A stretch of DNA of 64,000 nt from the NCBI GenBank assembly GCA_027118455.1, contig JAJAYZ010000091.1, positions 416 through 64,415 of the forward strand. The letters run 5' to 3'. The stretch comes from Actinomycetes bacterium. Its GTDB lineage: Bacteria > Actinomycetota > Actinomycetes > JAHEKZ01. How positions within the stretch are numbered: position 1 is the first letter of the stretch; the number at the start of each line of letters is the position of its first letter. Position numbers and translations under genes: made by a program. Below, one piece after another: positions 1 through 64,000 of the stretch. Under the pieces are notes generated by a model. That model did no database searches. It was not told the origin of the DNA and saw only the letters and a program-made list of their open reading frames with translations.

Positions 1-662
1 ATCCCTACACGCCGCCGGGCCTGGAGGGTTTTGTCCAGTCCCTCGAGTTCGTGGCACTTGGCTTTCTGATCACATTGGCGCTGTCGGTGTGGTCCCTGGC
101 GGTGCGCTTCCGGCGCGGGGGTCGTCGGGAGCAGTCTCAGATCAAGTGGCTGATCCTTGCTGGCTTAGTCATGGCCGTCTTCATGGTTCAAGCACTGGCC
201 ACGAACTGGTCGCGGAGTGACACAATTCTGTTGGCGGTGGTGCTGTCGTTGCTCCCGCTGTCGGTAGGGGTGGCGATTCTTCGCTATCACTTGTACGACA
301 TCGATCGAATCATCAGCCGGTCGACCTCCTACGCGCTGGTGACGGCGCTCGTGGTCGTTGTCTATCTGGGTGTCGTGGCGGCTGCGAGCGCGGTCATACC
401 CGTCTCTGACGCGCTTCCGGTGGCGTTGGCGACCTTGGTGGCAGCCGCCGTGTTTCGTCCGGCATTGCGTTGGACACAGACAGTGGTCGATCGACGCTTT
501 GACCGGACGCGCTATGACGCAGAAACCACCGTTCAGGTCTTCAGCCAGCGCCTCGCTCGGGAGGTCGACGCAGACATTGTCACCGACGAGTTGCTAGAAG
601 TTCTGGACGAGACTGTGCAACCGTCGAGTGTGGGACTGTGGGTCGCCGGAGGCCAGTCGTGA
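1..662 (+). CDS. Polytopic membrane protein, 5'-partial at window edge; function unknown
   Basis: ORF 51..662 has no stop upstream to position 1 in the same frame. Several hydrophobic helices are followed by a charged C-terminal tail. Confidence 0.4.
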   Translation, partial: PYTPPGLEGFVQSLEFVALGFLITLALSVWSLAVRFRRGGRREQSQIKWLILAGLVMAVFMVQALATNWSRSDTILLAVVLSLLPLSVGVAILRYHLYDIDRIISRSTSYALVTALVVVVYLGVVAAASAVIPVSDALPVALATLVAAAVFRPALRWTQTVVDRRFDRTRYDAETTVQVFSQRLAREVDADIVTDELLEVLDETVQPSSVGLWVAGGQS

Positions 663-787
663 CATCGTCTCCGAAGACCTCCTGGCGGTTCTCGCCAACA
701 CCATGCAACCCTCGGTAGCCGGCCTGCGGGTCCGCGAGAGTTGACGTGCCTGTCCGGAGGGCATCTGCGACGACGTGAGGATGAGCC

Positions 788-2209
788 TTGAGCATGGATG
801 TCGACACCGTTGTGGTCGGTTCCGGTCCCAACGGCCTCGTTGCGGCCGTCCGTTTGGCAGAAGCTGGGCAACGGGTGGTGGTGCTTGAGGCAGCTGACCG
901 GGCCGGTGGCGGGCTTCGGACCGAAGAGCTCACGCTCCCGGGGTTCCGGCACGACGTGTGCTCGACCGTGCATCCGTTGGCGCTGGCATCTCCAGCGTTT
1001 CGAGCCCTTGACCTTTCGCGGGAGGGGCTGAAGTTCGCTCATCCTGCCGCAGCCTTCGGGCACCCGGTAGACGGACGCACCTCGGGAGTTGTCTATCGGG
1101 ATCTCGATCGCACTGCCGGTGAACTCGGCCGCGATGGTGGTGGATGGCGAAGGGTCGTCGGCGGTGTTTCGCGCGGTGGCGAACGGTTGGTCGACGGTCT
1201 GCTGTCTCCACTGGACTTCCCTCCCAAGGCGCCACTCGCACTGGCCGCATACGGCAGCGTTGGAGCCTGGCCAGCGCGGTGGGTGGGGCAGGTAGCGTTC
1301 AGGGAGGAGCCGGCTCGCGCGCTGATGGCTGGGTTGGCCGCCCACTCGATGTTGTCGCTGTCGTCTCTGACCACCGCTGGCTTCGGGATGCTTCTGGGTG
1401 GGCTGGCACACAGCGTTGGCTGGCCGGTAGCAGTGGGTGGCTCGCAGGCCATCGCGGACGCGCTGGTGGCGCGCTTGCGTTCGCTCGGCGGGGAGGTGGT
1501 CACTGGCCACCGCGTGACGTCGGTGACCGACCTGCTGAAGGCGTCCAACGTCGTCCTCGACCTGACACCGCGGCAGGTCACCGACGTCGCGCGGGAGGTG
1601 CTGCCCACTGGCTATCGGAAGCGCCTCGAAGCCTTTCGGTACGGGCCGGGGGTGTTCAAAGTTGACTGGGCGCTGGACGGTCCCGTGCCATGGGGCGATG
1701 AGCGACTGTGCGCAGCTGGCACCGTCCACGTCTGTGGTACGGCCGACGAGGTAGCCCTCAGCGAAAAACTGGCTGCTGCCGGTGAGCACGCGGAGCGCCC
1801 TTATGTGCTCTTCGTGCAAGCCAACACCGCTGACTCCTCTCGAGCCCCTGAGGGTAAACACACTGGATGGGCGTACTGCCATGTGCCGAATGGCTCCCGG
1901 GTCGACATGACCGACCGGATCGAGGCGCAGATCGAGCGGTTCGCGCCCGGCTTCCAAGATCGGATCTTGGCCCGGCACACGATGGACACCGCCGCGCTAG
2001 AGGCGCACAACGCCAACGAGGTCGGCGGGGACATCGCGGGGGGCGCCTCTGACTGGCGGCAGTTCATCGCGCGGCCGGTGTTGTCCCGATCGCCGTGGGC
2101 GACACCGGTACCAGGGCTCTACATGTGCTCGTCGTCGACGCCTCCGGGCGGGGGAGTGCACGGAATGGGTGGCTGGCACGCCGCTGGACAGGTACTCGCC
2201 AGGGCCTGA
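788..2209 (+). CDS. FAD/NAD(P)-binding oxidoreductase, phytoene-desaturase (CrtI)-like family
   Basis: N-terminal Rossmann dinucleotide motif VVVGSGPNGLVAAVRLAEAG...VLEA. 473 aa with high-GC3 coding pattern. Confidence 0.8.
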   Translation: MSMDVDTVVVGSGPNGLVAAVRLAEAGQRVVVLEAADRAGGGLRTEELTLPGFRHDVCSTVHPLALASPAFRALDLSREGLKFAHPAAAFGHPVDGRTSGVVYRDLDRTAGELGRDGGGWRRVVGGVSRGGERLVDGLLSPLDFPPKAPLALAAYGSVGAWPARWVGQVAFREEPARALMAGLAAHSMLSLSSLTTAGFGMLLGGLAHSVGWPVAVGGSQAIADALVARLRSLGGEVVTGHRVTSVTDLLKASNVVLDLTPRQVTDVAREVLPTGYRKRLEAFRYGPGVFKVDWALDGPVPWGDERLCAAGTVHVCGTADEVALSEKLAAAGEHAERPYVLFVQANTADSSRAPEGKHTGWAYCHVPNGSRVDMTDRIEAQIERFAPGFQDRILARHTMDTAALEAHNANEVGGDIAGGASDWRQFIARPVLSRSPWATPVPGLYMCSSSTPPGGGVHGMGGWHAAGQVLARA

Positions 2210-2293
2210 CCCGCCGTAACGCTTTCCGGACGCTGGCTCGTGCATCGTGCAACTTGCGGGCGGTTCGCGCCCCACGTCTTCGGAAGGTGTCTC

Positions 2294-2734
2294 ATGCCAG
2301 TTGTCGAGGAGAGTGTCGTCATTGCCCGTTCGCCCCATGAGGTGTTCGCGTTCATCGTCCAGGCCGAGAACCTGCCGATCTGGGATTCGATGACGATTGA
2401 GGCCGAGCAGGTCAGCAACGGTGAACCCGGGCTCGGAACTCGTACCAAAGGAGTGAGCAAACTGTTGGGGAAGCGGCTGGACTGGACCTCTGAGGTGACC
2501 GCCTTCGAACCGGATGCCCTGGCGACCTACTCGACGGTGGGCGGAAGGCTGAAGTTCTCGGCCACCAGCAAGCTTGAGCCGGCCGACGAAGGCACCCGGC
2601 TGACCTACCGCGTCGAGGCTGAGTCTGGTCTGGCTGGAGTCTTCGGCAAGATGTCCGACCCCCTGGTGACCAGCGCCCTGGCCCGGACGGTCCGCGCCAA
2701 CCTGGGCAGCCTGGCGGACCTGTTGGAGCAGTGA
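2294..2734 (+). CDS. SRPBCC-superfamily (polyketide cyclase/dehydrase-like) ligand-binding protein
   Basis: About 146 aa starting MPVVEESVVIARSPHEVFAFI, typical of SRPBCC/Bet v1-like proteins. The internal ATG was chosen over the longer ORF start. Confidence 0.6.
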   Translation: MPVVEESVVIARSPHEVFAFIVQAENLPIWDSMTIEAEQVSNGEPGLGTRTKGVSKLLGKRLDWTSEVTAFEPDALATYSTVGGRLKFSATSKLEPADEGTRLTYRVEAESGLAGVFGKMSDPLVTSALARTVRANLGSLADLLEQ

Positions 2735-2805
2735 GTCTCCTCACCGCCGGAATCGAAGGTGACCAGGTGGCGTTGGAACACGTAGACTGGGGGCACAACT
2801 GCACA

Positions 2806-3177
2806 GGGGGTGAAAGGTTTCGACTTTGTACGTACCGTCTAGGGGAAGCGGGTCGAGGATGCCAAGGACGATCTCGTTAACCATTCCTTGGAAACCAATA
2901 AGTGCCAATACATCGCGCACTGATCTCACTCTCGCTGCCTAAGCGAGCTTGAAGATCCGTCAGCCCGGAGCTGCTTCCGATCCGGTGTCTGGCGTCGACT
3001 AGGAAGCTCAACCTGATGGCCCGGTCACGGGGCTAGCGGGAACATCAAACAGTGACTGAGCCCGCCGGCAGCTTGCCTGCGTGACTGCCGGGGCTGAGAA
3101 AAGCACAGTGGGCTGCACCCGGAGAAGCCCTGTATGGACGACGAAGGACGCGGGTTCGATTCCCGCCACCTCCACCA
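2806..3177 (+). ncRNA. ssrA: tmRNA (SsrA)
   Basis: 5' end GGGGGTGAAAGGTTTCGACTT and 3' tRNA-like end GGACGCGGGTTCGATTCCCGCCACCTCCACCA match actinobacterial tmRNA. The internal tag ORF ends ...LTLAA-TAA (gccaatacatcgcgcactgatctcactctcgctgcctaa). Length about 372 nt. Confidence 0.9.
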
Positions 3178-3226
3178 TTCTGACCTGCGGAAACGCAAGA
3201 GCTGTTGACACAAGTGTGGCTATCTG

Positions 3227-4423
3227 TTGACACGGCAGCTATCTTCTTGGTTGATGGCCTCCATTCGAGAACGCCGCAGAGCAAACGGAACACTCTCTTT
3301 CGCTGTGCTGTGGCGAGACCCGGACACCCGCCGCCAAGCGTCCCTTACCTACGACGACCAGCGTGACGCCCTCGTTGCGAAGCAGTTGATCGAAGCCGCT
3401 GGGGGTCGTGCTGTTGAGGCAGCGCGTATCGCCGAGGCCGTGCGTGCTGCCGGACCCACGGTGGCCGAGCTGGTCAGTGAACACATTGACTTGCTGACTG
3501 CGGTAGGTCCGGACACTCGGAGCCATTACCGCTACCAGTTGAATCACCACATCACGCCGATGCTCGGCGCGCTCCCTGTGAAAGGCCTGACCTATCGACA
3601 CATCGCCGGGTGGGTGCAGGCCATGAGTGAGAAGGACCTCGCACCCAAGACTGTTGCGAATGTGCATGGGTTGCTCTCGGCGTCGCTGACGACAGGGGTC
3701 CGGCTGGGCTACCGGACTGACAATCCGTGTGCCGGCGTTGACCTGCCCAAGAGCCAGTCGATTCGCGACGAGATGAAGGTCTTGACTCGGGAAGAGTTCT
3801 CTCTCTTGCTGGGACGAATCCCCGCGTTTTATCAACCGCTGGTGCTCACTTTGGTTGCAACAGGTCTGCGGTGGGGGGAAGCAACTGCACTAACCGCCGG
3901 TGATGTGAACCTGAATTCCCGACCGGCAACTCTGCGTGTGACGAAAGCATGGAAACGCGACGCGGAACGCCGCTGGTACGTCGGGCCTCCGAAAACGAAG
4001 CGGGCGCGGCGGACGGTGTCCCTGCCCGACGACATGATCGATGTTTTGATGCCATTGATCGCTCAAAAGGATCCTGATGAACTTCTCTTCACCAACACTC
4101 ACGGCGGCCAGCTGTCCTCCTCGCGATTTTGGACGACGACGTGGACTCCGGCTCTGGATGCCGCCGTCAATCCTCGTTGCTCCGATGGCACCCTTGATCC
4201 CGACGCGCGACGACTCACCAAGCGACCCCGAGTGCACGATCTTCGTCACACTCATGCTTCGTGGATGATCGCCGAAGGCACCGATCTGTTCGTACTCCAA
4301 CGTCGGCTGGGCCACGAGTCGATCACAACCACGACCGACACTTACTCCCACCTCCTCCCGGATCAGCAGAACGCCGCAGCTCAAGCGGCCGGGCGGTCAC
4401 TTCGAGGTTTGACGGTCGCTTGA
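3227..4423 (+). CDS. Tyrosine-type site-specific integrase (phage integrase family)
   Basis: C-terminal catalytic region LRHTHASWMIAEGTDLFVLQRRLGHESITTTTDTYSHLL carries the R...H-x-x-R...Y signature. The N-terminal AP2-like arm-binding segment reads ASIRERRRANGTLSFAVLWR. It lies immediately 3' of ssrA. Confidence 0.9.
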   Translation: MTRQLSSWLMASIRERRRANGTLSFAVLWRDPDTRRQASLTYDDQRDALVAKQLIEAAGGRAVEAARIAEAVRAAGPTVAELVSEHIDLLTAVGPDTRSHYRYQLNHHITPMLGALPVKGLTYRHIAGWVQAMSEKDLAPKTVANVHGLLSASLTTGVRLGYRTDNPCAGVDLPKSQSIRDEMKVLTREEFSLLLGRIPAFYQPLVLTLVATGLRWGEATALTAGDVNLNSRPATLRVTKAWKRDAERRWYVGPPKTKRARRTVSLPDDMIDVLMPLIAQKDPDELLFTNTHGGQLSSSRFWTTTWTPALDAAVNPRCSDGTLDPDARRLTKRPRVHDLRHTHASWMIAEGTDLFVLQRRLGHESITTTTDTYSHLLPDQQNAAAQAAGRSLRGLTVA

Positions 4424-4828
4424 CCGTCGCCGACCGTGTTCTGCTTTGACTGACTCCGCTTGTCGACGCGAAGGATCAGGCTTCCCCCGCACATCGGCGC
4501 TTCTATACAGCTCCGTAGGCGAGCAATTGCCGAGGCTCGGAGACCGAGTGGGGGACCGGTGCGCCTTCAGTGATCTCTGCGTCGCACCGAGCGCTTCCAA
4601 GGTGGGTGGTCTGATCGGCGCAGGAGTGACGGCGACATCCTTGGCGGGCTCGACTGTAGAGAGCCTTACCAGCGCATTGACCTGTTCCGGAAGGAATCGG
4701 ATGCGCTGCCGACCGAGGCGCAGGTGAGGTATGCGTCCACGCCTCGCCTGCTCGCGAACCCACCAGGGCGAGGTGCCCAAGGTCCGGGCTACATCCTCTG
4801 GGCTCAACGTAGCTACATCACCGTCCAT
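4397..4828 (-). CDS. Excisionase-family helix-turn-helix DNA-binding protein with low-complexity tail
   Basis: N-terminus LSPEDVARTLGTSPWWVREQARRGRIPHLRLGRQRIRFLPEQVNALV is typical of Xis/MerR-type HTH. It is convergent with and overlaps the integrase 3' end. Confidence 0.6.
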   Translation of the reverse strand: MDGDVATLSPEDVARTLGTSPWWVREQARRGRIPHLRLGRQRIRFLPEQVNALVRLSTVEPAKDVAVTPAPIRPPTLEALGATQRSLKAHRSPTRSPSLGNCSPTELYRSADVRGKPDPSRRQAESVKAEHGRRRSSDRQTSK

Positions 4829-4956
4829 GATTGAACCTCCGTCGCGTCCACGTCTACCTAGAGGTGTGCGAATGACCCATCAACACTCGACTGGCATCGA
4901 GGTCGGTCCGGTCGTCGGTTTAGAACTGCGTGATGGCCTCGCCCTCGACGTGCTGA

Positions 4957-5002
4957 TAGGGCTCATAACCCAGAGGTCGCAGGTTCAAATCCTGCCCCCG
5001 CT
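4957..5002 (+). tRNA. Partial (3' half only) initiator tRNA-Met sequence; probable att-site remnant
   Basis: GGGCTCATAACCCAGAGGTCGCAGGTTCAAATCCTGCCCCCGC matches the anticodon-loop-to-acceptor 3' portion of bacterial tRNA-fMet (CAT anticodon). No matching 5' acceptor/D-arm lies upstream. Confidence 0.6.
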
Positions 5003-5104
5003 ACGAACGTAAGTGCAAGTCAGGGGCCGGATCGCCAAAAATGGTGATCGGGCCCCTGACTCGTTTGACCGCACCTTGACCGCAAGCGACTTCCCGACTC
5101 GCCC

Positions 5105-5392
5105 GTGGATGACGGTGGACGCCGCTGGCTGACGCAGCAGGGCGCAGCTAGGTTGGATGCATTGAGTAAGAGATGGGGCTCCTTCAACGTTGGCGGTGGG
5201 GCCGGTCGACCCGGGATGAGCGCAGTGCGAATCCAACGGTTTCTTGATCAGTTTCCTGAGCGTCTCGTCGTGCCGATGCTCGACAAACTTGAGGCGCTTA
5301 CCTTCCTGACGCGCGCGGACCTCGGCGAGCGACTCGCCGGTACCCTCAACTTCGACACCGTTGAATCCGTGAATGTGGCCCCGCTGATTTAG
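5105..5392 (+). CDS. Hypothetical protein; possibly the N-terminal part of the downstream PRTase-like ORF (same frame, separated by an in-frame TAG)
   Basis: It shares a frame with 5426..6124. A single TAG at 5390-5392 separates them. Confidence 0.3.
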   Translation: MDDGGRRWLTQQGAARLDALSKRWGSFNVGGGAGRPGMSAVRIQRFLDQFPERLVVPMLDKLEALTFLTRADLGERLAGTLNFDTVESVNVAPLI

Positions 5393-5425
5393 CGGCCGGA
5401 CGAGTCGGCTAGTACCGCTACGTAC

Positions 5426-6124
5426 ATGCTGCGGCGAGACGCGGCTATTCCCTTCGACCTCGAGACTGGTCCAGAGGCCGCAGTAGCCAAGTTGCAGTCG
5501 AATGACACCGCGTCCTTGGTCCTCGTGGACGACTACTCGCTGTCGGGCAAACAGGCGCGCACGGTATTGCAGGCGTGGTTCGGTCTCGCCCTTGATCTCC
5601 CGGAGGAGCATGGGATCGCTTCTCAGCAGACTGAGGTAGTGCGCGAGGTACTTCGAAGCCGCGGGTTTTCGCTCGTCTTTGCGTATGCGAGTGCCGAGGC
5701 GGTTGTCGCGGTCGAGGCCCTTATGTCCGAAATCGGGCTGCCCGGGTCCTCGACTGTTCGTTCGCTCGTTCCAGCCGAGACCGTCGCGCGGATCGATCTC
5801 GATGATAGCTCCGAGCTGACGGCATTCCTCAAAGCAGTCGGGGATAGCCTGCTTCAAGACAAGAATGCGGAGAATCCAGGCAAGTGGACTCCCGAGTTGA
5901 TCGCCTCACGCGCGCTTGGGTACGGAAACCGGGGCATGTTGATCACGTTCTTCTACACTGTGCCTACGTCGATGGTGACGGCTTTGTGGAAGTTCGGAAG
6001 GTTCCGGTCTTCCGATTGGCTACCTCTGTTTCCTCGTAGCGGAGAGCGTGTCCGAAGCCGCCAGCCGACGCTTGAGGGCGGGGTGATGTGGCAGTGGTTA
6101 TCTTTATTCGCCTGCCGCATGTAA
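5426..6124 (+). CDS. Phosphoribosyltransferase (PRTase)-like domain protein, possibly disrupted
   Basis: ASLVLVDDYSLSGKQARTV resembles the type-I PRTase PRPP-binding motif (hydrophobic-hydrophobic-DD-x-x-S/T-G). The C-terminal 60 aa look non-protein-like, suggesting a frameshift or decay. Confidence 0.4.
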   Translation: MLRRDAAIPFDLETGPEAAVAKLQSNDTASLVLVDDYSLSGKQARTVLQAWFGLALDLPEEHGIASQQTEVVREVLRSRGFSLVFAYASAEAVVAVEALMSEIGLPGSSTVRSLVPAETVARIDLDDSSELTAFLKAVGDSLLQDKNAENPGKWTPELIASRALGYGNRGMLITFFYTVPTSMVTALWKFGRFRSSDWLPLFPRSGERVRSRQPTLEGGVMWQWLSLFACRM

Positions 6125-6432
6125 TTTGCCTGTGGCGGCTGCCCGGGGCGGTTGAGCGTCGCCTTAGGTCAGCGGTGCATCGCCAAGGCCTTCGCAGACC
6201 GCCATCACGGGCTGGCGCGTCGGGAAGGTGCTAAAGGTGAATGGGATCACCGCAAGGCACGCCGTGCGCGGCTTCACCTCGGTTGACTTTGTGCGTAATT
6301 GTGACTGCCTTGCGCTGCCGGCGGTGGTCTGCTTGGCGCCGTCGTCGAGCCTCTCGAGGATGGCGGCGACGATGCCTGGCTTTCGTCGGTCGACTTGAAC
6401 CGGGTGAGGGTGGCTCTGGCTGGACTCCCGCA

Positions 6433-6567
6433 CCCTTTACCGCGAGCGAAGCAAGGCGCGCAATTGGGCTAAGTAGGCGTTGGACATTGCCCATCCTCAA
6501 TCACCTTGATTCGGGTGGCTTGACCACTCGCCGCCACGATAGTCGACGAAGCGTGCGTTTGGACTGA
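6433..6567 (+). pseudogene. Ghost copy of the 3' end of selB (about 44 codons)
   Basis: The translation PFTASEARRAIGLSRRWTLPILNHLDSGGLTTRRHDSRRSVRLD aligns with the SelB C-terminus at 33522..33653 (PFTASEARQALGLSRRCTLQILNHLDSRGVTLRHQDSRRSIRS). DNA identity is roughly three quarters by eye. Confidence 0.6.
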
Positions 6568-6866
6568 CCCTCCATCGCTTCGTACGGAAGCGGGCAGGTG
6601 GCGCGATGAATATCCCTAAGTTGTCGACTGGGACTCCGACCACTTGTCTGCGCGCCTTGCCACATGGAAGGCGTAACCCGATGTGAGTTCACTCCGATAA
6701 GGCGCACTCAGTCATGGCCAGCAGAGGTAGGTTGAGTGGGCCGCGTCGCGCTTCCCCGAGTGGAGATGGATGAGTCGACGCCGCACGGACGACAGCATTC
6801 AAGTCAGGCGCTAGCCGAAGCTGCACCGCCCTAGTTTCTCCACTTGACGCATAGGCTGCTAGACGT

Positions 6867-7295
6867 ATGGATGCATCCGCGATTCTTCCGGCCGCTGGAG
6901 TATCCCTGCTCGGGATGCCGCTACTGCTTAGCGCCAGCACTCACCTACGCCAGTTCGGAGCCTTTAAAGCAGTGGTTGTAACCCAGTCTGTCGTCCCCTT
7001 CAGACTCCATCAACCGGCTGCCCTTGCCTTCGTCGTCTGCGAGCTGACGGTTGGAGTAGCTGGGGGCGCTGTGCTTCTTCCAATGGCACGGCAGGGAGTG
7101 GTGTGGGTCGTCGTCGCCGAGGCATCGATGTACCTAGGGCTCTCCCTATACGTCGGCACAATTGTCCATCGCGGCCTGAAGGTTCCTTGTGGATGTTTCG
7201 GCAAGGTGCGTCCCATATCGAGGCTCACCCTTCTACGGAACATCGCTCTCTTCGTGGCATGCTTGGCAGTGGGTGTCTGGATTGGAATTCCCTGA
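6867..7295 (+). CDS. MauE/DoxX-family redox-associated membrane protein (cassette copy 1)
   Basis: Four TM helices and the VPCGCFG motif characteristic of the MauE/DoxX family. It is a paralog of 34165..34698 (DADCGCSPG). Confidence 0.6.
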   Translation: MDASAILPAAGVSLLGMPLLLSASTHLRQFGAFKAVVVTQSVVPFRLHQPAALAFVVCELTVGVAGGAVLLPMARQGVVWVVVAEASMYLGLSLYVGTIVHRGLKVPCGCFGKVRPISRLTLLRNIALFVACLAVGVWIGIP

Positions 7296-7375
7296 TTCCT
7301 TGAAGCGATGCGAGGTTCAGATTCTCCCCGCTGAGTCAAGTCAACCCTTGACATCGGACTGTTCCCGCGACATCT

Positions 7376-7882
7376 TTGATCAATCTCTCACGGCAGGGGC
7401 TGGGGTTGTCTACACAATCAGGTGCGTTGATTGCCCTGTGGATCGTGGTGCTATTTCTGGGACTGGTTGTCGCCGCGCTCCTTCGAGATGTACGTCAGGT
7501 GCAACGCGGAATTCGTCGTGAGCGACGATCAGAACCGTGGCCAGCTTCGCTGGTAAGTCCCACGGGGGTATCACTAGTCTTAGTCGTGAGCGAGGGGTGC
7601 TCAGTATGCGCTGAGGCCGCGGTGACACTTTCGTCAGCGGTTACGAGGGTTGACGGCCTACTCACAGTCAGCATCCTCGCGGACACCGACTCAGTTCGCC
7701 ATGCCTCGTCAGGTTCGGTCCGTGTTGTCACGGACGATGATACCTATGCTCGACTCTTCCCCGGGTGGGTGCCGGCGCTGGCGGTTTTCGAGGAAGGTGA
7801 GTTGAAGACCCTGCAACCCGCCGGTTCTGAAGAAGCTGTTCTCCATATCGTTGATACGGCGTCAAAGCGAGTTAGCGCGTGA
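7376..7882 (+). CDS. Membrane-anchored thioredoxin-like CxxC protein (cassette copy 1)
   Basis: N-terminal TM helix followed by LVLVVSEGCSVCAEA (CxxC). It is a paralog of 36953..37474 (VIVVDGSCETCVDV). Confidence 0.5.
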   Translation: MINLSRQGLGLSTQSGALIALWIVVLFLGLVVAALLRDVRQVQRGIRRERRSEPWPASLVSPTGVSLVLVVSEGCSVCAEAAVTLSSAVTRVDGLLTVSILADTDSVRHASSGSVRVVTDDDTYARLFPGWVPALAVFEEGELKTLQPAGSEEAVLHIVDTASKRVSA

Positions 7883-8091
7883 ACAGCCCGACTGAACCCG
7901 TCTCCGAGCCAAGACATTCGCGGGTGGAGACAGCCACTCAACCCGTCGTGATTGCTTGCTTGATGGCTTTTACGGTGATTGCAGTTGCCATAGGCGTTGT
8001 GCTGGGAGCGACCGGGTGGACCTTATGGATGTCGATCGCATTCGCAGCTGGATACTCCATTTCAGGGTCCGTATGAAGCCACAACTCAGCG

Positions 8092-8640
8092 ATGCTCATC
8101 TCGTCGGTCTGGCGGGAACAGGCTCGAATGGTGTTCGTCTTCGGACTGCTTGTAGGTGGTCTCATTTCGGCTGCCTTGCTCGCGCTCGTCGGAGTGTTGC
8201 TGTTCCGCTGGTGGATCTCAGCTTGGCTGTCGATGGCCTTAGTCAGCGGGGCCTTTGTCCTTGCCACTCTTGCCGATCTGCGTGTGCTGGCGCTTCCGAA
8301 AGTCCACAATGCGCGTCAGGTGCCACAGGCCGTTCAGAGAAGAGGACCGGTGGTTGGTGCGCTGCAGTTCGGCGTGGAAATGGGAAGCGGTGCCAGGACC
8401 TTCATGACCGGTTACCTTCCTCTGGTGGTCGCGCTCGCACTCGTACTGATAGTGCCTTGGCAAGGAGTTGCGTTGATCGGGATATCTTTCGGTGCTGGCA
8501 GATCGATTGTTCCGCTGGTCAGAGCGTCAAGCCACAACGATTCACACTGGTCGAATAACTTCATGAGACATGCTCGTCTGATACAGGGGCTGCTGTCAGT
8601 TGTATGTCTCGCCGCCTGGGCATCTACGCGGGTCAGCTAG
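8092..8640 (+). CDS. Polytopic membrane protein (cassette copy 1)
   Basis: It is a clear paralog of 38273..38821. Compare VPQAVQRRGPVVGALQFGVEMGSGARTFMTGYLPLVVALALVL with VPITVFRLGERFGPIQFGFEMGSGIRTYVTSSLPYLLVVATVL. Confidence 0.55.
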   Translation: MLISSVWREQARMVFVFGLLVGGLISAALLALVGVLLFRWWISAWLSMALVSGAFVLATLADLRVLALPKVHNARQVPQAVQRRGPVVGALQFGVEMGSGARTFMTGYLPLVVALALVLIVPWQGVALIGISFGAGRSIVPLVRASSHNDSHWSNNFMRHARLIQGLLSVVCLAAWASTRVS

Positions 8641-8653
8641 CTGAGGAGATGGG

Positions 8654-9382
8654 ATGAATAGCACTGAATTTCTTGCGCCAGACGGGAGCCTGGTTAGTCT
8701 GGCGTTACCCAGCGATTACATCGTGGACTCCTGGTCGTCTCGGGCATACGTTGTTGCTCCCTTGGATGGACGGGCGCCTGATGCGGAGCGCATTCGTGAC
8801 TACCACATCACAAGGCTCGGTAACTGTGACTACATACTCAACACGATGTACAAGACATATGTTGCTCAGGAAGTCAAGATGTCGGGTGGAACTCTAACGA
8901 TGCACGTCAATGAGCACCCGAGCGGTCAAGGCTTCGTGGTGTGGAGGGGTCTGGAGCACGAAGTCTCTAGTTACATGCCCCCCGCCCTTGCACGTAATGC
9001 CGAGTTCGTGTTTGGGTACTTCTCCGGCCTTCACTTCGAGGAAGAGGCCGCAGGCGTGTTGATCACTTCGCCTGAAACTGGCGTCGAGGTGGGGTTCCGA
9101 GAGGCAACCACCTACGTCAGGGATGTTGGACTCGTGGACGTGAGGAGTCCCTCCGAGGGCTTGGCTCTGGTGCCGTCATGGCAAGGGGCCCAAGTAAGGG
9201 CGGGCGAGGTTTGGAAGGCCTCGCATGAGGGCGAGGAAGTGGCGCCCGACCAGTTCATCCTGGCTTCTGACACTGCGATCATGATTGTTAGCCCAGAGAT
9301 GGAAAGTGGACTTGAGCCGACGGTCAGGTTCCTGGAGTCCATTGATCGAGTTTCGATTCAGGAGAGCGGGTGGATCAAGTGA
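8654..9382 (+). CDS. Cytoplasmic hypothetical protein (cassette copy 1)
   Basis: 242 aa with no TM helix or signal peptide. It sits in the position equivalent to 36251..36952, with weak local similarity (e.g. GLEHEV / GPYHEVV). Confidence 0.45.
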   Translation: MNSTEFLAPDGSLVSLALPSDYIVDSWSSRAYVVAPLDGRAPDAERIRDYHITRLGNCDYILNTMYKTYVAQEVKMSGGTLTMHVNEHPSGQGFVVWRGLEHEVSSYMPPALARNAEFVFGYFSGLHFEEEAAGVLITSPETGVEVGFREATTYVRDVGLVDVRSPSEGLALVPSWQGAQVRAGEVWKASHEGEEVAPDQFILASDTAIMIVSPEMESGLEPTVRFLESIDRVSIQESGWIK

Positions 9383-10035
9383 GTGCCCTTCAGCTTGCTG
9401 ATATTCCGAGCGCTGGTATACGACCGGCGCGCTATGAGCGAAGTGTTAGCCGCCGTGACCTAGTCAGAAACGGGCTGGGGCGCAGAAGCTTTCTGAGGAT
9501 TAGCTTTGTTCTTGGATCGGCATTCGCGCTCACATCCTTCGAGAGTTTAGTTACACGATCACGCGCGTTTGCGGAGCCGGAAACCTGGAACAACTGCACA
9601 GCCTGGGATCCCTACAAGACGAACGGTTGGTGGGTCGAGTGCAACCCCCTTGCTAATGATTACTACGGCGGGCAAATCGACAGCCAGAACATCGGTAATC
9701 ATCTATGCAACGATAATGGTTACCACCGCCAGGACACCACGTACGGTCCAGGGTCGATTAAGAGGAACCACCATCAACGTCTTTCTTGCGGTACCAAAAA
9801 TGCTTGGGAATGGCGCATTACAGACAGCGAATCCTGGCAGAACAAGAGGAGCCGTCGATGCTCGGATGGGTGGTTCAAGGTCACAAACACCGATACGGGC
9901 AACGAGATCACTCGTTCCAACTCAGTTTGCATGAAGATGTTCCCCGGCTCTGACCCCAATCCGGGCGGGCTTCCCTTTAATCAGTACACACCCGACGGCT
10001 GCAAACCCGGTGCGGATCGGCCCGCGGATTGCTAG
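9370..10035 (+). CDS. Tat-exported secreted 8-Cys protein (cassette copy 1)
   Basis: Twin-arginine leader LGRRSFLRISFVLGSAFA. The mature part has 8 Cys and a motif NAWEW...RCSDGW shared with 37455..38093 (NAWTW...RCSDGK). Confidence 0.55.
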   Translation: MDQVSALQLADIPSAGIRPARYERSVSRRDLVRNGLGRRSFLRISFVLGSAFALTSFESLVTRSRAFAEPETWNNCTAWDPYKTNGWWVECNPLANDYYGGQIDSQNIGNHLCNDNGYHRQDTTYGPGSIKRNHHQRLSCGTKNAWEWRITDSESWQNKRSRRCSDGWFKVTNTDTGNEITRSNSVCMKMFPGSDPNPGGLPFNQYTPDGCKPGADRPADC

Positions 10036-11198
10036 ATGGATTCGCGGCACTGACGAAGTTAGGCGTGGCCTTGTTCGTGATGGCCGTGGTGGTGTCGTGT
10101 ACCGAGGGTGCGCAGACGCCTCAACCTGCGGAGAGTAGCGCGTCGGAGCCTCCACACGGTGAACCTGATGTGTCGTGGGCCGAGACGATAGATGGCCTGA
10201 AGGTTCAGCAACCGAAGGTACGCAAGCGATTGCCTGGCTCGAACTTGCCGATCGAGGTACCCCGCTCAGGCGATGCGCTGCCGGATTTGCTTGACGACTT
10301 GCCCGGCCGCGCGGTTATGACGTCCTATAGCCCGCCGCGATGCGTAGTAGACAGGGGGGAGTCGTCCTACGTCCTGTTCTACGGAGTGGACGGTGAGTGG
10401 CGTCGCTTGATCATTTCGGACCTCGGCATCTCTGCCGTCTCCGAGGAGTACAGCTGCGATGTGCGAGGGTCCGGCGCCCTCTCACCGAATGGGCGGTTGT
10501 GGGCGATGCCGGCGGAATCGTCGTTGGTGGTGCTCAATCTCAAGACCGGCAGAGTGGAGAGTCGCCCGCTCGCAAAGGGCGGCCAGGTGTTCATCTGGAG
10601 CCCATCGGGTCAACAGTTAGCCATTTACGAAGAAGGCATGAAACTAGCCTCGTTGTGGACGTTCCCTCTGCGCAAGTTGACCAACCTGCCCTCTGTGTTC
10701 GAATACGACACGCTACCCGTACTGCTCCAGCAGGGCGGTTACGTAATCGGTCACGAACCTGACCGATTACGTCGCGGCGCAGATGACACGATGCGACTCG
10801 ACTTCTTTTCACTCCGCGGTTACCCGCTTAGGAAGACCTTTGTTCCGATCCCACCTGGCGAAGATTGCAACTTGGCGAGCTCCATCGCGGACAAGGTTGT
10901 ACTCAGCTGTAGATCGAAAAATGAAGAGCGGTTTCAGCTCTACGTTCTGAGCCTGTCCGACTGGCGGGCGATGGCATCTCTAGTTCTGCCGTCGCGGCAA
11001 GGCCTGTATCCGGGTGGTCCGTGGTTGGACAGCAGGGCTTGGCTGCTGGAAACCGGGATTGACGTGACCGTTTGGCGACCGAAGGCACAAGTGGTCGCTT
11101 CCATGGTCGATCTCCCGCCGGAGAGTGTCCCGTATTTCAGCGGCGGGTTCTCTCTTGCAGGGGACCTGGTATTCAGCCGCGCCAAGCGTGGGGGTTGA
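10029..11198 (+). CDS. Lipoprotein with beta-propeller-like (TolB/WD-like) repeats (cassette copy 1)
   Basis: Signal peptide with lipobox LFVMAVVVSC. It has SPNG/SPSG beta-propeller-type repeats and resembles the extracytoplasmic domain of the anti-sigma factor 38848..40092. Confidence 0.5.
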   Translation: MLDGFAALTKLGVALFVMAVVVSCTEGAQTPQPAESSASEPPHGEPDVSWAETIDGLKVQQPKVRKRLPGSNLPIEVPRSGDALPDLLDDLPGRAVMTSYSPPRCVVDRGESSYVLFYGVDGEWRRLIISDLGISAVSEEYSCDVRGSGALSPNGRLWAMPAESSLVVLNLKTGRVESRPLAKGGQVFIWSPSGQQLAIYEEGMKLASLWTFPLRKLTNLPSVFEYDTLPVLLQQGGYVIGHEPDRLRRGADDTMRLDFFSLRGYPLRKTFVPIPPGEDCNLASSIADKVVLSCRSKNEERFQLYVLSLSDWRAMASLVLPSRQGLYPGGPWLDSRAWLLETGIDVTVWRPKAQVVASMVDLPPESVPYFSGGFSLAGDLVFSRAKRGG

Positions 11199-11346
11199 CT
11201 GGTCTTTCGGAGGCCGATTCAAGAACTCAGAATTCGGCAAGAAGTACCATCACGCAGTCGCGACCTGGGACAGCATAGGAGCGGTTTATCCCGTTCCTGG
11301 CGTTCCCCCCCACGAACATGGCGTTGGCAAGTTCCACCCGGGTCTT

Positions 11347-11529
11347 TCATTTCTTGCGGTTCAGCAACTCAATCTGCATCAAGGACCAGAACGATTCCAT
11401 CATCGCGTTGTCGAGCCCGTCTCCCACTGTCCCGAACGATGGCATCAGCCCGGAAGACTTCAGCCGCTGGGTGAGGTCAAGTCCGCGGATGTGGTGGATG
11501 AAGGTTGCCACGTGATCCGGTTGTTGCAC
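11347..11529 (-). pseudogene. IS3-family transposase OrfB C-terminal fragment
   Basis: 60 aa ...GTVGDGLDNAMMESFWSLMQIELL matches the end of the rve (DDE) domain of IS3 OrfB (GxxGDxxDNAxxESFF). No upstream part is present. Confidence 0.5.
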
Positions 11530-11530
11530 T

Positions 11531-12230
11531 TTAGGCGGTGAGTGCGGGGGGTGTCAGTACCTCCGTCTCGGGCTCGGTGGTGATGAGGGCAAGTCGGGAT
11601 TTGGCGAGGACTTCGAGGCCGAGGTAGCGGCGGCCTTCGATCCATTCGTCATGTTGTTCGGCGAGGACGGCTCCGACGAGTCGGATGACGGCGCCGCGGT
11701 TGGGGAAAATGCCGACGCTGTCGGTGCGGCGACGGATCTCGCCGTTCGGTCGTTCGGAGGGGTTGTTGGACCAGATCTGGCGCCAGATCTCTTTGGGGAA
11801 TGCGGTGAACGCGAGGATGCCGGCCCGCGCTTCGGCGAGGTAGTCCGCGACGACTGGAAGCTTCTCGCTCAGGGTGTCCACGACACGGTCGAACTGGGCG
11901 TGTACTGCGTCGGGGTCGGGTTGGTCGTAGATCGAGTGCAGCATGGCCTTGACCCACCCCCACTGCGCCTTGGGGGTGATCGACATCAGGTTGGCCGCGA
12001 CGTGGGTGCGGCAGCGTTGCCAGCCGGCGCCGGGCAAGGTGGCGCTGATCGCGGCGACCAAGCCCGGGTGAGCGTCGGAGGTGACGAGCTTGACCCCGGA
12101 CAGGCCGCGTGCGGTCAGGTCCCGGAAGAACGTCAGCCAGCCAGCGCCGTAGCGCCATGTCTTGATCGCCTAGAGCTGCTCAGGCGAACCGAGCACCTTC
12201 ACTGGTTGATCATTCAACATCCGCGCAGCT
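11531..12230 (-). pseudogene. IS256-family (mutator-type) transposase, C-terminal half, interrupted
   Basis: ISATLPGAGWQRCRTHVAANLMS...FPKEIWRQIWSNNPSERPNGEIRRRTDSVGIFPN is the conserved C-terminal region of IS256 transposases. The N-terminal half is absent and a stop lies at about 12170. Confidence 0.6.
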
Positions 12231-12586
12231 CCTCCTAACGCGACGGCTCCCATGCCGAGTGCGGAGTGATCGCGCATTCGACCGACTCGCTCGGTGGCAA
12301 GGTAGCGAGGAGGTGGGGTTCACCACCATGATCAAGAAGACTCAGTAAGGCTTACCCGCCAAGGAGGTCTGTCATGGGTCAGACGGTACTAGCGACTACT
12401 CCGTCGTCACGGATCTTCGGCCGGCTTCAGGGTCCTGGGCGTCGTCATGCTGGTAGGCAAGCCCGCTTCGGCAGCGCTCCCTTATGTCCGGCGTTACACT
12501 ATCGAGACAAAGTGACTGTCCCGCTTGGTGGTGCAGGTGTTACGAGAATTGGATCCCCGATGATGGGGGGAGGAAGACTCGCGACG

Positions 12587-12690
12587 ATGACGAAACGACG
12601 TAGGCATACACCTGAGCAGGTGATCCGTAAGCTCCGCGAGGGTGAGCGGCCGCTCGGCGAGAGAGCGCACAAGCGTCAAGGCTGCGAAGG
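12587..12690 (+). pseudogene. IS3-family OrfA N-terminal fragment
   Basis: MTKRRRHTPEQVIRKLREGERPLGE is the hallmark IS3/IS911 OrfA start. The sequence degenerates afterwards. Confidence 0.45.
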
Positions 12691-12924
12691 GGTTGTTCGC
12701 CTCCATATGCCAGTCAATACCTCGGCAATCTTCCGCTGTGCTCGAGCCAAGAACCCCATGCCCCGTCGGGCGCCCTCTGTCGAAACGGCCACGCATTTGC
12801 CGGGCCGCTTATAGACGCCGCTCGCCTCGTTAGGCGGCACGGAGAAAGGTTCCGCTTCACGAGAGCTTGAGTGCCACAGGCGTTCTGGGTTTGGATTCCA
12901 GGGACGAGGGCTGCCGGTGGTCTG

Positions 12925-13482
12925 TCACCCTGAGCGTCGACGTACCTGCTTCGTGACCCCTGTGGTGTTTACGCGAAACCGAGCCATCTCGGATGTAACA
13001 CCGAACTCGATTGCTATGTCCTCCTCCGTGTCACCCTTTGCTACTGCCGCCAACAACGCCGGGCGTGGCAGGAGAAGGGTTCCGCCATACGCAGTGGCCT
13101 GTTCCTCCTCATCTGGTTTGCAAGTTCGGAAGGCAGTTCCATTTACTTCTCGAATCTCTGTCAGGTCATGTTTAAGGAGGTGGTGGGAGATTTCGTGTGC
13201 GACATCGCTTGCAATGCGCCCAGGTGTTCGCAGCGGGTTGCTGACGATAATGACGCTGCCGCGAATCTCGAAGGTCGCGGCCGAGAACGCGAATGCCTGC
13301 AGTCGCTCAAGTTCTTCGATCCGACCTCGGTCGACGAGTTGTTCCGCACTAACGAGCTTGATGCCGACGTGTGTCGCTAGTTCCCTCACATCGAGTCGGC
13401 TCGTACGGGCAAGACCCATTTCGCTTCGCACTCGCGCGGCGGAGCGTTCGGCTTCAGCCTTGAATCCTCGGGGAAGTGTCAC
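12925..13482 (-). CDS. ImmA/IrrE-family Zn-metallopeptidase (DUF955)
   Basis: HExxH motif in DVAHEISHHLLKH. It lies immediately downstream of and 4-bp overlapping an XRE HTH gene. Confidence 0.7.
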   Translation of the reverse strand: MTLPRGFKAEAERSAARVRSEMGLARTSRLDVRELATHVGIKLVSAEQLVDRGRIEELERLQAFAFSAATFEIRGSVIIVSNPLRTPGRIASDVAHEISHHLLKHDLTEIREVNGTAFRTCKPDEEEQATAYGGTLLLPRPALLAAVAKGDTEEDIAIEFGVTSEMARFRVNTTGVTKQVRRRSG

Positions 13483-14009
13483 AATGAACCGGCCGACACC
13501 TGGTGATCGAGTTCTATGTGCATGTCTTCGAGCAAACTCGCCAGACGCGACGGCACCCCGGGTCGCATCACCGAGGCGGCCCTCAGATGGCAGGCAATGA
13601 CCGGTCTGTCGGGTTGTGGCTCCAGAGCGAGGGCCTCATACATGTCGCGCAAGAACGAACTGAGTTTGTCGGCGGCCGCCGACGTCAACCGAGGATCAGT
13701 CTGCAGGTGGGCGACCGCTTCATCTAGCGGGGTCGGTTGCCTAGCCGAAACTTGTAGAAAGAACTGTCCAGCCTCTACCCCCAGCCAAGCACAGAGCGCG
13801 GTGAATGTGGAAAGGTCGGGCTGGCCACCCCCCTCAACCCTGGACAGGGTGCTGAAACTGACGCCAGCCTCGGCGGCGGCTTGTCGTATCGAAAGCTTGC
13901 CCCGGCGTTCACGAACTAACTGCCCAAGATTCGACACGTCGAAGCGCTCAGCCTCTGATCGTTGTTCTCCTCCGGCGGCTCTGCTGCCTGTGCCCCTGGT
14001 ATCAGCCAT
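13479..14009 (-). CDS. XRE-family helix-turn-helix transcriptional regulator
   Basis: HTH_XRE segment LGQLVRERRGKLSIRQAAAEAGVSFSTLSRVEGG. Forms an operonic pair with the ImmA-like peptidase. Confidence 0.7.
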   Translation of the reverse strand: MADTRGTGSRAAGGEQRSEAERFDVSNLGQLVRERRGKLSIRQAAAEAGVSFSTLSRVEGGGQPDLSTFTALCAWLGVEAGQFFLQVSARQPTPLDEAVAHLQTDPRLTSAAADKLSSFLRDMYEALALEPQPDRPVIACHLRAASVMRPGVPSRLASLLEDMHIELDHQVSAGSL

Positions 14010-14128
14010 GGGACCATTTTACTCATCGTGCATTGCATCTTGTGTGCAACACCACCGGTATGCCACACTGATCTTGCACTGCAGCTTTGCTGCAACAGCC
14101 TGATCGATGCCGTCACGAAAGGGAGATC

Positions 14129-15487
14129 ATGACCGATCCAACGAGTCCATCGCCGGAGCCCATCGATACTACCGCCGACCAAGGTTGGCCCCAGGCTGGC
14201 ATCATTTCCCGCCCACCAGAGCACATGCTTATCGGGGCCTTCAACTTCACGGACGGCATTGACCCGGCGACAGCTCTGACCTTAGTCAGTCAACTGCGGG
14301 AACTTTTTCGTCGTGAGCTGCGCAGCGATATCGACGAACTAACACCCGCTGACGAAGTGTCGCTGCCGACCAAAGACACTGGAACACTTGGTGTTGCTGA
14401 TGGGTTCGATCGCGGGCACCTCAGCATCACCATCGGATTTTCACGTCCGGGACTCCGACTTCTTGGCGTATCTGATGACGACCAACCGCAGGACCTGATT
14501 GATGAACCTCCTTGGTCTGTCATGGGTGATACCACCGACCCCTGGGACCGCAGCCCCGGTCACATGGTGGTTCAGTTGTGTAGCGACGATGTCTACGTTG
14601 TTGAGCACACACTGCGTCGGATCGAACATGTCTTTACGGGGCGACTCGTCACCAAGTGGACGGTTGTCGGAGCTCAGCGTTACACCAGCCGTCAGGGCAG
14701 AGTTGCGGGCCGCGAGGCGCGAGCGCTCATCGGCTTTCACGACGGTCTGAGCAACCTTGACCCAGCTCACAACGACGCAGACAAGCAACTTGTCTTTGTA
14801 AATCCCGATCTCGTGTCCACCTACCCGCGGACGCCGGTCGGGCAACAGGGGCCGCCCCAAGTCGGTCAGCCGGCCTACAGTTCAGGCAACGGGGGACCGC
14901 GCTTTCCCGATGACCTTCGTCAACCGCCGACCCGAGAGCCGGATTGGACGCGAGGCGGCACCTACATGTTCATTCGTGCCAGCATCATGGAGATGGCTGG
15001 GTGGGACGAAGCGAACTTGGACACACAGCAGAAGGATGTCGGGCGTTTCAAGTACTCAGGGGCACCGCTCGATCGTCCGAACGACCCGGCGAACCTTCAT
15101 GATGAACCTGATTTCGCAAGCAACCCGGCGAATACCACCGTTCCGTTCAATTCGCACGTGAGAAAGTCGAATCCTCGGTCATCTGCAGAAGACAGCCAGC
15201 GTCGTATCTTCCGGCGTGGCTACCCACTCGTGGCCGGCAGCGTGGAGGGAAGCTTGCGGCGGGGCTTATTGTTCGTTTCTTTCTCGCGCACGCTCAGCGT
15301 GCAGCCGGAATTCATCTTCCGCGGATGGTTGCGGAACAAGGATTTCCCCACAGCAGATGCGGGAGTCGACACGCTCCTGGCCCGCGATACCCGGGTCGTT
15401 GGAGGGGGCTACTACTTTGTTCCACCACTTGAGGAATTCAGGGATGCCGGGAGCTTCCGCCTACCGCCGATCGGGAGTCCGGCATGA
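14129..15487 (+). CDS. Dyp-type (dye-decolorizing) haem peroxidase
   Basis: Conserved IGFHDGLSNL (GxxDG) motif and the proximal-His region SHVRKSNPR. An RBS gaaagggag lies upstream of the ATG at 14129. Confidence 0.8.
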   Translation: MTDPTSPSPEPIDTTADQGWPQAGIISRPPEHMLIGAFNFTDGIDPATALTLVSQLRELFRRELRSDIDELTPADEVSLPTKDTGTLGVADGFDRGHLSITIGFSRPGLRLLGVSDDDQPQDLIDEPPWSVMGDTTDPWDRSPGHMVVQLCSDDVYVVEHTLRRIEHVFTGRLVTKWTVVGAQRYTSRQGRVAGREARALIGFHDGLSNLDPAHNDADKQLVFVNPDLVSTYPRTPVGQQGPPQVGQPAYSSGNGGPRFPDDLRQPPTREPDWTRGGTYMFIRASIMEMAGWDEANLDTQQKDVGRFKYSGAPLDRPNDPANLHDEPDFASNPANTTVPFNSHVRKSNPRSSAEDSQRRIFRRGYPLVAGSVEGSLRRGLLFVSFSRTLSVQPEFIFRGWLRNKDFPTADAGVDTLLARDTRVVGGGYYFVPPLEEFRDAGSFRLPPIGSPA

Positions 15488-15776
15488 GCATCCATGAACG
15501 CAGGTAACAAAGGTTCTGTGGATGGCCAAGGACAGACACTCGATACGCCGTCAGTTCGGTAGCTCGGATGGTTCAGTTCAAAACGTCGAACCTCGGAAGT
15601 GCAATTGGAACTCAAGGTGACTGTCTCGACCGCATGGGACGCGACAACCAACTGGGAAAGCTAGTCATTATTGGCCTCGACGCCTGCAGACTTCCATGAT
15701 CCACTTGCTTCACCGATTGGTCACGTCCGGCAATGCAGCCGTGGACGTTTGACGTCGATTCGGAAAGGCGGGCCAC

Positions 15777-16220
15777 GTGCTAACCGACAACATCTCTCAG
15801 ACGACAGAAGACCTATTGGCTCAGGCATTTCCGGTGGTCTTAGACTTTTCACCACCCGTCGCCCCACCGGAAGTGGCGGGTGCTGGAGGGCGCACGGAAG
15901 CACCGTCGATCGCTGACGATGGATTGGTGGTCGCCACGCCCTCGTCGTTATGCGGTCAGATCGCGCTCTTTGCGCGAACCCAGTACGCCATGTACGTCGG
16001 CTTCCAAGTCCTGGTTTTATTGCTCGCTGCCGCGACTGCATGTGCGCTCGTCTACTTCATCTACAGAGCGACGAACGATGTGGATGTTCTAGCTTCGGTC
16101 GTCGTTCTTGGGGGAATCTGCAGTGGTGTGGCTGCGGGAGTCCTGCAAAAACTGGCCAGTGACGCCAGGACTAGATACAACGAGGCGATGGCAACGTGGG
16201 CGGGGTCTAGTTGCAGCTGA
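15777..16220 (+). CDS. Hypothetical small membrane protein
   Basis: 147 aa with two predicted TM helices. No recognisable domain. Confidence 0.3.
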   Translation: MLTDNISQTTEDLLAQAFPVVLDFSPPVAPPEVAGAGGRTEAPSIADDGLVVATPSSLCGQIALFARTQYAMYVGFQVLVLLLAAATACALVYFIYRATNDVDVLASVVVLGGICSGVAAGVLQKLASDARTRYNEAMATWAGSSCS

Positions 16221-16537
16221 TCACGCGTCAGGTGCGCGCTCGTTACGTCGGTCTAGGCATCCGCTTGACGTACGTGGCCTTGGTCGGTGGTGTAGTAGCC
16301 ACTGTCGAGGGTTGGCCGCTTCGTCGACTCCGGGAAAAGCGAGGTCGGGTACAGACAGTGCTCGGAATATCGCAGCTGCCGCGCGGCAGGTAGTCGACGT
16401 TCACCAGATCGCGAAGGTCTTCCACGCCCTCTGAAGTGATCGGTAGGGCCTTTCGGGGAACGCGAGGTCCGACGACGTCGTGTGCGCCGAAACCGGGTTA
16501 CGGTGGCCGGCATTATCTGAAGACTCCGCAGTTCAGC

Positions 16538-16843
16538 TCAGGCAGCCGGATCGGGATGCTGGCGTCGCTGCCGGTTGACGTAGTCGGTGAGGGCGTCAGC
16601 GGGGATGCGTCGTAGCCGTCCGACGTGGATGGAATCCACCTCACCGGAGGCAATGAGCTCGTAGAGCAGGCTTCGGCTGATCTCGAGGCGGTGGGCGGCC
16701 TCAACGACGGTGAGCAGCAAGCGTTCGTCCGCCTGAACCGTCACGTTCACGACCGGTGAGCCGGTGACGCCCGATTGGCGTCGATCCGTCGTCGTCGCGG
16801 TGATGAGCTTTAGCGTTGGGACGGTGGTCCGCGCTCGTGCCAT
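16538..16843 (-). CDS. Excisionase-family HTH DNA-binding protein
   Basis: LLTVVEAAHRLEISRSLLYELIASGEVDSIHVGRLRRIPADAL is a classic excisionase/MerR-type HTH. The internal Met start was chosen. Confidence 0.6.
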   Translation of the reverse strand: MARARTTVPTLKLITATTTDRRQSGVTGSPVVNVTVQADERLLLTVVEAAHRLEISRSLLYELIASGEVDSIHVGRLRRIPADALTDYVNRQRRQHPDPAA

Positions 16844-17113
16844 GGGGCCTCCTTGGTGGGAGGAGCCACCGTTCCGCGGCCCGGTTGCGACGCGGCTGGC
16901 GTCACGGATGTCGCGGCGGAAATTTCGGCGAAGACCGGGTGAGCCAAGTTGCAGGGGGCTTGCCTTGGGGCTGGCGCGAGGCTTCCGCGGGCGCAAGCCT
17001 GGACAGTGCGGTCGGTGAAGTCGCAGGTCACAGCGCTGCCGGTTCCGCGCCAGCCACGTGACAACCCCCCTTGCGCAAAGTTCCGGTGTCCATCACCCAC
17101 CGGGAGGTCCTAC

Positions 17114-18037
17114 ATGTCCGCAACCGTCACCGTTGCCCAGATCAGCGACAGCGTCGACTCCGGCGCCGAACTCAGCTCATCCATCTCTCGTGACCGGGAA
17201 GGTCTGCTCTCGGTCCTGGCTGAAGTCGACCGGGAAGGCTGGGACAGCCGGACAGCAGAGAAGCTGCTCACCTACGTCCGAGCCACGGTCGTTCGGCCGA
17301 ATGTCGCGGCGACGGGTCTGGTCGGACCGGCTGCCGAGCAGGCCGAGGCCACCGCGTGGGAGGCAAGTTGGGAGGTGTTGGCTTCACCGTCGCTCCGGTC
17401 GGCGAGATCGCCGTGGGGCGTGCTGTGGGCGACTGCGCGGCGCGCTGCCCTGGGCGAGGTCGTCGCAGGTACCTACTGCATGGATGTCCGAAGCGGGTGG
17501 CGGCTGGCGCGTCCTGGCACGGACGCCCACGTCGGCCGACTTGGGCTGGCCAGAGATGTCGGGGCCGGTCGGTACGACCCGCCGGTGAGCCTGGATGCCA
17601 TGGATGGGCGCGGCGCTGAACGCACTTCAGACTCCGAGCCCAGCCGACACTCATCGGGCTCGGTCCTGTCCGACGTCGTCCACGCGCTCGTCGACGCGGG
17701 TTGGTCGGGACATGCGGCAAAGGTCATTGTTGAAGCAGTCGCAGCTGGAGCAACCAGAAAGAGCTGCACCGTTTCCGGAGTCCGTGGATGGCGACGCTTA
17801 GCGCAAGCCCTCGACATGCCGCCCTGGCAGGTGCGACGGGTGATGGTGGTCATGCTTGGCGCTCCGGGCTGGCCGGGGCTCGTCGAACGCCTCGTCACCG
17901 ACGGCAGGGCGATTCTGGACGAAAGCGACATGCGTGCTGCCCTCCGGTCGACCCTCGTCGCGTCGTCACCCAGCCCGGCTACTGCGGCGCGGCACGCGCA
18001 GTCCTCGAAGTCGCCGGCACGTGAGTACGCAGCGTGA
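17114..18037 (+). CDS. Hypothetical protein (about 307 aa), Ala/Arg-rich, no recognised domain
   Basis: ORF with good high-GC3 bias. The internal ATG at 17114 follows a ggaggtcc RBS. Confidence 0.4.
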   Translation: MSATVTVAQISDSVDSGAELSSSISRDREGLLSVLAEVDREGWDSRTAEKLLTYVRATVVRPNVAATGLVGPAAEQAEATAWEASWEVLASPSLRSARSPWGVLWATARRAALGEVVAGTYCMDVRSGWRLARPGTDAHVGRLGLARDVGAGRYDPPVSLDAMDGRGAERTSDSEPSRHSSGSVLSDVVHALVDAGWSGHAAKVIVEAVAAGATRKSCTVSGVRGWRRLAQALDMPPWQVRRVMVVMLGAPGWPGLVERLVTDGRAILDESDMRAALRSTLVASSPSPATAARHAQSSKSPAREYAA

Positions 18038-18199
18038 TCGTCGATGCGTCTTATCCCACTGGTGTCGTGTCCGTCCGATATCCACATGCGTGCGACGAGG
18101 GGGTGTCGCGGCATCGTCATCCGGTGTAGAACGGTTTCCGAGACGGAGCCAAGCCCCGCCAACAGGTGGGTGTTGCACGTCTTCGAGGCGGTGATCTCC

Positions 18200-18787
18200 A
18201 TGGGAGGTGCGCACCGCAGGTCCCTCGGACCGGCGGTAGCAATGGCTCTCGCCGTAATGACGGCGAGCGCATGCAGCGGCGCCCCGACTCCCGAGACTGC
18301 ACCTTCTCCTGATGATTCGACGAGCCCGGCTGCAACGAGTTCACCGGCCGGCTCGGCCTCACCGAACCCGACGCAGAAGGCAACGGACACCGTGCTTGCG
18401 AACTACGACAAGTTCTGGGCGGCGCAAGTCAACTCGCAGGCCGCCCCGCAAGAGCGGCCGGACCCGGGCCTCGCTCGACACTCGGTTGACAAGGCGCTGG
18501 CCGACGCGCAAGCCACGATCTTCCTGTTCCGCAAGAACGGAATTGAGATGCGTGGGCACCCGACGCATGACGTCGAGGTGACCTCCCTGACGCTGTCGGA
18601 TCCACCCACGGCGTCTATCACCGACTGCGTGGATTCGACGAAGTGGCGACCGGTTTACGCCGCAACTGGCAAGTCAGCTCGCGCTCCCGGTCAGTCACGG
18701 CGGGTGATCGTAGAGTCCACGGCCACGATTTACGACGGCCGCTGGGTCATCAACACCTCGATTGCACATCGGGACCGGTCATGCTGA
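18200..18787 (+). CDS. Secreted lipoprotein
   Basis: Signal peptide with lipobox ...AVMTASACSG. A Pro/Ser-rich linker is followed by a globular domain. The stop overlaps the next gene's start (ATGCTGA). Confidence 0.55.
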   Translation: MGGAHRRSLGPAVAMALAVMTASACSGAPTPETAPSPDDSTSPAATSSPAGSASPNPTQKATDTVLANYDKFWAAQVNSQAAPQERPDPGLARHSVDKALADAQATIFLFRKNGIEMRGHPTHDVEVTSLTLSDPPTASITDCVDSTKWRPVYAATGKSARAPGQSRRVIVESTATIYDGRWVINTSIAHRDRSC

Positions 18788-19698
18788 CCCGCATAGGTCT
18801 CACCGTCATCGCACTGGTTGCATCGGTTCTCGGAGCGGCTCCGCTGGCAGTGGCCGGCGACGGCGACGTCACGTGCCCACCGAACCAACCGGTTTGCGTC
18901 GTCATCGTTGACGACCCCGGATCACCCGGCACAGGCGGTACGGGTGGTTCGGATGGCTCGGGTACCGGCAGCACCGTCTGCAAGGTGAGCGGAACCGGGG
19001 AGACCGTGCCGTGTTACGACCCGGCCTGGGGATGGTGGAGCAGTGCTGATGACTGTTACTACAAGGAAGTTGTACCTCCTCCGCCCGCGACAGCGCCGCA
19101 GTGGGGCGGGCACTACCCACACGGCAGCATCTACGCGGCGATGTGCCCGGCATCAGGTGGAACCGGGGGAGGTTGGACGTGGTTCGCCGATCCGCCCGAC
19201 GGATACGGCGGGGCCGCACCAACACCGGCAGCGCTTGCGCAACAGGCCATCGACACCATGCGCCTGTCGGGGCCGACCATCGGCATGGCGCCGACTGACG
19301 GCAAGACGGGCCTGGTCGGTCTACCTGTGTGGCTGTGGACCGAGGTGTCGGCAACGACTTGGGGGCCGACGTCCGCCACGGCCTCGATACCGGGCTTGTC
19401 CGTGACGGCCACGGCACGCGCCAAGCAGATTGTTTGGGACATGGGGGATGGGCACACCGTTACATGTATCGGCCCCGGAACTCCGTACACGACATCAAAG
19501 GGCGACGCCCAGTCACCGACGTGCGGCCATGTGTACACCCGTTCATCGGCGTCGCAGCCGGACCACCTCTACACGGTCACGGCAACAAGCACCTGGATCG
19601 TCAACTGGTCCGGCGGCGGACAGTCCGGCCAACTCGCAGTGCCGCGTAGCTCAACGGCTCTGGTGCGAATCGGCGAGCTCCAAGTGCTCGTGTCCTAA
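18781..19698 (+). CDS. Secreted Gly/Thr-rich protein with signal peptide
   Basis: N-terminal signal MLTRIGLTVIALVASVLGAAPLAVAG. Translationally coupled to the upstream lipoprotein. Confidence 0.5.
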   Translation: MLTRIGLTVIALVASVLGAAPLAVAGDGDVTCPPNQPVCVVIVDDPGSPGTGGTGGSDGSGTGSTVCKVSGTGETVPCYDPAWGWWSSADDCYYKEVVPPPPATAPQWGGHYPHGSIYAAMCPASGGTGGGWTWFADPPDGYGGAAPTPAALAQQAIDTMRLSGPTIGMAPTDGKTGLVGLPVWLWTEVSATTWGPTSATASIPGLSVTATARAKQIVWDMGDGHTVTCIGPGTPYTTSKGDAQSPTCGHVYTRSSASQPDHLYTVTATSTWIVNWSGGGQSGQLAVPRSSTALVRIGELQVLVS

Positions 19699-19733
19699 CC
19701 CAGCTCGCAAAGGCAAGCAACGGAGGAGGCGCA

Positions 19734-20426
19734 ATGACGACGGCGACCAACGGGTCCAGATCGCCCCAAGCACCCACGACCACGCCGTCGTCGGCCCGTC
19801 CCATGCCTGTCGCACCGCGCGTGGCCACACCCAAAGGCCGGCGCCGACCAGGACTCCTTACGCTAGGGATCGCACTCGTTGCGGTCGGAGCGCTGGCGGC
19901 GGTGTGGCTGGTGAACTCTGCCGGGCAACGAACACCGGTGATAACTGTCGTCCGCGAAGTGCCCTATGGATCGGTGGTCACCGAGGCCGATCTCGGAACC
20001 GCAAACGTCTCGGTCGATGCGACTGTGCAGACCATCCCAGCCAGTGAGGCAAGCACCATCGTGGGCAGTGTCGCTGCGACAAACCTGGTCGCTGGCTCAC
20101 TGCTTGGGCCTGCGCAACTGACGACCACTGCACCGCCGGGGACCGATGAAGTACTCGTAGCTGTCGCCATTCCAGCGACCCGGATGCCCGCCGGTGGGCT
20201 CCAAGCCGGAGACAACGTGCTGGTCGTCGACACACCCAACCCAGACGCAGCCCCCTCCGGTGAACCACCTGGAACGATCCCAGCAACGGTCGTGCGACTG
20301 GGACCAGCTGACGTAAACGGCATCACCGTCGTCGACGTCACAGTCGCAACAGGTGACGGTCCGGCGCTGGCTGCCCGATCAGCCACAGGGCGGATCGCGT
20401 TAGTCATCCAACCGAGTGACGGCTGA
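19734..20426 (+). CDS. cpaB: Flp pilus assembly protein CpaB/RcpC-like (SAF domain)
   Basis: N-terminal TM helix then a SAF-like beta-rich domain. It lies directly upstream of a tad locus. Confidence 0.6.
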   Translation: MTTATNGSRSPQAPTTTPSSARPMPVAPRVATPKGRRRPGLLTLGIALVAVGALAAVWLVNSAGQRTPVITVVREVPYGSVVTEADLGTANVSVDATVQTIPASEASTIVGSVAATNLVAGSLLGPAQLTTTAPPGTDEVLVAVAIPATRMPAGGLQAGDNVLVVDTPNPDAAPSGEPPGTIPATVVRLGPADVNGITVVDVTVATGDGPALAARSATGRIALVIQPSDG

Positions 20427-21270
20427 CATGACCGTCATTGCGCTCGCGTCCTCAAAGGGCTCTCCCGGTGTGACGACGACTGCATTGGCGTTGGCGTGGG
20501 TGTGGCCCGAAGTCGCGACCTCCCGGCGCGTACTGGTCGTCGATGCGGACGTAGCCGGTGGTGACATCACCACTGGTTACCTACGGGGAGCGGTGACCTC
20601 AACCGACGGCCTGCTGGGATTGTCCAGCGACCGAAGCGGCGACGCGACGGCTGCACTTTGGGGCCACCTGATCGCCCTCGACGACGATGCGACCCGGCTG
20701 CTGCTAACTGGCGTCAGCGACCCAGCGCAGGCGCGCTCGCTCGTCGGCACCTGGCCCAACCTGGCCAGCGTGTTTGCGAAGCTTGATGAAGAGGACGCAC
20801 CCGTCGACGTCATTGTGGACCTCGGTCGTATTGGCTCCGCGCACGAGGCCGCAGTCCTACGACAGCGAGCTGACCACGTCCTGCTGGTGATGCGATCGTC
20901 GCTCACATCGACGGCATCCGCCCGGTCGGCGGTGCGCCGACTTGCAGAGGAGCGAAGTGCAGCTCAGAACGAACTGCTCGGTTTCGGCTGTCTACTCGTT
21001 GGCGAGTGCCAGCCATACAACCGTGCGGAGATCACCGCTGCGGTCGAAGCCCCGGTCGTGGCGACTATCGCGTGGGATCCGGCTGCGGCTGAGGTGTTCT
21101 CGACGGGATCGCCCGCCGGTTGGCGGTTCAGCCGATCCCCGTTGCTGCGCTCAGTCCGAGCTACGGCTGCCGCCCTCCTCCCTGCAACCACGCCAACACA
21201 GGTGCCCTCGGCGCAACGTGAACCGATACCGGCGGTCAGCGGAGCTCACGGTCGGGGAGTGGCGACATGA
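20416..21270 (+). CDS. CpaE/TadZ-like (degenerate ParA/MinD-fold) pilus assembly protein
   Basis: IALASSKGSPGVTTTALALAW is a degenerate deviant-Walker-A region, as in mycobacterial Ssd/CpaE-like proteins. It precedes tadA. Confidence 0.6.
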   Translation: MTADMTVIALASSKGSPGVTTTALALAWVWPEVATSRRVLVVDADVAGGDITTGYLRGAVTSTDGLLGLSSDRSGDATAALWGHLIALDDDATRLLLTGVSDPAQARSLVGTWPNLASVFAKLDEEDAPVDVIVDLGRIGSAHEAAVLRQRADHVLLVMRSSLTSTASARSAVRRLAEERSAAQNELLGFGCLLVGECQPYNRAEITAAVEAPVVATIAWDPAAAEVFSTGSPAGWRFSRSPLLRSVRATAAALLPATTPTQVPSAQREPIPAVSGAHGRGVAT

Positions 21271-22745
21271 CAGAACAACTGCGCGCCTGGGACGTCGACC
21301 CTCTTGTCCATCCCGTGGGCCATGGCACATGGTCGGCGGAGGTGGTGACCTCCGAATGGCCGGATCCGCAAGCGTCCCCCGAGCCTGCGGGTGTCGACCA
21401 CGCGGTCGTGCGGGACACCCGCCGCCAGATCGCTGAGCAACTCGCCGCCCGGCTACAGATCGAATCGATCAGCGATGCATCTGCGCGACGCGAGCTCTGC
21501 CGATCACTGCTAGCCGATCTGCTCACCACGCAGGCGCGTGAGCTTGTTCGGGCTGGGCTCGACGCACGGACCGTTGAGGAGGAATACGCGCTAGCCGACG
21601 CGGTCATGGCCGCGCTGTTCGGACTTGGCCGACTCCAACCCCTCGTCGACGACCCGGACGTCGAGAACATCGAGGTGAACGGACACGACCAGGTCTGGGT
21701 GTCCTACGCCGACGGCCGCGAGGAGCCAGGTCCACCAGTGGCCGACTCCGACGAGGAACTCATCGAGCACCTCCAGCTTTTGGCGGCCCGGGTCGGCGGT
21801 TCCGAGCGGACTTTCTCCACAGCCAACCCGCGGCTGCACCTCCGGCTCGAGGACGGCTCACGACTTGCGGCGATGGCGTGGACGACGCCGCGTCCCCAGG
21901 TCGTCGTCCGCCGCCATCGTGTCCGCGACGTCGACCTCGACGACCTGATCGAGCTCGGAACCCTCGACACCTCGCTCGTCGCGTTCCTGCGGGCAGCGCT
22001 GCGGGCCGGGAAGAACATCGTTGTCACCGGCCTGCAGAACGCCGGCAAGACGACCCTCATCCGCGCGCTCGCCAATGAGTTCCCACCGATGGAGCGGTTC
22101 GCCACGATCGAGCGCGAGTACGAACTGCACTTACATGAGATGCCCGAGCGACATCCGCGAGTGGTTGCCATGGAGGCGCGCGAGGGGAGTAGTGAGAAGG
22201 ATGCCGCCGGTCGCCGTGCCGGGGAGGTCACCCTGTACGACCTTGTGGTGGATTCGCTGAGGATGAATCTGCGGCGCATCATCGTCGGCGAGGTCCGCGG
22301 CAGTGAGGCCATCCCGATGCTTGAGGCAATGAGCACCGGTGATGGGTCGCTGTGCACCGTCCACGCCAGAACCGCCCACCACGCCCTCGACCGGCTGGTC
22401 ACTTTGTGCCTGTCTGCCGACATCGGTATGACCGACGTCTTCTCCTACCGACTCGTCTCCGGGTCCGTCGACTTCCTGGTTCACATCGATCTGCTTGACG
22501 AATCCGCGATCGGCGGCCGCCGACATCGGTTCGTCTCAGAGGTTCTGGAGATCAACGGGATGGGCGAAGGGGGACGCCCGACGATCACTACCGTGTTTGG
22601 TCCCGGTTCGGACGGTCGCGCGGTTCCCACACATGCTCCGGCGTGCTTACCCGAGTTGCTCCGGGTCGGCTTCGACCCCGCGTTCCTTGATGCGCGCCTG
22701 GGCACGTGGCCGGCACCGCTGCACACGGTTGGGATGACGCTGTGA
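21267..22745 (+). CDS. tadA: TadA/CpaF type II/IV secretion ATPase
   Basis: Walker A GLQNAGKTTL and the conserved RRIIVGEVRGSEA box. Confidence 0.85.
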   Translation: MTEQLRAWDVDPLVHPVGHGTWSAEVVTSEWPDPQASPEPAGVDHAVVRDTRRQIAEQLAARLQIESISDASARRELCRSLLADLLTTQARELVRAGLDARTVEEEYALADAVMAALFGLGRLQPLVDDPDVENIEVNGHDQVWVSYADGREEPGPPVADSDEELIEHLQLLAARVGGSERTFSTANPRLHLRLEDGSRLAAMAWTTPRPQVVVRRHRVRDVDLDDLIELGTLDTSLVAFLRAALRAGKNIVVTGLQNAGKTTLIRALANEFPPMERFATIEREYELHLHEMPERHPRVVAMEAREGSSEKDAAGRRAGEVTLYDLVVDSLRMNLRRIIVGEVRGSEAIPMLEAMSTGDGSLCTVHARTAHHALDRLVTLCLSADIGMTDVFSYRLVSGSVDFLVHIDLLDESAIGGRRHRFVSEVLEINGMGEGGRPTITTVFGPGSDGRAVPTHAPACLPELLRVGFDPAFLDARLGTWPAPLHTVGMTL

Positions 22746-23674
22746 CGGCACTGATAGCGGCGATGACGGGCGCGGCCATCGTGGCCGGACTGCTCGTCAT
22801 CGTCGCCGGGTTGCGACGTGTACCCGCGGACGCACATCACCGCCTGCGGATACCAATCGGCATGAAGGGTGGAACTCGGTGGCGGGCCACCACCCCGTGG
22901 TCGCGGTGGCGCGGTCCAGTCGCGTTGGGGGCAGCCGCGCTGGCGTGGTTGCTGAGCGGCTGGCCCGTCGCCGGCCTGATCGTCGCGCTCACCATCTGGG
23001 GGCTGCCCGTTCTGCTGTCGACGTCGCGGGATGTAGCCCACGCTATTGACCGGATAGAGGCAGTCGAGGAGTGGGCTAGACGCCTTGGCGATGTCCTCGT
23101 TGTTGGCGTCGGACTCGAGCAGGCCATCACGGCGACGGTGCGAACCTGTCCTGAGCCGGTGCAGCCGGAGGTCTCAGCGTTGTCGGCGCGGCTGACCGCA
23201 CGTTGGCCGACCGAGTCAGCGCTGCGCGCGTTTGCCGATGACCTCGACGATGCCACCGGGGACCTGATCGCTGCGACCCTGATCCTCGGCGCCCGCCGTC
23301 GAGGTCCTGGTTTGGCCCGAGTGATGGCCGCCGTCGCGGACTCAGTTGCCGAGGAAGTGGCCATGCGCCGCAAGGTGGAGGCAGAACGAGCCAAACCCCG
23401 TGCGACCGCCCGCGCGGTCACCCTGATTACGTTGGGCGTAGTCGCGATCGGTGCGCTCAACGGCACCTACCTGACGCCATATCGCACCACATTGGGGCAG
23501 CTCGTCCTCGTCGCGATCACGCTCGGGTTCGTCGGGGCGCTCGCATGGATGCGCGCACTGACTCTGACCAAACCCGAACCGCGATTCCTCGTCAGTCATG
23601 TGAGACGTGGCCACGGGCGATCCGCCCCGACTCCTGAGGACTCCGACGTACCAAGTCACGCGGAGTTGACGTGA
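22742..23674 (+). CDS. tadB: TadB (type II secretion system F-family) membrane protein
   Basis: Polytopic membrane protein following tadA. The GTG at 22742 overlaps the tadA stop (GTGA). An alternative ATG lies at 22706. Confidence 0.75.
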   Translation: MTALIAAMTGAAIVAGLLVIVAGLRRVPADAHHRLRIPIGMKGGTRWRATTPWSRWRGPVALGAAALAWLLSGWPVAGLIVALTIWGLPVLLSTSRDVAHAIDRIEAVEEWARRLGDVLVVGVGLEQAITATVRTCPEPVQPEVSALSARLTARWPTESALRAFADDLDDATGDLIAATLILGARRRGPGLARVMAAVADSVAEEVAMRRKVEAERAKPRATARAVTLITLGVVAIGALNGTYLTPYRTTLGQLVLVAITLGFVGALAWMRALTLTKPEPRFLVSHVRRGHGRSAPTPEDSDVPSHAELT

Positions 23675-24567
23675 TCAGCGCACCGGTCGTCCTCGCGGGT
23701 GCCTGCGTCGGCGCTGGGATCACCCTCGTGGTCCGTTCCCTGGTGCAGCCAGCCCCTGATCTGCGGTCGGCACTCGAGCACATCGACGGCGTCGGTCAGA
23801 CGCTGCCCGTCAGCCGAGATAAGACTCTGCCTGGTCAGTTGGGTCAGGTGGCCGCGCGGACGGCTCCGCGCATCGTCGAATCCCTCGGGCTTCGCCGATT
23901 CCACGCGGACCTCGAACTGGTTGGCGAAACGCCCGAGACCTTCGCAATGCGCAAGGTTGGTTACGCACTGCTCGGGCTGGCGTTCCCTGTCCTGATGGTG
24001 ATCCTGATGGCGGCCATGGGGGTGCTGCCACCGTTGGTCATCCCGTTGGTTGCTTCGTTGGCGTTGGCCACTGTGCTGTTCTTCGTCCCCGATGTGGACC
24101 TTCACAGGAGAGCCGCGACCGCCCGCGACGAGCTGCGTCGCGTTGTCTGCGCCTACCTCGAACTCGTTGCCCTTGAACGTGCAGGTGACGCTGGCACGGT
24201 CGAGGCACTCGAACGGGCTGCCACGGTTGGTAACTCACCCGGCTTTGTCCTCATCCGTGATGCCCTGACTGGCGCTGAACTCGCCGGCAAACCGCCGTGG
24301 CAAGGCCTTAGCGAGCTTGCCGATGATGTGGGTGTCCCCGAGCTGGGTGACATCGCCGACATCATGCGGATATCCGGGGAGGATGGCGCCGCGGTCTACG
24401 CAACGCTGCGCGCCCGTGCTGCCTCGCTGCGTACCCAACTCCTGACCGCCAGCGCCGCCCAAGCGAACGCGGCGTCCGAGCACATGATTGTCCCTGTCGC
24501 GCTGCTCGGTATCGCGTTCATGGCCCTCATCGGCTACCCGGCTTTCGCACGCATCCTTTTCGGCTGA
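23671..24567 (+). CDS. tadC: TadC (GspF-like) membrane protein
   Basis: Second GspF-like polytopic membrane protein. Its start overlaps the tadB stop. Confidence 0.75.
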   Translation: MISAPVVLAGACVGAGITLVVRSLVQPAPDLRSALEHIDGVGQTLPVSRDKTLPGQLGQVAARTAPRIVESLGLRRFHADLELVGETPETFAMRKVGYALLGLAFPVLMVILMAAMGVLPPLVIPLVASLALATVLFFVPDVDLHRRAATARDELRRVVCAYLELVALERAGDAGTVEALERAATVGNSPGFVLIRDALTGAELAGKPPWQGLSELADDVGVPELGDIADIMRISGEDGAAVYATLRARAASLRTQLLTASAAQANAASEHMIVPVALLGIAFMALIGYPAFARILFG

Positions 24568-24613
24568 CCCCATGAAACAACAGGAGCACGACCCAAACAA
24601 AGGGAGACTGGAT

Positions 24614-24832
24614 ATGAGCGACGAACTGATCCATCCCACCTACATCGTGCTGCGTGGGCTCGCCGAACGGGCTCGAACTGGCGTGACACAAAGAGTGCGC
24701 GGAGCGGAACCTGACAGTGGGGTTTCGACTCTGGAAATGGTGATTATCGCGCTCGGGTTGGTCGCGGTCGCCACCTTGCTGGTCACTGCCATCACCGTCG
24801 CGGTCACCCGTCGCACCGACCAGATCAAGTAG
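24614..24832 (+). CDS. flp: Flp-family type IVb pilin
   Basis: ...GAEPDSGVSTLEMVIIALGLVAVATLLVTAI matches the Flp prepilin G/(V)ST-x-E-x-hydrophobic core. An RBS agggag lies upstream. Confidence 0.65.
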   Translation: MSDELIHPTYIVLRGLAERARTGVTQRVRGAEPDSGVSTLEMVIIALGLVAVATLLVTAITVAVTRRTDQIK

Positions 24833-24846
24833 CTGGTCCCTCCCAC

Positions 24847-25269
24847 ATGTTCCGACGCCGATGTCAGCCTCTTGAACCTCACCGGGCGCGTGACCGCGGC
24901 TCGGCGAGTTTAGAGATCGCCATCTTGGCCCCGGCGTTGCTGTTCCTCATCTTCAGCATCGTGCAGGCAGGGCTGTGGTTCTACGCCCGCAGTCTCGCCC
25001 TGGCCGCCGCACAAGAGGGCGTCACCTCCGGCCGCGCTTACGGCGCCGATCCTGACACCGGGATCAGTCGCGCCGAGTCATTCCTCGACCAGCAGGCGGG
25101 GGACTCACTCACGCGAACCTCGGTGAGCAGTGCCGGCAGCACTGCGACCACGGTCCGCATCGAGGTCTCCGGTCGTGCACTCTCAGTACTGCCCGGAGTG
25201 CCGGGCCTTGAGGTCACGCAGTCCGCGGTCGGGTCAGTCGAACGCTTTACGACGGATACCACCCCATGA
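24847..25269 (+). CDS. TadE-like pilus assembly protein
   Basis: N-terminal GSASLEIAILAPALLFLIFSIVQ is the TadE-type pseudopilin-like segment. Confidence 0.65.
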   Translation: MFRRRCQPLEPHRARDRGSASLEIAILAPALLFLIFSIVQAGLWFYARSLALAAAQEGVTSGRAYGADPDTGISRAESFLDQQAGDSLTRTSVSSAGSTATTVRIEVSGRALSVLPGVPGLEVTQSAVGSVERFTTDTTP

Positions 25270-25697
25270 CGACGAACCGTCGTCGCCGCGACACAGGCAG
25301 CATCACCCTGGAACTGACGATCCTCGCCCCCGCCGTGCTTGCGCTGCTGGGACTGGTCATCGTTGGCGGACGCATCGAGATCGCTGGTGGGGCTGTCGAA
25401 CAGGCGTCGGCAGCCGCCGCACGTGAAGCGTCGCTCGCCAGGTCCCCGGAAGCCGCACGTCAGGCAGCCACCCGCGCGGCGATGGACAACCTAAGCGACC
25501 AGGACCTGCACTGCACCGATCTCGTCGTGGTCGTCGACTCCGCCGAATTCTCCGTGCCAGTGGGAAGCCCCGCATACGTCAGTGCCCGAGTGTCGTGCAC
25601 GGTCGAGCTGGGCGACATCAGCGTTCCCGGCATGCCCGGTAGCCGCACTCTGACGTCAGAGACGCAAAGCACCCTCGACAGGTACCGATCACGATGA
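25266..25697 (+). CDS. TadE-like pilus assembly protein
   Basis: N-terminal GSITLELTILAPAVLALLGLVIV. Confidence 0.65.
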   Translation: MTTNRRRRDTGSITLELTILAPAVLALLGLVIVGGRIEIAGGAVEQASAAAAREASLARSPEAARQAATRAAMDNLSDQDLHCTDLVVVVDSAEFSVPVGSPAYVSARVSCTVELGDISVPGMPGSRTLTSETQSTLDRYRSR

Positions 25698-26140
25698 CCA
25701 CCGTCCGCGAGCGCTCGCATCCACCTCGGTCAGACTCGGGGTCGGTGACGCTGTTCCTCGTCATCTCCGTCGTGGGACTCCTTGCGCTGGTTGGGCTCGT
25801 CGTTGACGGCGGAGCGAAGGTCCGGGCCGTCCAGCGCGCTGACACCTTGGCCGCCGAAGCTGGCCGAGCCGGTGGCCAAGCCATCAACGTCCCCGCGGCC
25901 ATCACAGGTGACGCTCCGACTGTCGATGCCCGCGCGGCCGTTGCCGCAGCTCACGACTACCTCACCCAAAACGGTGTCAACGGAACTGTCACGGTCACGG
26001 ACGCCGGACGCACCCTCATCGTCACAGTTACCTCGACAACAGAGACGATTTTCTTGGGGATCATCGGAATCAACGCTATGACCGTGCACGGCCACGCCCA
26101 GGTCACACTGGTCCGTGGTGTCACAGGAGCCGAGACATGA
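25694..26140 (+). CDS. TadE/TadG-like pilus assembly protein
   Basis: N-terminal GSVTLFLVISVVGLLALVGLVVDGG. Same organisation as the mycobacterial tad operon tail. Confidence 0.6.
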   Translation: MTTVRERSHPPRSDSGSVTLFLVISVVGLLALVGLVVDGGAKVRAVQRADTLAAEAGRAGGQAINVPAAITGDAPTVDARAAVAAAHDYLTQNGVNGTVTVTDAGRTLIVTVTSTTETIFLGIIGINAMTVHGHAQVTLVRGVTGAET

Positions 26141-29100
26141 GCACCCACATTCCAGGTCCCCTCCACTCCAAGCGGCGCAGTGGAACTGAGACCGACCCCG
26201 TGCCGGTCGCGTCCCGGCGGACTGCCGCGGACGTGGTCCGGGGCGTCGGAGCCTTGACGCTGTTGACCTCGCTCGTGGTTGGCATCCCTGCTGTGTTGGT
26301 TCTCGCCTCACCAGTCAGATCGTTGACGCTGCCAAGCTGGACCGGGATCACCGACGCGCTCACCGGACCGGACGATGGGCACTTGTTCCTGACAACGCTG
26401 GCGATTGTCGCCTGGCTGGCGTGGGCCGCCTTCACCGTTAGTGTCGCGATCGAAGTGGTCGCCGTCGTCCGAGGCTTGCCCAGCCCACGACTGCCACTAC
26501 TCCGCGTCCCGCAGCGCGCTGCCTCAACGCTCGTCGCCGCGGCGGCAGTGGTACTAACGGTTCAGCCGCTCCCAACGGGTCCTTCAACGGCCCACGCGGT
26601 TCCCACCTCATTCGCGAACAATGCGCAACACACGCACGCGGTTTCAGTGGACCGCGGACCAAGTAGGGCGTCAGTACTTCCCCCGAGGAGGGTTTCCCTG
26701 GCAGCCCCGGCTGACACGGGCCTTCGTGCGAACTTGTCTCCGACCTCGCGAGCCGCCGAAGTTCGAAGCCCGCTGCATGCCACCGTCACGGTTCGTCGCG
26801 GCGACACCCTGTGGGCACTAGCCGAGCAGCACCTGGGTTCAGGTAGCCGCTACCGGGAGATCGCAAAGCTCAACTACGGTCGCGTCCAACCGGACGGCCG
26901 CACCCTCACCGATGCGCACTGGATTTACCCCGGTTGGGTACTGCAAGTTCCCCCTGATGCCACCGGCGTCCGGCAGGGTGTTGTGGATGAGCCGGCCGTA
27001 GAGGATGAGCCGGCGCCTGCGACAGAAAGCAGCTACACCGTCCGACCCGGCGACACCCTCTGGGGAATCGCCGAGCAGCGCGTCGGTGATCCACGGCGGT
27101 ATCGCGACATCTACGAACTCAACGCCGGACAGCCGCAGGACATCGGCGGGCACCTGGCCGACCCCGCTGTGCTCATCCCCGGATGGGTCCTCCGCATCCC
27201 GGCGACCGACCCAGCAGTCCAAAACACTCGCCCGCAGGCGGAGCCAAGGCTGACACCCCCTGTCATTCCCCCGAAACCAAATCCGGCGGTGTCGGACCGG
27301 CCCGACCGGCCAACCGTTCAGCCGTCCCCGCCCAGCGCGGGGGAGGGTGATCCCGTCGACGCGATCGGTTCCTCGCCGAGCACGGACGACCTCGACGAAT
27401 CCTCATTTCCGCTGAATCAGCTAGCTCTCGGTATGACGGTGCTCGCCTCGGCTGGGCTGATCGGCGAAGTGGCCCGCCGACGTCGGCGACAGCAACGGCT
27501 TCGTCAACCGGGAAACCGCATCGCGCTTCCCGACAGGGAGGCGGCCGTCGTCGAACAAGCGCTACACGTTGCACAAGACCCGGTCACGGTCGAGACACTC
27601 AGAACTGCACTTGGTGCTTTGGCGACCAACTGCCGCACGAACGGCAGGGACTTGCCGCGGATTCTAGCGGTCAAGGTCTCGTCGGATCGCCTCGACCTGC
27701 TCACTGACGAACCGGACGATGCCGTCGAGCCGTTCGTGTCGGTCGGAAACGGGACCTGGCGACTGGACCGATCTAAACCCACCGGCGGCCGGAACGATGG
27801 TGACCTTCCTAACCCTTACCCGGCGCTCGTCACGGTGGGGGTCGCAGACGATTCTGTGGAGTTGGTCAACCTCGAGGCCGCGGGAACACTGACCATGGTG
27901 GGGGAGAGTCACGTTGTCAACGAAGTGATTCGTGCGTTGGTGGTGGAGCTGGCAACCAGCAACCTCACTACTGGAACGACCCTGGTTCTCCCTGAGTCAT
28001 TGTCTGAGTTGGCCGATAGCACCGACGCCAGTCGCGTTCAATGCGCATCAGATGGGGAAGCAGCGCATCGAGCCCGGACGCGGGCCGCGAACGTCGCCGC
28101 GCTCCTGACCGACTCGGGGGCCGCCGACCTCCATGATGCGCGGTCTCGTGGCGTGGCTGCTGACACTTGGACTCCGGAGATCTTCGTCGCGTCTGCGCCG
28201 ATCGATGCTGAACCTTGGTCTGGTATCGCGGTCATCGGTGGCGGCGAAGAAGCCAGGTCCGGTTGGACTTTGAAAGTCGACTCCGGCGGTCGCGGGAGAC
28301 TCGACCCGCTCGGTATCAGCATTGACGTGTCTCGGCTGAACACCGATGACTACGGCTCCGTGACCAAGCTGCTGAAGTCCTCCGACGTTGGCTCTGAACC
28401 GTCCGTGCCAGAGCCAAGTGCTGATGGGCTCGACGGGGTTAGCCAGGTCGCCACCCAGGATCTTCCACAGGCCGTCCTCACTGCGCTTCCGCTTCCGCCC
28501 CAAGGCCTCCCGAGGGTCGTCGGCGAAGAGTCGGAAGTGAACAAGGCGCCCCGAGTGAACGTTCTCGGCAGAGTTGAGATCGCGGGGCTTTTGGCAGGAG
28601 CGTCGAGTAATCGACGGGCTCGAGCCACGGAGTTCGTTGCCTACCTTGCCCTTCACCCGGGTGCCAGCGCTCATGAGATCGACGAGGCCATCTGGCCCGG
28701 CCGACGGGTCGCGAAGGAGATGCGAAATTCCTTCGTGTCTCGCGTCCGTCATTGGCTGGGCAACGACTCTGACGGCCAACTGTTTCTTCCGTTGGTTGGG
28801 GACCATGGCGACTACCGACTGAGCCCCGAGTTCGATTGCGACTGGCACGTCTTCCTCCGTCTGGCTCGCGAGGGTCTCGCCAGGGGTCCCAATGGAGCCG
28901 ACCTGCTAGAGCAAGCATTAACGCTCGTGCGTGGCCGCCCGTTCCTTGGCGTCGACCCCACGACATACATCTGGGCGGAGGCGGACGCCCAGGAGATGGT
29001 CAGCGCTGTCGTCGACGTCGCCCATGTGCTGTCAGCGCTCCAACTCGGTCTCGGGGATTCTCGCGCGGCCCAGGACGCGGCTTCCCGGGGGCTCCTCGCC

Positions 29101-29286
29101 GAACCTGGCTCGGAGGTCCTTCATTGCGACGCCATCCGTGCGGCGGCTGCCAGGGGTGACTCGAAAGAGATCGTCCGCCTGTCTGCTCGCCTTCGGGCGC
29201 AGATCGAGGCCATTGAACCGGACGGGGGGTTTGGCGAGGAGACGATTGAGCTGCTCAGGCAGCTCAGCCCGAGATGCGGTGATTAG
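26137..29286 (+). CDS. Large membrane-anchored protein with two LysM domains and a C-terminal BTAD/SARP-like region
   Basis: Two TM helices near the N-terminus. Two LysM repeats (VTVRRGDTLWALAEQHLGSGSRYREIAKLN... and YTVRPGDTLWGIAEQRVGDPRRYRDIYELN...) are followed by a Pro-rich linker. The C-terminal roughly 300 aa resemble a bacterial transcriptional activation domain (TPR-like). Confidence 0.6.
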   Translation: MSTHIPGPLHSKRRSGTETDPVPVASRRTAADVVRGVGALTLLTSLVVGIPAVLVLASPVRSLTLPSWTGITDALTGPDDGHLFLTTLAIVAWLAWAAFTVSVAIEVVAVVRGLPSPRLPLLRVPQRAASTLVAAAAVVLTVQPLPTGPSTAHAVPTSFANNAQHTHAVSVDRGPSRASVLPPRRVSLAAPADTGLRANLSPTSRAAEVRSPLHATVTVRRGDTLWALAEQHLGSGSRYREIAKLNYGRVQPDGRTLTDAHWIYPGWVLQVPPDATGVRQGVVDEPAVEDEPAPATESSYTVRPGDTLWGIAEQRVGDPRRYRDIYELNAGQPQDIGGHLADPAVLIPGWVLRIPATDPAVQNTRPQAEPRLTPPVIPPKPNPAVSDRPDRPTVQPSPPSAGEGDPVDAIGSSPSTDDLDESSFPLNQLALGMTVLASAGLIGEVARRRRRQQRLRQPGNRIALPDREAAVVEQALHVAQDPVTVETLRTALGALATNCRTNGRDLPRILAVKVSSDRLDLLTDEPDDAVEPFVSVGNGTWRLDRSKPTGGRNDGDLPNPYPALVTVGVADDSVELVNLEAAGTLTMVGESHVVNEVIRALVVELATSNLTTGTTLVLPESLSELADSTDASRVQCASDGEAAHRARTRAANVAALLTDSGAADLHDARSRGVAADTWTPEIFVASAPIDAEPWSGIAVIGGGEEARSGWTLKVDSGGRGRLDPLGISIDVSRLNTDDYGSVTKLLKSSDVGSEPSVPEPSADGLDGVSQVATQDLPQAVLTALPLPPQGLPRVVGEESEVNKAPRVNVLGRVEIAGLLAGASSNRRARATEFVAYLALHPGASAHEIDEAIWPGRRVAKEMRNSFVSRVRHWLGNDSDGQLFLPLVGDHGDYRLSPEFDCDWHVFLRLAREGLARGPNGADLLEQALTLVRGRPFLGVDPTTYIWAEADAQEMVSAVVDVAHVLSALQLGLGDSRAAQDAASRGLLAEPGSEVLHCDAIRAAAARGDSKEIVRLSARLRAQIEAIEPDGGFGEETIELLRQLSPRCGD

Positions 29287-29464
29287 TGGGGGTTCGCGGC
29301 CAATGCCAGCAGGCTCGCGCACCTTGTCTAGACGCCGCCACAGCCATGGAAGAGTTCCCGTTGCTTCTCGGGTCGAGCAATGCCACGCGGCCTCCAGCAG
29401 GACCTCGCCGAAGCGCTCGGTCGGTTTTCCTATGCCGTTGACGCATTCCAAGTGTCACCCTGCG

Positions 29465-30469
29465 TTAGCGCACGGTGATGAATTCTTGCTGCGACGACGC
29501 TGCAATGAACTCACCAATAATGGGGTAGCCAGGAACTTCGCCGGCCACAAGCAGCCCGCCGGACGTTTGCGCATCTGCTAACAACATCAGTTCGTCGTCA
29601 CCCACGTGGGTTCGAACGTGCGGTGTTACCCACTGCAGATTCCTCTGAGTGCCGCCTGGCACGTATCCCCCGCTCAGAGACATACGTGCACCTTCGAGAT
29701 ATGGCACGCAACCAGAGTCAACAATTGCTGCTACACCGCTGGCTCGCACCATCTTGAGCAGATGCCCCAGAAGGCCAAACCCGGTTACGTCTGTCGCCGC
29801 TCGACAGCCAGTACGTAGGGCGGTTCTGGCTGCATCCCTGTTGAGAGTGGTCATGGTCTCGATAGCCTGCGGAAAGACTTCACCTGTCACTTTGTGGCGG
29901 TTGTTCAGCACTCCAAGCCCCAATGGTTTGGTGAGCGTGATTGCCGTCCCGGGCTGAGCGGCATCGTTACGGAGCAAGTGGTCGGGGTTGGCCCAGCCGG
30001 TGACTGCCATTCCATACTTTGGCTCGGGGTCGACGATGCTATGGCCACCCGCTAGTGGAACACCGGCCTCTTGGCAGACGGCAGCGCCGCCGTCAAGAAC
30101 TTCTCGCGCGATGGCTAGATCCAACTTCTCGCTCGGCCAGCCTAAGAGGTTGATGGCCAAGATTGGTTCCCCGCCCATGGCGTACACATCAGACAGGGCG
30201 TTGGCGGCTGCGATACGACCCCAATCGAAGGGATTGTCAACCACTGGCGTGAAGAAGTCGGCGGTGGAGATGACAGCCCCCTGCGTGCCCAGCCGTACGA
30301 CTGCTCCGTCATCGCCAGATTCCAGACCCACTACCAGATCCTTGCTCGGCGACTGCTGTGCCAGTCCGGCTAGCAACGACTCCAGATCGGAGGGTGGGAT
30401 CTTGCAGGCACATCCACCACCTGCCGCGTACTGCGTCAGTCTCACGCCAGCACTCCCAGGTTCTGGCAT
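29465..30469 (-). CDS. selD: Selenide, water dikinase (selenophosphate synthetase), Cys-type
   Basis: N-terminal LTQYAAGGGCACKIPPSDLESLL matches the SelD active-site region. The Met 48 aa into the long ORF was chosen so the gene does not overlap selC. Confidence 0.85.
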   Translation of the reverse strand: MPEPGSAGVRLTQYAAGGGCACKIPPSDLESLLAGLAQQSPSKDLVVGLESGDDGAVVRLGTQGAVISTADFFTPVVDNPFDWGRIAAANALSDVYAMGGEPILAINLLGWPSEKLDLAIAREVLDGGAAVCQEAGVPLAGGHSIVDPEPKYGMAVTGWANPDHLLRNDAAQPGTAITLTKPLGLGVLNNRHKVTGEVFPQAIETMTTLNRDAARTALRTGCRAATDVTGFGLLGHLLKMVRASGVAAIVDSGCVPYLEGARMSLSGGYVPGGTQRNLQWVTPHVRTHVGDDELMLLADAQTSGGLLVAGEVPGYPIIGEFIAASSQQEFITVR

Positions 30470-30514
30470 TCGGTGACTCCCAAGGTCTGCGGCGAATGTC
30501 GTTACTATAGATGT

Positions 30515-30609
30515 GGAGGTGTTCCTCATCTGGTGATGGGCGCGGTCTTCAAAGCTGTTGTAGGCGAGTATCTCGCCTAGGCGGGTTCGATTCCCGTCCA
30601 CCTCCGCCA
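30515..30609 (+). tRNA. selC: tRNA-Sec (UCA anticodon)
   Basis: 95 nt. GGAGGTG...CTTCAAAGC (anticodon TCA) ...long variable arm...GGTTCGATTCCCGTCCACCTCCGCCA. It lies between selD and selA as in sel operons. Confidence 0.85.
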
Positions 30610-30633
30610 CATCGCAGAAGTAGGGGAGGGACG

Positions 30634-31947
30634 TTGGTTGAGTCGGACCCTCGCCGGCTCACGCCCAGGGTCGATAGCGTCCTCATGAACCCGCGTGTGG
30701 CTCAGCTGACCTCCATTCTTGGCGACCGGTTCGTGCGACACGTCGTTCTGGATGTCCTCGAAGTTTGCCGCCGAGGCGAACTCGACCCCGACCAGGTCGT
30801 TGACGAAGTTGTATTTCGGCTCCCTACTGCCCCAACTGGATTGAAGCGCGTGATCAACGCCACCGGGATTCTGATTCACACCAATCTTGGGCGGGCACCG
30901 CTGTCTCAAGCCGCGATCGACGCTGTTGCCCTTGCGTCCAGCACGACCGATCTTGAGTTCGATCTGGCGACAGGTATGCGCGCAAGTAGAGGGACCAGCG
31001 CACTGGACGCTCTTTCACGGGCTGTCCCGCCAGCGGAAGCTGTCCACGTTGTCAACAATGGGGCTGCAGCTCTGACGCTGGTCGCTGCGGGCTTGGCACG
31101 TGGTCGCGAGGTGGTTGTCGCTCGCGGTGAACTGATCGAAATCGGAGATAGCTTCCGGATCAAATCTATGCTGGAAGCCGCCGGAACACAGGTTCGTGAA
31201 GTCGGGGCCGCAAATCGCGTGCACCTGCGGGACTACCAGGAGGCACTCAACCAAAGAACCGGATTAGTCTTAAAGGTTCACCCATCGAACTTTGCGACCA
31301 CCGGCTTTACCAAGAGCGTCAGCACCCGCGAACTGACCACTCTCGACGTTCCCGTGGTCGTGGATATTGGCTCCGGTCTGCTCAATCCCCACCCGCTGTT
31401 GCCGAACGAGCCTGACGCCACCTCGACCTTAGGTGAGGGAGCGGATGTGGTTTTGGCCTCAGGAGACAAACTGCTTGGGGGACCGCAATGTGGACTAGTC
31501 TTGGGGCGCCGAGTCCTGATCGACCGTCTTCGGCGCGATCCCCTGGCCCGCGCCCTCCGCGTTGGGAAGATGACGCTCGCAGCTCTTGAGGCAACCATCG
31601 ACGGCCCACCATCGCCGGTAGCTACGGCATTGCGTCTGACTCAAGCTGAGGTCCTTGAGCGAGCTCACGCGATCGTTGGCCAACTGTCGCACGACATTGA
31701 CAGTGGGGTCATTGACACGGTCGCACGGATTGGCGGTGGAGGCGCCCCAGAAGTCTCCCTGAAGAGCGCAGCGGTGAGACTGTCCGAACCGATGGCGGCG
31801 CCTCTGCGCACCGGACGCCCAACGCCGGTAGTCGGCTACCTCCGGCAGGGCCATCTCCTGCTCGACCTGCTCACCGTTGCCCCGCAGGATGACGAGGAAG
31901 TACTCAAGTCCATCCTGGGAGCGCACCGACAGTTAAGCAACCGATGA
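30634..31947 (+). CDS. selA: L-seryl-tRNA(Sec) selenium transferase
   Basis: GILIHTNLGRAPL and conserved PLP-enzyme regions. The long ORF start at 30511 overlaps selC, so the start was trimmed to the in-frame TTG at 30634. An ATG at 30685 is also possible. Confidence 0.8.
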   Translation: MVESDPRRLTPRVDSVLMNPRVAQLTSILGDRFVRHVVLDVLEVCRRGELDPDQVVDEVVFRLPTAPTGLKRVINATGILIHTNLGRAPLSQAAIDAVALASSTTDLEFDLATGMRASRGTSALDALSRAVPPAEAVHVVNNGAAALTLVAAGLARGREVVVARGELIEIGDSFRIKSMLEAAGTQVREVGAANRVHLRDYQEALNQRTGLVLKVHPSNFATTGFTKSVSTRELTTLDVPVVVDIGSGLLNPHPLLPNEPDATSTLGEGADVVLASGDKLLGGPQCGLVLGRRVLIDRLRRDPLARALRVGKMTLAALEATIDGPPSPVATALRLTQAEVLERAHAIVGQLSHDIDSGVIDTVARIGGGGAPEVSLKSAAVRLSEPMAAPLRTGRPTPVVGYLRQGHLLLDLLTVAPQDDEEVLKSILGAHRQLSNR

Positions 31948-33653
31948 ACGTAGTGGCCACCGCTGGTCACGTTGACCACGGCAAATCGCTCCTGCTGTCC
32001 GCGCTCACCGGCATGCAGACCGACCGTCATGTTCAGGAACGTCAAAGAGGGCAGACCATCGATCTCGGGTTCTGCTGGACCAATCTCGGAAGTGCCGGTG
32101 ATGTTGCTTTCATCGATGTGCCCGGCCACGAGAGGTTCATCAACACCATGCTGGCGGGCGTCGGATCGCGACCAGCGGTTCTGTTCTGCGTTGCAGCAGA
32201 TGGCGGATGGATGCCTCAGTCCGCAGAGCACCTTGCGATCCTGGACGCCATCGGATGCACCAACGCGGTAGTAGCAGTCACTCGCACCGACTTAGCCGAC
32301 CCAGCAACGGCCATCGGAGAGGCTGAGCGCGAGTTCGCGGCGACCTCGATGTCTGGTGCGGCGATAGTCCCGGTTTGCGCTAAGGACGGAACAGGACTGT
32401 CCGACCTACGGAGTCGTCTTGCTCAGATGCTCGAGGTGATTCCCCTTCCACATGCAGACTCCGATGTTCGCCTGTGGATTGACCGCTCATTTGTCGTGCA
32501 CGGCGCGGGAAGGGTGGTGACCGGAACTTTGCAAGCTGGCACGCTGACCGTTGGAGACACGCTGCAAATCCAAGACACGCAAGTGCGCGTTAGGGGGATA
32601 GAGACGCTGGGGCGGGCGGTGAGCTCGATCGTTGGGTCGGCGCGGGTTGCGCTCAACGTGGCTGGCCCCGATGCCAGTCTGGCCGGTTCAGGAATGTGTC
32701 TCACGACGCCAGATAGGTGGATCTACACCAGCGAGTTCGACATGCGACTGCGATCTGGAACCGGTCCTCTACCGCGACAGGTTGGCCTTCACTTCGGAAC
32801 CCATCGAACCTCAGCCAGGGCAAGAACTCTGGACGACCGTCACATCCGCGTAATGCTCCAGACAGCTATCCCGCTTCGAGTCGGCGACCGGGTTGTCCTG
32901 CGTGATCCCAGCACGCGCGTCACCTGGGCAGGTTCGGTCCTGGACCCGGTGCCGCCGAAGTTGACCAGAAGAGGCGACGCCAAGCGCCGCGCCACAGTCT
33001 TGGCGTCCGCGCCGAACAACGCCTCGCTCGCGTTCGAACTACAGACACGCGGTCTCGTACAGCGCAGCAAACTCGTCCAGTTGGGAGTCGAGGTCCCGGT
33101 GAGTTTGACGGCGGAAGGCGGCCCCTGGCTACTCAGCGATCAGAAGGCAGAGAAGATCCGCGAGGGACTCCAAGAACTTCTTGATATGAACAATGCTGAG
33201 CCAGTCCCGGTCCCTGAAGTCATGGGATGGCTGGGTTGTGAAGATCTGGCGATACTTCAAGGCGTTGTAAAGCCACCACTGCGAATGGAGACAGGCTTCG
33301 TCCTCGGCGAAGGGACGTGGACCGTGGTCGTCGATGAGCTTGTTCGCGGCGAGTGCCAGATTCGACCGATAACAGTGGAATGGCTCAAAGCCAATGCAGT
33401 CAGTCCGCGGGTTTTGCGGTACTGCACAGCGAGCGGAGTCCTCGTGCCGATAGTGAGCGGTGTTTGGCTCTCGTCCGCTGACGTGGGGCGGCTCCCGAGC
33501 GTTCTCCGCGAACTGCCCGACCCATTTACCGCAAGTGAAGCGCGGCAAGCCCTTGGCCTGAGTAGGCGCTGCACACTACAAATTCTCAATCATCTGGACT
33601 CGCGTGGAGTGACGCTTCGTCACCAGGACAGTCGACGGAGCATCAGGTCATAA
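31944..33653 (+). CDS. selB: Selenocysteine-specific elongation factor
   Basis: G-domain AGHVDHGKS...DVPGHERF...NAVVAVTRTD. Domains II-IV and the winged-helix C-terminus are present. The start overlaps the selA stop. Confidence 0.85.
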   Translation: MNVVATAGHVDHGKSLLLSALTGMQTDRHVQERQRGQTIDLGFCWTNLGSAGDVAFIDVPGHERFINTMLAGVGSRPAVLFCVAADGGWMPQSAEHLAILDAIGCTNAVVAVTRTDLADPATAIGEAEREFAATSMSGAAIVPVCAKDGTGLSDLRSRLAQMLEVIPLPHADSDVRLWIDRSFVVHGAGRVVTGTLQAGTLTVGDTLQIQDTQVRVRGIETLGRAVSSIVGSARVALNVAGPDASLAGSGMCLTTPDRWIYTSEFDMRLRSGTGPLPRQVGLHFGTHRTSARARTLDDRHIRVMLQTAIPLRVGDRVVLRDPSTRVTWAGSVLDPVPPKLTRRGDAKRRATVLASAPNNASLAFELQTRGLVQRSKLVQLGVEVPVSLTAEGGPWLLSDQKAEKIREGLQELLDMNNAEPVPVPEVMGWLGCEDLAILQGVVKPPLRMETGFVLGEGTWTVVVDELVRGECQIRPITVEWLKANAVSPRVLRYCTASGVLVPIVSGVWLSSADVGRLPSVLRELPDPFTASEARQALGLSRRCTLQILNHLDSRGVTLRHQDSRRSIRS

Positions 33654-34164
33654 CTGTCGTTGCCCAGGTGCCTATCGTCCGGGCCTACGACCGAGGTAGT
33701 TGTGAGGTCGAGTGCTTGAAGCGGGAGCGCGTCCAACTGCGCCTGCGCGACGGCGGCGCCCAAGGGAAGCAAAGACCTCTCGCGGAGTGCCCCCAGCCCG
33801 CCAGGCGACGATTCCGATCTGACATGACCCCCTGCCCGTCGATTTGTGTTGAGCGGCAGCCTTGCCGACACGTCGCAGCAAAAGGGCTTGATCGGTGTGA
33901 CGACCAAGCGCAGACGTATCCCACGGGAGGCGGTTGGCAAATTGGATTTGGCGAATAAGGACGCTCACTGACGGCAAGGAAGCCGCTGATGTGTGCCGAC
34001 GGCTGTAGGCACCTGACCAAAGTTCTGCGGATGGCGGAGTCAGTACGGCGGTTGGCCGTCGATGAGTCTAGGTGGCTGAGAGACTTGGCGAAGACGAGCA
34101 CCCATGGGAGAAGGTAGGGAGTGGGCCGCTGGGCGCCCCTCGTCGTCATCTGGATAATGCTCGC

Positions 34165-34698
34165 ATGAACATGCTGGAGATCGTCTCCGCGGTGTTGACG
34201 GCAGTGGGGGCCACGCTGCTCCTATTGGCGGGGACAGGGAAGCTATTCGAAGTAAGGGCTTGGAGAGACGCTCTGGCCCAGCATGGGCTGCCTGGGTGGT
34301 TGTACCCCGTTATCCTTGTCGGCGTCCCTGCTGCCGAACTCGGCATTGGAATCTGCACCCTGCTCATGGTCACCCTGCTTGAGACCAGTCCCTCCTCGTT
34401 GATTCTTGCGGCACAATTCTTCTTGGGCATGGCGCTCTTGGTTTACTCCGCCCAGCTGAAGCGCACTCGACCGGACGCGGACTGTGGCTGTTCCCCCGGC
34501 TCACGCAGCGATTTCGGTGAACGGTGCTTTTGGGCGATCGTAATTGCGGCGGGCCCCGCAATTTCATTCTCGAGTGGAGACCACACCATCGCTTCGGAGT
34601 CGAACACCGTGGTAGCGGCGTGTTGTGCCATGGCCGTGACTGTGAGTTGGCTCATCGTGACGTTACCGGCGGCGCGGATACTCATTCGTGATGGCTAG
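34165..34698 (+). CDS. MauE/DoxX-family membrane protein (cassette copy 2)
   Basis: TM helices and the DADCGCSPG motif. Paralog of 6867..7295. It sits about 0.5 kb downstream of selB. Confidence 0.55.
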   Translation: MNMLEIVSAVLTAVGATLLLLAGTGKLFEVRAWRDALAQHGLPGWLYPVILVGVPAAELGIGICTLLMVTLLETSPSSLILAAQFFLGMALLVYSAQLKRTRPDADCGCSPGSRSDFGERCFWAIVIAAGPAISFSSGDHTIASESNTVVAACCAMAVTVSWLIVTLPAARILIRDG

Positions 34699-34811
34699 CG
34701 CCCGAAATCATGCGTCAAGATTCGTAACTCGGCGGTAGGTGTCCTAATGGGACGACTAACACCGGGCTCAATCATAGAAGCAGGAAACCCATCGAATCTT
34801 CCCACGGACCC

Positions 34812-36189
34812 CTGTTGCCTCATGTCAATACCTCCGGCATGGCTAGGTCGTTGCCTCATTTGATTTCCTCGGCCAATCGGCCTGGTTCCAGGCGGTGTTG
34901 ACCGCGGGTTTGTGTCGGGGTGCCTTCTTGGCCTGAGCCAGTACTTCGAGCTCGCCGGTCAGCGCCAGGATGTGCCGTGAGAGTGCCCCGGGTTTGATCT
35001 TCTTGAACGCTGCGTTCATCGTAATGATCGGGCGTCTTCGCATCGCCGGATGAGTCACCGCTCGCTGGTGAGGCGTGGTCGCGGTGTCGTGCTTCTTGGT
35101 CACCTTGGCCCCGTGGCGCTGCTTGAACACCAGCTTCTGTTGCGGCAGGAAATAGTTGGTGAAGAGCGCGTCCAGTTCCCAAATCTCGTTGAGTTTGGCC
35201 AACTCACTGGGGGTGTCGTAGCGGTAGTAGCCGACCAGTTCGCGGACCCTGGCCCAGTTCTTCTGCTTCACGTGCGCGCCGTCGTTGGAGTTGCCTGGCC
35301 GGGAACGGGTGAACGTCACCTTCTGCTCGATGCACCACTTCAGCAACTGGTCGTTGATGAACTCGGTGCCGTTGTCGGAGTCGATCCCCACGATCGGGAA
35401 CGGAAAGACCTCCACCACATGCTGCAACGCTTCGAAGACCCGCTTCTGGGCCTTGTTCCGCACCGATCGGTTCACCGTCCACCCGGTGCAAACATCAGTC
35501 ACAGTAAGGGTAAAACAAAACTCACCACTGGCGTTGCCGCCCTCATGCCCGACCAGGTCAATCTCAACAAAGCCGGGCACCGCATCGTCCCACTCAGCCC
35601 AGGTCCGCACCGGGATCTGCGACTTCAACAGACTTCCCGGTTTGGTGTGGGAACGACCCCGCGGCATCAACTTCGCCCGATGCTCAGCCAGCCGGCGGTC
35701 GATCGTCGCGGCGCTCATCCGACACAGCAACGCGGCCTCGGCATCGGTCACATCAAGCTCACCGTCGCGGCGCAAGATCGGCACCAGCACCGGCAGCATC
35801 GGCGCCAGCCGCTTACCAGCCGGAGCCCGAAGCACCGCCCAACACTTCACCAACGCCGCAATCACCGACGGCCCATACAGCGGCTCCCGTCGCGCACGCG
35901 GCTTGACAATCTTCAGGCGTAACGCCTCCCGCAACGCCACCCGGGCGTAGTCACGGTGCCACCCGGTCAGCTCGACCAACTCATCGAGAATCCGGGTCTT
36001 ACCCGCCCGATCTGCCCGGGCATACCCCCTCGCCTTCGCCTTGCTGACCGCCTGCCGCTGACTCATCGAAAGACCCATCTTCTGGGCGTAGACCCGACAC
36101 GAACCAACCCCCCAACGACACACCGCAAACGGAGGTTTCTAAATGAGGCAACGTATAGGCCCACGCGGAGGTTTTTGATGAGTCAACGC
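34812..36189 (-). mobile_element. Apparently intact insertion sequence (rve/DDE transposase) with nested terminal/subterminal inverted repeats
   Basis: Inner IR: CGTTGCCTCATTT at 34849-34861 and its reverse complement at 36141-36153. Outer IR: GTTGCCTCATGTCAATACCTCC (34814-34835) versus the reverse complement of GGAGGTTTTTGATGAGTCAAC (36169-36189). The IRs flank a single 426-aa transposase ORF. Confidence 0.55.
34843..36123 (-). CDS. DDE (rve integrase-core) transposase, IS481/IS30-like
   Basis: N-terminal HTH region, then FVEIDLVGHEGG...TGW...IVGIDSDNGTEFIN, typical of rve-domain transposases. Alternative starts lie at 36078 and 36066. Confidence 0.6.
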   Translation of the reverse strand: MCRWGVGSCRVYAQKMGLSMSQRQAVSKAKARGYARADRAGKTRILDELVELTGWHRDYARVALREALRLKIVKPRARREPLYGPSVIAALVKCWAVLRAPAGKRLAPMLPVLVPILRRDGELDVTDAEAALLCRMSAATIDRRLAEHRAKLMPRGRSHTKPGSLLKSQIPVRTWAEWDDAVPGFVEIDLVGHEGGNASGEFCFTLTVTDVCTGWTVNRSVRNKAQKRVFEALQHVVEVFPFPIVGIDSDNGTEFINDQLLKWCIEQKVTFTRSRPGNSNDGAHVKQKNWARVRELVGYYRYDTPSELAKLNEIWELDALFTNYFLPQQKLVFKQRHGAKVTKKHDTATTPHQRAVTHPAMRRRPIITMNAAFKKIKPGALSRHILALTGELEVLAQAKKAPRHKPAVNTAWNQADWPRKSNEATT

Positions 36190-36250
36190 GGGACCTTGAC
36201 CGCCACCCTGTCCGACTGGTTCTATCTCATCAAGCTTAGGAGGTGGGGTT

Positions 36251-36952
36251 GTGGAGACGACTATTCAAGCCCCCAGTGGTAGGCGGCTGGTGGTGCGCTT
36301 CGGGTCAGAAGCTGAGACTCTCAACGTTGCTGCCTTTGGATACTTTGCCGGCCCCGGCCAGTCGGTCAAGATCATGATTGGTGGGCCAGGCTACTTTGAA
36401 GCATCTCGCCAAGATCCAGACTTCAGGCCCAGCGTAGTGGTCGCACGGGAGGTGTTTCAGGGCCTGGAGATGGTGACGGCTCGACACGAGAAGGGAACGA
36501 ACGTCCTCGTTGGAGTACTGGGCCCGTATCACGAGGTGGTCTACGCGGTAGGTGGTCCGTCACCTTCGATGGAGCAACTGAGGGCCGCCCTTATGCGCTT
36601 TGACTTCCGCGACGAACCGAGTGGGATGCTCGTTGATCCCGCGGGCAGCTCGGATCTCATACAGGTTGGTGAAAACGTAGACATTTCGTTCTCAAATGGA
36701 TTCGACCTAAGCGTGTCCGACCCGGAGGCGGGACGAAAGTTGCTACCAGAATTCTCCGGCGCTACTACGCAATACGGCGAGATGTGGAAGGAGATTGTGT
36801 CTTTCGGCGACGATGCGGCCATGGAGTACCTGAAACTTATCCTTGGCTGTCCTACCGCTACAGGGGAACTTGTGCTCCACGATGAAAGGGAGGAACGCCA
36901 GAACGACGCCGTCAAGTGGCTGAGCGAAGTGTCATTGGCTTGGGAGGTCTAG
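36251..36952 (+). CDS. Cytoplasmic hypothetical protein (cassette copy 2)
   Basis: 233 aa with no TM helix or signal. Positional counterpart of 8654..9382. Confidence 0.45.
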   Translation: METTIQAPSGRRLVVRFGSEAETLNVAAFGYFAGPGQSVKIMIGGPGYFEASRQDPDFRPSVVVAREVFQGLEMVTARHEKGTNVLVGVLGPYHEVVYAVGGPSPSMEQLRAALMRFDFRDEPSGMLVDPAGSSDLIQVGENVDISFSNGFDLSVSDPEAGRKLLPEFSGATTQYGEMWKEIVSFGDDAAMEYLKLILGCPTATGELVLHDEREERQNDAVKWLSEVSLAWEV

Positions 36953-37474
36953 GTGTCGGGTCAAGCCGCCCTAAACGTCCTGCTATTGATTGGAATGGCT
37001 CTCACCTTTCTCGCGAGCAGCCGCCTAATGTATGAGGTGCTGCAGTTGCGCACCGACGTTCGACGCCTCACGAGCACGAACAACGGGGCAAGCGCGGTGG
37101 AGCGCATCCGCTTTGAGGATTCACGACTCGCCTCACGGTTGGTAATCGTCGTCGACGGAAGCTGCGAGACCTGCGTTGACGTCCTGCAGGCGGTCTCGGG
37201 TGGAGACGTAACCGCACAGTCTGTGGTTCTCTGTCCCGAGAGCCAGGCCGGCAAATGGGACAAAGTCTTGGAGGGGAGCGGTTCGACCAGCGTGGTGGCT
37301 CACGACCAGCTTTGGGCAGTCCTTCGTCCGCTCCACCCGCCCGCTCTCGTTCTTACGGACAACTCAGGGTCGGCGATAAGTCTTGCCCTGCCTCACGACG
37401 GACCATCAGCGCGCGAAGCGTTGGCCAACTGGGGCTTGATCAGGAGGAACTCAGATGTCACTCACACTATCTGA
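36953..37474 (+). CDS. Membrane-anchored thioredoxin-like CxxC protein (cassette copy 2)
   Basis: N-terminal TM helix then VIVVDGSCETCVDVLQ. Paralog of 7376..7882. Confidence 0.5.
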   Translation: MSGQAALNVLLLIGMALTFLASSRLMYEVLQLRTDVRRLTSTNNGASAVERIRFEDSRLASRLVIVVDGSCETCVDVLQAVSGGDVTAQSVVLCPESQAGKWDKVLEGSGSTSVVAHDQLWAVLRPLHPPALVLTDNSGSAISLALPHDGPSAREALANWGLIRRNSDVTHTI

Positions 37475-38093
37475 CCTACCCGAGCGGCGGGGGAAACCTT
37501 CCACGACCGCAACGGCAACTAGAGCCATGCAGGGTTGGTCGCCGCAACCAAGCCGTCGTCGAGTCCTTCAAGCCGCAACCGTGGTGTTCCTCGCCGCCGG
37601 TACCAGCGTGCTCAGCTGGGGCGGGCGACTCACCAACAGGGCGTGGGCGGTTGATGGGCCCGACGGCCTGACAGGTCACCTGAACTGCGGAGGGAATGAT
37701 TATTCCGGTGGCACCCCTGACACTGGTGGCGACTACAAACACTCCAATGGCTGGCTAGCGGCATGTCTGAGTGACGGAGGGCTTATCAGCAGTCACTTCT
37801 GCCGGACGAACAATCAAATTTCTTGGCACCGTTCCGACACTATTACGATTGACACCAACGAAAGGTACAAATTCGAGCCCGTCGAGACTCTATGTTGGAG
37901 CGGCACCAACGATATCCGCAACGCATGGACATGGCCGTCAAAGCGTCACGATATCAGCAACCCTCCGGATCGGGACTTCAGGTGCTCGGACGGCAAACGT
38001 AAGAGACAAGTTTGGGTTGAGTCACATGGGGGTTTCTGGGACACGCGCGAAGTCTGGGATACGATCTGTCGTCGGTGCCTCGATTGCCCGTGA
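37455..38093 (+). CDS. Tat-exported secreted 8-Cys protein (cassette copy 2)
   Basis: Twin-arginine leader PSRRRVLQAATVVFLAAGTSVLS. It has 8 Cys and the shared motif NAWTWPS...RCSDGK. Confidence 0.55.
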   Translation: MSLTLSDLPERRGKPSTTATATRAMQGWSPQPSRRRVLQAATVVFLAAGTSVLSWGGRLTNRAWAVDGPDGLTGHLNCGGNDYSGGTPDTGGDYKHSNGWLAACLSDGGLISSHFCRTNNQISWHRSDTITIDTNERYKFEPVETLCWSGTNDIRNAWTWPSKRHDISNPPDRDFRCSDGKRKRQVWVESHGGFWDTREVWDTICRRCLDCP

Positions 38094-38272
38094 GTCTCCT
38101 ACAGCGGACCTGGCACCAACCTTCGGCTTTCCTGGCCTTGCTCCTATTCGCTTGCGCCGGCGCACTAATAGCGAGTATTGCGAGTGGCAGTGAATTCGGC
38201 GTGTGGCTCGTGGTTGGCGCTGCGGCGGGCTACGCACTGAGCGGCTCTACTTGAAGTAAGAACTCGGCGGCA

Positions 38273-38821
38273 ATGTTCGCAGGGTCGGTCCGGCCTTCTT
38301 TAGCCACTTTTTACTACACTTGTGGTCTGGTATTGGGTTCGTCGTCTACAGCCGTGATACTTGTGATCATGAGTTCCCTCGCGCATATTCAGGACATCTC
38401 GGGGGAGATGCGTAAACTCTTGCTTGTAATTGTCATTGGGATTTTGGCGGGAAGAGAACTCGGAGTTCTTCGATTTCCCCTACCTCAGAATAAGAGGCTG
38501 GTCCCGATCACCGTTTTCAGACTCGGAGAGCGGTTTGGACCGATACAGTTCGGCTTCGAGATGGGTTCGGGCATCCGAACCTACGTAACGAGCTCCCTGC
38601 CGTACCTGCTGGTCGTCGCGACCGTCTTACTTGCGAGCTTGCCCGAGGCCCTCGTGGCCGGTGGTGGATTCGCTATAGGTCGATCAGCCATGGCCATCCA
38701 AAGCGTGCGGGTCGGGGATGTTTTGGACTGGACGGGCAACTTTAACGACGATGCTTGGCTCAGACCCTGGCTCCTCGGGTTGACCCTAGCCGGACTAGCG
38801 GGTGTTCTCTTTTCGACTTGA
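38273..38821 (+). CDS. Polytopic membrane protein (cassette copy 2)
   Basis: Paralog of 8092..8640 (the QFGFEMGSGIRTY block). Confidence 0.55.
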   Translation: MFAGSVRPSLATFYYTCGLVLGSSSTAVILVIMSSLAHIQDISGEMRKLLLVIVIGILAGRELGVLRFPLPQNKRLVPITVFRLGERFGPIQFGFEMGSGIRTYVTSSLPYLLVVATVLLASLPEALVAGGGFAIGRSAMAIQSVRVGDVLDWTGNFNDDAWLRPWLLGLTLAGLAGVLFST

Positions 38822-38847
38822 TCGCACGGTCGTGATTTACGGGGACC

Positions 38848-40092
38848 TTATCGCCAAACGAAGGGAATGCTCGGAGACGATAAGGGAGTCTGGAGGAGAA
38901 GCCCGCACTTACCATCGTCAGTCGTGCAGCCGAGGATGAAGCCCATGAATGGGTGTTCACTCGAAGAGCCCACCACCTTGTCCGCAGGGACTACGAACGA
39001 GTAGAAAGTCTTCGGGGGGACGCGTGCTTGTGAGTCAGGGATTCCTCGCCACCACGCACCGTAACGCACGTTCATCTCCTCCGAGAGGCCCAGCAGACCA
39101 TCGGGCAATTGAAGTTCTTGTACCTGCTCGCCCGACTCCAGGTCGTAGATTCGACCGTCGTCCGCCAAGGCCAACTTCGGTCCGGGGATCCAAATAGGAC
39201 TCAGACTGATCAACGCGTTATCTGCGCAGTGAGTTGCAATCAGATTTACTGCTCCCTCTGCCGTCAGTTCATAGACTTTGGAGCATTCTCCGTCCTGAAC
39301 GATGCCGCGGCCGTCGGGCTGAAGGTTATAAGTGCTGTCTAGTCGCTCCGGCGCGGAACCGGGATTCCAGAGCCAGGCGCTGCCTTGCTGGTCTTGGTAG
39401 ACATAACCCGCGGGAGTCCAGGCTTGCGTCTTGAACAGGTTCTCGGGTACCGAACCGATACGTTGACCAGACTCGTCCAAGAGCGACGCGCCCATGTTTA
39501 TGTACTGACCGTCAGGGGATGCTGCGAACGCGTCGGGATTGGAAGGATCTTGATTCGGAAACGGTCGAAAATCCCCGCCCATATCTCCCAGCCAGCCAGC
39601 AACCGGCCCGTTTCGCTCCAGTTGGATCATCCAACCGGGAGGAGTCCCGACGATAACCCGCGAAGCCTGAACTGAACCAGGGACGCCATTTGTCATTTCC
39701 TTCCATGCCCCATACCAAAGCCGGCCATCGACAACGTAGGAAGGACTGCTGTCCTCGGCGGAGTGGCCAGGGTAATCGGGGTGGGTCACAGTTTGGATAA
39801 CATCTTCGACCGTCGCCTGCTCGGGTGGTGCTTCGGATTCACCAGCAACTATTTGCGAGTCACCCACAGGCGGAGTTGTCAGGTGGTTGGCGACCAGCAC
39901 CACTGCGGCCGTTGCGACGGCCACGAGTGTGGCTGAGGCAACTGCCCGACCTCGCGTGTGACTCCGAGACCTGGCCCAAGCCTCCGGCGCCATGTCCATC
40001 CCTGAATGAGCGTTGCCCGCGACCTCAACCAGTAGCCGCCTGACATCAGATTCGTTCGCTGGCATCTTGATCCTCCCACTTCGTGGTGACAC
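38848..40092 (-). CDS. Anti-sigma factor: single-pass membrane protein with a large extracytoplasmic beta-propeller-like domain
   Basis: A short cytoplasmic N-terminus and one TM helix (AVASATLVAVATAAVVLVA) precede a periplasmic domain of about 330 aa with SPDG-type repeats. The start overlaps the 3' end of the ECF sigma gene. Confidence 0.6.
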   Translation of the reverse strand: MSPRSGRIKMPANESDVRRLLVEVAGNAHSGMDMAPEAWARSRSHTRGRAVASATLVAVATAAVVLVANHLTTPPVGDSQIVAGESEAPPEQATVEDVIQTVTHPDYPGHSAEDSSPSYVVDGRLWYGAWKEMTNGVPGSVQASRVIVGTPPGWMIQLERNGPVAGWLGDMGGDFRPFPNQDPSNPDAFAASPDGQYINMGASLLDESGQRIGSVPENLFKTQAWTPAGYVYQDQQGSAWLWNPGSAPERLDSTYNLQPDGRGIVQDGECSKVYELTAEGAVNLIATHCADNALISLSPIWIPGPKLALADDGRIYDLESGEQVQELQLPDGLLGLSEEMNVRYGAWWRGIPDSQARVPPKTFYSFVVPADKVVGSSSEHPFMGFILGCTTDDGKCGLLLQTPLSSPSIPFVWR

Positions 40093-40555
40093 TCCTGAGA
40101 CGTGTCAGCGCTGCTGCACTGTGGCTCTTCACGGTTCCTACTGTCACTCCCAGGACCTCGGCGGTTTGCTGTTCGGAAAGGTCTTCGAAATATCGAAGAA
40201 CCAACACCGAACGCTGCTTCTTTGTGAGGTGAGCAAGGGCCGCGATTAGACTCTCCCGCTGAACGATCCGGGCACTGTGATCCGGTTCCGCCAGGTCCCG
40301 GGACGCCGCAACTGCGGGAGTGCTGTTGCGCTTCAATCTGCGCCATGAAACGAAACTGTTGAAGAGCACCTTACGGGCGTAGGCTTCGGGATTCTCGTGC
40401 TCTAAGCGCGACCAACGCTCGGCAACCTTGATCAAAGTCTCCTGAACAAGGTCCTCGGCTTGTGGCTGGCTCCCCGACAGCAGGAAGGCTGATCGCACAA
40501 GCCTGGCCTGGTGCATTCGTGCCCAGGCTGTGAAAGTCGCCTCGCCCGTGTCCAA
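40046..40555 (-). CDS. ECF-type RNA polymerase sigma-70 family factor
   Basis: Region 2 (EDLVQETLIKVAERW) and region 4 HTH (VLVLRYFEDLSEQQTAEVLGVTVGTVKSHSAAALTRLR). Confidence 0.8.
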   Translation of the reverse strand: MDTGEATFTAWARMHQARLVRSAFLLSGSQPQAEDLVQETLIKVAERWSRLEHENPEAYARKVLFNSFVSWRRLKRNSTPAVAASRDLAEPDHSARIVQRESLIAALAHLTKKQRSVLVLRYFEDLSEQQTAEVLGVTVGTVKSHSAAALTRLRSVTTKWEDQDASERI

Positions 40556-41227
40556 AGTCTCTCCTCCGTCTTCTTTTATAACGCTTTGAGTGACGTGTTC
40601 GGATGGGTCTCACGCGCACCAATCATGCCCTTCTCTCCAAGTTGGACGCCATACGCCGGCAGAGCCCCGCTGACAGCTGGGCTCTGAGGTGATCTTCGGG
40701 TTCAGACTCGCTGCTGTCGATCGCGGCAATGGCGTGATTATCGCTGAGTTGGGAGGGCTTGGCCCAAGAGCCTTCAGTGAGCTAGCCGCGGGACTGAGGT
40801 TTACTAGTTCAAAGCCCGATGCGGTCAAGCTTGCGAAGCCTCATCTTGCTGGGGCTCGATCGAGCTGAGCGCGGGTCGCCACCAGTCGGGCGCGAAGAAC
40901 TGATTAGTCGCGATGCCTCTGACGACGACGTCGCTGTTTGACCACTTTAGCTTCGTGTAGTAGGCGTAGACTGGTGTCTTTACCGAGGCAGTACTTCTCC
41001 ATCAGTTGGGGTGAGGTCTTCCCCGCTTGGTAGTCGGCAACGATCTGCTTGGGACCTTCTGCCCGTAGCCTGTGCTCGATCTCTCAGTTAACTTCGGAGT
41101 GGGCGAGCAGATGATTCGCTTTCGGACAAACGCTACCGGTGCCGTGAAGCGGGTAAGGAGAGGCTCCGCTCGTCCCAGGCGATGGGAAAGTCTCGCGGGC
41201 AGGTAAATGTAGGTCGTCGGCAGTCAA

Positions 41228-41994
41228 CTAGCCGGCTAGGTAGGCACGGCGCGCGGCCTGCGCCTTCTTCCAGTCGTCTTCAAACTCTGCAACGGTCGGT
41301 TTGGTACTCATCTTTTCTGCTGCATGTGAATGCCCGGACCTGCGATCGCAGGCGCGAGCAAAGAGCGGCTCTATGACGGCGGTTGCGGCTTTGAGGTGGA
41401 CCGCGTCGATCTTTGCCAACTTGGTCATCATGATGTTGTGTCGGTAGCGCTGGGTAACGCCTTGGAGGAGTTCTTGCTCCACGAACGCTTCGCACCAGGC
41501 GCGCAGGGATCGTATGCCTCCTTGATGAGTGCGTCTTGCACGATTGCTTCAGCCTTAGGCATGATCTGGACCTTTGCGTTGATCCGCTTCGCGAGTTCTG
41601 CCGGTGTATCGAGTTGAGGCTCGACATCGGGCGCGAGGATTCCCTTCTCCTCTCCGCCGTCGCGCGCTTCGTATATCTTGACTCGGAGCTTCTTGTTCTG
41701 GCGAGTGGCGATGAGCGCTGACGCGAACATGATGTTGTGAGTTAGGACGACGACTTGATGTGATTCAGCCAGATGCTGGATTCGTGCGGCGACCTCATCA
41801 AGCCGTCGATAGTTCAGGCTTGTGACCGGGTCGTCGAATACAAGCAGGGCCTTATTGCCGCGCATGCGGCTCTCGGCTAGGAAGTCAGCGAGGGCCAGCA
41901 CCTTCTGCTCTCCCTCAGAGAGCGTGAACACGCCTGAAGTCATAGAGCTGCGCCAACACCCCAAGAGGCTCACACAAACTGACCGGGTAGGCAC
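41228..41994 (-). pseudogene. C-terminal fragment of an ABC/AAA-type ATPase (signature motif plus D-loop), frameshifted
   Basis: LSEGEQKVLALADFL...ALLVFDDPVTSL is an ABC signature followed by Walker B. No Walker A or N-terminal half lies upstream. The C-terminal continuation sits in another frame (41228..41482). Confidence 0.45.
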
Positions 41995-42379
41995 GTAGCT
42001 CGCTGTGCCGTCTTACTCAAATTCTGGTCCCAGGGGCGGCGGGGGGTGAGTTCCCAGGAGTGCCTGGCTAGGAACTCTGATCACCCGATCCGCCCCACCA
42101 AGTCTGGGCGTGTCGCCTAGTCAACGACGTGTAGCAGTTGCTGAAGCTGCGGGGCGGTAAGTCCGAGGACTCGACTAGGCGTCCGACGCCTCCTGCATCC
42201 CGGCACGTGTCTAGGTCTGCCAGCGCTGTCCCGTAGGGGAGGATCGCGGCCCGGAACGCGTCAAGTTCTCGGTTTTCGCGAAGGCGCAGATCTTGGAGCC
42301 TTTTCTGCACACCTCCTGACGGGCTGTCCCACATCGGGCACCCCGCAGGGCCTTCCTGATTGCGAGAGGTGGCAAAGTC

Positions 42380-42685
42380 ATGGCGCGGTTACTGGGTTCG
42401 GTCCTGGCCGCCGATCCAGGGGTCAACCCCAACAACAGCGGATTGCCCGGGCTCAGCGTGCTCAAGCAGATGGTCGGTGCGCTGTTGACTTGGGGGCTCG
42501 TGGCGTGTGTCGCCGCTTTGGTGGTGTCGGTGATCCTCTGGGCGCTTGGGCATCACGGCGGCAACTACTCGCAGACCACCAGCGGCAAGACAGGTGTACT
42601 CGTGGCGTCGGGCGGCGCCCTCCTCATTGGCGGGGCCAACGCAATCGTGGCCTTCTTCTCGGGCCTTGGCGCGGGGATTCACTGA
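42380..42685 (+). CDS. Small membrane protein, possible VirB2/TrbC-like conjugative pilin
   Basis: 101 aa with two hydrophobic helices and a Gly-rich C-terminus. It is the first gene of a T4SS-like cluster. Confidence 0.4.
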   Translation: MARLLGSVLAADPGVNPNNSGLPGLSVLKQMVGALLTWGLVACVAALVVSVILWALGHHGGNYSQTTSGKTGVLVASGGALLIGGANAIVAFFSGLGAGIH

Positions 42686-42686
42686 C

Positions 42687-43925
42687 ATGCCATTCCCGAC
42701 GGTCGACGTGTGCGTCGGTCCACTAGACCCGCTATGTCAGGCAGTCGACGGAGCTGCTGGCTCGGTGGGTGACGCGGCATCGGACGCTGTGCTCGGAGGG
42801 CTGGGCTCGGCGTTCGTATCCGCCGCCGATGAGGTGTCAGCGACGGCGCTCGCCGCCCTTGACGCGACCACCCGGATTGACCTGACTGCGTCATGGTTCC
42901 AGCAGAATGTCGCCGTCATCGCGGCAGTCACGCTCCCAGCGGTCGTCGGTCTCTTTGTACTTCAGGTGATCGCGTCGGTCCTGCGCCGAGAGCCGGGTGG
43001 ACTCGTTCGGGCGGTTGTGGGAGTAGGCAAGGCGATGCTTGGCTCAGCCATCGCCATCGCGGCGACCCAGACGGCCTTGCTTTCTGTCGACCAGATCTGC
43101 GAGTTCATCGCCGCGTCCGCGGGGACCACTGTGGTGGGTGCCGCATCACAGTTCCTGGATCTGACATGGCTTGCAGGGCCGGCAGCAGGTCCTGTCCTTC
43201 AGATCTTGTTGGGGCTGGCGATGATCGTCGGCTTCCTGCTGATGTGGGCCGTGCTCCTCTTCCGCAAGGCCGCCCTGATGTTGGTGGCGGTCTTTGCGCC
43301 CATTGCGTTCGCCGGATCGGTGTGGGACCACACCCGGATCTGGACGCGGCGTTGGATCGAAGTCGTCGTCGCGCTGGTGTTCTGCAAGGTGGTCATCGTT
43401 GTGGTCTTTGTCGTCGGCGCGAGTGCGTTCTCCGGTGTTGGTCCAACTGTTCCCGGAGGCGATATGACGGCAGTTGCAGCAAAGCCCGCAGCGTCACTGT
43501 CGGATCTGCTCGTCGGCCTTCTCCTTCTGACCATCGCTGTGTTTGCTCCCTGGGTGACATGGCGGTTCGTTCACTGGTCAGGAATGGAAGCGGCTGCAGT
43601 GATGCATGGGGCTGTGATGGCTGGCCCTGTTCCCAATGCCGTTCGTGCATCCGGTTCACAAGCGAGGTTCATGGCGCAATCTGCCGTCACCACGATGGTT
43701 ATGGAAGGCGCTGGCGCAGCTTCCGGTGGAGGCGGTGCTGCCGCTGCGTCTGGGGGTGCGTCTGCGCGCGCGGGGGGAGGGCCCGCGTCGGGCGCGCTTT
43801 CTGGCGTCAGCCCTGCGGCTGGTCCCGTCGCGGGAGGTTCGGGCAGTCGCTCAGCCGCCGGGGGACACAGCGCCCCGGTGGTCGACCAGCCAGCACGTCG
43901 TCCCAGCGACGAGGACCGGTCATGA
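42687..43925 (+). CDS. VirB6/TrbL-like polytopic conjugal-transfer membrane protein
   Basis: At least six TM helices and a Gly/Ala/Ser-rich C-terminal tail. The start follows the upstream stop (TGACATG). Confidence 0.5.
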   Translation: MPFPTVDVCVGPLDPLCQAVDGAAGSVGDAASDAVLGGLGSAFVSAADEVSATALAALDATTRIDLTASWFQQNVAVIAAVTLPAVVGLFVLQVIASVLRREPGGLVRAVVGVGKAMLGSAIAIAATQTALLSVDQICEFIAASAGTTVVGAASQFLDLTWLAGPAAGPVLQILLGLAMIVGFLLMWAVLLFRKAALMLVAVFAPIAFAGSVWDHTRIWTRRWIEVVVALVFCKVVIVVVFVVGASAFSGVGPTVPGGDMTAVAAKPAASLSDLLVGLLLLTIAVFAPWVTWRFVHWSGMEAAAVMHGAVMAGPVPNAVRASGSQARFMAQSAVTTMVMEGAGAASGGGGAAAASGGASARAGGGPASGALSGVSPAAGPVAGGSGSRSAAGGHSAPVVDQPARRPSDEDRS

Positions 43926-45355
43926 GCTCGGCCCCCAGCGCAACGGTTCGGTTCGGACGTCTCGAACGTCGGGGCGTGCTGCTGGGGCTCTCAGCAGGGC
44001 AGCTGACCGCACTTGCTGGTGGGCTGGTCGTCTTGGTCGCTGCGGAGTACACGGCGGGCGCGGTGGGCGTGCTGGCCAGTGCCCCGGTGTGGGTGACGTT
44101 GGCGGGTGTTGCCCTGATCGCAGTCGCCGGTCGACCGGTGGTGGCTTGGCTCCCGATCGTTGGAGACTGGACGCTACGCCGCGCACTCCGTCAGACAGTG
44201 CACGTCACCCGCCCCTTGCGTGAACTGTCACCGGATGCACTTGCGCTCCCGGGCATCCCGGGTCCGCTCGACGTGATCGTGTCATCCGCCAACGGCGCCG
44301 CGTACATCGTCGACCCTCGGTGGTCGACCGTGACGGCCATCGTGGAGGTGAGTGGGCGTAGCTTCGTCCTTGAGGACCCAGGGACGCAGGATCGCCACGT
44401 TGGCGGCTGGGGCAGGGTCCTTGCTTCGCTGTGTCAGCAACCCGAGGTCGTCCGTGTGCAGGTGCTGCACCGAACCTCGCAGGGTGGCGCGACAAAGGTC
44501 CGGCGGTGGTGGGCTTCCCACGCGCTTGCTGATGCACCATGGGCCTCCCGCGTGGTGGCCGAGCTAATAGCAGATGCCGAGCAGGTCGCCGACCGACAAG
44601 AGTGCCTCCTAGCTGTCGCGATACGCCTACCCCGCGCCGGTCGACGAATTAGCGGGGCGACGCTGACCGCGGTCGACCAGCACGTCGGTGCGATTGTCAA
44701 TTCCCTTGCGTCAGCAGGCTTGGATGTGCACGGCTGGGTGGCGCCCGCTCAGTTGCGGCATGTACTTCGGACGTCGTACGACCCGAACGGGGCAGCGGTC
44801 GCCGACGTCAGCAAAGCGGATGACCGGCAGCCCTCTCCGATGGTCGGGCCGATGGGGGTGTCGGAATCGTGGGATTCGGTGCGTACCGACACCGCGCACC
44901 ACGTCGTCTACTGGGTTCAGGAGTGGCCGCGTAGCGATGTGCATCCGGGCTTCCTTCAACCACTGTTGCTGACACCGGGAGCGCGCCGGTCGTTCACGCT
45001 CATCGCGGAGCCGTTGCCTCCGGCCAAGGCGTTCCGTGAGATCCGGCGGGCGAAGGTCGAGCACACCGCCGACGCTGCCCAGCGCGCGCGGATCGGTCGA
45101 CTGGAGGATGAATCCACTCGAGCCGAAGCTGCCGATTTGGTGCGCCGGGAGCAGGACTTGGTGGCGGGGCACGGTGATCTGCGTTTCGCAGGACTGGTTA
45201 CTGTCAGCGCTGGGACACGTGACGAGCTGGACGCGGCATGCCGGGCCACCGAGGCTGCGGCCGGCCAAGCGATGTGCGAGTTGCGTCGACTGGTCGGTCA
45301 GCAGGGTCAGGCACACGCCGCTGCGGCGCTGCCGCTGGCGCGAGGTCTCCTGTGA
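43922..45355 (+). CDS. SCO6880-family-like conjugative element membrane protein
   Basis: N-terminal TM pair then a domain of about 400 aa. The gene context is typical of actinobacterial ICE T4SS modules. The long ORF 42893..45355 is an antisense-like N-terminal extension, so the start was trimmed to the ATG overlapping the upstream stop. Confidence 0.45.
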   Translation: MSSAPSATVRFGRLERRGVLLGLSAGQLTALAGGLVVLVAAEYTAGAVGVLASAPVWVTLAGVALIAVAGRPVVAWLPIVGDWTLRRALRQTVHVTRPLRELSPDALALPGIPGPLDVIVSSANGAAYIVDPRWSTVTAIVEVSGRSFVLEDPGTQDRHVGGWGRVLASLCQQPEVVRVQVLHRTSQGGATKVRRWWASHALADAPWASRVVAELIADAEQVADRQECLLAVAIRLPRAGRRISGATLTAVDQHVGAIVNSLASAGLDVHGWVAPAQLRHVLRTSYDPNGAAVADVSKADDRQPSPMVGPMGVSESWDSVRTDTAHHVVYWVQEWPRSDVHPGFLQPLLLTPGARRSFTLIAEPLPPAKAFREIRRAKVEHTADAAQRARIGRLEDESTRAEAADLVRREQDLVAGHGDLRFAGLVTVSAGTRDELDAACRATEAAAGQAMCELRRLVGQQGQAHAAAALPLARGLL

Positions 45356-46719
45356 ACGGGCTGATGACGCGGCACCGAACTGTTCGCCCTGTGACCTTTC
45401 GGTCGCGGGCGCCGCAGTGGCGGACCTGGACACCGTTTCGACTCCCGGCGCATCGAGCGAGCTCGGCGACGCTGGCTGGGGCATATCCGTTCCTGGTTCC
45501 AGCTCCGTCCGACACGGGCGTCTATGTCGGTACCGATGCGCTCACCGGCGGTCCGTTCTGCTTCGATCCATGGTCCCTATACACCGCCGGAGTGCTCACC
45601 AATCCGAACGTTCTGCTCGCGGGGGTGATCGGACAGGGCAAGTCGGCCCTAGCGAAGTCACTGGCAGTGCGGTCGATCGCTGCGGGTCGACGCGTCTACG
45701 TGCCCGGCGACCCAAAGGGGGAGTGGGCCGCCGTTGCAGACGCTGTCGGAGGGACGGTGGTCTCGCTCGGGCACGGCATGACGACGCGACTCAATCCACT
45801 CGATCCGGGTCCGCCACCCCGCGACCACGAGTCTTCCGCGTGGGGGTCGCTGGTGCGCGGACGACGCCTACGGCTGCTTTCCGCTGTGGTCGAGCTGACC
45901 CTCGGGAGGGAGCTGCGTCCGGTCGAGCATGATGCCCTTGACGCGGCGCTCACCGTCGTTGAGCAAATGAGCGCGCCGACGATCCCCGACGTCGTCCGCT
46001 CGCTCACCGATCCCGATCAGGTTGCTGCGACCGCTGATGGCACGACTGTCGCTGAGCGTGCATTGGACGGACGAGACCTTGCCCATGCGCTTCGCCGTTT
46101 GGTGCGGGGAGACCTAGCTGGCATGTTCGATGGTCCCTCATCTGAACGGCTGGACGCTAGTGCGCCCATGGTTGTGCTCGACCTTTCCCGGGTCGGGTCG
46201 GACGACTCTGCGCTGGCGCTTGCCATGACGTGCGCGTCGTCCTGGCTCGAAGCAGCGCTCACCTCGGACACTGGTGGGCAGCGGTGGGTGGTCTACGACG
46301 AGGCCTGGCGCTTGCTGCGATCTGTGCCGCTCGTGCGACGAATGCAGGCGCAGTGGAAGTTGTCCCGCTCATATGGCATCGCGAACCTACTCGTCATCCA
46401 TCGGCTCTCCGACCTCGACGCGGTGGGCGCTGCTGGCAGCGAAGCCCGTGCCATCGCCGATGGTTTGCTGGCCGACTGCTCCACGCGCGTGGTGTACCGA
46501 CAGGAGACCGACCAACTCATCGGCACAGGTGACGCGCTGGGCTTGACCACGACCGAGCGCGAGCTACTCCCTGCACTGCCAAGGGGTACCGGGTTGTGGA
46601 AGATCTCAGGCCGCTCATACATCGTGCGCCATCAGCTTCATGTCGACGAGCTCGCCGTGTTCGACACGGATGCGGCCATGCGCGATCTGGGACGTTCGCT
46701 TCCCGTGGGTGAGCGATGA
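45352..46719 (+). CDS. VirB4/TraC-like conjugative ATPase (short actinobacterial form)
   Basis: Walker A VLLAGVIGQGKSALAKSL and Walker B-like VVYDEAWRLL. The GTG at 45352 overlaps the upstream stop. An alternative ATG lies at 45238. Confidence 0.6.
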   Translation: MNGLMTRHRTVRPVTFRSRAPQWRTWTPFRLPAHRASSATLAGAYPFLVPAPSDTGVYVGTDALTGGPFCFDPWSLYTAGVLTNPNVLLAGVIGQGKSALAKSLAVRSIAAGRRVYVPGDPKGEWAAVADAVGGTVVSLGHGMTTRLNPLDPGPPPRDHESSAWGSLVRGRRLRLLSAVVELTLGRELRPVEHDALDAALTVVEQMSAPTIPDVVRSLTDPDQVAATADGTTVAERALDGRDLAHALRRLVRGDLAGMFDGPSSERLDASAPMVVLDLSRVGSDDSALALAMTCASSWLEAALTSDTGGQRWVVYDEAWRLLRSVPLVRRMQAQWKLSRSYGIANLLVIHRLSDLDAVGAAGSEARAIADGLLADCSTRVVYRQETDQLIGTGDALGLTTTERELLPALPRGTGLWKISGRSYIVRHQLHVDELAVFDTDAAMRDLGRSLPVGER

Positions 46720-47840
46720 ACGCGGTGCATTTTGCTGAGCAGGCGACTCTCGGGTGCCTCCTGCTCGACCCCGCTGCCGCAAGGCCGGTGGCGACGGTGT
46801 TACGCGCGGAGGACTTTGCCCATCCCTGGCACCGCGCGGTCTTCACCACCATCCGGGAACGCCACGTTGCTGGCGCCCCACTGGACGCGAAGATGGTGGG
46901 TCCTGCCCTCGTCGAACGACTGGGGCAGCGTAAGGCCGATCTCCCACGTGTCCTCGATCTGCTGCGTGCGGCGCCGATTCACCCCCAAACAGAGCGCTAC
47001 GCAGCGATGGTTCTCGAGGCTTCGCTGCGCCGCCAGGTCGCCTGCCATGGCGTCCTTCTAGAGGCAGCTGCTCTGTCCGCGTCGTTGTCGATGAAGAGTG
47101 GCCCAGTCACACGGGTCGCCGGTCTCGTCGACGCTGCGCTTAGGGACGCCGAACGTCGCTGGCTCATCGCCAGGGGCAGTCACTCGGATGCCGATGCCGC
47201 CGCGCAAACGGACCCATCGACTCGGCTCTTCGATACCGCGTTGGGAGCCGATCGGCTCCTGAGGGCTCATCCGCCGATCGATTCGACCGAGGCAATGCAA
47301 AACGAAGCGCACCTGGTTGCGGCCCTGGTCACACATCCCGCTGACGTCGCGACCACCGCCGCGTGGCTGCGACCAGAGGCGCTCACCGATCCGGCCTGGC
47401 GACCGGTATACGCCGCACTTGTCCAGGTGGCGGAGTCAGGCGAGCCCATCGACGTCGTGACGGTCAACTGGGAGGTGCGTCGCGCCTCCGCGCGGATGGG
47501 TCAAGGGCCGGGTACCCGAGAGCTCCGTGAGGCAGTCGACTCGGCCGCCGCGAGCGATCCCGGATACCTGAGTCGCGCTGTCGCCTCTGACCAGTTGCGG
47601 TCCACGGCTGCGCACGCTGCGGATGCCCTGCGTTCGTGTGCGAGCAACCCCGGCATTGACTTGGTCGACGTTCTGCACACCGGTCATCTGTTGACTAAGG
47701 CGCTGTGTGAGAAGGCGAACGTCCTTCCGGAACGGTCGTCTGGCAGTCCCCCGCAGAGACACCTGGCGGCGGTGCACGACCGTACCCAAACGCGGGACAT
47801 TGAGTCGATGCGTGGGGTCCTCGGGCCGGTGGCCGGATGA
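46716..47840 (+). CDS. DnaB-helicase N-terminal-domain protein (no ATPase domain)
   Basis: AEQATLGCLLLDPAAARPVATVLRAEDFAHPWHRAVFTTI resembles the DnaB N-terminal domain. Confidence 0.5.
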   Translation: MNAVHFAEQATLGCLLLDPAAARPVATVLRAEDFAHPWHRAVFTTIRERHVAGAPLDAKMVGPALVERLGQRKADLPRVLDLLRAAPIHPQTERYAAMVLEASLRRQVACHGVLLEAAALSASLSMKSGPVTRVAGLVDAALRDAERRWLIARGSHSDADAAAQTDPSTRLFDTALGADRLLRAHPPIDSTEAMQNEAHLVAALVTHPADVATTAAWLRPEALTDPAWRPVYAALVQVAESGEPIDVVTVNWEVRRASARMGQGPGTRELREAVDSAAASDPGYLSRAVASDQLRSTAAHAADALRSCASNPGIDLVDVLHTGHLLTKALCEKANVLPERSSGSPPQRHLAAVHDRTQTRDIESMRGVLGPVAG

Positions 47841-49675
47841 CTCCCGCACGCCGGTCTCCAGTTCGACCATCTGGCTCCTACGCGACGGGTTCCGGCATGG
47901 ATTACGCGAACTGGGGCCTCTCCGCACTTCTAGCCTTGTTGGCGTTCGCTTGTGTTCAGTGGGCAGGGGCTGCGCTGGCCGGTGTGGTGACTGGTCGAGG
48001 AGTTCCACGCGGCGGGATGCTGCCCGCGTTGGTGGCGGTCACGGATTTGCAGGATCCCTCGACAGCTTGGCCTGAGCCGGCGCAAGTGCCCGCGTGGATT
48101 CCGTACTGGGGCTGCACCCTGCTGGTGTGGATCGCCGTGGGAGCATTCGTCCTCCTCGGCAAGCACCTGTGGTGCCGCTTTCTGGTTCCGAGTTCGTCCG
48201 CAGTGGACCGCGTTCGGTCACTACCTGGGTTGGCGACACCGAGCGAGGCCGAGACTGCCTCGGGGCGCAAAGCCCTGCAACGTCGCGCAGCTGTCGCACG
48301 ACCGTCGCTGGTCGGGAAAACCGCTCCCACTGACGTCGGCTATCGGCTCGGTCGGGTGCGCGGCAAGGATCTGTGGTGCTCGGTCGAGGACTCGGCGTTG
48401 CTAGTCGGACCACCGCGCATGGGCAAGGGCCTTCACATCGTCATCCCATGGGTGGTCGACGCTCCGGGGTCGGTGGTGGCGACGTCGACGCGACCGGACA
48501 CGCTCGCGGTCGCCTTCCACGCCCGTGCCACACACGGCGAAGTCGCGGTCTTCGACCCACAACGGCTTGCAGGTCTGCCGGGCGGTCTGCGCTGGTCGCC
48601 GGTGCGCGGCTGTGAATCCCCTCAGACCGCTCTCGTCCGGGCGCGAGGACTGGGGTCCGGCGCCGGATTCGGCAAGACGGTGTCGGACTCAGACTTCTGG
48701 GCCGGACAAACCGAGACGGCGTTGCGCTGCCTCCTGCACGCCGCAGCTTTGGACGGTCGGCGAGCGGTCGACTTGTACCGGTGGTCGCTGAACCCCGCAC
48801 TGGCTGAAGACGCGGTCACGATTCTCACTCGTCACGCAGACGCTGCAACCGGCTGGGCGGACGCCCTGGAGGCGGCCGTGCATGCCGATCCGCGGACGCG
48901 CGACAGTGTCTGGCTCGGTGTGCGTCAGTCGCTCGCCGCACTCGCTGACCCCGACGTGCTGGATGCCGTCGATCCTGGCCCGGGTGAAGCCTTCGACCCG
49001 GTGGGCTTCTTGAAGAACTCCGGCACCCTGTTCCTTCTGGCGTCGTCGGTTGCGTCGTCGTCTTGCGCGCCGCTGGTGGCGGCCTTCGTCGAGGACATCA
49101 CCGAGACTGCACGGACCCTGGCCGCCCGCGCCACCGGTGCGCGGCTCGACCCGCCGCTCCTTCTTGCACTGGATGAGATCGCCAACCTGACCCCGCTTCC
49201 GTCCCTTCCGTCGTTGATGGCCGAGGGCGGCGGGTCGGGCATCACCACTCTGGCTGTGTTGCAATCACTCGCCCAGGCACGACACCGGTGGGGCGAGCAC
49301 GCTGCCGACGCGATCTGGGATGCCGCCACAGTCAAGCTCGTCCTCGGCGGACTGGCGAAACTGCGCGACCTCGACGACGTGTCTCGCCTACTGGGCGAGA
49401 TCGACGAACCAACCCAGACCCTCTCTCGCGGTCGAATGGGGGAACGCTCCTCGTCCACGAGCCTGCGCCAGATGCCGGTTATGCCGCCCTCAGTTCTGCG
49501 AACCCTGCCGTTCGGAACCGGTGTGCTGCTCCTGCGACACGCCCGCCCCGTCGTCATCGACCTTCAGGCATGGCCCGACCGACCAGACGCCGACCGACTG
49601 ATCGCGGGACGCACCGCCATCGAGGCCGCAACTGCAGCGAGCCCGCTTCCGAACTCGTTGGCCGAAGTCCAATGA
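47837..49675 (+). CDS. Type IV coupling protein (VirD4/TraD/TraG-like)
   Basis: N-terminal TM helices, P-loop LLVGPPRMGKG and a C-terminal TraM-recognition-like region. Confidence 0.65.
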   Translation: MTPARRSPVRPSGSYATGSGMDYANWGLSALLALLAFACVQWAGAALAGVVTGRGVPRGGMLPALVAVTDLQDPSTAWPEPAQVPAWIPYWGCTLLVWIAVGAFVLLGKHLWCRFLVPSSSAVDRVRSLPGLATPSEAETASGRKALQRRAAVARPSLVGKTAPTDVGYRLGRVRGKDLWCSVEDSALLVGPPRMGKGLHIVIPWVVDAPGSVVATSTRPDTLAVAFHARATHGEVAVFDPQRLAGLPGGLRWSPVRGCESPQTALVRARGLGSGAGFGKTVSDSDFWAGQTETALRCLLHAAALDGRRAVDLYRWSLNPALAEDAVTILTRHADAATGWADALEAAVHADPRTRDSVWLGVRQSLAALADPDVLDAVDPGPGEAFDPVGFLKNSGTLFLLASSVASSSCAPLVAAFVEDITETARTLAARATGARLDPPLLLALDEIANLTPLPSLPSLMAEGGGSGITTLAVLQSLAQARHRWGEHAADAIWDAATVKLVLGGLAKLRDLDDVSRLLGEIDEPTQTLSRGRMGERSSSTSLRQMPVMPPSVLRTLPFGTGVLLLRHARPVVIDLQAWPDRPDADRLIAGRTAIEAATAASPLPNSLAEVQ

Positions 49676-50877
49676 GCAAACTCGTGGGGTTCACTGTTCT
49701 GATCGTCGGCTTGATGGCCGTACCTGCCATCGCACTACTCGCCCTCATCGGACTAACCGCCAACGCGATCGCTTGCACGCAGTTCACGGGCGGGTCGCTG
49801 CGACCTTCAGCGCCAGTACCTGCGCAGGCAAAGTTGTGGATTGCCTTGGCGCAGTCGGCATGTCCGGACCTCCCAGGAGCGTGGATCGCTGCGGTCATGG
49901 CGCAGGAGTCGGGGTTCCGACCGAACGCGTACGCCGACGATGTCAACGGCGGAACGTGGGGGCTGTTGCAAATCAACGAGGGCATTTGGCGCGCCACTTA
50001 CGGAGCTGGTTGGAACGCCGACCGCAACCACAACGGTGTCTGGGATGTGAAAGACCCCGAGATCCACGCTGTCGTCGCCGGAAAGTACCTGTGCGCACGC
50101 CTTGATGGCGTACGTCGCATCCGTACCGAGCATCCCGACTGGGTGTCCACTCAAGACTTGACTGAGCTCGACGCACTCGTGGTCGCGCACAACGCGGGGG
50201 AGTCCCAGCTGGAGACATACCCATCGATCCCCAACGTCACAGCCGACTTCATCCGAACCGTTCGTCATCATGTCGTGGCATGGTCTGGACCGACAGCAAG
50301 TGGGTCAAGCGCCGTCGCTGCCCCTGACCAGCCGACGGTCGATGCTGCCTGCCTTGCGAGCTTGGGCCCGGCAAGCGGGATCGTCGTACCACCCGGCACC
50401 CCGGCTGACGTCGCGACCGCGGTTCGCACGTCGCTCGGCCTTGTCGGGTCTCGCTCCGGCTGGGCGGGGATGTGCGACCGTCTGGCCTGCCGGGCGTACG
50501 GATTCGACAACAGCGGCTACGCATCGGCCTCCGTGCACTGGGCGGCCATGGTTGCGTCCGACCGAGCCCACGTTGATGACCGGTGCCCACCGGTCGGGTC
50601 ATTTGTGTTCTGGTCCACCAGCGGTCCATACGGTCACGTCGCACTTGTCGTTCAATCCGACAGTGGCTGCGATCCCGACCAGATCAAGCTCGTCAGCAAC
50701 GACGTGCTGGACAGCCGCACCGGTTACGACGGCGGTGTGTATCTCGTAACGCTCACGCAGATCGAGTCGGGCTTCATGTCACGCACCGGTTATCTCGGCT
50801 GGTCGGATCCCGTCTGCGCGGGCACCCCGCTGCCATCAGCCGCGTCGAGGGCGCGGCGGGTCGCCAGGGCCGGCTGA
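49672..50877 (+). CDS. Secreted peptidoglycan hydrolase: lytic transglycosylase (SLT) N-domain plus NlpC/P60-CHAP-like C-domain
   Basis: Signal/TM, then the SLT motif AVMAQESGFRPNAYADD...GLLQINE. The C-terminal Cys-His region reads GMCDRLACRAYG...YGHVALVV. Confidence 0.65.
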   Translation: MSKLVGFTVLIVGLMAVPAIALLALIGLTANAIACTQFTGGSLRPSAPVPAQAKLWIALAQSACPDLPGAWIAAVMAQESGFRPNAYADDVNGGTWGLLQINEGIWRATYGAGWNADRNHNGVWDVKDPEIHAVVAGKYLCARLDGVRRIRTEHPDWVSTQDLTELDALVVAHNAGESQLETYPSIPNVTADFIRTVRHHVVAWSGPTASGSSAVAAPDQPTVDAACLASLGPASGIVVPPGTPADVATAVRTSLGLVGSRSGWAGMCDRLACRAYGFDNSGYASASVHWAAMVASDRAHVDDRCPPVGSFVFWSTSGPYGHVALVVQSDSGCDPDQIKLVSNDVLDSRTGYDGGVYLVTLTQIESGFMSRTGYLGWSDPVCAGTPLPSAASRARRVARAG

Positions 50878-50880
50878 TCC

Positions 50881-51861
50881 GTGGTGGGGGCTGCCTCGGT
50901 CGATCGAGTCGATCGACTCACGCAGTTGCATGAGCAACTCACCACTGCTGTGGATGAGCTCGCCAACAGTGACGCCTGGCGCCGCATGCTGGAGGTCGCC
51001 GCGCGGATGCCGACCTACAGCCCGTCTAACGTCTTGCTCATCGCCGTGCAGCGTCCGGAGGCCACGCGAGTTGCCGGGTTCGGTACCTGGAAGTCGCTCG
51101 GGCGCCACGTCTGCAAAGGCGAGAAAGGCATCGCGATTCTGGCGCCGTGCCTATACCGGGGCCGTGACAACGGGGAAGCCGATCGGGCGGTGTCGCGTGA
51201 GGAGCAGGCGAACGCACACGAGGAGGCGAAGCGTGAGCTGCGAGGGTTCCGGGTGGTGCACGTCTTCGATGTGAACCAGACCGAGGGCGATCCGTTGCCT
51301 GACGTTGCACCGGACCTGCTTATCGGAGCAGCCCCGGACAGGTTGTGGGAGCAACTCGTCCGTCTCGTCGAAGCGGATGGCTTCGTGGTGGAGCGCGGTG
51401 CGTGTGTGTGGGCCAACGGGTACACACGCTTCGACGACTGTGTCGTCCGGGTGCGCGACGACGTGGATCTAGCCCAGGCAGTGAAGACACTGGCGCACGA
51501 ACTCGGTCACATCCGAGCCGACCACGGGACACGTTTCGCCGACACGTACCACCGGTCCGTGGACTGCCGTGGTGTGGCCGAGATTGAGGCCGAATCCATC
51601 GCATACCTCGTGACTGCTGCGGCTGGGCTCGACGCGGGTGGTTACTCCGTGCCGTACGTCGCCGGCTGGTCCGGCGGAGATCCGGATCTGCTTCGCGCCA
51701 CCGCGACCAAGGTGCTAGCTACGGCGAGCAAGATTGACGAGGAGCTCGCCAGCACCGCGCGACCTGGGATCCCAGATGGGTCCACTGGTGTCCGCCGGCA
51801 CCCCATCCCGTTCCGTCAAGTTCCTGGGCGGAGCCCTGTGGGCCGGGCCGCCGGAGGCTGA
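50881..51861 (+). CDS. ArdC-like antirestriction protein (ssDNA-binding N-domain plus HExxH metalloprotease C-domain)
   Basis: YSPSNVLLIAVQRPEATRVAGFGTWKSLGRHVCKGEKGIAI matches the ArdC N-domain. The C-terminal motif is LAHELGHI. Confidence 0.65.
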   Translation: MVGAASVDRVDRLTQLHEQLTTAVDELANSDAWRRMLEVAARMPTYSPSNVLLIAVQRPEATRVAGFGTWKSLGRHVCKGEKGIAILAPCLYRGRDNGEADRAVSREEQANAHEEAKRELRGFRVVHVFDVNQTEGDPLPDVAPDLLIGAAPDRLWEQLVRLVEADGFVVERGACVWANGYTRFDDCVVRVRDDVDLAQAVKTLAHELGHIRADHGTRFADTYHRSVDCRGVAEIEAESIAYLVTAAAGLDAGGYSVPYVAGWSGGDPDLLRATATKVLATASKIDEELASTARPGIPDGSTGVRRHPIPFRQVPGRSPVGRAAGG

Positions 51862-52066
51862 GGGCCGTGCTCCCTCGTCTGCAGATGACCGGAATCGGCT
51901 CCGGTCTAGCGAATCAAGGGGACGCCACCTGGCACGGTCCCGTCATTAGTCTTCGACGTGCGTCTATCCGCCCATTAAGACGCACGTGGGCAGCGCTATT
52001 GAGTCGATCGAGGCTTTCAAGACCGTCGTTCAAACCCACGGATGATGCAAGCTCTAGGCTCCGATC

Positions 52067-52915
52067 GTGGCGATCACGAGTAGCGACTTCTTCACGAGCG
52101 GGTCGGGCGGTGACTGGTTGGAGCCTGTCGAGCCGGAGGAGCTCGACCGCGACAGGTTGACGAGGCTCCTCGAAGCAGCAGATCCTGTCGAGCCCGACAT
52201 CGACGTCACACTCGCCTTGATGGATCTCGTCCGAGACGACCTCACAGCCTCGGGAACCGGAGGGGGTGAGTCGCTAAGCGACCAGGACATGCGCCTCGCG
52301 ACACGGGTCCTGAGCTGCGTCGCGGACCGTGCGGGCTACGAATTCAAACTGCCTTTTCGCGATCACACGAGTTGGCGTGCTTGGTGGAACCGGAACGACG
52401 GATACGGCTCGTGGCAGGCGCGTCGCGATTTGCTTGGCGGTCTATTCGACGAGACCTACGCTCGCTTAATCGCAGCGCAAGAGCAAGCGCTTGACGCCAC
52501 GTTGGCCGAGGCGATCTCTCCCCACCGCACTCTCGGTTGGCCCGACGTGGACGCCGAGATAAACGAGCTCCGCCGTCAGTTCAGCAGGGCCACGACGCCT
52601 CAGGACTGCGCAGCCGTCGGCCTCGTCGCGGTTCGTGTGACCGAAGCCTTGAGCCGGAAGGTCTATGTGCACGCGGTCCACGGCGCCCCTGGAGAGGAAG
52701 AGCCGAAAATCTCCGACACTAAGAAGCGGCTCGGCTCATACGTCGTTGCCAAGTTGCCAGGCAAGGGGAACGAAGAGCTGCGACGCCTCGCCAAGACGAC
52801 GATCGAGGCTGCTCAGGCTATGAAGCATCGGGGAACGCCTACTCGAACCGAGGTCGGGGTAGCCGCCGACGCCGTGATTTTGCTCGCGAACATGCTGCGC
52901 CGCCTCGACGAGTAA
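52067..52915 (+). CDS. Hypothetical alpha-helical protein (282 aa), immediately upstream of a TIR-domain gene
   Basis: No recognised domain. Acidic N-terminus. Confidence 0.4.
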   Translation: MAITSSDFFTSGSGGDWLEPVEPEELDRDRLTRLLEAADPVEPDIDVTLALMDLVRDDLTASGTGGGESLSDQDMRLATRVLSCVADRAGYEFKLPFRDHTSWRAWWNRNDGYGSWQARRDLLGGLFDETYARLIAAQEQALDATLAEAISPHRTLGWPDVDAEINELRRQFSRATTPQDCAAVGLVAVRVTEALSRKVYVHAVHGAPGEEEPKISDTKKRLGSYVVAKLPGKGNEELRRLAKTTIEAAQAMKHRGTPTRTEVGVAADAVILLANMLRRLDE

Positions 52916-53007
52916 CGCGAGCTAAGGAGCCCCAGCGTGGGGAATCGGCGACCAACAACAGAGCTCGGTGGCGTCGTAGCGTCAGACGTCTCGTTTATCA
53001 TCGCCAT

Positions 53008-53718
53008 ATGGCGCAATGCACAGCACCGTATAGAGGTCATCGGACCGCGAGTGGGCTGGCAAATTGCCCTGCGTGCGCTGGTAGGCGGTACGGCCGCTCG
53101 TCTTACTCGTCGTACTCGCACAGCGGCGGGTCATCGAACGGCGGCAGGGGTAGATCGAGTTACGGCAGTTCGTCCGGCGGTAGTGGCGGAGGCTCGCGTC
53201 GGACTAGGACCGGCCGGTCGGTGTCGTACACCCCGACCGAATGGCGCACCGTCGAGCCCTTCACGGAGAAGGCCAGTGAGCAGGCTCAGGCGCACCCCGA
53301 ACGTCGCGACCTCTTTTTGTGCCACGCCTGGGACGACCGAGAAGGTAGCGCGAAAGAGTTGCACGGCCACCTAAAGGCGAATGGCGCGTCGGTGTGGTTC
53401 AGCGAAGAAGACCTTCCCCTTGGTTCGCTCATGATCCGCGAGATTGACAAGGGACTACGGAACTCCCGCGTAGGGATAGTGCTTGTCACGCCAGCGCTGC
53501 TCAAGAGCATCGAGGGCGAGGGCGTGGCGGAAAAGGAACTCGCCGTATTGCTCTCGACCCGTCGCGTCATCCCCGTACTGCACGGAGTCAGCTTCGACGA
53601 CCTGAACAACGTCAGCCCCATGCTGGCTTCGCACGCTGGCCTAGACGCGAAGGAGTCGTCGCTCGGCCTGATTGCGGCGAAGGTTGCCGCCGCTGCCGCC
53701 GCGCTCCCCGCCGCCTAG
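53008..53718 (+). CDS. TIR-domain protein with Gly/Ser/Arg-rich low-complexity N-terminus
   Basis: RDLFLCHAWDDREGSAKELHGHLKANGASVWFSEEDL...IVLVTPALLKSIEGEGVAEKELA matches the bacterial TIR fold (FxSHAxxD ... VWxDE ... LLKS..C..E). An alternative in-frame GTG start lies at about 53222. Confidence 0.6.
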   Translation: MAQCTAPYRGHRTASGLANCPACAGRRYGRSSYSSYSHSGGSSNGGRGRSSYGSSSGGSGGGSRRTRTGRSVSYTPTEWRTVEPFTEKASEQAQAHPERRDLFLCHAWDDREGSAKELHGHLKANGASVWFSEEDLPLGSLMIREIDKGLRNSRVGIVLVTPALLKSIEGEGVAEKELAVLLSTRRVIPVLHGVSFDDLNNVSPMLASHAGLDAKESSLGLIAAKVAAAAAALPAA

Positions 53719-53911
53719 GGAAAGACGCAACAGGTCGATTGCGATATGGACCTGCTTAAGGTGCGTCACTTCGCCACTAGCCGACCTGATGCGGAGATGG
53801 CTCCTAGGGTGTGAGGAAGGCCTCCCTGCGGGTGTGTCGCCCGGACTTCTGGCTCGATCCCTGCTGGCTGCTTTGGTCAGGGAGGATCGAGCCCCGCGGA
53901 CAGAGGTGAGA

Positions 53912-54382
53912 TTAGACGGAAGTGAACAGAGTCCGGTATCTCGAATACTCCGGGTCGTGGTCATCTGGGTGGGTGTGGGCAGTCCAACCCAGCGAGTGCC
54001 AGAACGGGTCTGAGGTCGCGTTCAGAGACATCGCAACGACTGGCTGACCGTAGTGCTGAGCGATCAACTCGACTACTCGCATTCCGTATCGTCGTCCGGA
54101 CTTTCGGAGGTCATCGCGAACCTCGATGAGATCGATTTCTGCCACACCAGCGTGGGGGCAAGTCCACGACGTGTACCCGCGGTAATGGCCGGAACGCGGC
54201 AGCACTTTGGCACGCGCCACCTCTTCACCGTCGTCCACGGCGCGGCAATAGGAAACAGGACTCTTTGCGCTGCCGCGGTGCCACCAAGAGAAGTCGAAGC
54301 GGGGGTCTTGACCAAAGTCGGGAGTCACGAGCTCTCGGCGAGCGGACAGACTCTCAGCGACTATCTCAAGTGCAAGCACCAC
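53912..54382 (-). CDS. GNAT-family N-acetyltransferase
   Basis: Motif A-like RKSGRRYGMRVVELIAQHYG in a 156-aa protein. Confidence 0.5.
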   Translation of the reverse strand: MVLALEIVAESLSARRELVTPDFGQDPRFDFSWWHRGSAKSPVSYCRAVDDGEEVARAKVLPRSGHYRGYTSWTCPHAGVAEIDLIEVRDDLRKSGRRYGMRVVELIAQHYGQPVVAMSLNATSDPFWHSLGWTAHTHPDDHDPEYSRYRTLFTSV

Positions 54383-54461
54383 AGGAGAATGGTCCCATGG
54401 AGCGAACGCCTCTTTGCTAGCGCGTCATCCCGCCGCGACTCGGTCAGACACGTGATTTGGG

Positions 54462-55154
54462 TCAGCCCCCGTGAATAGACTCAAAGTGTTGAGCTGTCGA
54501 TGGTTGCCCCCGAAAGCGATCTCTCGCGTCGATTAGATCTGGCAATTCCTGGTTCGCCATCCGGTTCCACTGGTAGAACGACGGGTGTGGAACGTGGAGT
54601 GGGCTGGGCGTCAGATCGGGGATGGCCGCAGCAACCATGAGCTGCGCGAAGGTGCCTGCGGCCACTACTCGGCCGTCGGAACGAGTAGCGACACCCGAGA
54701 GCCAATTGCGGAGCCCGTCAACGAGAACCTCTGAAATCGCCCGTGTCACAGCTCCTCGCATGGACGAAATTGAGCGCGCCCTCGACCGGCGAACCTTTTC
54801 GATCAGAGTCCACTCGTCTTCTCCGAGGTCGGGGGCCTCGACGTCGACGAAGGCGGCTTCCTGCATGGGAACGTTGCTGACGTTCAATATGGCAATACGA
54901 CCGTCCCCAGCAGCGTGACTCTGCTGGACGAAGCGCCCGAGACTCCGGTCCTTTGGTTGAGCTGGCTGTAGGAAACGAAGGGCACTCCTGCCGGCGGTCC
55001 CAACGACGGGCAGTCCCTTCCTCAGTTCGTCGACATGGGGTGACTCGAAGACGAAAAGGAGTTCCACGGCGCGGTTGGGTGGCACGAGGTCGGGGACATG
55101 CCACCGCGCATAGATCCCGCTGCCGTCCTCGCTCAGATAATTGATGGCAGTCAT
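54462..55154 (-). CDS. Uracil-DNA glycosylase-superfamily protein
   Basis: LLFVFESPHVDELRKGLPVVGTAGRSALRFL follows the UDG family-4/5 motif-A pattern (hydrophobic-FVGEAPG..E...G.PFVG.AG..L). Confidence 0.5.
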   Translation of the reverse strand: MTAINYLSEDGSGIYARWHVPDLVPPNRAVELLFVFESPHVDELRKGLPVVGTAGRSALRFLQPAQPKDRSLGRFVQQSHAAGDGRIAILNVSNVPMQEAAFVDVEAPDLGEDEWTLIEKVRRSRARSISSMRGAVTRAISEVLVDGLRNWLSGVATRSDGRVVAAGTFAQLMVAAAIPDLTPSPLHVPHPSFYQWNRMANQELPDLIDARDRFRGQPSTAQHFESIHGG

Positions 55155-55355
55155 GTCAGATCCGTTTGTAGGGGCACGTTGCGGATCCGATTGTTGCGCG
55201 GCGGCCGCTATCGGGCGAGTCGAGCTCTCTGCGTCTTTCCCGCCGCCTGCCGTCGTGGGTTGAGCGTGGGCCTAGCGTCGGTGTGTTGGGGTGCCTCGCT
55301 GTGTGGGTGGCGAGCACGGCGCGGCCTCACAGTAGATCGTCGCGTGAGGTGCTCC

Positions 55356-56263
55356 ATGTCCACCACATCGCGGCTGTTGCCGTTCCAGCCGATGGCGATG
55401 ACTGCTGCGCAGCTCGCGACCTTCTCGTGCCTTGCCCGGTATGCCGGGCACACCCACGAGCTGTACTGCTACCAGCTGCGTCTCTGGTTCCAGTGGTGTG
55501 AAGGCAACGGGCTGGATCCGTTGGTCGGGATCCAACGCGCTCACGTTGAGCTGTACATTCGCGGTCTGGGCGAGGCGGGGCTCATGGCGTCCTCGACCAA
55601 CACGATGATGCACGGAGTCCGCGGGTACTTCCGGTTCGCCCACATCGACGGCCTGATCCCAGCCGACCCCGCCGTCTACGCGCGGCTTTCGCAGGTGCAC
55701 AGCGACGAGTCGTGGACCCATGGCCTAGACCGGTTTGAGCTGATCTGCTTCCTCCAAGTCGCCCAGACCACCACCGTGCACCACGGCGCCCTGGCCTCCC
55801 TGCTGGGAATCAACGCGCTGCGAGCCTCGGAGGCGGTAGCGGTCCGCATCGAGGACTACGCCGAGACCCTGCGCGCGACCGGGTCCTGCACCTGGTGGGC
55901 AAGGGCGACAAACCCGCCTCCATGCCGTTGACCGTCCCCGTCCTGCGCGTCCTAGAGGCCTGCCGCAGTGAGCGGACCACCGGCCCGTTGGTTCGGCGGC
56001 CCAAATCGGGCGCCGATCGACCACCGCGACGCCTATCGGATGGTCACGGGGTCGCGAACGCCGCATGGGTTCCCCGACACATCAGCCCAATAGCTGCCTC
56101 ATCCGGCGATCACCAGCCCACTCGACGTCGGCGTTCCGCTCCGAGACGCCCAGAACCTCGCCCGTCACGCCGACCATGAACCACCGAGCACTACGACCGT
56201 GCCCGCGACAACCTCGACCGCCAGGGAGCCCACTTCCTCACCGCCTACGTCGCCGGGGTCTAA
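55356..56263 (+). pseudogene. XerC/XerD-like tyrosine recombinase, disrupted by at least three frameshifts
   Basis: The core-binding N-domain is intact. The catalytic domain is spread over three frames: LHLVGKGDKPASMP (box I) in a second frame, RHISP... in another, and TTEHYDRARDNLDRQGAHFLTAYVAGV-TAA (catalytic Tyr) in a third. Confidence 0.7.
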
Positions 56264-56364
56264 CCGACTCGGCGGGTACATCAACTTCGCCCAGATTGAT
56301 GTATCAGCAACGTCCTTGGAACGCGCTCCGTCGACCCGACCTTAAGCCGTACGCGCGACGCATC

Positions 56365-58278
56365 TCAACCGATGCGAACGAGTGGAACGCCACCGCGTGC
56401 AAGCTCGTCGTAGATGTCTTGGATAGGACTCTGCGAACCGCGTTGGTCGCACTGCGTGAAGATCAGTCTTTCGGCAGCGCGTGAGACCCCAACGAAGAAG
56501 GCCATGGTGGAGTCGATGGTCTCTCTCGCATGTGCCCACCATTGGTCGCCGTCGAGCCCGACGAAGAAGACCGTGTGGTACTCCAGCCCCTTGCTACGGT
56601 GGATGGTGAGCAGGGGGACGGCGTCTTCCTCGATGAAGGCACCAGCTACTTGGTCCCATGCGTCCGCGTCCGCGATCACGGCCCCGAGGCGGAGCTTGAA
56701 CGCATCCAGGGTGATGTCTAGGTCCTCAGGTCGGTCGGTGAAGACTCGCTTGTGAGCGAGGTCGTCCAGCTGCACGAACTCAGTCAGCAGGTCCGTCAGA
56801 TCGTCGGTCAGTTCTTTCACGCGTTCAGGGGTCGGTGACGCCACAATGTGATTGTCGAGGAACCTAGCTGCGAACCACGACCGTAGTTGGACGAGGAAAG
56901 CCGCGAGCGAGTCGTCGGCGCGGCTTCCGACCTCGCGGTTGAGTTCTTCTGGGATGAACTGAGCCAGGATGCCTACGACGTCGCGCCATGCTCCGGGTTG
57001 TCCCCCTCGCGACGCACCGAGGCGAATGAGCCCCACGAGCAGCCTTATCAGTTCGTCCTTGAGCAGGTCCTGGAGACGAACCTTTCCGATGAGCGCGTCG
57101 TCGTTGCGTAGCTTGAGCTGTTGCTTGGCAAGGGAGCTCGCAAGAGCCGGCTCCAGGTCAGCGACCTTCTGGCGAGCGATGAGGGCGTATTTGGACGCCG
57201 GACGACCCGATTGCTCGATGTCAGCGGCAATCCACGCCGCGAGGGTGTCGGCCTCGAGCGTGGTGGTTGAGAACGACCAGATCGCTGTCGGGCTCTCCCC
57301 GAGAGTTGCGGGAACCTGTGAGATCTGGCGTTGTGCTTGCGGGTGGAGAAGCTCCGCGAACCGATGTTGTAGGTCGACGAGTTGCTGGGTGGAGCGAAAG
57401 TTCCAGTTCAGTTCGAAGGGGGAGGCACTGAAGTCGTGCTCGAACTGGCTGAATGCGTCGTCGAGCGCGCCGGCCCATCCCATGATGCGCTGTTTGCGGT
57501 CTCCGACCACGGTGACGATGGTTTGAGAGCCACCGAACACCGAGTGGAGGAAGGAGTACTGCGTGTAGGTCGTGTCCTGGAACTCGTCGACGAACACGTA
57601 CGGGTAGGTAGCGAGCAGTGCACGTCTGAGCTGGGGATTTGTCCGGATCAGCAGCTCTGCCAGACGGTTGAGCATGACGAAGTCGACCGTGGGTACCTCG
57701 TGAGCGAGGTACTTCTGCGCCCACCAGCTGAGCACTGCGTATTCAGCAGGAGTGGTTGTAGCACCGAGTTCAGAGGGAAGCTGAGTCGGTCCGACCATGT
57801 CCGAGATGAAGGTGCCGCCCTTGATCGCGTTAAGCGCCGACTGCAACCCTGGGTCGGCGCTGGCAGCGAGGTTGTCTAGGAAGTCGCGCACCTCCCTGAC
57901 GCTTGAGAACCCGACCCTGTAGGGCCTCTTCATTGCCCAGGTCACTGGGAGCAGGTCCTTGAACCGGTCGACGAGGGACTTGGTGAAGGCGTCGAAGGTC
58001 ATCGAGGTGAAACGGTCGGCATGCTCGGGGATTCGCCCCCAGACCCGTCGCCGCAGGTTCGCCGCAGCATCGCGCTTGAAGGAGATTGCCAGGATCTGCT
58101 GGGGTGGCCGGCAGATGCCCGTTTCGAGGAGATAGCTTGCCCTTTGCGCGAGGAACTCTGATTTGCCGGCGCCCGGGCCGGCTGTGACGCTGGAAGTGTT
58201 CGCTCGTAGGGCATCCCACGCCGCCGGCTCCAGATCGTCGATGTCGCGTGGTCGCCACTCGGCTGGGTCAGTCCTCAC
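56365..58278 (-). CDS. UvrD/Rep-family helicase (GajB-like)
   Basis: Motif I SVTAGPGAGKSEFLAQR and UvrD-like helicase motifs. The GTG start overlaps the upstream OLD-family stop (GTGA). The longest ORF start lies at 58374. Confidence 0.7.
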   Translation of the reverse strand: MRTDPAEWRPRDIDDLEPAAWDALRANTSSVTAGPGAGKSEFLAQRASYLLETGICRPPQQILAISFKRDAAANLRRRVWGRIPEHADRFTSMTFDAFTKSLVDRFKDLLPVTWAMKRPYRVGFSSVREVRDFLDNLAASADPGLQSALNAIKGGTFISDMVGPTQLPSELGATTTPAEYAVLSWWAQKYLAHEVPTVDFVMLNRLAELLIRTNPQLRRALLATYPYVFVDEFQDTTYTQYSFLHSVFGGSQTIVTVVGDRKQRIMGWAGALDDAFSQFEHDFSASPFELNWNFRSTQQLVDLQHRFAELLHPQAQRQISQVPATLGESPTAIWSFSTTTLEADTLAAWIAADIEQSGRPASKYALIARQKVADLEPALASSLAKQQLKLRNDDALIGKVRLQDLLKDELIRLLVGLIRLGASRGGQPGAWRDVVGILAQFIPEELNREVGSRADDSLAAFLVQLRSWFAARFLDNHIVASPTPERVKELTDDLTDLLTEFVQLDDLAHKRVFTDRPEDLDITLDAFKLRLGAVIADADAWDQVAGAFIEEDAVPLLTIHRSKGLEYHTVFFVGLDGDQWWAHARETIDSTMAFFVGVSRAAERLIFTQCDQRGSQSPIQDIYDELARGGVPLVRIG

Positions 58279-60298
58279 GCTGGATCGACCGCCTTGGCGA
58301 TGGCGTCGAGCAGCCTTCCCAGCCGCTCTGGCGGCCTGGCTAAGCCAGAAGCACTGACTTGGTTGAGGGCGCACAAGTGAGTGCCGGGCTTCGAGTGGGT
58401 GAGAAAGAGGTACCTGTACCAGCGCAGGTCCTCAAGCTTGTCGTCCGTAGCCCAGATCGGAACATCCGGCCTGACCTTGGGCTGGCCGAGCACGGCATCG
58501 CGAGGATCGCCCTCGCTACTCGGTCCCTTGGCGCCCGGCTCAAGGTTTGTCGTGTAGGCATCCCTGAACGTCATGAGAAGCGCCATGTCGAGGTCGAGTG
58601 GGGTGGAGAAGAAGATGTTCCACTTCTCAAGATGGTTGAGCCAAGCGACGAGTTGGTCCTGGTCGAGGCCGTCGATGTAGTCTTTGGAAGTGAAGCCTTC
58701 GATACCTTCAAACGGGTCGTAGCCATTCGCGGCCAGCTGTTCGCAGACATCGCGGATTCGGCCCTCGCCGCCGCCAGCACGTCCCCAGTCGAGGTCGAGG
58801 AGCGTGGCGTAGGGAATATCGAGTTGAGAGAGAAGGCGCCAGAAGTGGTTGGTGTGCCGTCCGCCGAGCGGCACGACAGCGACGAAGGATTGGTCGATGT
58901 GCATGCCTCGACCGGCCGCCAACTTAGGCAGAACCAGTTCCTCAGACGCTCCCTCGCCGAGCACTACGAACCTGGCAAAGTACAGTTCCGGGTGCGCACG
59001 GACGGCTTCCCGGATGTATTTTCCGGCCTCGGTGGAGTCGTCGGGCAGGACGATCTCTCGAACCTTGGACGTCTTCGTGGACTCGTCGAGACGAAGGTGT
59101 CGGATCTTCTCTGGCTCGATGCGCGCGACGGCGCTGGCTGAGTGACTTGAGATGACAGCCTGGGCTCGGCCGCTCGTGGTTACGTCGAGAAGTTGCTGGA
59201 CGACGCGGGAGAGGAAGTATGGGGCGAGGTTGTTCTCGGGCTCCTCCAGCGCCAGCAGGGTCAGGGACGGGAGGTTTTTATTTGACAGGTCGAACTCGTC
59301 GTCGTGGTCACCGGCGGCGATTGCCGCTTCGATGTCAAGGATTGCGGCCGTCAACGCGATGTAGAGCAACGACTGCTGACCATCACTGAGCTCCTGCGCC
59401 GGGCGGGTTCTTCCTGCAGGGGAAGGCTCGAAGATCAGCTCGGCGCTGGACACCAGCACGCTGACGTCGCGATTGATCGGCTCGAAGGACGGCTTCTGGT
59501 CGGCGACCGCATGATGGAGTTGTTGCCAACGACTGGAGATGGCCTTCGTGACCGCGTCGACAACAGGCTCGTCCTTGAACTTGTCAGTGAGCTCCTCGGC
59601 TGCCTCGCTGACGTGGGTACGGAAGGGCTCTGACCACTGGCTGGCGCGCCAGACCCGACCGCGGAGGAAGGTGCTGACCTGCCGGGCGCCATCACGGGTC
59701 GCAGGGACGTAGACCATCTGGATGCGATTGCGGTCCGAGGCGCGAAGTTCGACCCAGCTCTCTCCATATTCTTCTTCGAACGTATGAACGACCCGCCGAC
59801 TCTCCTCGACCGTGCCAACCACCGGGCCATCCGCTGACCAGACGGCTTCGAGCACGATGCGCAGCTTGAGCTGGCCGTCTTCATCCGCAGACATCTGTGC
59901 GAAGAACTCCGGCACGGCGCCGGGTGGGGCGTCATCTTCTTCCGCAGCGAGCTCAGGGAAGGCGAAGACTGCCTCGATGGTTAGGGCCCGCTCGTCGGGC
60001 TCTTCCTGTTCGGCGTCGGGAACGTGGAAGTCCTCGACCCGCACCTGGCGCTGGTCCGAGACGACGCTGAACAGTCGCAGTAGAGCCTGGCAGACAGCTG
60101 TCTTCCCACTCGCGTTGGCGCCGAGCATCGCAGTGAGCTGCGCATCGAACCGGATCGTCGTCGGCTCCGGCCCGAAGCACTGGAAGTTGGTGACGGTCAG
60201 ACGCTCTAGGAACAACTCGGCCTCCGACCTTCGTGCCCAGTCACCCAGGCCAGTTATGTGAACGATACGAAATCTGACATGACTACGTCGGGTCGACA
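58275..60298 (-). CDS. OLD-family ATP-dependent endonuclease: ABC-type ATPase plus TOPRIM (GajA-like, class 2 OLD)
   Basis: Walker A LGANASGKTAVCQALLRLF. The TOPRIM glutamate motif VVLGEGASEELVLPKLAA and the DxD motif LLDLDWG lie in the C-terminal domain. Confidence 0.7.
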
Positions 60299-60435
60299 TC
60301 CGAAGTCGCAGCTTCGTCTTCGGTTTCGGAGTCAGATCGGTTGCAAGAAGGTTGCCGCCTCGGTCAGGCGCAGCGCCACGCAAAAGTCGCCGAAATTCGT
60401 GAGGTCGAACCTCGGTCCGGTGGCATCCTTGGACC

Positions 60436-60654
60436 GTGACTGACTACGCCACTGACCCGAAGGGGTATGAAGAACGCCTGCTGGCGAAACTTCAGCCTTC
60501 TCGGGTTCGTTCGACCCTGGCGTTCACCGCCCTGTTCCAGCTCACTCACGAAATGTTGAAGTCGATGGTCCTCGACGACGTGAAGAGCTTCTACGGGTAC
60601 ATCAACCTCGGCGGAGACGTCCGATGGTTCCCCGAAGGAGGCGAGGTCGAGTAG
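60436..60654 (+). CDS. Hypothetical protein; same frame as 60667..61023 across a single TAG
   Basis: 72-aa ORF. The TAG at 60652-60654 is followed in frame by a 118-aa ORF. Confidence 0.3.
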   Translation: MTDYATDPKGYEERLLAKLQPSRVRSTLAFTALFQLTHEMLKSMVLDDVKSFYGYINLGGDVRWFPEGGEVE

Positions 60655-60666
60655 CAACGGAAGGTC

Positions 60667-61023
60667 TTGAACCTTCACACGAACAGATTCACCGCCTCCC
60701 TGCTGTGGCTCCAGCAGATGGATGCGCTCACTGCTGAGCCGGCGGCGCGCCTGCATGACATCTACGAACACCGGCATGACCTCACCCATGAGCTCGCGAA
60801 GTACCTGGTGGACCCGAACCTTGAACCCAACTTCGACCTGTTCATCGAGGCCCTGAAGACGCTGAAGGCGCTGTCGCGGTTCTGGACCGAGGTCGAAGCC
60901 GGCTACGGCACCTTCGAGGATTTCCCCGACCTCGACCTCGACGAGGTCAAGAACGGCCGGATGATTCTGATCGAGCTATGCATTAGCGCGTACGGGCACG
61001 GTCTCACCAACGCCGACACTTGA
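60667..61023 (+). CDS. Hypothetical protein
   Basis: 118 aa, alpha-helical, no recognised domain. Confidence 0.35.
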   Translation: MNLHTNRFTASLLWLQQMDALTAEPAARLHDIYEHRHDLTHELAKYLVDPNLEPNFDLFIEALKTLKALSRFWTEVEAGYGTFEDFPDLDLDEVKNGRMILIELCISAYGHGLTNADT

Positions 61024-61357
61024 CCCCGAAACCTGCGTTCAACACCGCTGTCGCCATGAGAGAGTTTCTCTTCGACACCTGGCACGACCGCGAGAAGAAG
61101 GGCGCCGACACGTAAACCCGGCCGCCCGAACGAACCGGTTGCGCGATGCTGAACCCGTGACGGAGAAGACGAACCAACTGGAGTTGCCGCCGGGGTTGGA
61201 CCGGCTGGTCGCGCACGCGACCGGGCAGGCAGTCTTCGGTCTCGGCGTCCTCTCCACGCTCGTCGCTGGCCTGGAGGAAGAGCTTGCTGCACCACCAGGG
61301 TTTCGGTCCCTTGAGAAGGCCGTTCTCGGGTGCGCGATGTGGACGAAGCGCGCCCAA

Positions 61358-63604
61358 CTATGTGTGTCCCGCCCGGTCCCTATGGAGCGAGTCGATCAAC
61401 TCCCGCGTCCTCTCTTGAACACTGCTCCGGATCTCGATCGACCGGATGCTTGCCGACACCGGGAGGCGGGTTGACGCCAGACGGCCGGCGAACTCCTTTG
61501 ACCGCGAGTTCCAGAGGTTGAGGTTGAACTGAAGCGGTCGGTCGGGGATCGGCGTGGGGTCCCATGTCATCCGTTCGTAGACGACCGCGCCGTCCACGAG
61601 CCAGCGGATCGCGTTCGGCTGCCAGTCGATCTCGTAGGTATGGAAGTCACTGGCGGCATCGAACCCGAGATCGACCAGAGTCGGCGTGCCGCGGTAGCCG
61701 TACTCGAGCTTCGTGCCCTCGGGACCAGGGTTGTAGAACACGTTGATGAGCATCTTGCTGGTGTCCTTGCCGAGAAACTCGATATCGATCTCTTGGCGTG
61801 GCCCGTTTCGATGAAGGAACATGCCTGTCACGAGTCCATGCACGGCCGGAGGACAGAGGTCAGCCTTGAACGTTCCGTAGCGGTAGGCGGATCGGGTGGC
61901 GATCGCTCCGGACGTGAGTCCACGGACCGCGGTCCGCTCCTGACGGAGGGTGAGCAGGGCGCGGTCTCCGCGCTGACTGACGTTCGCTGGCGTAAACAGC
62001 GCCATGTTGCTTGGGAACGTGTCGTCGCGGAGTATCCAGGCTGCGTCGTCGAGTCCGGCGTCAAAGGCCCAGTCAACGCGTTCAAATGACCTGGGTGAAT
62101 CGGGAATCGTGCCGACGGTGATGCCGTCCCATGCGCGGGTTGGATTCACGATCCACGGCCCACTGTCGCGCTTCAGATCGGTCGATTTGCGAGCGCCTTG
62201 CGTAAGCGACCGGATGCCAACGGTGCGGACCCCGATGTCGTTGTCGGTCGGATAGGGCAGCGCCGGATAGTCGATGCCGAGGAACTCGCTAAGGGCCGCC
62301 CACTTGTCTGTCATATCCGGCGTAAGTGTGAGGGCGCGATCGTGAAGGGCAGGAGGCAATGGACGATTCGCGGACGTGAGGATGAATCTCGTGCCGGGAT
62401 TCGTCTTCGCCGCCTGCCGCAGAGCTTCCGCCGAAAGCGAGGTGATGTTGACGTAGGCGTTGAACAGGCAACCTCGATCACCGCGGAGGAGGGCTTGCTC
62501 TTCTGCCGTGGGCAAGTGTTCAAGGTCGTTGATGCACGTGTATCCGAGCATGGATAGGGCGGTACTGAGCGCGGTCAAGCCGGTCCCGGGTTCACCGACC
62601 GCTAGAACTGGGCCGGTCAAGTGTTTGGTTGCTGGGACGAGTGGCTTCTCGCGCGTGACGACCCCGACTTGGGACAGCACGGGCAGGACAGAGTACGAGT
62701 TGGTCGTCGGCTCGTCGATGCGCTGCTCGATGAGCGGGCGTGCCGCGATGAACGCACGCACTCGACCGAACTGCATGTTGAGCCACAAGTCGACTGGGCC
62801 GTATACGGGTAACTGGTCGAGCAGTTTTCGAGCGCCGATGCGGCTCAGGACATATCCGGAGGCTTCCCAGATCCCCGGGTGCCGTAGTCGCCGAGCGCCC
62901 GTTCCCTCGTTGGCGGCTGAGATGCTGCCGACTTCGTTGAATGCTAAGAACAGGAGTTCGAAATCTGGCTCGTCGGCCTCTTGGTGCGTGAGCGACGACC
63001 AGGTCGTTTCAAGATCGCGAGCGAAGCCGAATGTCATGAACACGTCGTCTTCAAGCACGAGCGCGTTGGAGACATCACCGTGGGCTATTAGTTTCCAGAC
63101 CTCGATGTGAGATAGGGCCACAGCGATTTCTTGCTTCGTCATCTCGATCTCACGGGCCCGCGTCTCACTGTTGATCTGAAGAAGCGGGTTTGGGTCGACC
63201 GTGAGCTGGTCGGCCAGCGTGAATCGCGGGATTAACACTGCGGGGCCTGGCATCGACTCCAAGTACCTTGCGTCAATGGCAGAGAATCGTCGGGCAAGCG
63301 TCGAGAGGCGTTCTCCGTGCCGGCCTCGAAAGCGATCGAGCTCTCGTCGTACCCGGCGCCAACGGTCGGGCCGCCGGTCGAGATTGATCACATAGATACG
63401 ACGCAAGGCAGCGGCCTCGTCGCTGCGGCAAAACACGGCTGCGCGTCGGCGCCAGTCGAATATCCGAAGGCGAAGTCGTCCGTGGTGCAGGAGGCTCTGC
63501 CGACAGTCCACGAACGCGAGTCGGTTCATGGACGGTCTCTCTTCTCCTCGCCGCGAATCCAGTTCCTCCAGTTGCGTCCGTCGCCTCGATAGTCGAGAGG
63601 CCAC
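61358..63604 (-). CDS. Multidomain carbohydrate-active enzyme: glycosyltransferase family 25-like N-domain, P-loop (sulfotransferase-like) middle region, glycoside hydrolase family 16 C-domain
   Basis: N-terminal IYVINLDRRPDRW is the GT25 (LPS glycosyltransferase) signature. A middle P-loop reads VGEPGTGLTAL. The C-terminal EIDIEFLGKD is the GH16 ExDxxE catalytic motif. Confidence 0.55.
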   Translation of the reverse strand: MASRLSRRRTQLEELDSRRGEERPSMNRLAFVDCRQSLLHHGRLRLRIFDWRRRAAVFCRSDEAAALRRIYVINLDRRPDRWRRVRRELDRFRGRHGERLSTLARRFSAIDARYLESMPGPAVLIPRFTLADQLTVDPNPLLQINSETRAREIEMTKQEIAVALSHIEVWKLIAHGDVSNALVLEDDVFMTFGFARDLETTWSSLTHQEADEPDFELLFLAFNEVGSISAANEGTGARRLRHPGIWEASGYVLSRIGARKLLDQLPVYGPVDLWLNMQFGRVRAFIAARPLIEQRIDEPTTNSYSVLPVLSQVGVVTREKPLVPATKHLTGPVLAVGEPGTGLTALSTALSMLGYTCINDLEHLPTAEEQALLRGDRGCLFNAYVNITSLSAEALRQAAKTNPGTRFILTSANRPLPPALHDRALTLTPDMTDKWAALSEFLGIDYPALPYPTDNDIGVRTVGIRSLTQGARKSTDLKRDSGPWIVNPTRAWDGITVGTIPDSPRSFERVDWAFDAGLDDAAWILRDDTFPSNMALFTPANVSQRGDRALLTLRQERTAVRGLTSGAIATRSAYRYGTFKADLCPPAVHGLVTGMFLHRNGPRQEIDIEFLGKDTSKMLINVFYNPGPEGTKLEYGYRGTPTLVDLGFDAASDFHTYEIDWQPNAIRWLVDGAVVYERMTWDPTPIPDRPLQFNLNLWNSRSKEFAGRLASTRLPVSASIRSIEIRSSVQERTRELIDSLHRDRAGHT

Positions 63605-64000
63605 TTGCTGACGGCCACCGTCTCCCAGCCCATGAGGAACTCGAAATCCCGCGCTGCACCATCTGCCTCCAGCTCGACGGCGTGCGCCGCGAGACTGGCC
63701 GTGAGGTTGCCCGGCCCGGTTACTGACTGGATGTCACGAGCCGTCTGCCTCGTGGCCAGCAAGAGCGTCGTCGAACGCTCCAGAGCCCTGGCGATCACCG
63801 GGTGCCCAGGTCCAGCGACAAGCGGATTGTTGTTGACGTAGAAGATTCGCTGCGCACCTGTCCGGTCCGCCAGTGCTTCCGCCACGTCAATCATCGAGTT
63901 CGAGGAAATGTCGAAACACAGCGCCTGAAGGAGTAGCCGACCGGTTCGCATCAATGGGTCGATGTCCGCACCCTGGTACTCATCGTCGGCGTCGACGTAC
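63526..64000 (-). CDS. Hypothetical protein, 5' end possibly beyond the window edge
   Basis: ORF 63526..63954 has open reading frame continuing to position 64000. It overlaps the start region of the neighbouring gene, so one of the two starts is mis-set. Confidence 0.25.
   Translation of the reverse strand, partial: YVDADDEYQGADIDPLMRTGRLLLQALCFDISSNSMIDVAEALADRTGAQRIFYVNNNPLVAGPGHPVIARALERSTTLLLATRQTARDIQSVTGPGNLTASLAAHAVELEADGAARDFEFLMGWETVAVSKWPLDYRGDGRNWRNWIRGEEKRDRP

Follow-up and report, generated by a model that had tools for sequence, protein, structure and literature searches.

A Probable Integrated MOBF/T4SS Conjugative Element in an Actinomycetes Bacterium, with a Relaxase Gene 1.0 kb Past the End of the Analyzed Sequence

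Related Conjugative Systems of Actinobacteria

The criteria used for T4SS-type ICEs of actinobacteria are the presence of Int, TrwC, VirD4, and VirB4 (PMC3218068, PMC3429521), and an example is the 71-kb Fcci3350 of Frankia sp. CcI3 (Ghinet et al. 2011 PMC3218068; Bordeleau et al. 2012 PMC3429521). The locus described here lies in a 64-kb stretch of DNA, which was analyzed as a whole and is called the window below. It resembles these ICEs in that a TrwC/MOBF relaxase, VirD4, and a VirB4-like ATPase are encoded on one chromosomal island, and its additional genes also fall into classes listed as their cargo (restriction/defense, glycosyltransferases, and "type II secretion," here Tad-type, genes); this likeness to 17 published actinobacterial T4SS ICEs is one of gene content, and of size, at 55 kb or more. 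Unlike them, the window element has no functional integrase or att sites that could be assigned to it.

The core gene order DUF6112 - VirB6-like - SCO6880 - ATPase - VirD4 is also found in plasmids, such as the complete Iamia sp. SCSIO 61187 plasmid NZ_CP050950, which has the same T4SS genes and whose annotated MobF relaxase is encoded on the other strand, and Streptomyces angustmyceticus p1 (NZ_CP104318), in which a DnaB-N-domain protein adjoins VirD4. Related SCO6880/SCO6881/DUF6112 clusters are known as well (SLP2 transfer genes, SCO6871-6884). Protein identity to the T4SS clusters of actinobacterial plasmids is only 27–45%, and unlike these clusters the window element is chromosomal, carries its DnaB-N gene between those for VirB4 and VirD4, ends its operon with ArdC, and lacks their extra small genes.

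A different relative is the cmdABCDEF cluster (SCO4126-4131) of Streptomyces coelicolor, in which homologs of the VirB4-like, SCO6880-like, and SCO6881-like proteins are encoded in one operon. It consists of five membrane proteins and one ATPase and acts in development, not transfer; cmdB-D has effects on sporulation and on the segregation of chromosomes, and no supporting role in plasmid transfer (PMC2782261). The six genes, as described in that study, do not include VirD4, ArdC, a hydrolase, or a relaxase, all of which are present in the window element.

The Transfer Operon

The operon in region 42380–51861 very likely encodes the mating pore and coupling protein of an integrated actinobacterial MOBF/T4SS conjugative element. 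The class to which this element belongs is a known one, with DUF6112, SCO6881, and SCO6880 proteins, and the element extends beyond this region to a size of at least 55 kb. ORF calls and translations revealed eight genes (g1–g8), all on the plus strand and each an uninterrupted ORF, which encode, in order, DUF6112, TrbL/SCO6881, SCO6880, a VirB4-type ATPase, a tandem DnaB-N protein, VirD4, an SLT+CHAP protein, and ArdC. Five of the gene junctions have 4-bp overlaps (four ATGA and one GTGA). An earlier note, made from the letters alone, had described such a co-directional conjugative module with several GTGA/ATGA overlaps, and the Pfam and NCBIfam matches given below bear out the module.

The first gene, g1 (42380–42685), which the earlier note called VirB2-like, encodes a small membrane protein whose assignment here is DUF6112 (Pfam, 58.7 bits, 5e-16). 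Of the 13 related loci compared, 11 have this gene, and the remaining two start within the operon. Upstream of g1, a 27-nt stretch (42291–42317) is conserved with L017, a relative of 77% identity. The product of g2 (42687–43925) is a VirB6/TrbL-like polytopic membrane protein of the SCO6881 family (Pfam TrbL, 29.1 bits; NCBIfam SCO6881_fam, 1.5e-31), and g3 (43922–45355) belongs to the SCO6880 family (NCBIfam SCO6880_fam, 350 bits). The following gene, g4 (45352–46719), encodes the C-terminal motor half of a VirB4-type ATPase: it aligns to the C-terminal halves of several VirB4/TraC models (NCBIfam, E-values from 1e-7 to 2e-17), and its translation contains Walker A (GQGKS) and Walker B (VVYDEAW) motifs. 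Within one NCBIfam VirB4 model, g3 weakly matches positions 191–362 and g4 matches positions 392–661, and the SCO6880 protein probably represents the N-terminal half of a VirB4 divided between two genes. No VirB8-like gene could be recognized.

In the g5 protein (46716–47840), which has no ATPase domain, two DnaB N-terminal domains stand in tandem (Pfam DnaB, 89 bits, two stretches), and the C-terminus ends in a conserved GPVAG tail. PDB matches to its AlphaFold model (pLDDT 84.6) were DnaB N-terminal domains only. Its homologs form 57 clusters, and in all related operons examined the gene is flanked by those for VirB4 and VirD4. The VirD4-type coupling protein itself is encoded by g6 (47837–49675; Pfam TraG-D_C 94 bits, T4SS-DNA_transf 76.6 bits, TrwB_AAD_bind 46 bits). 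The cell-wall hydrolase g7 (49672–50877) is VirB1-like and bears an N-terminal membrane anchor; of the SLT/NlpC architecture proposed before, SLT was confirmed (Pfam, 28.3 bits), and the second domain matches CHAP (22.7 bits) instead of NlpC. The last gene, g8 (50881–51861), encodes an ArdC-like protein (Pfam ArdcN, 43.9 bits) with an ssDNA-binding N-domain and an HExxH metalloprotease domain (HELGH in the translation). In comparison with L017, dN/dS was 0.07–0.23 for all of g1–g8.

A Relaxase Gene Past the Window End

The earlier note recognized no relaxase in the window and suggested a decaying ICE, perhaps still mobilizable in trans. Within the window, this absence is real: Pfam searches of about 50 window ORFs, nearly all long ones included, revealed no match to a relaxase family, and tblastn of the whole 64-kb window with three MobF/TrwC proteins, including this genome's own, gave nothing significant. 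However, the note's relaxase test was confined to 40.6–61 kb, so that the MobF gene was out of its reach. Metagenome contigs of the same genome from four samples (L101–L104) are 100% identical to window positions 56232–64000 and run 6.9 kb past the window end; the extension thus comes from metagenome assemblies and not from the window record, and all four samples agree on it. In addition, the protein encoded after the relaxase has a 100% identical counterpart in an NCBI MAG, on a contig of 85 kb, which is long enough for the 64-kb window and the 6.9-kb extension.

In window-equivalent coordinates, the extension contains, on the minus strand, a DUF4913-like gene (126 aa, 64623–65003) and a MobF/TrwC relaxase-helicase gene (65000–68797), and, on the plus strand, a 143-aa gene (69014–69445) and a 357/404-aa gene (69612–70826). 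The relaxase gene is intact and full length (1233–1265 aa) and matches the NCBIfam MobF equivalog model with 236 bits (cutoff 100). Its 1265-aa form has TrwC, AAA_30, and UvrD_C_2 domains. Like the MOBF relaxases R388 TrwC and F/pCU1 TraI (1OMH, 3L57, 8A1B), the protein has an N-terminal HUH relaxase domain followed by an SF1B (RecD2-like) helicase domain. The relaxase domain aligns with the pCU1 TraI, R388 TrwC, and F TraI structures; the histidine triad is kept, and the motif H-x-D...DP-x-V-H-T-H is conserved. It differs from the solved relaxases in its low identity and long extra C-terminal region, and the tyrosine region at its N-terminus is of the TraA/MobF type of actinobacteria. Against L017, the relaxase C-terminus gave a dN/dS of 0.26 and the DUF4913-like gene one of 0.19; by this measure, purifying selection acts on the relaxase as well as on the T4SS genes. 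No convincing inverted repeat was found beside the relaxase gene in the search for an oriT-like repeat that the earlier note had called for, and the only oriT candidate is a conserved 13-mer upstream of the gene (68828–68840).

The position and orientation of this gene match those in related elements. Five of them (L012, L039, L027, L030, and L017) have TrwC and a DUF4913-like gene on the opposite strand 0.9–5 kb downstream of the operon, and a sixth (L013) has the DUF4913-like gene alone at the locus end. In all six, variable defense cargo lies between the operon and these genes. In the window genome, the relaxase is about 13 kb from the operon, a greater distance than in any relative examined.

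The element is therefore not relaxase-less, and the "relaxase-less decaying ICE" was an artefact of the window edge. A lost relaxase, in a decaying ICE whose T4SS at most serves other elements or which is itself mobilized in trans, would agree with the absence of a detectable relaxase from the window, with the recombinase pseudogene at 55.3–56.3 kb, and with a truncated defense-gene fragment (41428–41994) that points to some decay in the cargo. Such a history has next to no chance of being correct given an intact MobF relaxase-helicase on the same DNA 1.0 kb past the window end, the conservation of its position among relatives, and eight full-length T4SS genes with low dN/dS; loss of the relaxase is refuted by the four contigs that carry it beyond position 64000.

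If homologous systems (R388 TrwC and other T4SSs) are taken as the model, MobF would nick oriT and remain on the 5' end, and VirD4 would pass the nucleoprotein to a minimal monoderm channel. This channel would be formed by the VirB6-like and small DUF6112 proteins together with a VirB4 in two parts, SCO6880 and an ATPase subunit. The SLT/CHAP hydrolase may then open the peptidoglycan, ArdC could protect the incoming single strand, and the tandem DnaB-N protein may engage the replication or priming machinery.

Backbone, Cargo, and Recombinases

The proposed backbone would begin at about 16.5 kb with an HTH_17 gene, continue with a Tad locus, a LysM/BTAD gene, a 13-kb cargo segment, the T4SS operon, and a 12.7-kb cargo segment, and end with the divergent MobF/TrwC gene and its DUF4913-like partner (window-equivalent 64.6–68.8 kb). 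The excisionase-like HTH_17 gene (16541–16834, minus strand; Pfam HTH_17 37.1 bits, cutoff 27) stands at the left end of the block in which synteny with related elements is seen. It is intact, and L111 has an HTH_17 gene of 56% identity in the corresponding place. At the nucleotide level, synteny with L110 begins at 16960, and the DNA to the left of this point is unrelated. Three conserved plus-strand genes follow (307, 247, and about 304 aa; 17114–19698), which have homologs in the same order in L110 and L111 and no match in Pfam or NCBIfam.

Next on the plus strand is a Tad (type IVc) pilus locus (19734–26140), in which Pfam recognized CpaB/SAF, a TadZ-like gene, TadA (T2SSE), TadB and TadC (T2SSF), a small pilin gene, and TadE-like genes. 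It has 84% nucleotide identity to L110/L017, and its gene order is shared by L111. The LysM/BTAD protein (1049 aa; 26137–29286, plus strand; Pfam LysM twice, BTAD) has homologs upstream of DUF6112, adjacent to it in L017, 1.9 kb away with two small genes between in L015, and about 3 kb away in L039, and also in L111/L019. The order HTH_17–Tad–LysM–(cargo)–T4SS is repeated in L110 plus L017 and in L111 plus L019, each pair being on one contig, and the operon recurs beside the excisionase-like gene, the Tad locus, and the LysM/BTAD gene in three lineages.

Conjugative elements that pair a type IV pilus with a T4SS include the IncI1 plasmid R64 (thin pilus) and PAPI-1 of Pseudomonas, whose pili are of type IVb and whose hosts are Gram-negative. 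If the Tad locus belongs to the element, its linkage to the operon would be a similar case of a separate type IV-family pilus beside a T4SS, although the window locus is of the Tad (IVc) type, its host is a monoderm, and it is a putative member of the mobile unit. Homologs of the 307-aa gene are far more widespread than the T4SS operon, which suggests that the Tad locus may be a neighbor outside the mobile unit.

The recurrence beside the Tad locus, together with the chromosomal cmdB-D paralog of the SCO6880/SCO6881/VirB4-like trio, could also mean that the operon is an exapted, nonconjugative membrane complex similar to cmdABCDEF, possibly working with the Tad pilus. This is very improbable, as the operon, unlike the six-gene cmd cluster (PMC2782261), has VirD4, ArdC, and a VirB1-like hydrolase, is linked to a MobF relaxase in the window genome and six relatives, and is flanked by variable defense cargo typical of mobile elements.

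The variable cargo between the LysM gene and the operon (29287–42290; Pfam, Rfam, and ARAGORN) includes selD, tRNA-Sec, selA, and selB, a MauE-like gene, an IS (rve), an ECF sigma gene with an adjoining unannotated 414-aa gene, and unknown genes; PADLOC assigned the truncated fragment mentioned above to a PDC-S06-like ATPase. The same gap is only about 470 nt in L017 and holds about 6 kb of restriction-modification genes in L019. The second segment, with defense genes, the dead recombinase, and glycosyltransferases, begins with a 282-aa unknown protein, a ThsB-like TIR protein (53008–53718; PADLOC, 281.6 bits), and two unknown minus-strand genes (51862–55300), for which no homologs were found at the same position in relatives. 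After the recombinase follow, on the minus strand, a Gabija defense system (56365–60299; PADLOC: GajB, 56365–58278, 609.3 bits; GajA, 58275–60299, 742.6 bits) and two glycosyltransferase genes (61358–64000), one for a 723-aa GT25/GH16 protein (61358–63529) and one for a 255-aa Gly_transf_sug-like protein cut by the window end.

The recombinase gene (55356–56260, plus strand) is XerC/D-like, and its stitched translation matches Phage_int_SAM_1 and Phage_integrase (24.9 bits). The frameshift reported in the earlier note was confirmed, with at least three frame changes and in-frame stops. Another tyrosine integrase, intact and not mentioned there, is encoded at 3227–4423, adjoining the tmRNA gene.

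Between 16.5 and 71.5 kb, the searches revealed neither an intact integrase nor att repeats, and excision competence is thus putative. It is possible, though unlikely, that the conjugation genes, including the relaxase, are functional and that the element is locked in the chromosome by loss of its integrase, in which case it would transfer flanking chromosomal DNA from oriT in an Hfr-like manner or its machinery would be kept for another benefit. Defective ICEs of this kind are described as common in Streptomyces (Choufa et al. 2022, PMC9513070), and the sole recombinase of the conserved block is dead here and reduced to a fragment of about 270–330 nt in L017. On the other hand, the HTH_17 gene is intact, the sequence available to the right stops at about 71.5 kb, short of the element's right end, and variable DNA lies between the backbone and the intact integrase by the tmRNA gene. 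The strong purifying selection on the transfer genes is as expected of an actively transferring element, and the conserved block has different flanks in L110 than in the window, an argument for recent mobility.

The T4SS operon

Eight plus-strand genes, all of them uninterrupted, fill positions 42380–51861 of the window, whose DNA is high in GC and actinobacterial in character, with a Candidatus Nanopelagicales MAG as the closest genome match at species level. In order, they encode a DUF6112 protein, a TrbL/VirB6-like relative of the SCO6881 family, an SCO6880-family protein (43922–45355; 350 bits), a VirB4-type ATPase bearing Walker A and B motifs, a protein in which the DnaB N-terminal domain occurs twice (46716–47840), a VirD4 protein (47837–49675), a hydrolase with SLT and CHAP domains, and an ArdC protein with a HELGH motif. 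Five of the operon junctions are 4-bp ATGA/GTGA overlaps. The earlier note, which was made from the sequence alone, had described this module accurately, both in its genes and in their overlaps. A promoter and terminator scan of the operon gave nothing exceeding shuffled expectation.

Profile searches placed most of these proteins in known families. The VirD4-like coupling protein matched T4SS-DNA_transf (76.6 bits) and TraG-D_C (94 bits). With its family model (NCBIfam NF042935; cutoff 60), the SCO6880 protein scored 350.3 bits and covered profile positions 4–476 of 477. The protein encoded by the fourth gene was recognized as a VirB4-like ATPase (AAA_10) by VirB4/TraC NCBIfam models (E-values of 2e-17 to 1e-7), with scores far under their curated equivalog cutoffs (62 bits at best, against a cutoff of 590), and its match to Pfam AAA_10 itself was sub-threshold only (E-value = 0.006). 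The TrbL/VirB6-like protein reached 109.7 bits with the SCO6881 model (NCBIfam NF047967), whose cutoff is 325, and cleared the Pfam TrbL gathering score (29.1 vs. 25.9). Judged by these scores, it is a predicted relative of the SCO6881 family and not a member by the NCBI threshold. On one VirB4 model, the SCO6880 protein matches positions 191–362 (weakly) and the VirB4-type ATPase positions 392–661. Because the two cover successive parts of a single model, the pair looks like a split VirB4.

The fifth gene product was examined by structure prediction. Its AlphaFold model (pLDDT 84.6) contains two tandem DnaB N-terminal modules and a disordered tail, and its structure matches in the PDB are DnaB N-terminal domains only. 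We considered this protein as a cryptic relaxase and rejected it, as it is an all-helical DnaB-N tandem with neither an HUH nor a catalytic domain. It might instead engage a primase or a helicase. The disordered tail ends in a conserved GPVAG motif in most of 31 aligned homologs, and this motif might act as a signal recognized by, for instance, the adjacent coupling protein.

A MobF relaxase beyond the window edge

The earlier note had also reported that no relaxase occurs in the window, and taken literally this holds. No Pfam relaxase match was obtained among the submitted ORFs, which included nearly all long ones, and tblastn searches of all 64 kb with the TrwC protein of a relative and the MobF protein of the same genome found nothing. 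ORFs at 36–40 kb and 52–55 kb were rejected as relaxase candidates, since they had no match in Pfam, NCBIfam, or PADLOC and none was conserved in relatives.

Using homologs of the tandem DnaB-N gene as a lead, we retrieved contigs with the same eight-gene operon. Four of them (L012, L039, L027, and L030) encode TrwC/MobF on the opposite strand, 0.9–3 kb downstream of the operon, and a small DUF4913-like gene comes after the relaxase gene. The closest long relative (L017, 77–84% nucleotide identity) has the relaxase/DUF4913-like pair 5 kb downstream of the operon, at the contig end, and a small DUF4913-like gene is also present at the locus end in L013. The interval between operon and relaxase differs in each relative, with PIN/HTH, Thoeris, PLD, BREX-like ATPase, or signaling genes. 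A GC3-based gene caller overlooked several real genes and served only as a tblastn seed for comparing loci. A complete Iamia plasmid carries the same T4SS core, and its annotated MobF relaxase is encoded on the other strand.

A glycosyltransferase gene near the right edge of the window (61358–63529; called start, the ATG at 63529, with a Shine-Dalgarno-like GAGGAG upstream) was then used as a query, which led to contigs from a number of samples in a single metagenome series. Four of them are 100% identical to the window from 56230–60229 (depending on the contig) to 64000, and then extend further. When the window numbering is carried on into this extension, three minus-strand features are seen: the remainder of a gene for a 255-aa glycosyltransferase, a gene for a 126-aa DUF4913-like protein (64623–65003), and an intact gene for a 1265-aa MobF/TrwC relaxase (65000–68797) with Pfam TrwC, AAA_30, and UvrD_C_2 domains. 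One protein encoded just past the window end has an identical counterpart in an NCBI "Actinomycetia bacterium" MAG, on an 85-kb contig that includes locus tag LH645_13205.

The relaxase scored 236 bits with the NCBIfam MobF equivalog model (cutoff 100) and covered model positions 1–297 of 299, whereas its residues 560–985 match RecD2/TraA helicase models. Alignment of the relaxase domain to solved TraI/TrwC structures showed that the histidine triad is conserved, FDHWDTRTADPNVHTHVV being the counterpart of the pCU1 TraI and R388 TrwC triads; assignment of the catalytic tyrosines (AGYQYLL/AYYTDAG) was visual only. With an HUH triad, an N-terminal tyrosine region, and a fused SF1B helicase, the predicted protein has the features of the MOBF family. 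Its gene begins 1.0 kb beyond the window and 13 kb beyond the ArdC gene, and these 13 kb between operon and relaxase are occupied by defense and glycosyltransferase cargo. Because the relaxase is intact 1.0 kb past the edge, its absence is a window-edge effect, and the idea of an element that lacks a relaxase has to be abandoned. This case is also cautionary: a hallmark gene missing from a fixed window does not mean that the element is without that gene.

Inverted-repeat scans around the region upstream of the relaxase revealed nothing convincing. A 13-mer, GGACTCGTCTGGC, was found at window-equivalent positions 68828–68840 (2081–2093 of L101, one of the extending contigs), approximately 130 nt upstream of the relaxase start codon, and has no occurrence within the window. 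It is present exactly at 15107–15119 of L027 and 15790–15802 of L030, approximately 90 nt upstream of the MobF start in otherwise divergent DNA. An 8-mer, CTGCACAC, located approximately 50 nt downstream of GGACTCGTCTGGC, is likewise conserved. This region could be the nic region of an oriT or an operator, and the 13-mer is our only lead to an oriT.

T4SS-type ICEs of actinobacteria, defined by Int, TrwC, VirD4, and VirB4, were catalogued in 2011–2012, and among the cargo listed for them are restriction systems, glycosyltransferases, and genes of the type II secretion type (PMC3218068, PMC3429521). The SCO6880/SCO6881/VirB4 trio is also found among the SLP2 transfer genes and in the exapted cmd cluster (PMC2782261). 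In PLSDB, we detected SCO6880 homologs on 126 actinobacterial plasmids. Among the genes by which Ghinet 2011 and Bordeleau 2012 recognize T4SS-type ICEs, the locus has a predicted relaxase, coupling protein, and VirB4. It joins the already known MOBF/T4SS conjugative elements of Actinobacteria and adds an uncultured freshwater-type Actinomycetia case to this little-studied group.

Extent of the block, Tad linkage, and ends

Gene order in relatives was read by walking left on the contigs of L017 (its left part being L110) and L019 (L111). Three lineages, that of the window included, have a common order: an HTH_17 excisionase-like gene, three unknown genes, the Tad pilus locus, a LysM gene, a variable segment, and the T4SS operon. 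In the window, the Tad locus is closed by a gene (26137–29286) whose 1049-aa product combines two LysM domains with a BTAD domain at the C-terminus, and this gene recurs upstream of the operon in four related lineages. The operon of L017 directly follows the 1049-aa LysM/BTAD gene and the Tad locus, whereas in the window the Tad-LysM genes (19.7–29.3 kb) are set 13 kb apart from it. Farther left than the HTH_17 gene, nothing is shared by the window and L110. Based on the shared order and the unrelated left flank, the predicted conserved block extends from approximately 16.5 kb to at least 70.8 kb, and it contains two variable slots (29.3–42.3 kb and 51.9–64.6 kb).

The Tad locus may belong to the mobile unit or may be a favored neighbor of it. 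For the first gene on the Tad side, homologs occur far more widely than the T4SS operon does. We consider it possible, but rather doubtful, that the mobile unit is the whole HTH_17-to-MobF block of at least 55 kb, representing an element family with its own Tad (type IVc) pilus and LysM/BTAD backbone, a dedicated tandem DnaB-N protein between VirB4 and VirD4, and, in this genome, a Sec set in a cargo slot. If the whole block is mobile, the Tad and LysM/BTAD proteins would presumably make or stabilize mating contacts for a pilus-less monoderm T4SS, and a complete Sec-decoding set (selD, tRNA-Sec, selA, and selB) would be horizontally transferable. The possible accessory features to which the locus draws attention are the linked Tad locus and the DnaB-N-only protein; together with the sel genes in a cargo slot, they hold a residual interest that is modest.

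No intact integrase was found within the block in the sequence available to approximately 71.5 kb, and the recombinase located there is a pseudogene. An intact tyrosine integrase gene (3227–4423), which the earlier note did not mention, lies 12 kb to the left of the conserved backbone and adjoins the tmRNA gene. The tmRNA is directly followed by this gene (together 2806–4423) and then by approximately 12 kb of lower-GC DNA. A search of the 71.5 kb for att-like repeats of the tmRNA 3' end or any flank gave a single match: the T-arm/acceptor of the tmRNA agrees, over its last 24 nt, at 24/25 with the tRNA-Sec 3' end (30581–30605), 27 kb away. This match could be either a chance T-arm similarity or an att-like repeat. 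There were no meaningful repeats in the flank beyond the relaxase, no direct repeats bounding the 13-kb cargo block, and no tRNA at the ends of the conserved block; the related loci likewise contain no tRNA genes.

Selection, decay, and cargo

In comparison with L017, the eight operon genes have dN/dS values of 0.07–0.23; the C-terminal part of the relaxase gave 0.26 and the DUF4913-like gene 0.19, all at dS of 0.6–1.4. Such low values indicate that the putative transfer functions have been under long-term purifying selection. The earlier note had suggested a decaying element with a frameshifted recombinase nearby. The frameshifted gene was confirmed (55.3–56.3 kb), with at least three frame changes and in-frame stops; its stitched form spans the Phage_integrase domain, and the L017 counterpart is a fragment of only 270–330 nt or so. 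The second decayed gene is a truncated PDC-S06-like ATPase pseudogene upstream of the operon (41428–41994, minus strand), which matches only positions ~620–760 of these candidate defense ATPases of ~850 aa. Decay is limited to these two cargo genes, and the proposal of a decaying element does not agree with the selection on the operon. One contig (L002) ends near 55.6 kb and two others (L101 and L103) have their left ends at 56.23 kb, indicating an assembly break inside the recombinase pseudogene (~55646–56230). Breaks at one place in independent metagenome assemblies of this genome suggest that the sequence is repeated or polymorphic.

Between the LysM gene and the operon, the variable segment contains a complete Sec-decoding set (29465–33653): selD on the minus strand, tRNA-Sec (30515–30609), selA, and selB. 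The 77–84% identical relative has only approximately 470 nt at the same position, so the Sec trait may be cargo of the element. This 13-kb segment also contains an insertion sequence with an rve-type transposase (34843–36123, minus strand), at which metagenome contigs break too, and an ECF sigma gene, next to which lies an unannotated gene for a 414-aa protein.

In the slot between operon and relaxase, three genes (52067–52915, 53912–54382, and 54462–55154) had no match in any library. A ThsB-like TIR protein (53008–53718; PADLOC, 281.6 bits) is encoded among them, with no recognizable ThsA partner nearby. Farther right is a complete Gabija system on the minus strand (56365–60299), consisting of adjacent genes for GajA (ATPase and TOPRIM; PADLOC, 742.6 bits) and GajB (UvrD helicase; 609.3 bits) that overlap by 4 bp; relatives have Thoeris, PIN/HTH, PLD, or BREX-like genes in this place. 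The two cargo hotspots gather defense systems, here Gabija and the ThsB-like TIR protein, and restriction-modification in relatives. Outside the block, the island next to the tmRNA integrase encodes a PRTase-CE protein (5426–6124; PRTase_III-A-like in PADLOC), which may belong to a defense system, of the retron type or another.

What the first reader, a model, noticed from the sequence alone, without database searches (positions are those of the whole stretch)
52067..55154. TIR-domain protein with unknown partner, plus GNAT and UDG-superfamily genes, between the conjugation module and the integrase
53008-53718 encodes a TIR fold (FLCHAWDD...VWFSEEDL...LLKS..E) behind an unusual Gly/Ser/Arg/Tyr-rich low-complexity N-terminus (SYSSYSHSGGSSNGGRGRSSYGSSSGGSGGGS). 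It is preceded by a 282-aa helical protein of unknown function. It is followed on the opposite strand by a UDG-superfamily protein and a GNAT.

Bacterial TIR proteins are NADase effectors or signal generators in several anti-phage systems (Thoeris and others). None of the usual partners (SIR2, SLOG, Macro, STING) is present. The 282-aa protein or the UDG-like protein could therefore be a new sensor or effector partner.
Basis: inference. Interest (0 to 1): 0.7.

Follow-up and report, generated by a model that had tools for sequence, protein, structure and literature searches.

The report
Stand-alone TIR gene in ICE cargo
The TIR gene is real and has an unusual, widely conserved front end, but it and its three neighbours are separate single-gene cargo modules of a conjugative element, most likely independent defence genes, and not a new TIR-plus-partner system.

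Summary
All four genes exist as described. 53008-53718 encodes a TIR protein of the PdTIR/TcpB/AbTir type with its catalytic Glu (E177). It sits behind an invariant Cys/His knuckle and a 35-45 aa Ser/Gly/Tyr/Arg linker. This whole architecture recurs on plasmids of Bacillus, Acinetobacter, Enterococcus, Rhizobium, Planctomycetes and Actinobacteria.

The 282-aa protein (52067-52915) is an abortive-infection-like protein. Its N-domain is homologous to that of an Arthrobacter Abi_C protein, and its C-domain has a HEPN-like fold without the Rx4-6H motif. The 156-aa protein is a GNAT at family level. The 230-aa protein has a UDG-superfamily fold.

The partner idea fails at family level:
- 0 of 57 loci with a 282 homologue carry the TIR.
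- 1 of 84 TIR loci carries the 282 homologue.
- No SIR2, SLOG, Macro or DUF2188 neighbour was found.
- GNAT and UDG-like homologues never accompany either gene.

The 282+TIR block does recur in two other flanks (95.7% and 84.5% nt), so a lineage-specific pairing is not excluded. My best reading is a SpbK-like, element-borne, single-protein TIR NADase sitting next to unrelated defence genes, with Gabija nearby. Moderate interest.

The parts
52019..53767 (+). Two-gene block (282-aa gene plus TIR gene) shared as one unit with other elements
   Evidence: blastn: L058 (Pedococcus sp. P5_B7) 95.7% over 1752 nt with unrelated flanks. L145 is 84.5% over 52044-53775 with different flanks again.
52067..52915 (+). 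282-aa abortive-infection-like protein. N-domain (about aa 3-138) is shared with Abi_C proteins. C-domain (about aa 159-281) is a HEPN-like four-helix bundle lacking Rx4-6H.
53008..53718 (+). 236-aa stand-alone TIR protein (knuckle, low-complexity linker, TIR)
   Evidence: Pfam TIR_2 7e-15. PADLOC ThsB model 1.4e-84 over the full length. More than 7985 homologues. PDB profile hits PdTIR, TcpB and AbTIR.
53008..53085 (+). N-terminal Cys/His knuckle, aa 1-26 (MAQCTAP..GHR......CPAC); C4, H11, C20 and C23 are invariant
   Evidence: Invariant in 22 actinobacterial homologues and in Bacillus, Acinetobacter and Kocuria plasmid proteins. Codon-position entropy 15.6/12.2/36.7. Zinc binding is inferred, not shown.
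53092..53196 (+). Ser/Gly/Tyr/Arg low-complexity linker, aa 29-63
   Evidence: Length 35-45 aa and composition S33/G27/Y12.5/R11% across 43 homologues with in-frame indels. A Ser/Tyr/Asn-rich equivalent is present in other phyla.
53302..53694 (+). TIR domain, aa about 99-229. The putative catalytic Glu E177 is the codon at 53536-53538.
   Evidence: Profile alignment places E177 (AEKEL) on the Glu of PdTIR 'PQKEL' and TcpB 'ARELDG'. E177 is invariant.
53912..54382 (-). 156-aa GNAT-family protein, an independent module
   Evidence: 159 homologues. 17 of 40 hit PF00583, and the family profile's PDB hits are almost all acetyltransferases (YlbP 2pr1 E 0.0015). Absent from all 282, TIR and UDG-like loci.
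54462..55154 (-). 230-aa UDG-superfamily protein with a divergent motif A (FESPH) and motif B (VPHPS), an independent module
55374..56264 (+). Tyrosine integrase, apparently disrupted by at least one frameshift
   Evidence: Phage_int_SAM_1 on the 55098-55931 ORF. tblastn of the intact L143 integrase splits between frames 3 and 2.
50881..51861 (+). ArdC-like protein, the last gene of the conjugation module (context)
   Evidence: Pfam ArdcN 3.2e-11. Upstream are a T4SS coupling protein at 47837-49675 and an SLT hydrolase.
56365..60383 (-). Gabija system (GajB 56365-58374, GajA 58275-60383), a neighbouring defence system (context)
   Evidence: PADLOC GajB 2.9e-183 and GajA 1.4e-223. Pfam UvrD, and AAA_21 plus OLD-TOPRIM.

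Best explanation
Window 52-56 kb is the cargo end of an actinobacterial conjugative element. It is a mosaic of independently exchanged single-gene modules: an Abi-like 282-aa protein, a TIR protein, a GNAT and a UDG-like protein. A degraded integrase and a Gabija system lie next to them.

The TIR protein belongs to a cross-phylum family carried on plasmids and ICEs. Its members consist of a Cys/His knuckle, a Ser/Gly/Tyr/Arg low-complexity linker and a PdTIR/TcpB/AbTir-type TIR domain with the catalytic Glu.

I infer that it works alone, in the manner of SpbK of ICEBs1. In uninfected cells the TIR domains are too dilute or held apart. An invader-derived trigger bound by, or condensing, the knuckle and linker region clusters the TIR domains. 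Composite active sites then form and NAD+ is cleaved, giving depletion and possibly a cADPR-type product, which aborts the infection.

The 282-aa protein is inferred to be a separate abortive-infection-type protein with an Abi-family N-domain and a HEPN-like C-domain. It is not an obligate partner of the TIR.

What is shown: the domain identities, the conservation, the mobile-element context and the lack of a conserved partner. What is inferred: NADase activity, the trigger, the role of the linker, and any function of the 282-aa protein.
For: **TIR identity and catalytic Glu:**

**Solitary state of the TIR**
- In 84 TIR loci the largest neighbour cluster occurs in 5 loci. The largest clusters are mostly mobile-element genes: relaxase, transposase, serine recombinase, integrase.
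- Pfam scans of 77 immediate neighbours and 110 small ORFs show recombinases, AbiEii, zeta toxin and ResIII. They show no SIR2, SLOG, Macro or DUF2188.
- Tightly linked downstream genes on plasmids are unrelated to one another.

**Architecture and mobile-element context**
- The same architecture occurs on 30 plasmids across phyla.
- In the Kocuria flava plasmid CP013255 the TIR and a 282 homologue lie 49 kb apart.

**Independence of the 282-aa gene**
- 0 of 57 loci have a TIR and there is no recurrent neighbour.
- Eight loci sit inside type I R-M operons. Other neighbours include Fic, Schlafen-AlbA_2, DUF4238, a STAND-like ATPase and integrases.
- It has an Abi-type N-domain and a HEPN-like fold.

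**Single-gene exchange boundaries:**

**Precedent:** SpbK is an ICE-borne single-gene TIR NADase activated when a phage portal protein clusters it (PMC11984713, PMC12847820).
Against: - The 282+TIR block recurs in three different flanks, with up to 15% nucleotide divergence. The genes are co-directional, 92 bp apart, and no terminator was detected between them. Co-transcription and cooperation in this lineage are therefore possible.
- TIRs about 58-60% identical over the domain are listed by Yirmiya et al. (Table S1, cluster 2507529800) with a putative DUF2188 effector. The family may therefore be signal-generating in some contexts.
- No biochemical data exist for any member. The solved TIR relatives (PdTIR, TcpB/BtpA, AbTir) are not established as defence proteins.
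- My neighbour gene calls are heuristic (GC3-based), and many metagenome contigs are short. Only 55 of 84 have at least 1 kb upstream.
Confidence: 0.55

Rival explanations
1. The 282-aa and TIR proteins form a lineage-specific two-gene system. Either the Abi/HEPN-like protein is an effector switched on by a TIR-made nucleotide (a new Thoeris-like type), or it is the sensor that recruits the TIR.
For: The pair is a discrete conserved block in three flanking contexts: the window, L058 at 95.7% and L145 at 84.5% nt. The genes share a strand with a 92-bp gap and no predicted terminator. Thoeris TIR clusters are known to swap effectors, with 29 putative types. The TIR matches a PADLOC ThsB model.
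Against: Linkage is absent at family level: 0 of 57 and 1 of 84. Close relatives on both sides occur unpaired: the 282 gene at 91% aa in L001, and TIRs at 82-93% aa in L059, L062, L063, L067 and L076. The 282 family has no recognisable nucleotide-sensing domain such as SLOG, Macro or SAVED, and lacks the HEPN Rx4-6H motif.
Confidence: 0.15
2. The TIR is a signal generator whose effector is encoded elsewhere, for example a small DUF2188-type protein or a chromosomal receptor, so the locus holds only half of a Thoeris-like pathway.
For: Sister TIRs, 58-60% identical, are listed with a putative DUF2188 effector. SpbK also makes N1-cADPR, whose receptor is unknown.
Against: No DUF2188 was found among 110 small ORFs next to 84 TIR loci or next to the window gene. 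The DUF2188 association is untested experimentally. The TIR moves between hosts as a single gene, which fits poorly with dependence on an effector in trans.
Confidence: 0.12
3. These are element-benefit genes rather than host defence. Placed just after ArdC, the TIR and/or the 282-aa protein would help establishment in recipients, counter host defences, act in competition between mobile elements, or act as an addiction module.
For: The genes lie directly downstream of the anti-restriction-type ArdC, or of a TrwC relaxase in L058. Both families are strongly associated with plasmids, ICEs, recombinases and toxin-antitoxin genes.
Against: 282 homologues also sit inside chromosomal type I R-M operons. 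No viral structural relatives were found. No anti-defence role of a catalytically intact TIR turned up in the literature I searched. The neighbours are defence genes: Gabija here and an RT-like gene in L058.
Confidence: 0.1
4. It is a Tcp-type virulence factor that interferes with eukaryotic TLR signalling, as was proposed for TcpB, TcpC and TirS.
For: The nearest solved relatives are TcpB/BtpA, PdTIR and AbTir.
Against: The hosts are environmental Actinobacteria (Nocardioides, Pedococcus, Amycolatopsis, Lentzea) and soil or wastewater metagenomes. No secretion signal is evident.
Confidence: 0.02

Closest known systems
SpbK of Bacillus subtilis ICEBs1 (single-gene TIR NADase, abortive infection)
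   Same: It is carried by an integrative conjugative element and is a single protein with a non-TIR N-terminal part plus a C-terminal TIR. No operonic effector is required. Its proposed logic is that trigger-driven clustering of TIR domains activates NAD+ cleavage (PMC11984713, PMC12847820).
   Different: I did not test or detect homology of the N-terminal region. Here the N-terminus is a 26-aa Cys/His knuckle plus a disordered S/G/Y/R linker, not a folded domain. The trigger is unknown and the activity is untested.
PdTIR / TcpB(BtpA) / AbTir group of bacterial TIR proteins
   Same: These are the best sequence matches of the TIR domain (E 1e-19 to 1e-17). The conserved Glu aligns, and the proteins are solitary genes.
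   Different: By my recollection (not tested here), those proteins carry coiled-coil or other N-termini, not the knuckle and low-complexity linker. Their native roles are debated.
Thoeris (ThsB TIR plus effector; types I-XI and further putative types)
   Same: The TIR matches a PADLOC ThsB HMM over its full length. Sister TIRs appear in the Thoeris candidate table with DUF2188.
   Different: There is no adjacent known effector and no conserved operonic partner in 84 loci. Yirmiya et al. explicitly excluded stand-alone TIRs from Thoeris.
Abi_C (PF14355) and HEPN-type abortive-infection proteins
   Same: The 282-aa N-domain is homologous to that of an Abi_C protein. The C-domain fold is closest to HEPN domains. 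Embedding in type I R-M operons, seen here in 8 loci, is by my recollection typical of Abi/HEPN genes.
   Different: There is no Pfam Abi_C hit and no Rx4-6H motif. K253-H254...R260 occupies the junction of helices 3 and 4 instead. RNase activity is therefore doubtful.
Condensation-activated TIR proteins of plants, and SARM1
   Same: Their activity depends on local concentration or phase transition (PMC10972746). The S/G/Y/R linker here has the composition of prion-like, condensate-forming regions.
   Different: The resemblance is compositional only and nothing was tested. No bacterial example turned up in the literature I searched.

Membership tests
TIR domain (Pfam TIR_2) | Profile match above the curated threshold | tested here: met
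   PF13676 56 bits against a cut-off of 28, E 7e-15.
Catalytically competent TIR NADase | Conserved catalytic glutamate | tested here: met
   E177 is invariant and aligns with the Glu of PdTIR 'KEL' and TcpB 'REL'. Identifying that position as catalytic rests on published TIR enzymology (for example AbTir E208, from memory).
Catalytically competent TIR NADase | NAD+ cleavage activity | not testable with these tools
   Needs an enzyme assay.
Thoeris | ThsB-type TIR protein | tested here: met
   PADLOC PDLC00424, 1.4e-84, residues 1-228 of 236.
Thoeris | Adjacent effector gene (SIR2-SLOG, TM-Macro, SLOG, caspase-like, DUF2270, DUF6650, SLATT, CMP hydrolase, HIT and others) | tested here: not met
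   There are no such domains in the eight neighbouring proteins. None appear among 77 plus 110 neighbours of 84 homologous loci.
Thoeris | TIR and partner conserved as an operon across homologues | tested here: not met
   The 282 homologue is present in 1 of 84 TIR loci, and the TIR in 0 of 57 loci with a 282 homologue. The pair is seen only in the window, L058 and L145.
HEPN superfamily (282-aa C-domain) | Four-helix up-down bundle of HEPN topology | tested here: inconclusive
HEPN superfamily (282-aa C-domain) | Rx4-6H catalytic motif | tested here: not met
   The 28-sequence alignment has no conserved Rx4-6H. K253 and H254 are invariant and R260 is in at least 90%.
Abi_C (PF14355) | Profile match to the Abi_C domain | tested here: not met
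   No Pfam hit even at E 10. Only the N-domain is shared with an Abi_C protein.
GNAT acetyltransferase (156-aa protein) | Profile match to a GNAT family | tested here: inconclusive
   Its own sequence gives no hit. 17 of 40 homologues hit PF00583, and the family profile hits PDB GNATs (YlbP E 0.0015).
UDG superfamily (230-aa protein) | UDG alpha/beta fold with motif A and motif B | tested here: met
SpbK-like single-gene ICE TIR defence | Element-borne TIR protein that acts without an operonic partner | tested here: inconclusive
   The context and solitary state are met. Function and trigger cannot be tested here, and sequence relatedness to SpbK was not tested.

The most novel reading that the evidence does not exclude
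The knuckle-linker-TIR family is a pan-bacterial, plasmid- and ICE-borne single-protein immune sensor. Its prion-like Ser/Gly/Tyr/Arg linker, anchored by a zinc knuckle, would drive trigger-induced condensation of TIR domains. That would be a bacterial counterpart of condensation-activated plant TIRs and SARM1. In the Nocardioides/Pedococcus lineage it may additionally have recruited an Abi/HEPN-like protein as a new effector or sensor partner.
Probability: 0.15. Interest if true: 0.7.

Novelty: new member of a known kind. Interest (0 to 1): 0.4.

Why it matters
Stand-alone TIR proteins are routinely discarded in surveys of TIR immunity, for example by Yirmiya et al. 2025. This family is nonetheless abundant, with more than 7985 hits. 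It is exchanged across phyla on plasmids and ICEs and keeps an odd, strongly conserved N-terminal knuckle and low-complexity linker.

If it works alone, it offers a compact model for how a TIR NADase senses an invader without a folded sensor domain. The 282-aa family has more than 577 members, no annotation, and often sits inside type I R-M operons. It is a candidate new abortive-infection family with a non-canonical HEPN-like domain.

For this particular finding, the practical message is that adjacency in a cargo islet is not evidence of partnership.

Tried and rejected
- **Sequence searches for the 282-aa protein.** Single-sequence and profile searches against Pfam, NCBIfam, PADLOC and PDB gave nothing.
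- **Fold searches.** The afdb50 library was unavailable. The BFVD viral library gave no significant match.
- **A hidden small partner.** A regex for a DUF2188-like motif and a Pfam scan of 110 small ORFs found none. Tight downstream genes on plasmids are unrelated to each other and absent from the window.
- **Transcription signals.** The promoter and terminator scan of 51.7-55.4 kb was uninformative: 0 promoters, and 1 terminator-like site inside the 282-aa ORF, below the number expected by chance.
- **Element borders.** The search for att-like direct repeats around the element returned only short two- or three-copy matches of the kind expected by chance, so the borders remain undefined.
- **Literature.** Searches for this TIR architecture (pCER270, zinc, low-complexity) found no description.
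- **Rejected readings.** I rejected GNAT or UDG-like as TIR partners, because their homologues never co-occur with the TIR or the 282-aa gene. I also rejected a virulence Tcp role, because the hosts are environmental.
Full report
**1. Observation**

The six-frame ORF list shows four genes at the stated coordinates:
- 52067-52915, + strand, 282 aa.
- 53008-53718, + strand, 236 aa.
- 53912-54382, - strand, 156 aa.
- 54462-55154, - strand, 230 aa.

The DNA is 62-67% G+C. Nearly identical sequence comes from environmental assemblies, and the closest named relatives are Nocardioides and Pedococcus.

Upstream lie a DnaB-N-domain protein, a T4SS coupling protein (47837-49675), an SLT hydrolase and an ArdC-N protein (50881-51861). 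Downstream lie an integrase remnant and a Gabija pair, with GajB at 2.9e-183 and GajA at 1.4e-223.

**2. The TIR protein**

Pfam TIR_2 is hit above threshold. A PADLOC ThsB model matches residues 1-228 at 1.4e-84. A profile of 22 homologues finds the solved TIRs PdTIR (1e-19), TcpB/BtpA and AbTIR. It places the invariant E177 (AEKEL) on the Glu of their KEL/REL motif. By published TIR enzymology that residue is the catalytic glutamate.

The family is large, with more than 7985 hits, and is 62-94% identical across actinobacterial genera.

The N-terminus is not junk:
- C4, H11, C20 and C23 (MAQCTAP..GHR......CPAC) are invariant.
- Variation in the first 26 codons is concentrated at third positions, with entropy 15.6/12.2/36.7.
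- The linker that follows varies by in-frame indels between 35 and 45 aa. It keeps a composition of S 33%, G 27%, Y 12.5% and R 11%.
- The same knuckle, linker and TIR architecture is found at 48-60% identity on Bacillus cereus pCER270, an Acinetobacter variabilis plasmid and a Kocuria plasmid.
- tblastn matches that cover at least 80% of the protein occur on 30 plasmids in all, also in Enterococcus, Rhizobium, Agrobacterium, Planctomycetes and Rothia.
- Some gene callers start the protein at residue 72, giving 165 aa. The conservation argues for the long form.

**3. The 282-aa protein**

There is no hit in Pfam, NCBIfam, PADLOC or PDB sequences, with a single sequence or with a profile. It has more than 577 homologues, all 'hypothetical'.

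An Arthrobacter sp. U41 plasmid ORF (L151:3863-4789, 308 aa) provides an independent link. Its first 143 residues align to residues 3-138 of the 282-aa family with hhalign probability 99.7% and E 7e-26. Its C-terminus is Pfam Abi_C at 1.2e-23. PGAP annotates only that C-terminal part, as 'abortive infection family protein'.

The 282-aa protein therefore has an Abi-family N-domain joined to a different, HEPN-like C-domain. I infer an abortive-infection-type role. Nuclease activity is doubtful.

**4. GNAT and UDG-like**

The 156-aa protein has 159 homologues. Seventeen of 40 hit GNAT PF00583, and the family profile's PDB hits are almost all acetyltransferases, the only significant one being YlbP 2pr1 (E 0.0015).

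**5. Test of partnership**

From the side of the 282-aa gene:
- A scan of one genome per species returned 57 loci with a 282 homologue.
- tblastn found no TIR, GNAT, UDG-like or ArdC homologue within 6 kb in any of them.
- Clustering of neighbours found no recurrent partner.
- The only repeated context, in 8 loci, is insertion in type I R-M operons (HsdR, HsdS, HsdM), often behind a Fic protein.
- Other neighbours are Schlafen-AlbA_2, DUF4238, a STAND-like ATPase, a NOV_C/sacsin-like protein and integrases.

From the side of the TIR gene:
- I examined 84 loci: 80 metagenomic plus Pedococcus, Amycolatopsis and Lentzea genomes.
- Only L058 has a 282 homologue.
- The largest neighbour cluster occurs in 5 loci, and the largest clusters are mostly mobile-element genes.
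- Pfam scans of 77 immediate neighbours and 110 small ORFs gave recombinases, AbiEii, zeta toxin, ResIII and integrases. They gave no SIR2, SLOG, Macro or DUF2188.
- On plasmids, tightly linked downstream genes of 86, 106, 138 and 300 aa are unrelated to one another.
- A Kocuria flava plasmid carries both families 49 kb apart.

DNA comparisons show that each gene is its own unit of exchange:
- L001 shares only window 52039-52932.
- L059-L061 share only about 52996-53718.
- L142 shares only 54422-55246.

**6. The counter-evidence**

The two genes do recur together as a block, 52019-53767. In Pedococcus sp. P5_B7 the block is 95.7% identical and lies between a TrwC relaxase and an RT-like gene. 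In a Logan contig it is 84.5% identical and lies between a DUF222 gene and IS110. The pair has therefore stayed linked through about 15% divergence and at least two relocations.

Against this, the 282-aa gene at 91% aa identity (L001) and TIRs at 82-93% (L059, L062, L063, L067, L076) occur unpaired. I give a lineage-specific functional pairing 0.15.

**7. Relation to what is known**

Yirmiya et al. (bioRxiv 10.64898/2025.12.03.692087) define 29 putative Thoeris types and explicitly drop stand-alone TIRs. Their Table S1 lists TIRs 58-60% identical to this one, in cluster 2507529800, with a putative and untested DUF2188 effector. I found no DUF2188 here.

The closest precedent for how it works is SpbK. 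SpbK is a single TIR gene on ICEBs1 whose NADase is switched on when the SPbeta portal protein clusters its TIR domains (PMC11984713; PMC12847820). Activation of plant TIRs and SARM1 by condensation (PMC10972746) makes the S/G/Y/R linker a plausible clustering device, but this rests on composition only.

**8. Verdict**

My best explanation, at confidence 0.55, is a cargo islet of independent single-gene modules. The TIR would act alone as a trigger-clustered NADase, and the 282-aa protein would be a separate Abi-like gene.

Novelty: a new member of a known kind, namely an element-borne stand-alone TIR. Its conserved N-terminal architecture is undescribed in the literature I could search, and it sits next to an unannotated Abi-like family. 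Interest 0.4.

Noticed in passing
window 56365-60383 (- strand): A complete Gabija system lies immediately beyond the integrase remnant: GajB 669 aa (PADLOC 2.9e-183) and GajA 702 aa (1.4e-223; AAA_21 plus OLD-TOPRIM). The predicted ORFs overlap by about 100 nt, so the GajB start is probably later than the ORF start.
   Followed up: partly
window 55374-56264 (+ strand): The tyrosine integrase appears broken. An intact homologue (L143, 301 aa) aligns partly in frame 3 and partly in frame 2, and the ORF list shows three overlapping fragments. This is either a pseudogene or an assembly error. The identical Logan contig L146 ends at window 55646, before the apparent frameshift, so it cannot decide between the two.
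   Followed up: partly
L151:3863-4789 (Arthrobacter sp. U41 plasmid NZ_CP015733.1): RefSeq annotates only the C-terminal 167 aa as 'abortive infection family protein'. The open frame is 308 aa, and its N-terminal 143 aa are homologous to the 282-aa family, so the annotated start is probably wrong.
   Followed up: yes
L159:2501-4111 and L140:5001-6614: Another local two-gene block: the same TIR family followed within 25 bp by a 300-aa Cys/His-rich protein. It recurs in a Rothia terrae plasmid and in a metagenome contig (86% aa). This is a second example of lineage-restricted pairing of this TIR.
   Followed up: partly
L142:1177-2482: In another contig the UDG-like gene (89% aa identity by tblastn) is followed by a pEK499_p136 (HEPN-family) gene instead of the GNAT. 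In Nocardioides loci (L143, L144) it sits near an AAA_15/AAA_21 ATPase and an integrase 75% identical in DNA to the window's. The UDG-like family itself looks associated with defence islands.
   Followed up: partly
window 2806-3177 and 30515-30609: A tmRNA gene, and a tRNA-Sec directly before selA/selB (30.5-33.6 kb). G+C falls to 58-61% at 34-42 kb, where an rve-family transposase lies (34843-36123). No att-like direct repeats were found, so the element's borders are undefined.
   Followed up: partly
L058:8799-10589 (Pedococcus sp. P5_B7): The gene convergent with the TIR in the Pedococcus element is a 596-aa protein with a weak reverse-transcriptase match (RVT_1, 2e-05, below the cut-off). 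It may be a defence-associated RT.
   Followed up: no
8 of the L001-L057 loci, e.g. L033, L035, L052: Eight homologues of the 282-aa gene, mostly from Acidimicrobiia-type MAGs, are embedded in type I R-M loci with HsdR, HsdS and HsdM. In some loci (L018, and the L022/L023/L029 group) the gene directly upstream is a 420-440 aa protein, which is a Fic/DOC protein in L018.
   Followed up: partly

What the first reader, a model, noticed from the sequence alone, without database searches (positions are those of the whole stretch)
56365..60298. Gabija-like defence pair (OLD-family ATPase-TOPRIM plus UvrD-like helicase) carried as cargo
The upstream gene has an ABC-type Walker A (GANASGKT) and a C-terminal TOPRIM with the GEGxSE and DxD motifs. 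The downstream gene is a UvrD-family helicase. The two are translationally coupled through a GTGA stop/start overlap.

This is the architecture of the Gabija system (GajA/GajB), also known as class 2 OLD nucleases. It sits next to a decayed tyrosine recombinase and conjugation genes, so it is probably horizontally delivered.
Basis: partly seen in the sequence, partly recalled or inferred. Interest (0 to 1): 0.65.

Follow-up and report, generated by a model that had tools for sequence, protein, structure and literature searches.

The report
Gabija anti-phage pair on conjugative element
Two intact, overlapping minus-strand genes encode a standard Gabija-type (class 2 OLD nuclease plus UvrD-like helicase) anti-phage system sitting among conjugation genes; it is a routine new example of a very common, already characterised defence system.

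Summary
On the minus strand, gajA (58275..60215, 646 aa) and gajB (56365..58278, 637 aa) overlap by GTGA. PADLOC places them full-length in GajA (E=1.2e-223) and GajB (E=2.5e-183). Pfam gives AAA_21 plus OLD-like TOPRIM, and UvrD-helicase plus UvrD_C.

All catalytic motifs are present and invariant in 46-sequence alignments. The TOPRIM E/G/DxD spacing is the same as in B. cereus GajA. The best structural match of the GajA model is B. cereus GajA (8u7i_A, E=4e-21).

The pairing is conserved. In 79 of 79 usable genome loci from several phyla, a full-length GajB homologue lies directly downstream. The junction is either overlapping or at most about 12 nt apart.

The cargo reading is strengthened. 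T4SS, coupling-protein and ArdC genes lie to the left. An identical metagenome contig shows a TrwC relaxase just beyond the window's right end. Element borders were not found.

Two corrections apply. The likely gajA start is TTG at 60215, not ATG at 60299. The pair is also a long-form clade only about 15% identical to the characterised Bacillus proteins, and its TOPRIM sequence is closest to Burkholderia and Xanthomonas class 2 OLD.

Verdict: an ordinary new member of a known system, of low interest.

The parts
58275..60215 (-). gajA: class 2 OLD-family nuclease (N-terminal ABC ATPase plus C-terminal TOPRIM and helical domain), 646 aa, TTG start
   Evidence: PADLOC GajA PDLC00090 E=1.2e-223, profile positions 3-654 of 659. 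Pfam AAA_21 plus OLD-like_TOPRIM. Identical to the NCBI protein P0001. AlphaFold model pLDDT 81, with best PDB match B. cereus GajA 8u7i_A at E=4.1e-21.
60216..60299 (-). Probably untranslated leader.
   Evidence: Homologues and the PADLOC profile begin at the TTG. Two Logan gene calls use the ATG.
60221..60225 (-). GGAGG Shine-Dalgarno-like sequence 5 nt upstream of the TTG start of gajA
   Evidence: Read directly from the sequence.
60099..60122 (-). GajA Walker A, GANASGKT (residues 32-39)
   Evidence: G32, N34, G37, K38 and T39 are invariant in the 46-sequence alignment A1.
59373..59390 (-). GajA ABC signature motif, LSDGQQ (residues 276-281)
   Evidence: L276, S277, D278, G279 and Q280 are invariant.
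59235..59258 (-). GajA Walker B, LLALEEPE (residues 320-327). The H-loop H358 lies in SSHS at 59139-59150.
   Evidence: E324, E325, P326, E327 and H358 are invariant.
58941..58958 (-). TOPRIM glutamates in GEGASE (E421, E425)
   Evidence: both are invariant. HMMER aligns this motif with the 'vEGdaE' of B. pseudomallei class 2 OLD, 6nk8. The published catalytic residues there are E400 and E404 (PMC6755086).
58782..58871 (-). TOPRIM glycine (PLGGRH, G451/G452) and DxD (D474, D476)
   Evidence: The spacings E421 to G451 (30 residues) and E421 to D474 (53 residues) equal those of B. cereus GajA E379/G409/D432 (PMC10781630).
58377..58601 (-). Helical-domain residues proposed as the metal-B ligands and the catalytic lysine: D541/D543 in PLDLDM, and K609 in SKPGTH
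   Evidence: All are invariant in A1. They sit at helix starts after TOPRIM strand beta-4 in the model. The correspondence to BpOLD T506/E508/K562 is inferred, not aligned.
58275..58278 (-). GTGA: the gajB GTG start overlapping the gajA TGA stop
   Evidence: Among 80 homologous loci, 33 have a 4-nt overlap, 2 have a 1-nt overlap and 45 have a gap of 1-12 nt.
56365..58278 (-). gajB: full-size SF1A UvrD/PcrA/Rep-like helicase, 637 aa
   Evidence: PADLOC GajB PDLC00103 E=2.5e-183, profile positions 5-606 of 612. Pfam UvrD-helicase plus UvrD_C. Identical to the NCBI protein P0121. Model pLDDT 87.5, with best PDB matches PcrA, UvrD and Rep at E about 1e-28.
58159..58182 (-). GajB Walker A, AGPGAGKS (residues 33-40)
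57574..57588 (-). GajB DExQD box, DEFQD (residues 231-235)
   Evidence: All five residues are invariant.
55356..56263 (+). Tyrosine recombinase pseudogene, convergent with gajB (context)
   Evidence: Phage_int_SAM_1 hit in the first frame. The catalytic-domain remnants are spread over two frames, with at least 3 shifts and one in-frame stop.
42546..51861 (+). Conjugation and anti-restriction block (context): TrbL/VirB6 (42546..43925), VirD4/TraG coupling protein (47837..49675), SLT/CHAP hydrolase (ORF 49288..50877), ArdC-N protein (50881..51861)
   Evidence: Pfam hits.

Best explanation
The locus is an intact two-gene Gabija (class 2 OLD) anti-phage operon, gajA-gajB, carried inside a conjugative element of an uncultured actinomycete.

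**Shown here**
- GajA is an ABC-ATPase plus TOPRIM OLD-family nuclease with a complete set of ATPase and two-metal nuclease residues.
- GajB is a full-size UvrD/PcrA/Rep-type SF1A helicase with all ATPase and helicase motifs.
- The two genes are translationally linked, and the pairing is invariant across the family.

**Inferred from work on B. cereus and P. aeruginosa Gabija**
- The two proteins assemble into a GajA-GajB hetero-oligomer (4:4 in Bacillus).
- At normal cellular NTP levels the GajA nuclease is held off.
- On infection, GajA nicks or cleaves invading DNA through its TOPRIM site.
- GajB engages the resulting or incoming DNA ends and hydrolyses (d)NTPs.
- Phage DNA is then degraded or prevented from circularising and replicating. 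This applies particularly to linear DNA ends not occupied by the host end-processing machinery.

**Consequence of the location**
On the conjugative element the system travels horizontally. It protects both the host and the element.
For: **Family assignment**
- PADLOC GajA E=1.2e-223 and GajB E=2.5e-183, both full-length.
- Pfam OLD-like_TOPRIM, AAA_21, UvrD-helicase and UvrD_C, all above their cutoffs.

**Catalytic residues**
- All catalytic residues are invariant in 46-sequence alignments.
- The TOPRIM E/G/DxD spacing is identical to BcGajA E379/G409/D432/D434 (PMC10781630).
- The TOPRIM segment aligns to the B. pseudomallei and X. campestris class 2 OLD structures.

**Structure**
- The Foldseek top hit of the GajA model is BcGajA, 8u7i_A, E=4.1e-21 over the full length.
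- The GajB model matches PcrA, UvrD and Rep at E about 1e-28.

**Conservation of the pair**
- 79/79 usable genome loci across Actinomycetota, Proteobacteria, Acidobacteriota, Nitrospira and Spirochaetes have the helicase directly downstream.
- The junctions are overlapping or no more than 12 nt apart.

**Defence and mobility context**
- Homologous pairs sit in defence islands, next to McrBC, a methyltransferase and DUF4365 in M. abscessus, and next to a ThsB-type TIR protein and an integrase in Blastococcus.
- Conjugation genes lie on both sides here.
- 64 plasmids carry relatives.
- P. aeruginosa PA14 Gabija also lies in a conjugative island, PAPI-1, and needs both genes and the same motifs (PMC12407980).
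Against: **No functional data**
There are no functional data for this locus or for any close relative.

**Distance from the characterised Bacillus system**
- A single-sequence search does not reach BcGajA at E<1e-3.
- A family profile reaches it only at E about 3e-7. This is no better than class 1 Thermus OLD at 4e-10.
- Identity in the structural alignment is about 15%.
- GajB resembles housekeeping UvrD and PcrA (1e-40 to 1e-37) far more than BcGajB (1e-13). BcGajB is not among the top 50 fold matches.
- Mechanistic details such as sequence-specific nicking, ATP inhibition and 4:4 stoichiometry may therefore not transfer. Published Gabija mechanisms themselves disagree: abortive nucleotide depletion in Bacillus against non-abortive end-targeting in PA14 (PMC12407980).

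**Other gaps**
- Neighbouring genes are decayed: the integrase pseudogene, a 195-aa gene with an in-frame TAG, and a truncated ABC ATPase. Expression of the pair therefore cannot be assumed.
- The element borders were not located.
Confidence: 0.88

Rival explanations
1. This is a functionally distinct long-form class 2 OLD system of the BpOLD type, not a mechanistic copy of Bacillus Gabija. It would have an ATP-hydrolysing ABC domain, a non-sequence-specific exo/endonuclease and a genuinely unwinding full-size helicase. Its target might be incoming conjugative or plasmid DNA ends as much as phage.
For: - The TOPRIM sequence is closest to B. pseudomallei and X. campestris class 2 OLD. Both are non-specific nucleases, and BpOLD hydrolyses ATP (table in PMC10568477).
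- All ABC motifs are canonical and invariant.
- GajB is 637 aa, against 494 aa for BcGajB, and matches full-length PcrA, UvrD and Rep.
- The pair lies between the T4SS genes and the relaxase.
- PA14 Gabija acts on plasmid DNA ends as well (PMC12407980).
Against: - This is still Gabija by every definition in use (PADLOC, and class 2 OLD in PMC10568477).
- The best whole-chain structural match is BcGajA.
- No experiment distinguishes subtypes, so the difference is one of degree.
Confidence: 0.25
2. The nuclease is a stand-alone (class 1) OLD or another OLD-containing system (PARIS, retron class 3, Septu). On this reading it merely happens to lie next to an unrelated repair helicase.
For: - The profile E-value to class 1 Thermus OLD (4.4e-10) is slightly better than to BcGajA.
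- The ATPase part gives weaker PADLOC or NCBIfam hits to AriA (2.7e-21), P2 Old (3.1e-19) and PtuA.
Against: - The helicase is directly downstream in 79/79 usable loci, with overlapping or near-abutting junctions.
- The GajA model hits outscore all others by 100 to 200 orders of magnitude.
- No reverse transcriptase, HNH partner or separate AriB-type TOPRIM protein is present in the neighbouring ORFs.
- No Rfam RNA family is found between 52 and 64 kb.
Confidence: 0.03
3. The pair is a silent or decaying remnant, with no current function, in a degraded island.
For: - The adjacent tyrosine recombinase is a multi-frameshift pseudogene.
- The upstream 195-aa gene carries an in-frame TAG.
- The ABC ATPase at 41428..41994 is a C-terminal fragment.
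- No sigma-70-like promoter was found. That scan is not suited to high-G+C actinomycetes.
Against: - Both ORFs are full-length with no stops.
- Every catalytic residue that is invariant in the family is retained.
- Lengths match the homologues exactly.
- Identical sequence was recovered from at least three independent metagenome runs.
Confidence: 0.07

Closest known systems
Bacillus cereus VD045 Gabija (GajA/GajB; PDB 8SM3, 8U7I, 8X5I, 8TK0)
   Same: - Two-gene operon of an OLD-type ABC-ATPase/TOPRIM nuclease followed by an SF1A helicase.
- Identical TOPRIM E/G/DxD spacing.
- DExQD box and Walker A present in the helicase.
- Best whole-chain fold match of the GajA model.
   Different: - About 15% identity.
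- GajA is 646 aa here against 578 aa.
- GajB is 637 aa here against 494 aa, with larger accessory (1B/2B) regions.
- Sequence searches barely connect the two systems.
- The host is a Gram-positive high-G+C actinomycete, and the system sits on a conjugative element.
Class 2 OLD nucleases of Burkholderia pseudomallei and Xanthomonas campestris (PDB 6NK8, 6NJV; Schiltz et al. 2019, PMC6755086)
   Same: - Closest solved TOPRIM sequences.
- The E-x3-E and DxD motifs align.
- A helical domain follows the TOPRIM core, carrying conserved acidic residues and a lysine.
- A partner UvrD-like helicase gene is adjacent.
   Different: - Only the C-terminal regions of those proteins are solved.
- Equivalence of D541/D543/K609 to T506/E508/K562 is inferred from position and invariance, not from an alignment.
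- No phage-defence phenotype has been reported for those two proteins.
Pseudomonas aeruginosa PA14 Gabija in the PAPI-1 conjugative island (PMC12407980)
   Same: - A gajA-gajB operon carried as cargo of a conjugative element.
- Both genes, and the ATPase, TOPRIM and DExx motifs, are required for defence.
   Different: - The sequence relationship to the present pair was not measured, because the PA14 proteins were not available in the tools.
- The host has RecBCD. The end-processing machinery of this actinomycete is unknown.
Class 1 OLD (phage P2 Old; Thermus scotoductus OLD, PDB 6P74)
   Same: Same ABC-ATPase plus TOPRIM fold. It is the third-best fold match and the best profile E-value.
   Different: Class 1 proteins are single genes with no helicase partner and are shorter. 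Here the helicase partner is invariant.

Membership tests
Gabija / class 2 OLD system | GajA: N-terminal ABC-type ATPase with Walker A, signature motif, Walker B and H-loop | tested here: met
   GANASGKT (32-39), LSDGQQ (276-281), LLALEEPE (320-327) and H358 are all invariant in alignment A1. Pfam AAA_21 76 bits.
Gabija / class 2 OLD system | GajA: C-terminal TOPRIM with an invariant Glu, an invariant Gly and DxD | tested here: met
   E421, G451 and D474/D476 are present. Their spacing is the same as BcGajA E379/G409/D432/D434 (PMC10781630). Pfam OLD-like_TOPRIM E=3.2e-15.
Gabija / class 2 OLD system | Class 2 extras: a second Glu (BpOLD E404), helical-domain metal-B ligands (T506/E508) and a catalytic Lys (K562) | tested here: inconclusive
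   E425 aligns with E404. D541/D543 and K609 are invariant and lie at helix starts after beta-4 in the model. Their equivalence is by position only, because no residue-level superposition was possible.
Gabija / class 2 OLD system | A UvrD/PcrA/Rep-like SF1A helicase gene adjacent, in the same operon | tested here: met
   GTGA overlap. Helicase motifs I, Ia, II (DEFQD), III, IV, V and VI are present. Profile match to PcrA E=1.2e-39. 79/79 usable loci keep the pair.
Gabija / class 2 OLD system | Recognised by the curated defence-system HMMs for both components | tested here: met
   PADLOC GajA PDLC00090 E=1.2e-223 and GajB PDLC00103 E=2.5e-183, both near full-length. DefenseFinder models were not available.
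Gabija / class 2 OLD system | Fold of GajA like solved GajA | tested here: met
   Foldseek top hit 8u7i_A, E=4.1e-21, TM 0.54/0.55. Further GajA entries (8x5i, 8sm3) are among the top 5.
Gabija / class 2 OLD system | GajA-GajB hetero-oligomer (4:4 in Bacillus) | not testable with these tools
   No complex prediction or biochemistry was available.
Gabija / class 2 OLD system | Protection against phage that requires both genes | not testable with these tools
   Needs a phage challenge experiment.
Class 1 OLD (stand-alone) | Single gene with no conserved helicase neighbour | tested here: not met
   The helicase is directly downstream in 79/79 usable loci.
Class 3 OLD (retron I-B) | Adjacent reverse transcriptase and msr/msd non-coding RNA | tested here: not met
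   No RT domain was found in the neighbouring ORFs. No Rfam family was found between 52 and 64 kb.
PARIS (AriA/AriB) and Septu (PtuA/PtuB) | ATPase separate from the TOPRIM (AriB) or HNH (PtuB) partner | tested here: not met
   The ATPase and TOPRIM are fused in one protein. AriA and PtuA hits cover only the generic ATPase part and are far weaker. No HNH or AriB-like neighbour is present.
Conjugative element (ICE or plasmid) cargo | T4SS components, a coupling protein and a relaxase flanking the cargo, with defined ends (att sites) | tested here: inconclusive
   TrbL/VirB6, VirD4/TraG, SLT/CHAP and ArdC lie to the left. A TrwC relaxase (E=5.8e-64) lies to the right, on the identical contig L084. 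No flanking direct repeats or borders were found, and the only nearby integrase is a pseudogene.

The most novel reading that the evidence does not exclude
The long-form clade to which this pair belongs may be a mechanistically separate Gabija subtype. The clade has a GajA of about 646 aa with fully canonical ABC motifs, and a GajB that is a full-size 637-aa UvrD/PcrA-like helicase. It is about 15% identical to the Bacillus proteins and spans at least five phyla. Such a subtype could have an ATP-hydrolysing, non-sequence-specific BpOLD-like nuclease driven by a true unwinding helicase. Placed between the T4SS genes and the relaxase of a conjugative element, it could police incoming linear or single-stranded DNA ends from rival mobile elements as well as from phage.
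Probability: 0.2. Interest if true: 0.4.

Novelty: new member of a known kind. Interest (0 to 1): 0.14.

Why it matters
Little is at stake. Gabija is among the most common defence systems, found in roughly 13-15% of genomes (PMC10781630, PMC12407980). It is already known on plasmids and conjugative islands, and this locus would be called by any standard defence-finder.

Its modest value is threefold:
- It is a clean, intact example of the long-form clade that is abundant in Actinomycetota and Proteobacteria, for which no member appears to have been studied biochemically.
- It adds one more case of defence cargo (Gabija plus a ThsB-like TIR protein and ArdC) on an actinobacterial T4SS-type conjugative element.
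- It is a reminder that NCBI names such genes only 'AAA family ATPase' and 'ATP-dependent helicase'.

Tried and rejected
1. **Element borders.** The 3' end of the tmRNA gene has no second copy in the window. A repeat search over 33.6-64 kb gave only short, low-identity pairs that look like chance, apart from the inverted repeats of an IS. The borders remain undefined.
2. **Promoter and terminator scan, 55.8-61.5 kb.** No sigma-70-type promoter was found, and terminator-like sites were not enriched: 6 found against 3.7 expected. This is uninformative for a high-G+C actinomycete.
3. **Retron or other RNA partner.** There were no Rfam hits between 52 and 64 kb.
4. **A third, accessory gene.** The divergent upstream ORFs 60436..60654 and 60667..61023 have no Pfam or PADLOC hits. 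They turned out to be one about 195-aa conserved hypothetical gene split by an in-frame TAG. Its homologues are not next to Gabija in the three contexts examined, and the genes upstream of gajA differ in L002 and L003. It was rejected as part of the system.
5. **ThsA partner for the ThsB-like TIR protein.** None was detected among its neighbours.
6. **Direct residue alignment to BcGajA.** Single-sequence phmmer reached it only at E about 0.3 and ranked it too low to be printed. The motif correspondence therefore rests on spacing and on the published residue numbers.
7. **A PHROGs scan of the joined upstream ORF** failed because of the internal stop and was not repeated.

Full report
**What is there**

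The interval holds two uninterrupted minus-strand ORFs.
- The upstream one ends with TGA at 58277-58275.
- The downstream one starts with GTG at 58278-58276 and ends at 56365, so the two share the tetranucleotide GTGA.

A TTG at 60215, preceded at 5 nt by GGAGG, is the better-supported start.
- It yields the 646-aa protein that NCBI annotates for this very sequence (P0001, 100% identity, 'MAG: AAA family ATPase [Actinomycetia bacterium]', contig of 84,994 bp).
- Homologues of 644-650 aa align from residue 1.
- The PADLOC profile starts at residue 30-31 of the longer version.
- Two metagenome gene calls nevertheless use the ATG.

The downstream protein (637 aa) is likewise identical to an NCBI entry, P0121, 'ATP-dependent helicase'.

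**Family assignment**

| Test | GajA-like protein | GajB-like protein |
|---|---|---|
| PADLOC | GajA PDLC00090, E=1.2e-223, profile 3-654 of 659 | GajB PDLC00103, E=2.5e-183, profile 5-606 of 612 |
| Pfam | AAA_21 and OLD-like_TOPRIM | UvrD-helicase, AAA_19, UvrD_C |
| NCBIfam | nothing above cutoff; partial hits only | nothing above cutoff; partial UvrD/Rep/PcrA hits only |

The NCBIfam result explains the bland public names.

So are the ones it asked to have checked:
- ABC signature LSDGQQ
- Walker B LLALEEPE
- H-loop H358
- TOPRIM glycine G451
- further invariant residues D541, D543 and K609

These were located and shown to be invariant. The helicase has Walker A AGPGAGKS, DEFQD, and motifs Ia, III, IV, V and VI, all invariant.

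The spacings E421 to G451 (30 residues) and E421 to D474 (53 residues) are exactly those of B. cereus GajA E379, G409 and D432/D434 (PMC10781630). HMMER aligns GEGASE...DLD with the catalytic E400/E404...D455/D457 segment of B. pseudomallei class 2 OLD (residues from PMC6755086).

**Distance from characterised members**

The pair is not close to the Bacillus system.
- A single-sequence search of PDB sequences does not reach BcGajA at E<1e-3.
- A 46-sequence profile reaches Thermus class 1 OLD at 4.4e-10, B. pseudomallei class 2 OLD at 2.3e-8, and BcGajA at about 3e-7.
- The helicase profile matches PcrA, UvrD and Rep at 1e-40 to 1e-33, but BcGajB only at 1e-13.

Structure prediction closes the gap for GajA.
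- The model (pLDDT 81, pTM 0.77) has BcGajA in the Gad1-bound complex as its top PDB match (8u7i_A, E=4.1e-21, TM 0.54/0.55, about 15% identity).
- Next come ATP-bound GajA, Thermus OLD, the GajAB complex, and retron-Eco8 OLD.

The GajB model (pLDDT 87.5) matches full-size PcrA, UvrD and Rep (E about 1e-28 to 1e-25, TM about 0.6). BcGajB is absent from the top 50. The helicase is therefore a full-size SF1A enzyme, about 140 residues longer than BcGajB.

In short, this is a long-form clade of class 2 OLD/Gabija. Its TOPRIM sequence is closest to the Burkholderia and Xanthomonas proteins.

**Is the pairing real or accidental?**

The family is large: 320 representatives at 50% clustering with E<=1e-30. 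I fetched 80 genome loci. They come from Actinomycetota, Alpha-, Beta- and Gammaproteobacteria, Acidobacteriota, Nitrospira and Spirochaetes.
- 79 have a full-length GajB homologue immediately downstream on the same strand.
- The one exception ends 318 bp after gajA.
- Junctions are 4-nt overlaps in 33 loci (ATGA 21, GTGA 8, TTGA 4), 1-nt overlaps in 2, and gaps of 1-12 nt in 45.

This excludes a stand-alone class 1 OLD next to an unrelated helicase. The published definition of class 2 OLD is this adjacency, and the review states that class 2 OLD and GajA are synonymous (PMC10568477).

No RT, HNH or separate TOPRIM partner is nearby, and no Rfam RNA is found there. That excludes retron class 3, Septu and PARIS.

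**Context and the 'cargo' claim**

Homologous pairs lie in defence islands.
- In M. abscessus the neighbours are McrBC, an N6/N4 methyltransferase and DUF4365.
- In Blastococcus the neighbours are a ThsB-type TIR protein, Nmad2, MazG_C and an integrase.

In this window the left side carries:
- TrbL/VirB6
- a VirD4/TraG coupling protein
- an SLT/CHAP wall hydrolase
- an ArdC-N anti-restriction protein
- a TIR protein that matches PADLOC ThsB full-length (E=1.4e-84)

Next comes a tyrosine recombinase pseudogene (55356..56263). It has at least 3 frameshifts and an in-frame stop.

A 14.7-kb metagenome contig is 100% identical to the window over 56232-64000 and extends beyond the window's right end. 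It carries two glycosyltransferase genes and then a TrwC-family relaxase/helicase (TrwC E=5.8e-64, AAA_30 E=5.1e-52).

The Gabija pair therefore sits between T4SS/coupling-protein genes and the relaxase. That is good evidence it is inside a conjugative element.

Relatives are found on 64 plasmids at E<=1e-30, of which 25 are predicted conjugative and 11 mobilizable. The experimentally studied PA14 Gabija also lies in a conjugative island (PMC12407980).

I could not find the element's ends. Core genes (tRNA-Sec, selA, selB) end at 33.6 kb, so the left border lies somewhere between 33.7 and 42.5 kb.

**Mechanism (inferred)**

By homology, GajA and GajB should form a hetero-oligomer. The TOPRIM two-metal site (E421/E425, D474/D476, probably D541/D543 and K609) cuts DNA. 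The ABC domain senses nucleotides. GajB acts on DNA ends with its ATPase.

The outcome would be either degradation of phage DNA with nucleotide depletion (the Bacillus model) or a block to circularisation of linear DNA not protected by the host end-processing complex (the PA14 model, PMC12407980).

This clade has fully canonical ABC motifs, a BpOLD-like TOPRIM and a full-size helicase. It may therefore behave more like BpOLD, with non-specific cleavage and ATP hydrolysis (table in PMC10568477). None of this was testable here.

**Verdict**

This is an intact, unremarkable new member of a very common and well-characterised defence system, carried where such systems are often carried. Interest is low. 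The only slightly open point is whether the long-form clade differs mechanistically from Bacillus Gabija.

Noticed in passing
window 53008..53718 (+): A 236-aa TIR-domain protein matches the PADLOC ThsB model PDLC00424 full-length (E=1.4e-84) and Pfam TIR_2. No ThsA-like partner was detected in the neighbouring ORFs (52067..52915, 53912..54382, 54462..55154), all of which lack Pfam or PADLOC hits. It may be an orphan ThsB, or a Thoeris-like system with an unrecognised effector.
   Followed up: partly
window 60436..61023 (+), stop at 60652-60654: The two small ORFs divergent from gajA (72 aa and 118 aa) are in the same frame and separated by a TAG. Joined, they match more than 100 single proteins of about 195 aa, at up to 89% identity and 100% coverage. 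These are conserved actinobacterial hypotheticals with no Pfam domain. So this is a gene with a nonsense mutation, or a sequencing error. Homologues lie in variable island-like contexts (next to HsdR, a 1330-aa SIR2_2 protein, ResIII helicases, Lsr2 and DUF4062), not next to Gabija.
   Followed up: yes
window 56230-56232 (about 30 nt inside the 3' end of the integrase pseudogene, 133 bp past the gajB stop): Three independent Logan assemblies (SRR35256601, SRR35256605 and SRR35256610) are 100% identical to the window and all terminate at this same point. That is about one k-mer into the integrase gene, whose stop is at 56261-56263. This suggests the integrase-side sequence is repeated or polymorphic in these communities, and that a module boundary lies at the integrase stop codon.
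   Followed up: partly
L084:1-3279 (equivalent to about 65.0-68.3 kb, just beyond the window's right end, minus strand): A TrwC-family relaxase/helicase (TrwC E=5.8e-64, AAA_30 E=5.1e-52) lies on a contig identical to the window. Between it and gajA are a Gly_transf_sug protein (window 63526..>64000) and a GT25-GH16 fusion protein (61358..63604). This is unusual sugar-modifying cargo on a conjugative element.
   Followed up: partly
window 41428..41994 (-): A 188-aa ORF matches only positions 624-760 of an 851-position PADLOC candidate-defence ABC ATPase model (PDC-S06, E=8.7e-28). It looks like a truncated or decayed defence gene.
   Followed up: no
window 34827..36175: An IS element: an rve-family transposase (34843..36123, minus strand) flanked by 35-nt imperfect inverted repeats (34827-34861 and 36141-36175). 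It lies just right of the core selA/selB genes.
   Followed up: no
window 2806..4423: A tmRNA gene (2806..3177, tag ANTSRTDLTLAA) is immediately followed by an intact tyrosine integrase (3227..4423, Phage_integrase E=2e-21). This is probably a separate island integrated at ssrA. No second copy of the tmRNA 3' end is present in the window.
   Followed up: partly
window 42893..46719 (+): Two large ORFs inside the conjugation block (820 aa and 493 aa) have no Pfam hit at E<=1e-3. The following 374-aa ORF (46716..47840) has only a DnaB N-terminal domain. The T4SS of this actinobacterial element is poorly covered by current models.
   Followed up: no
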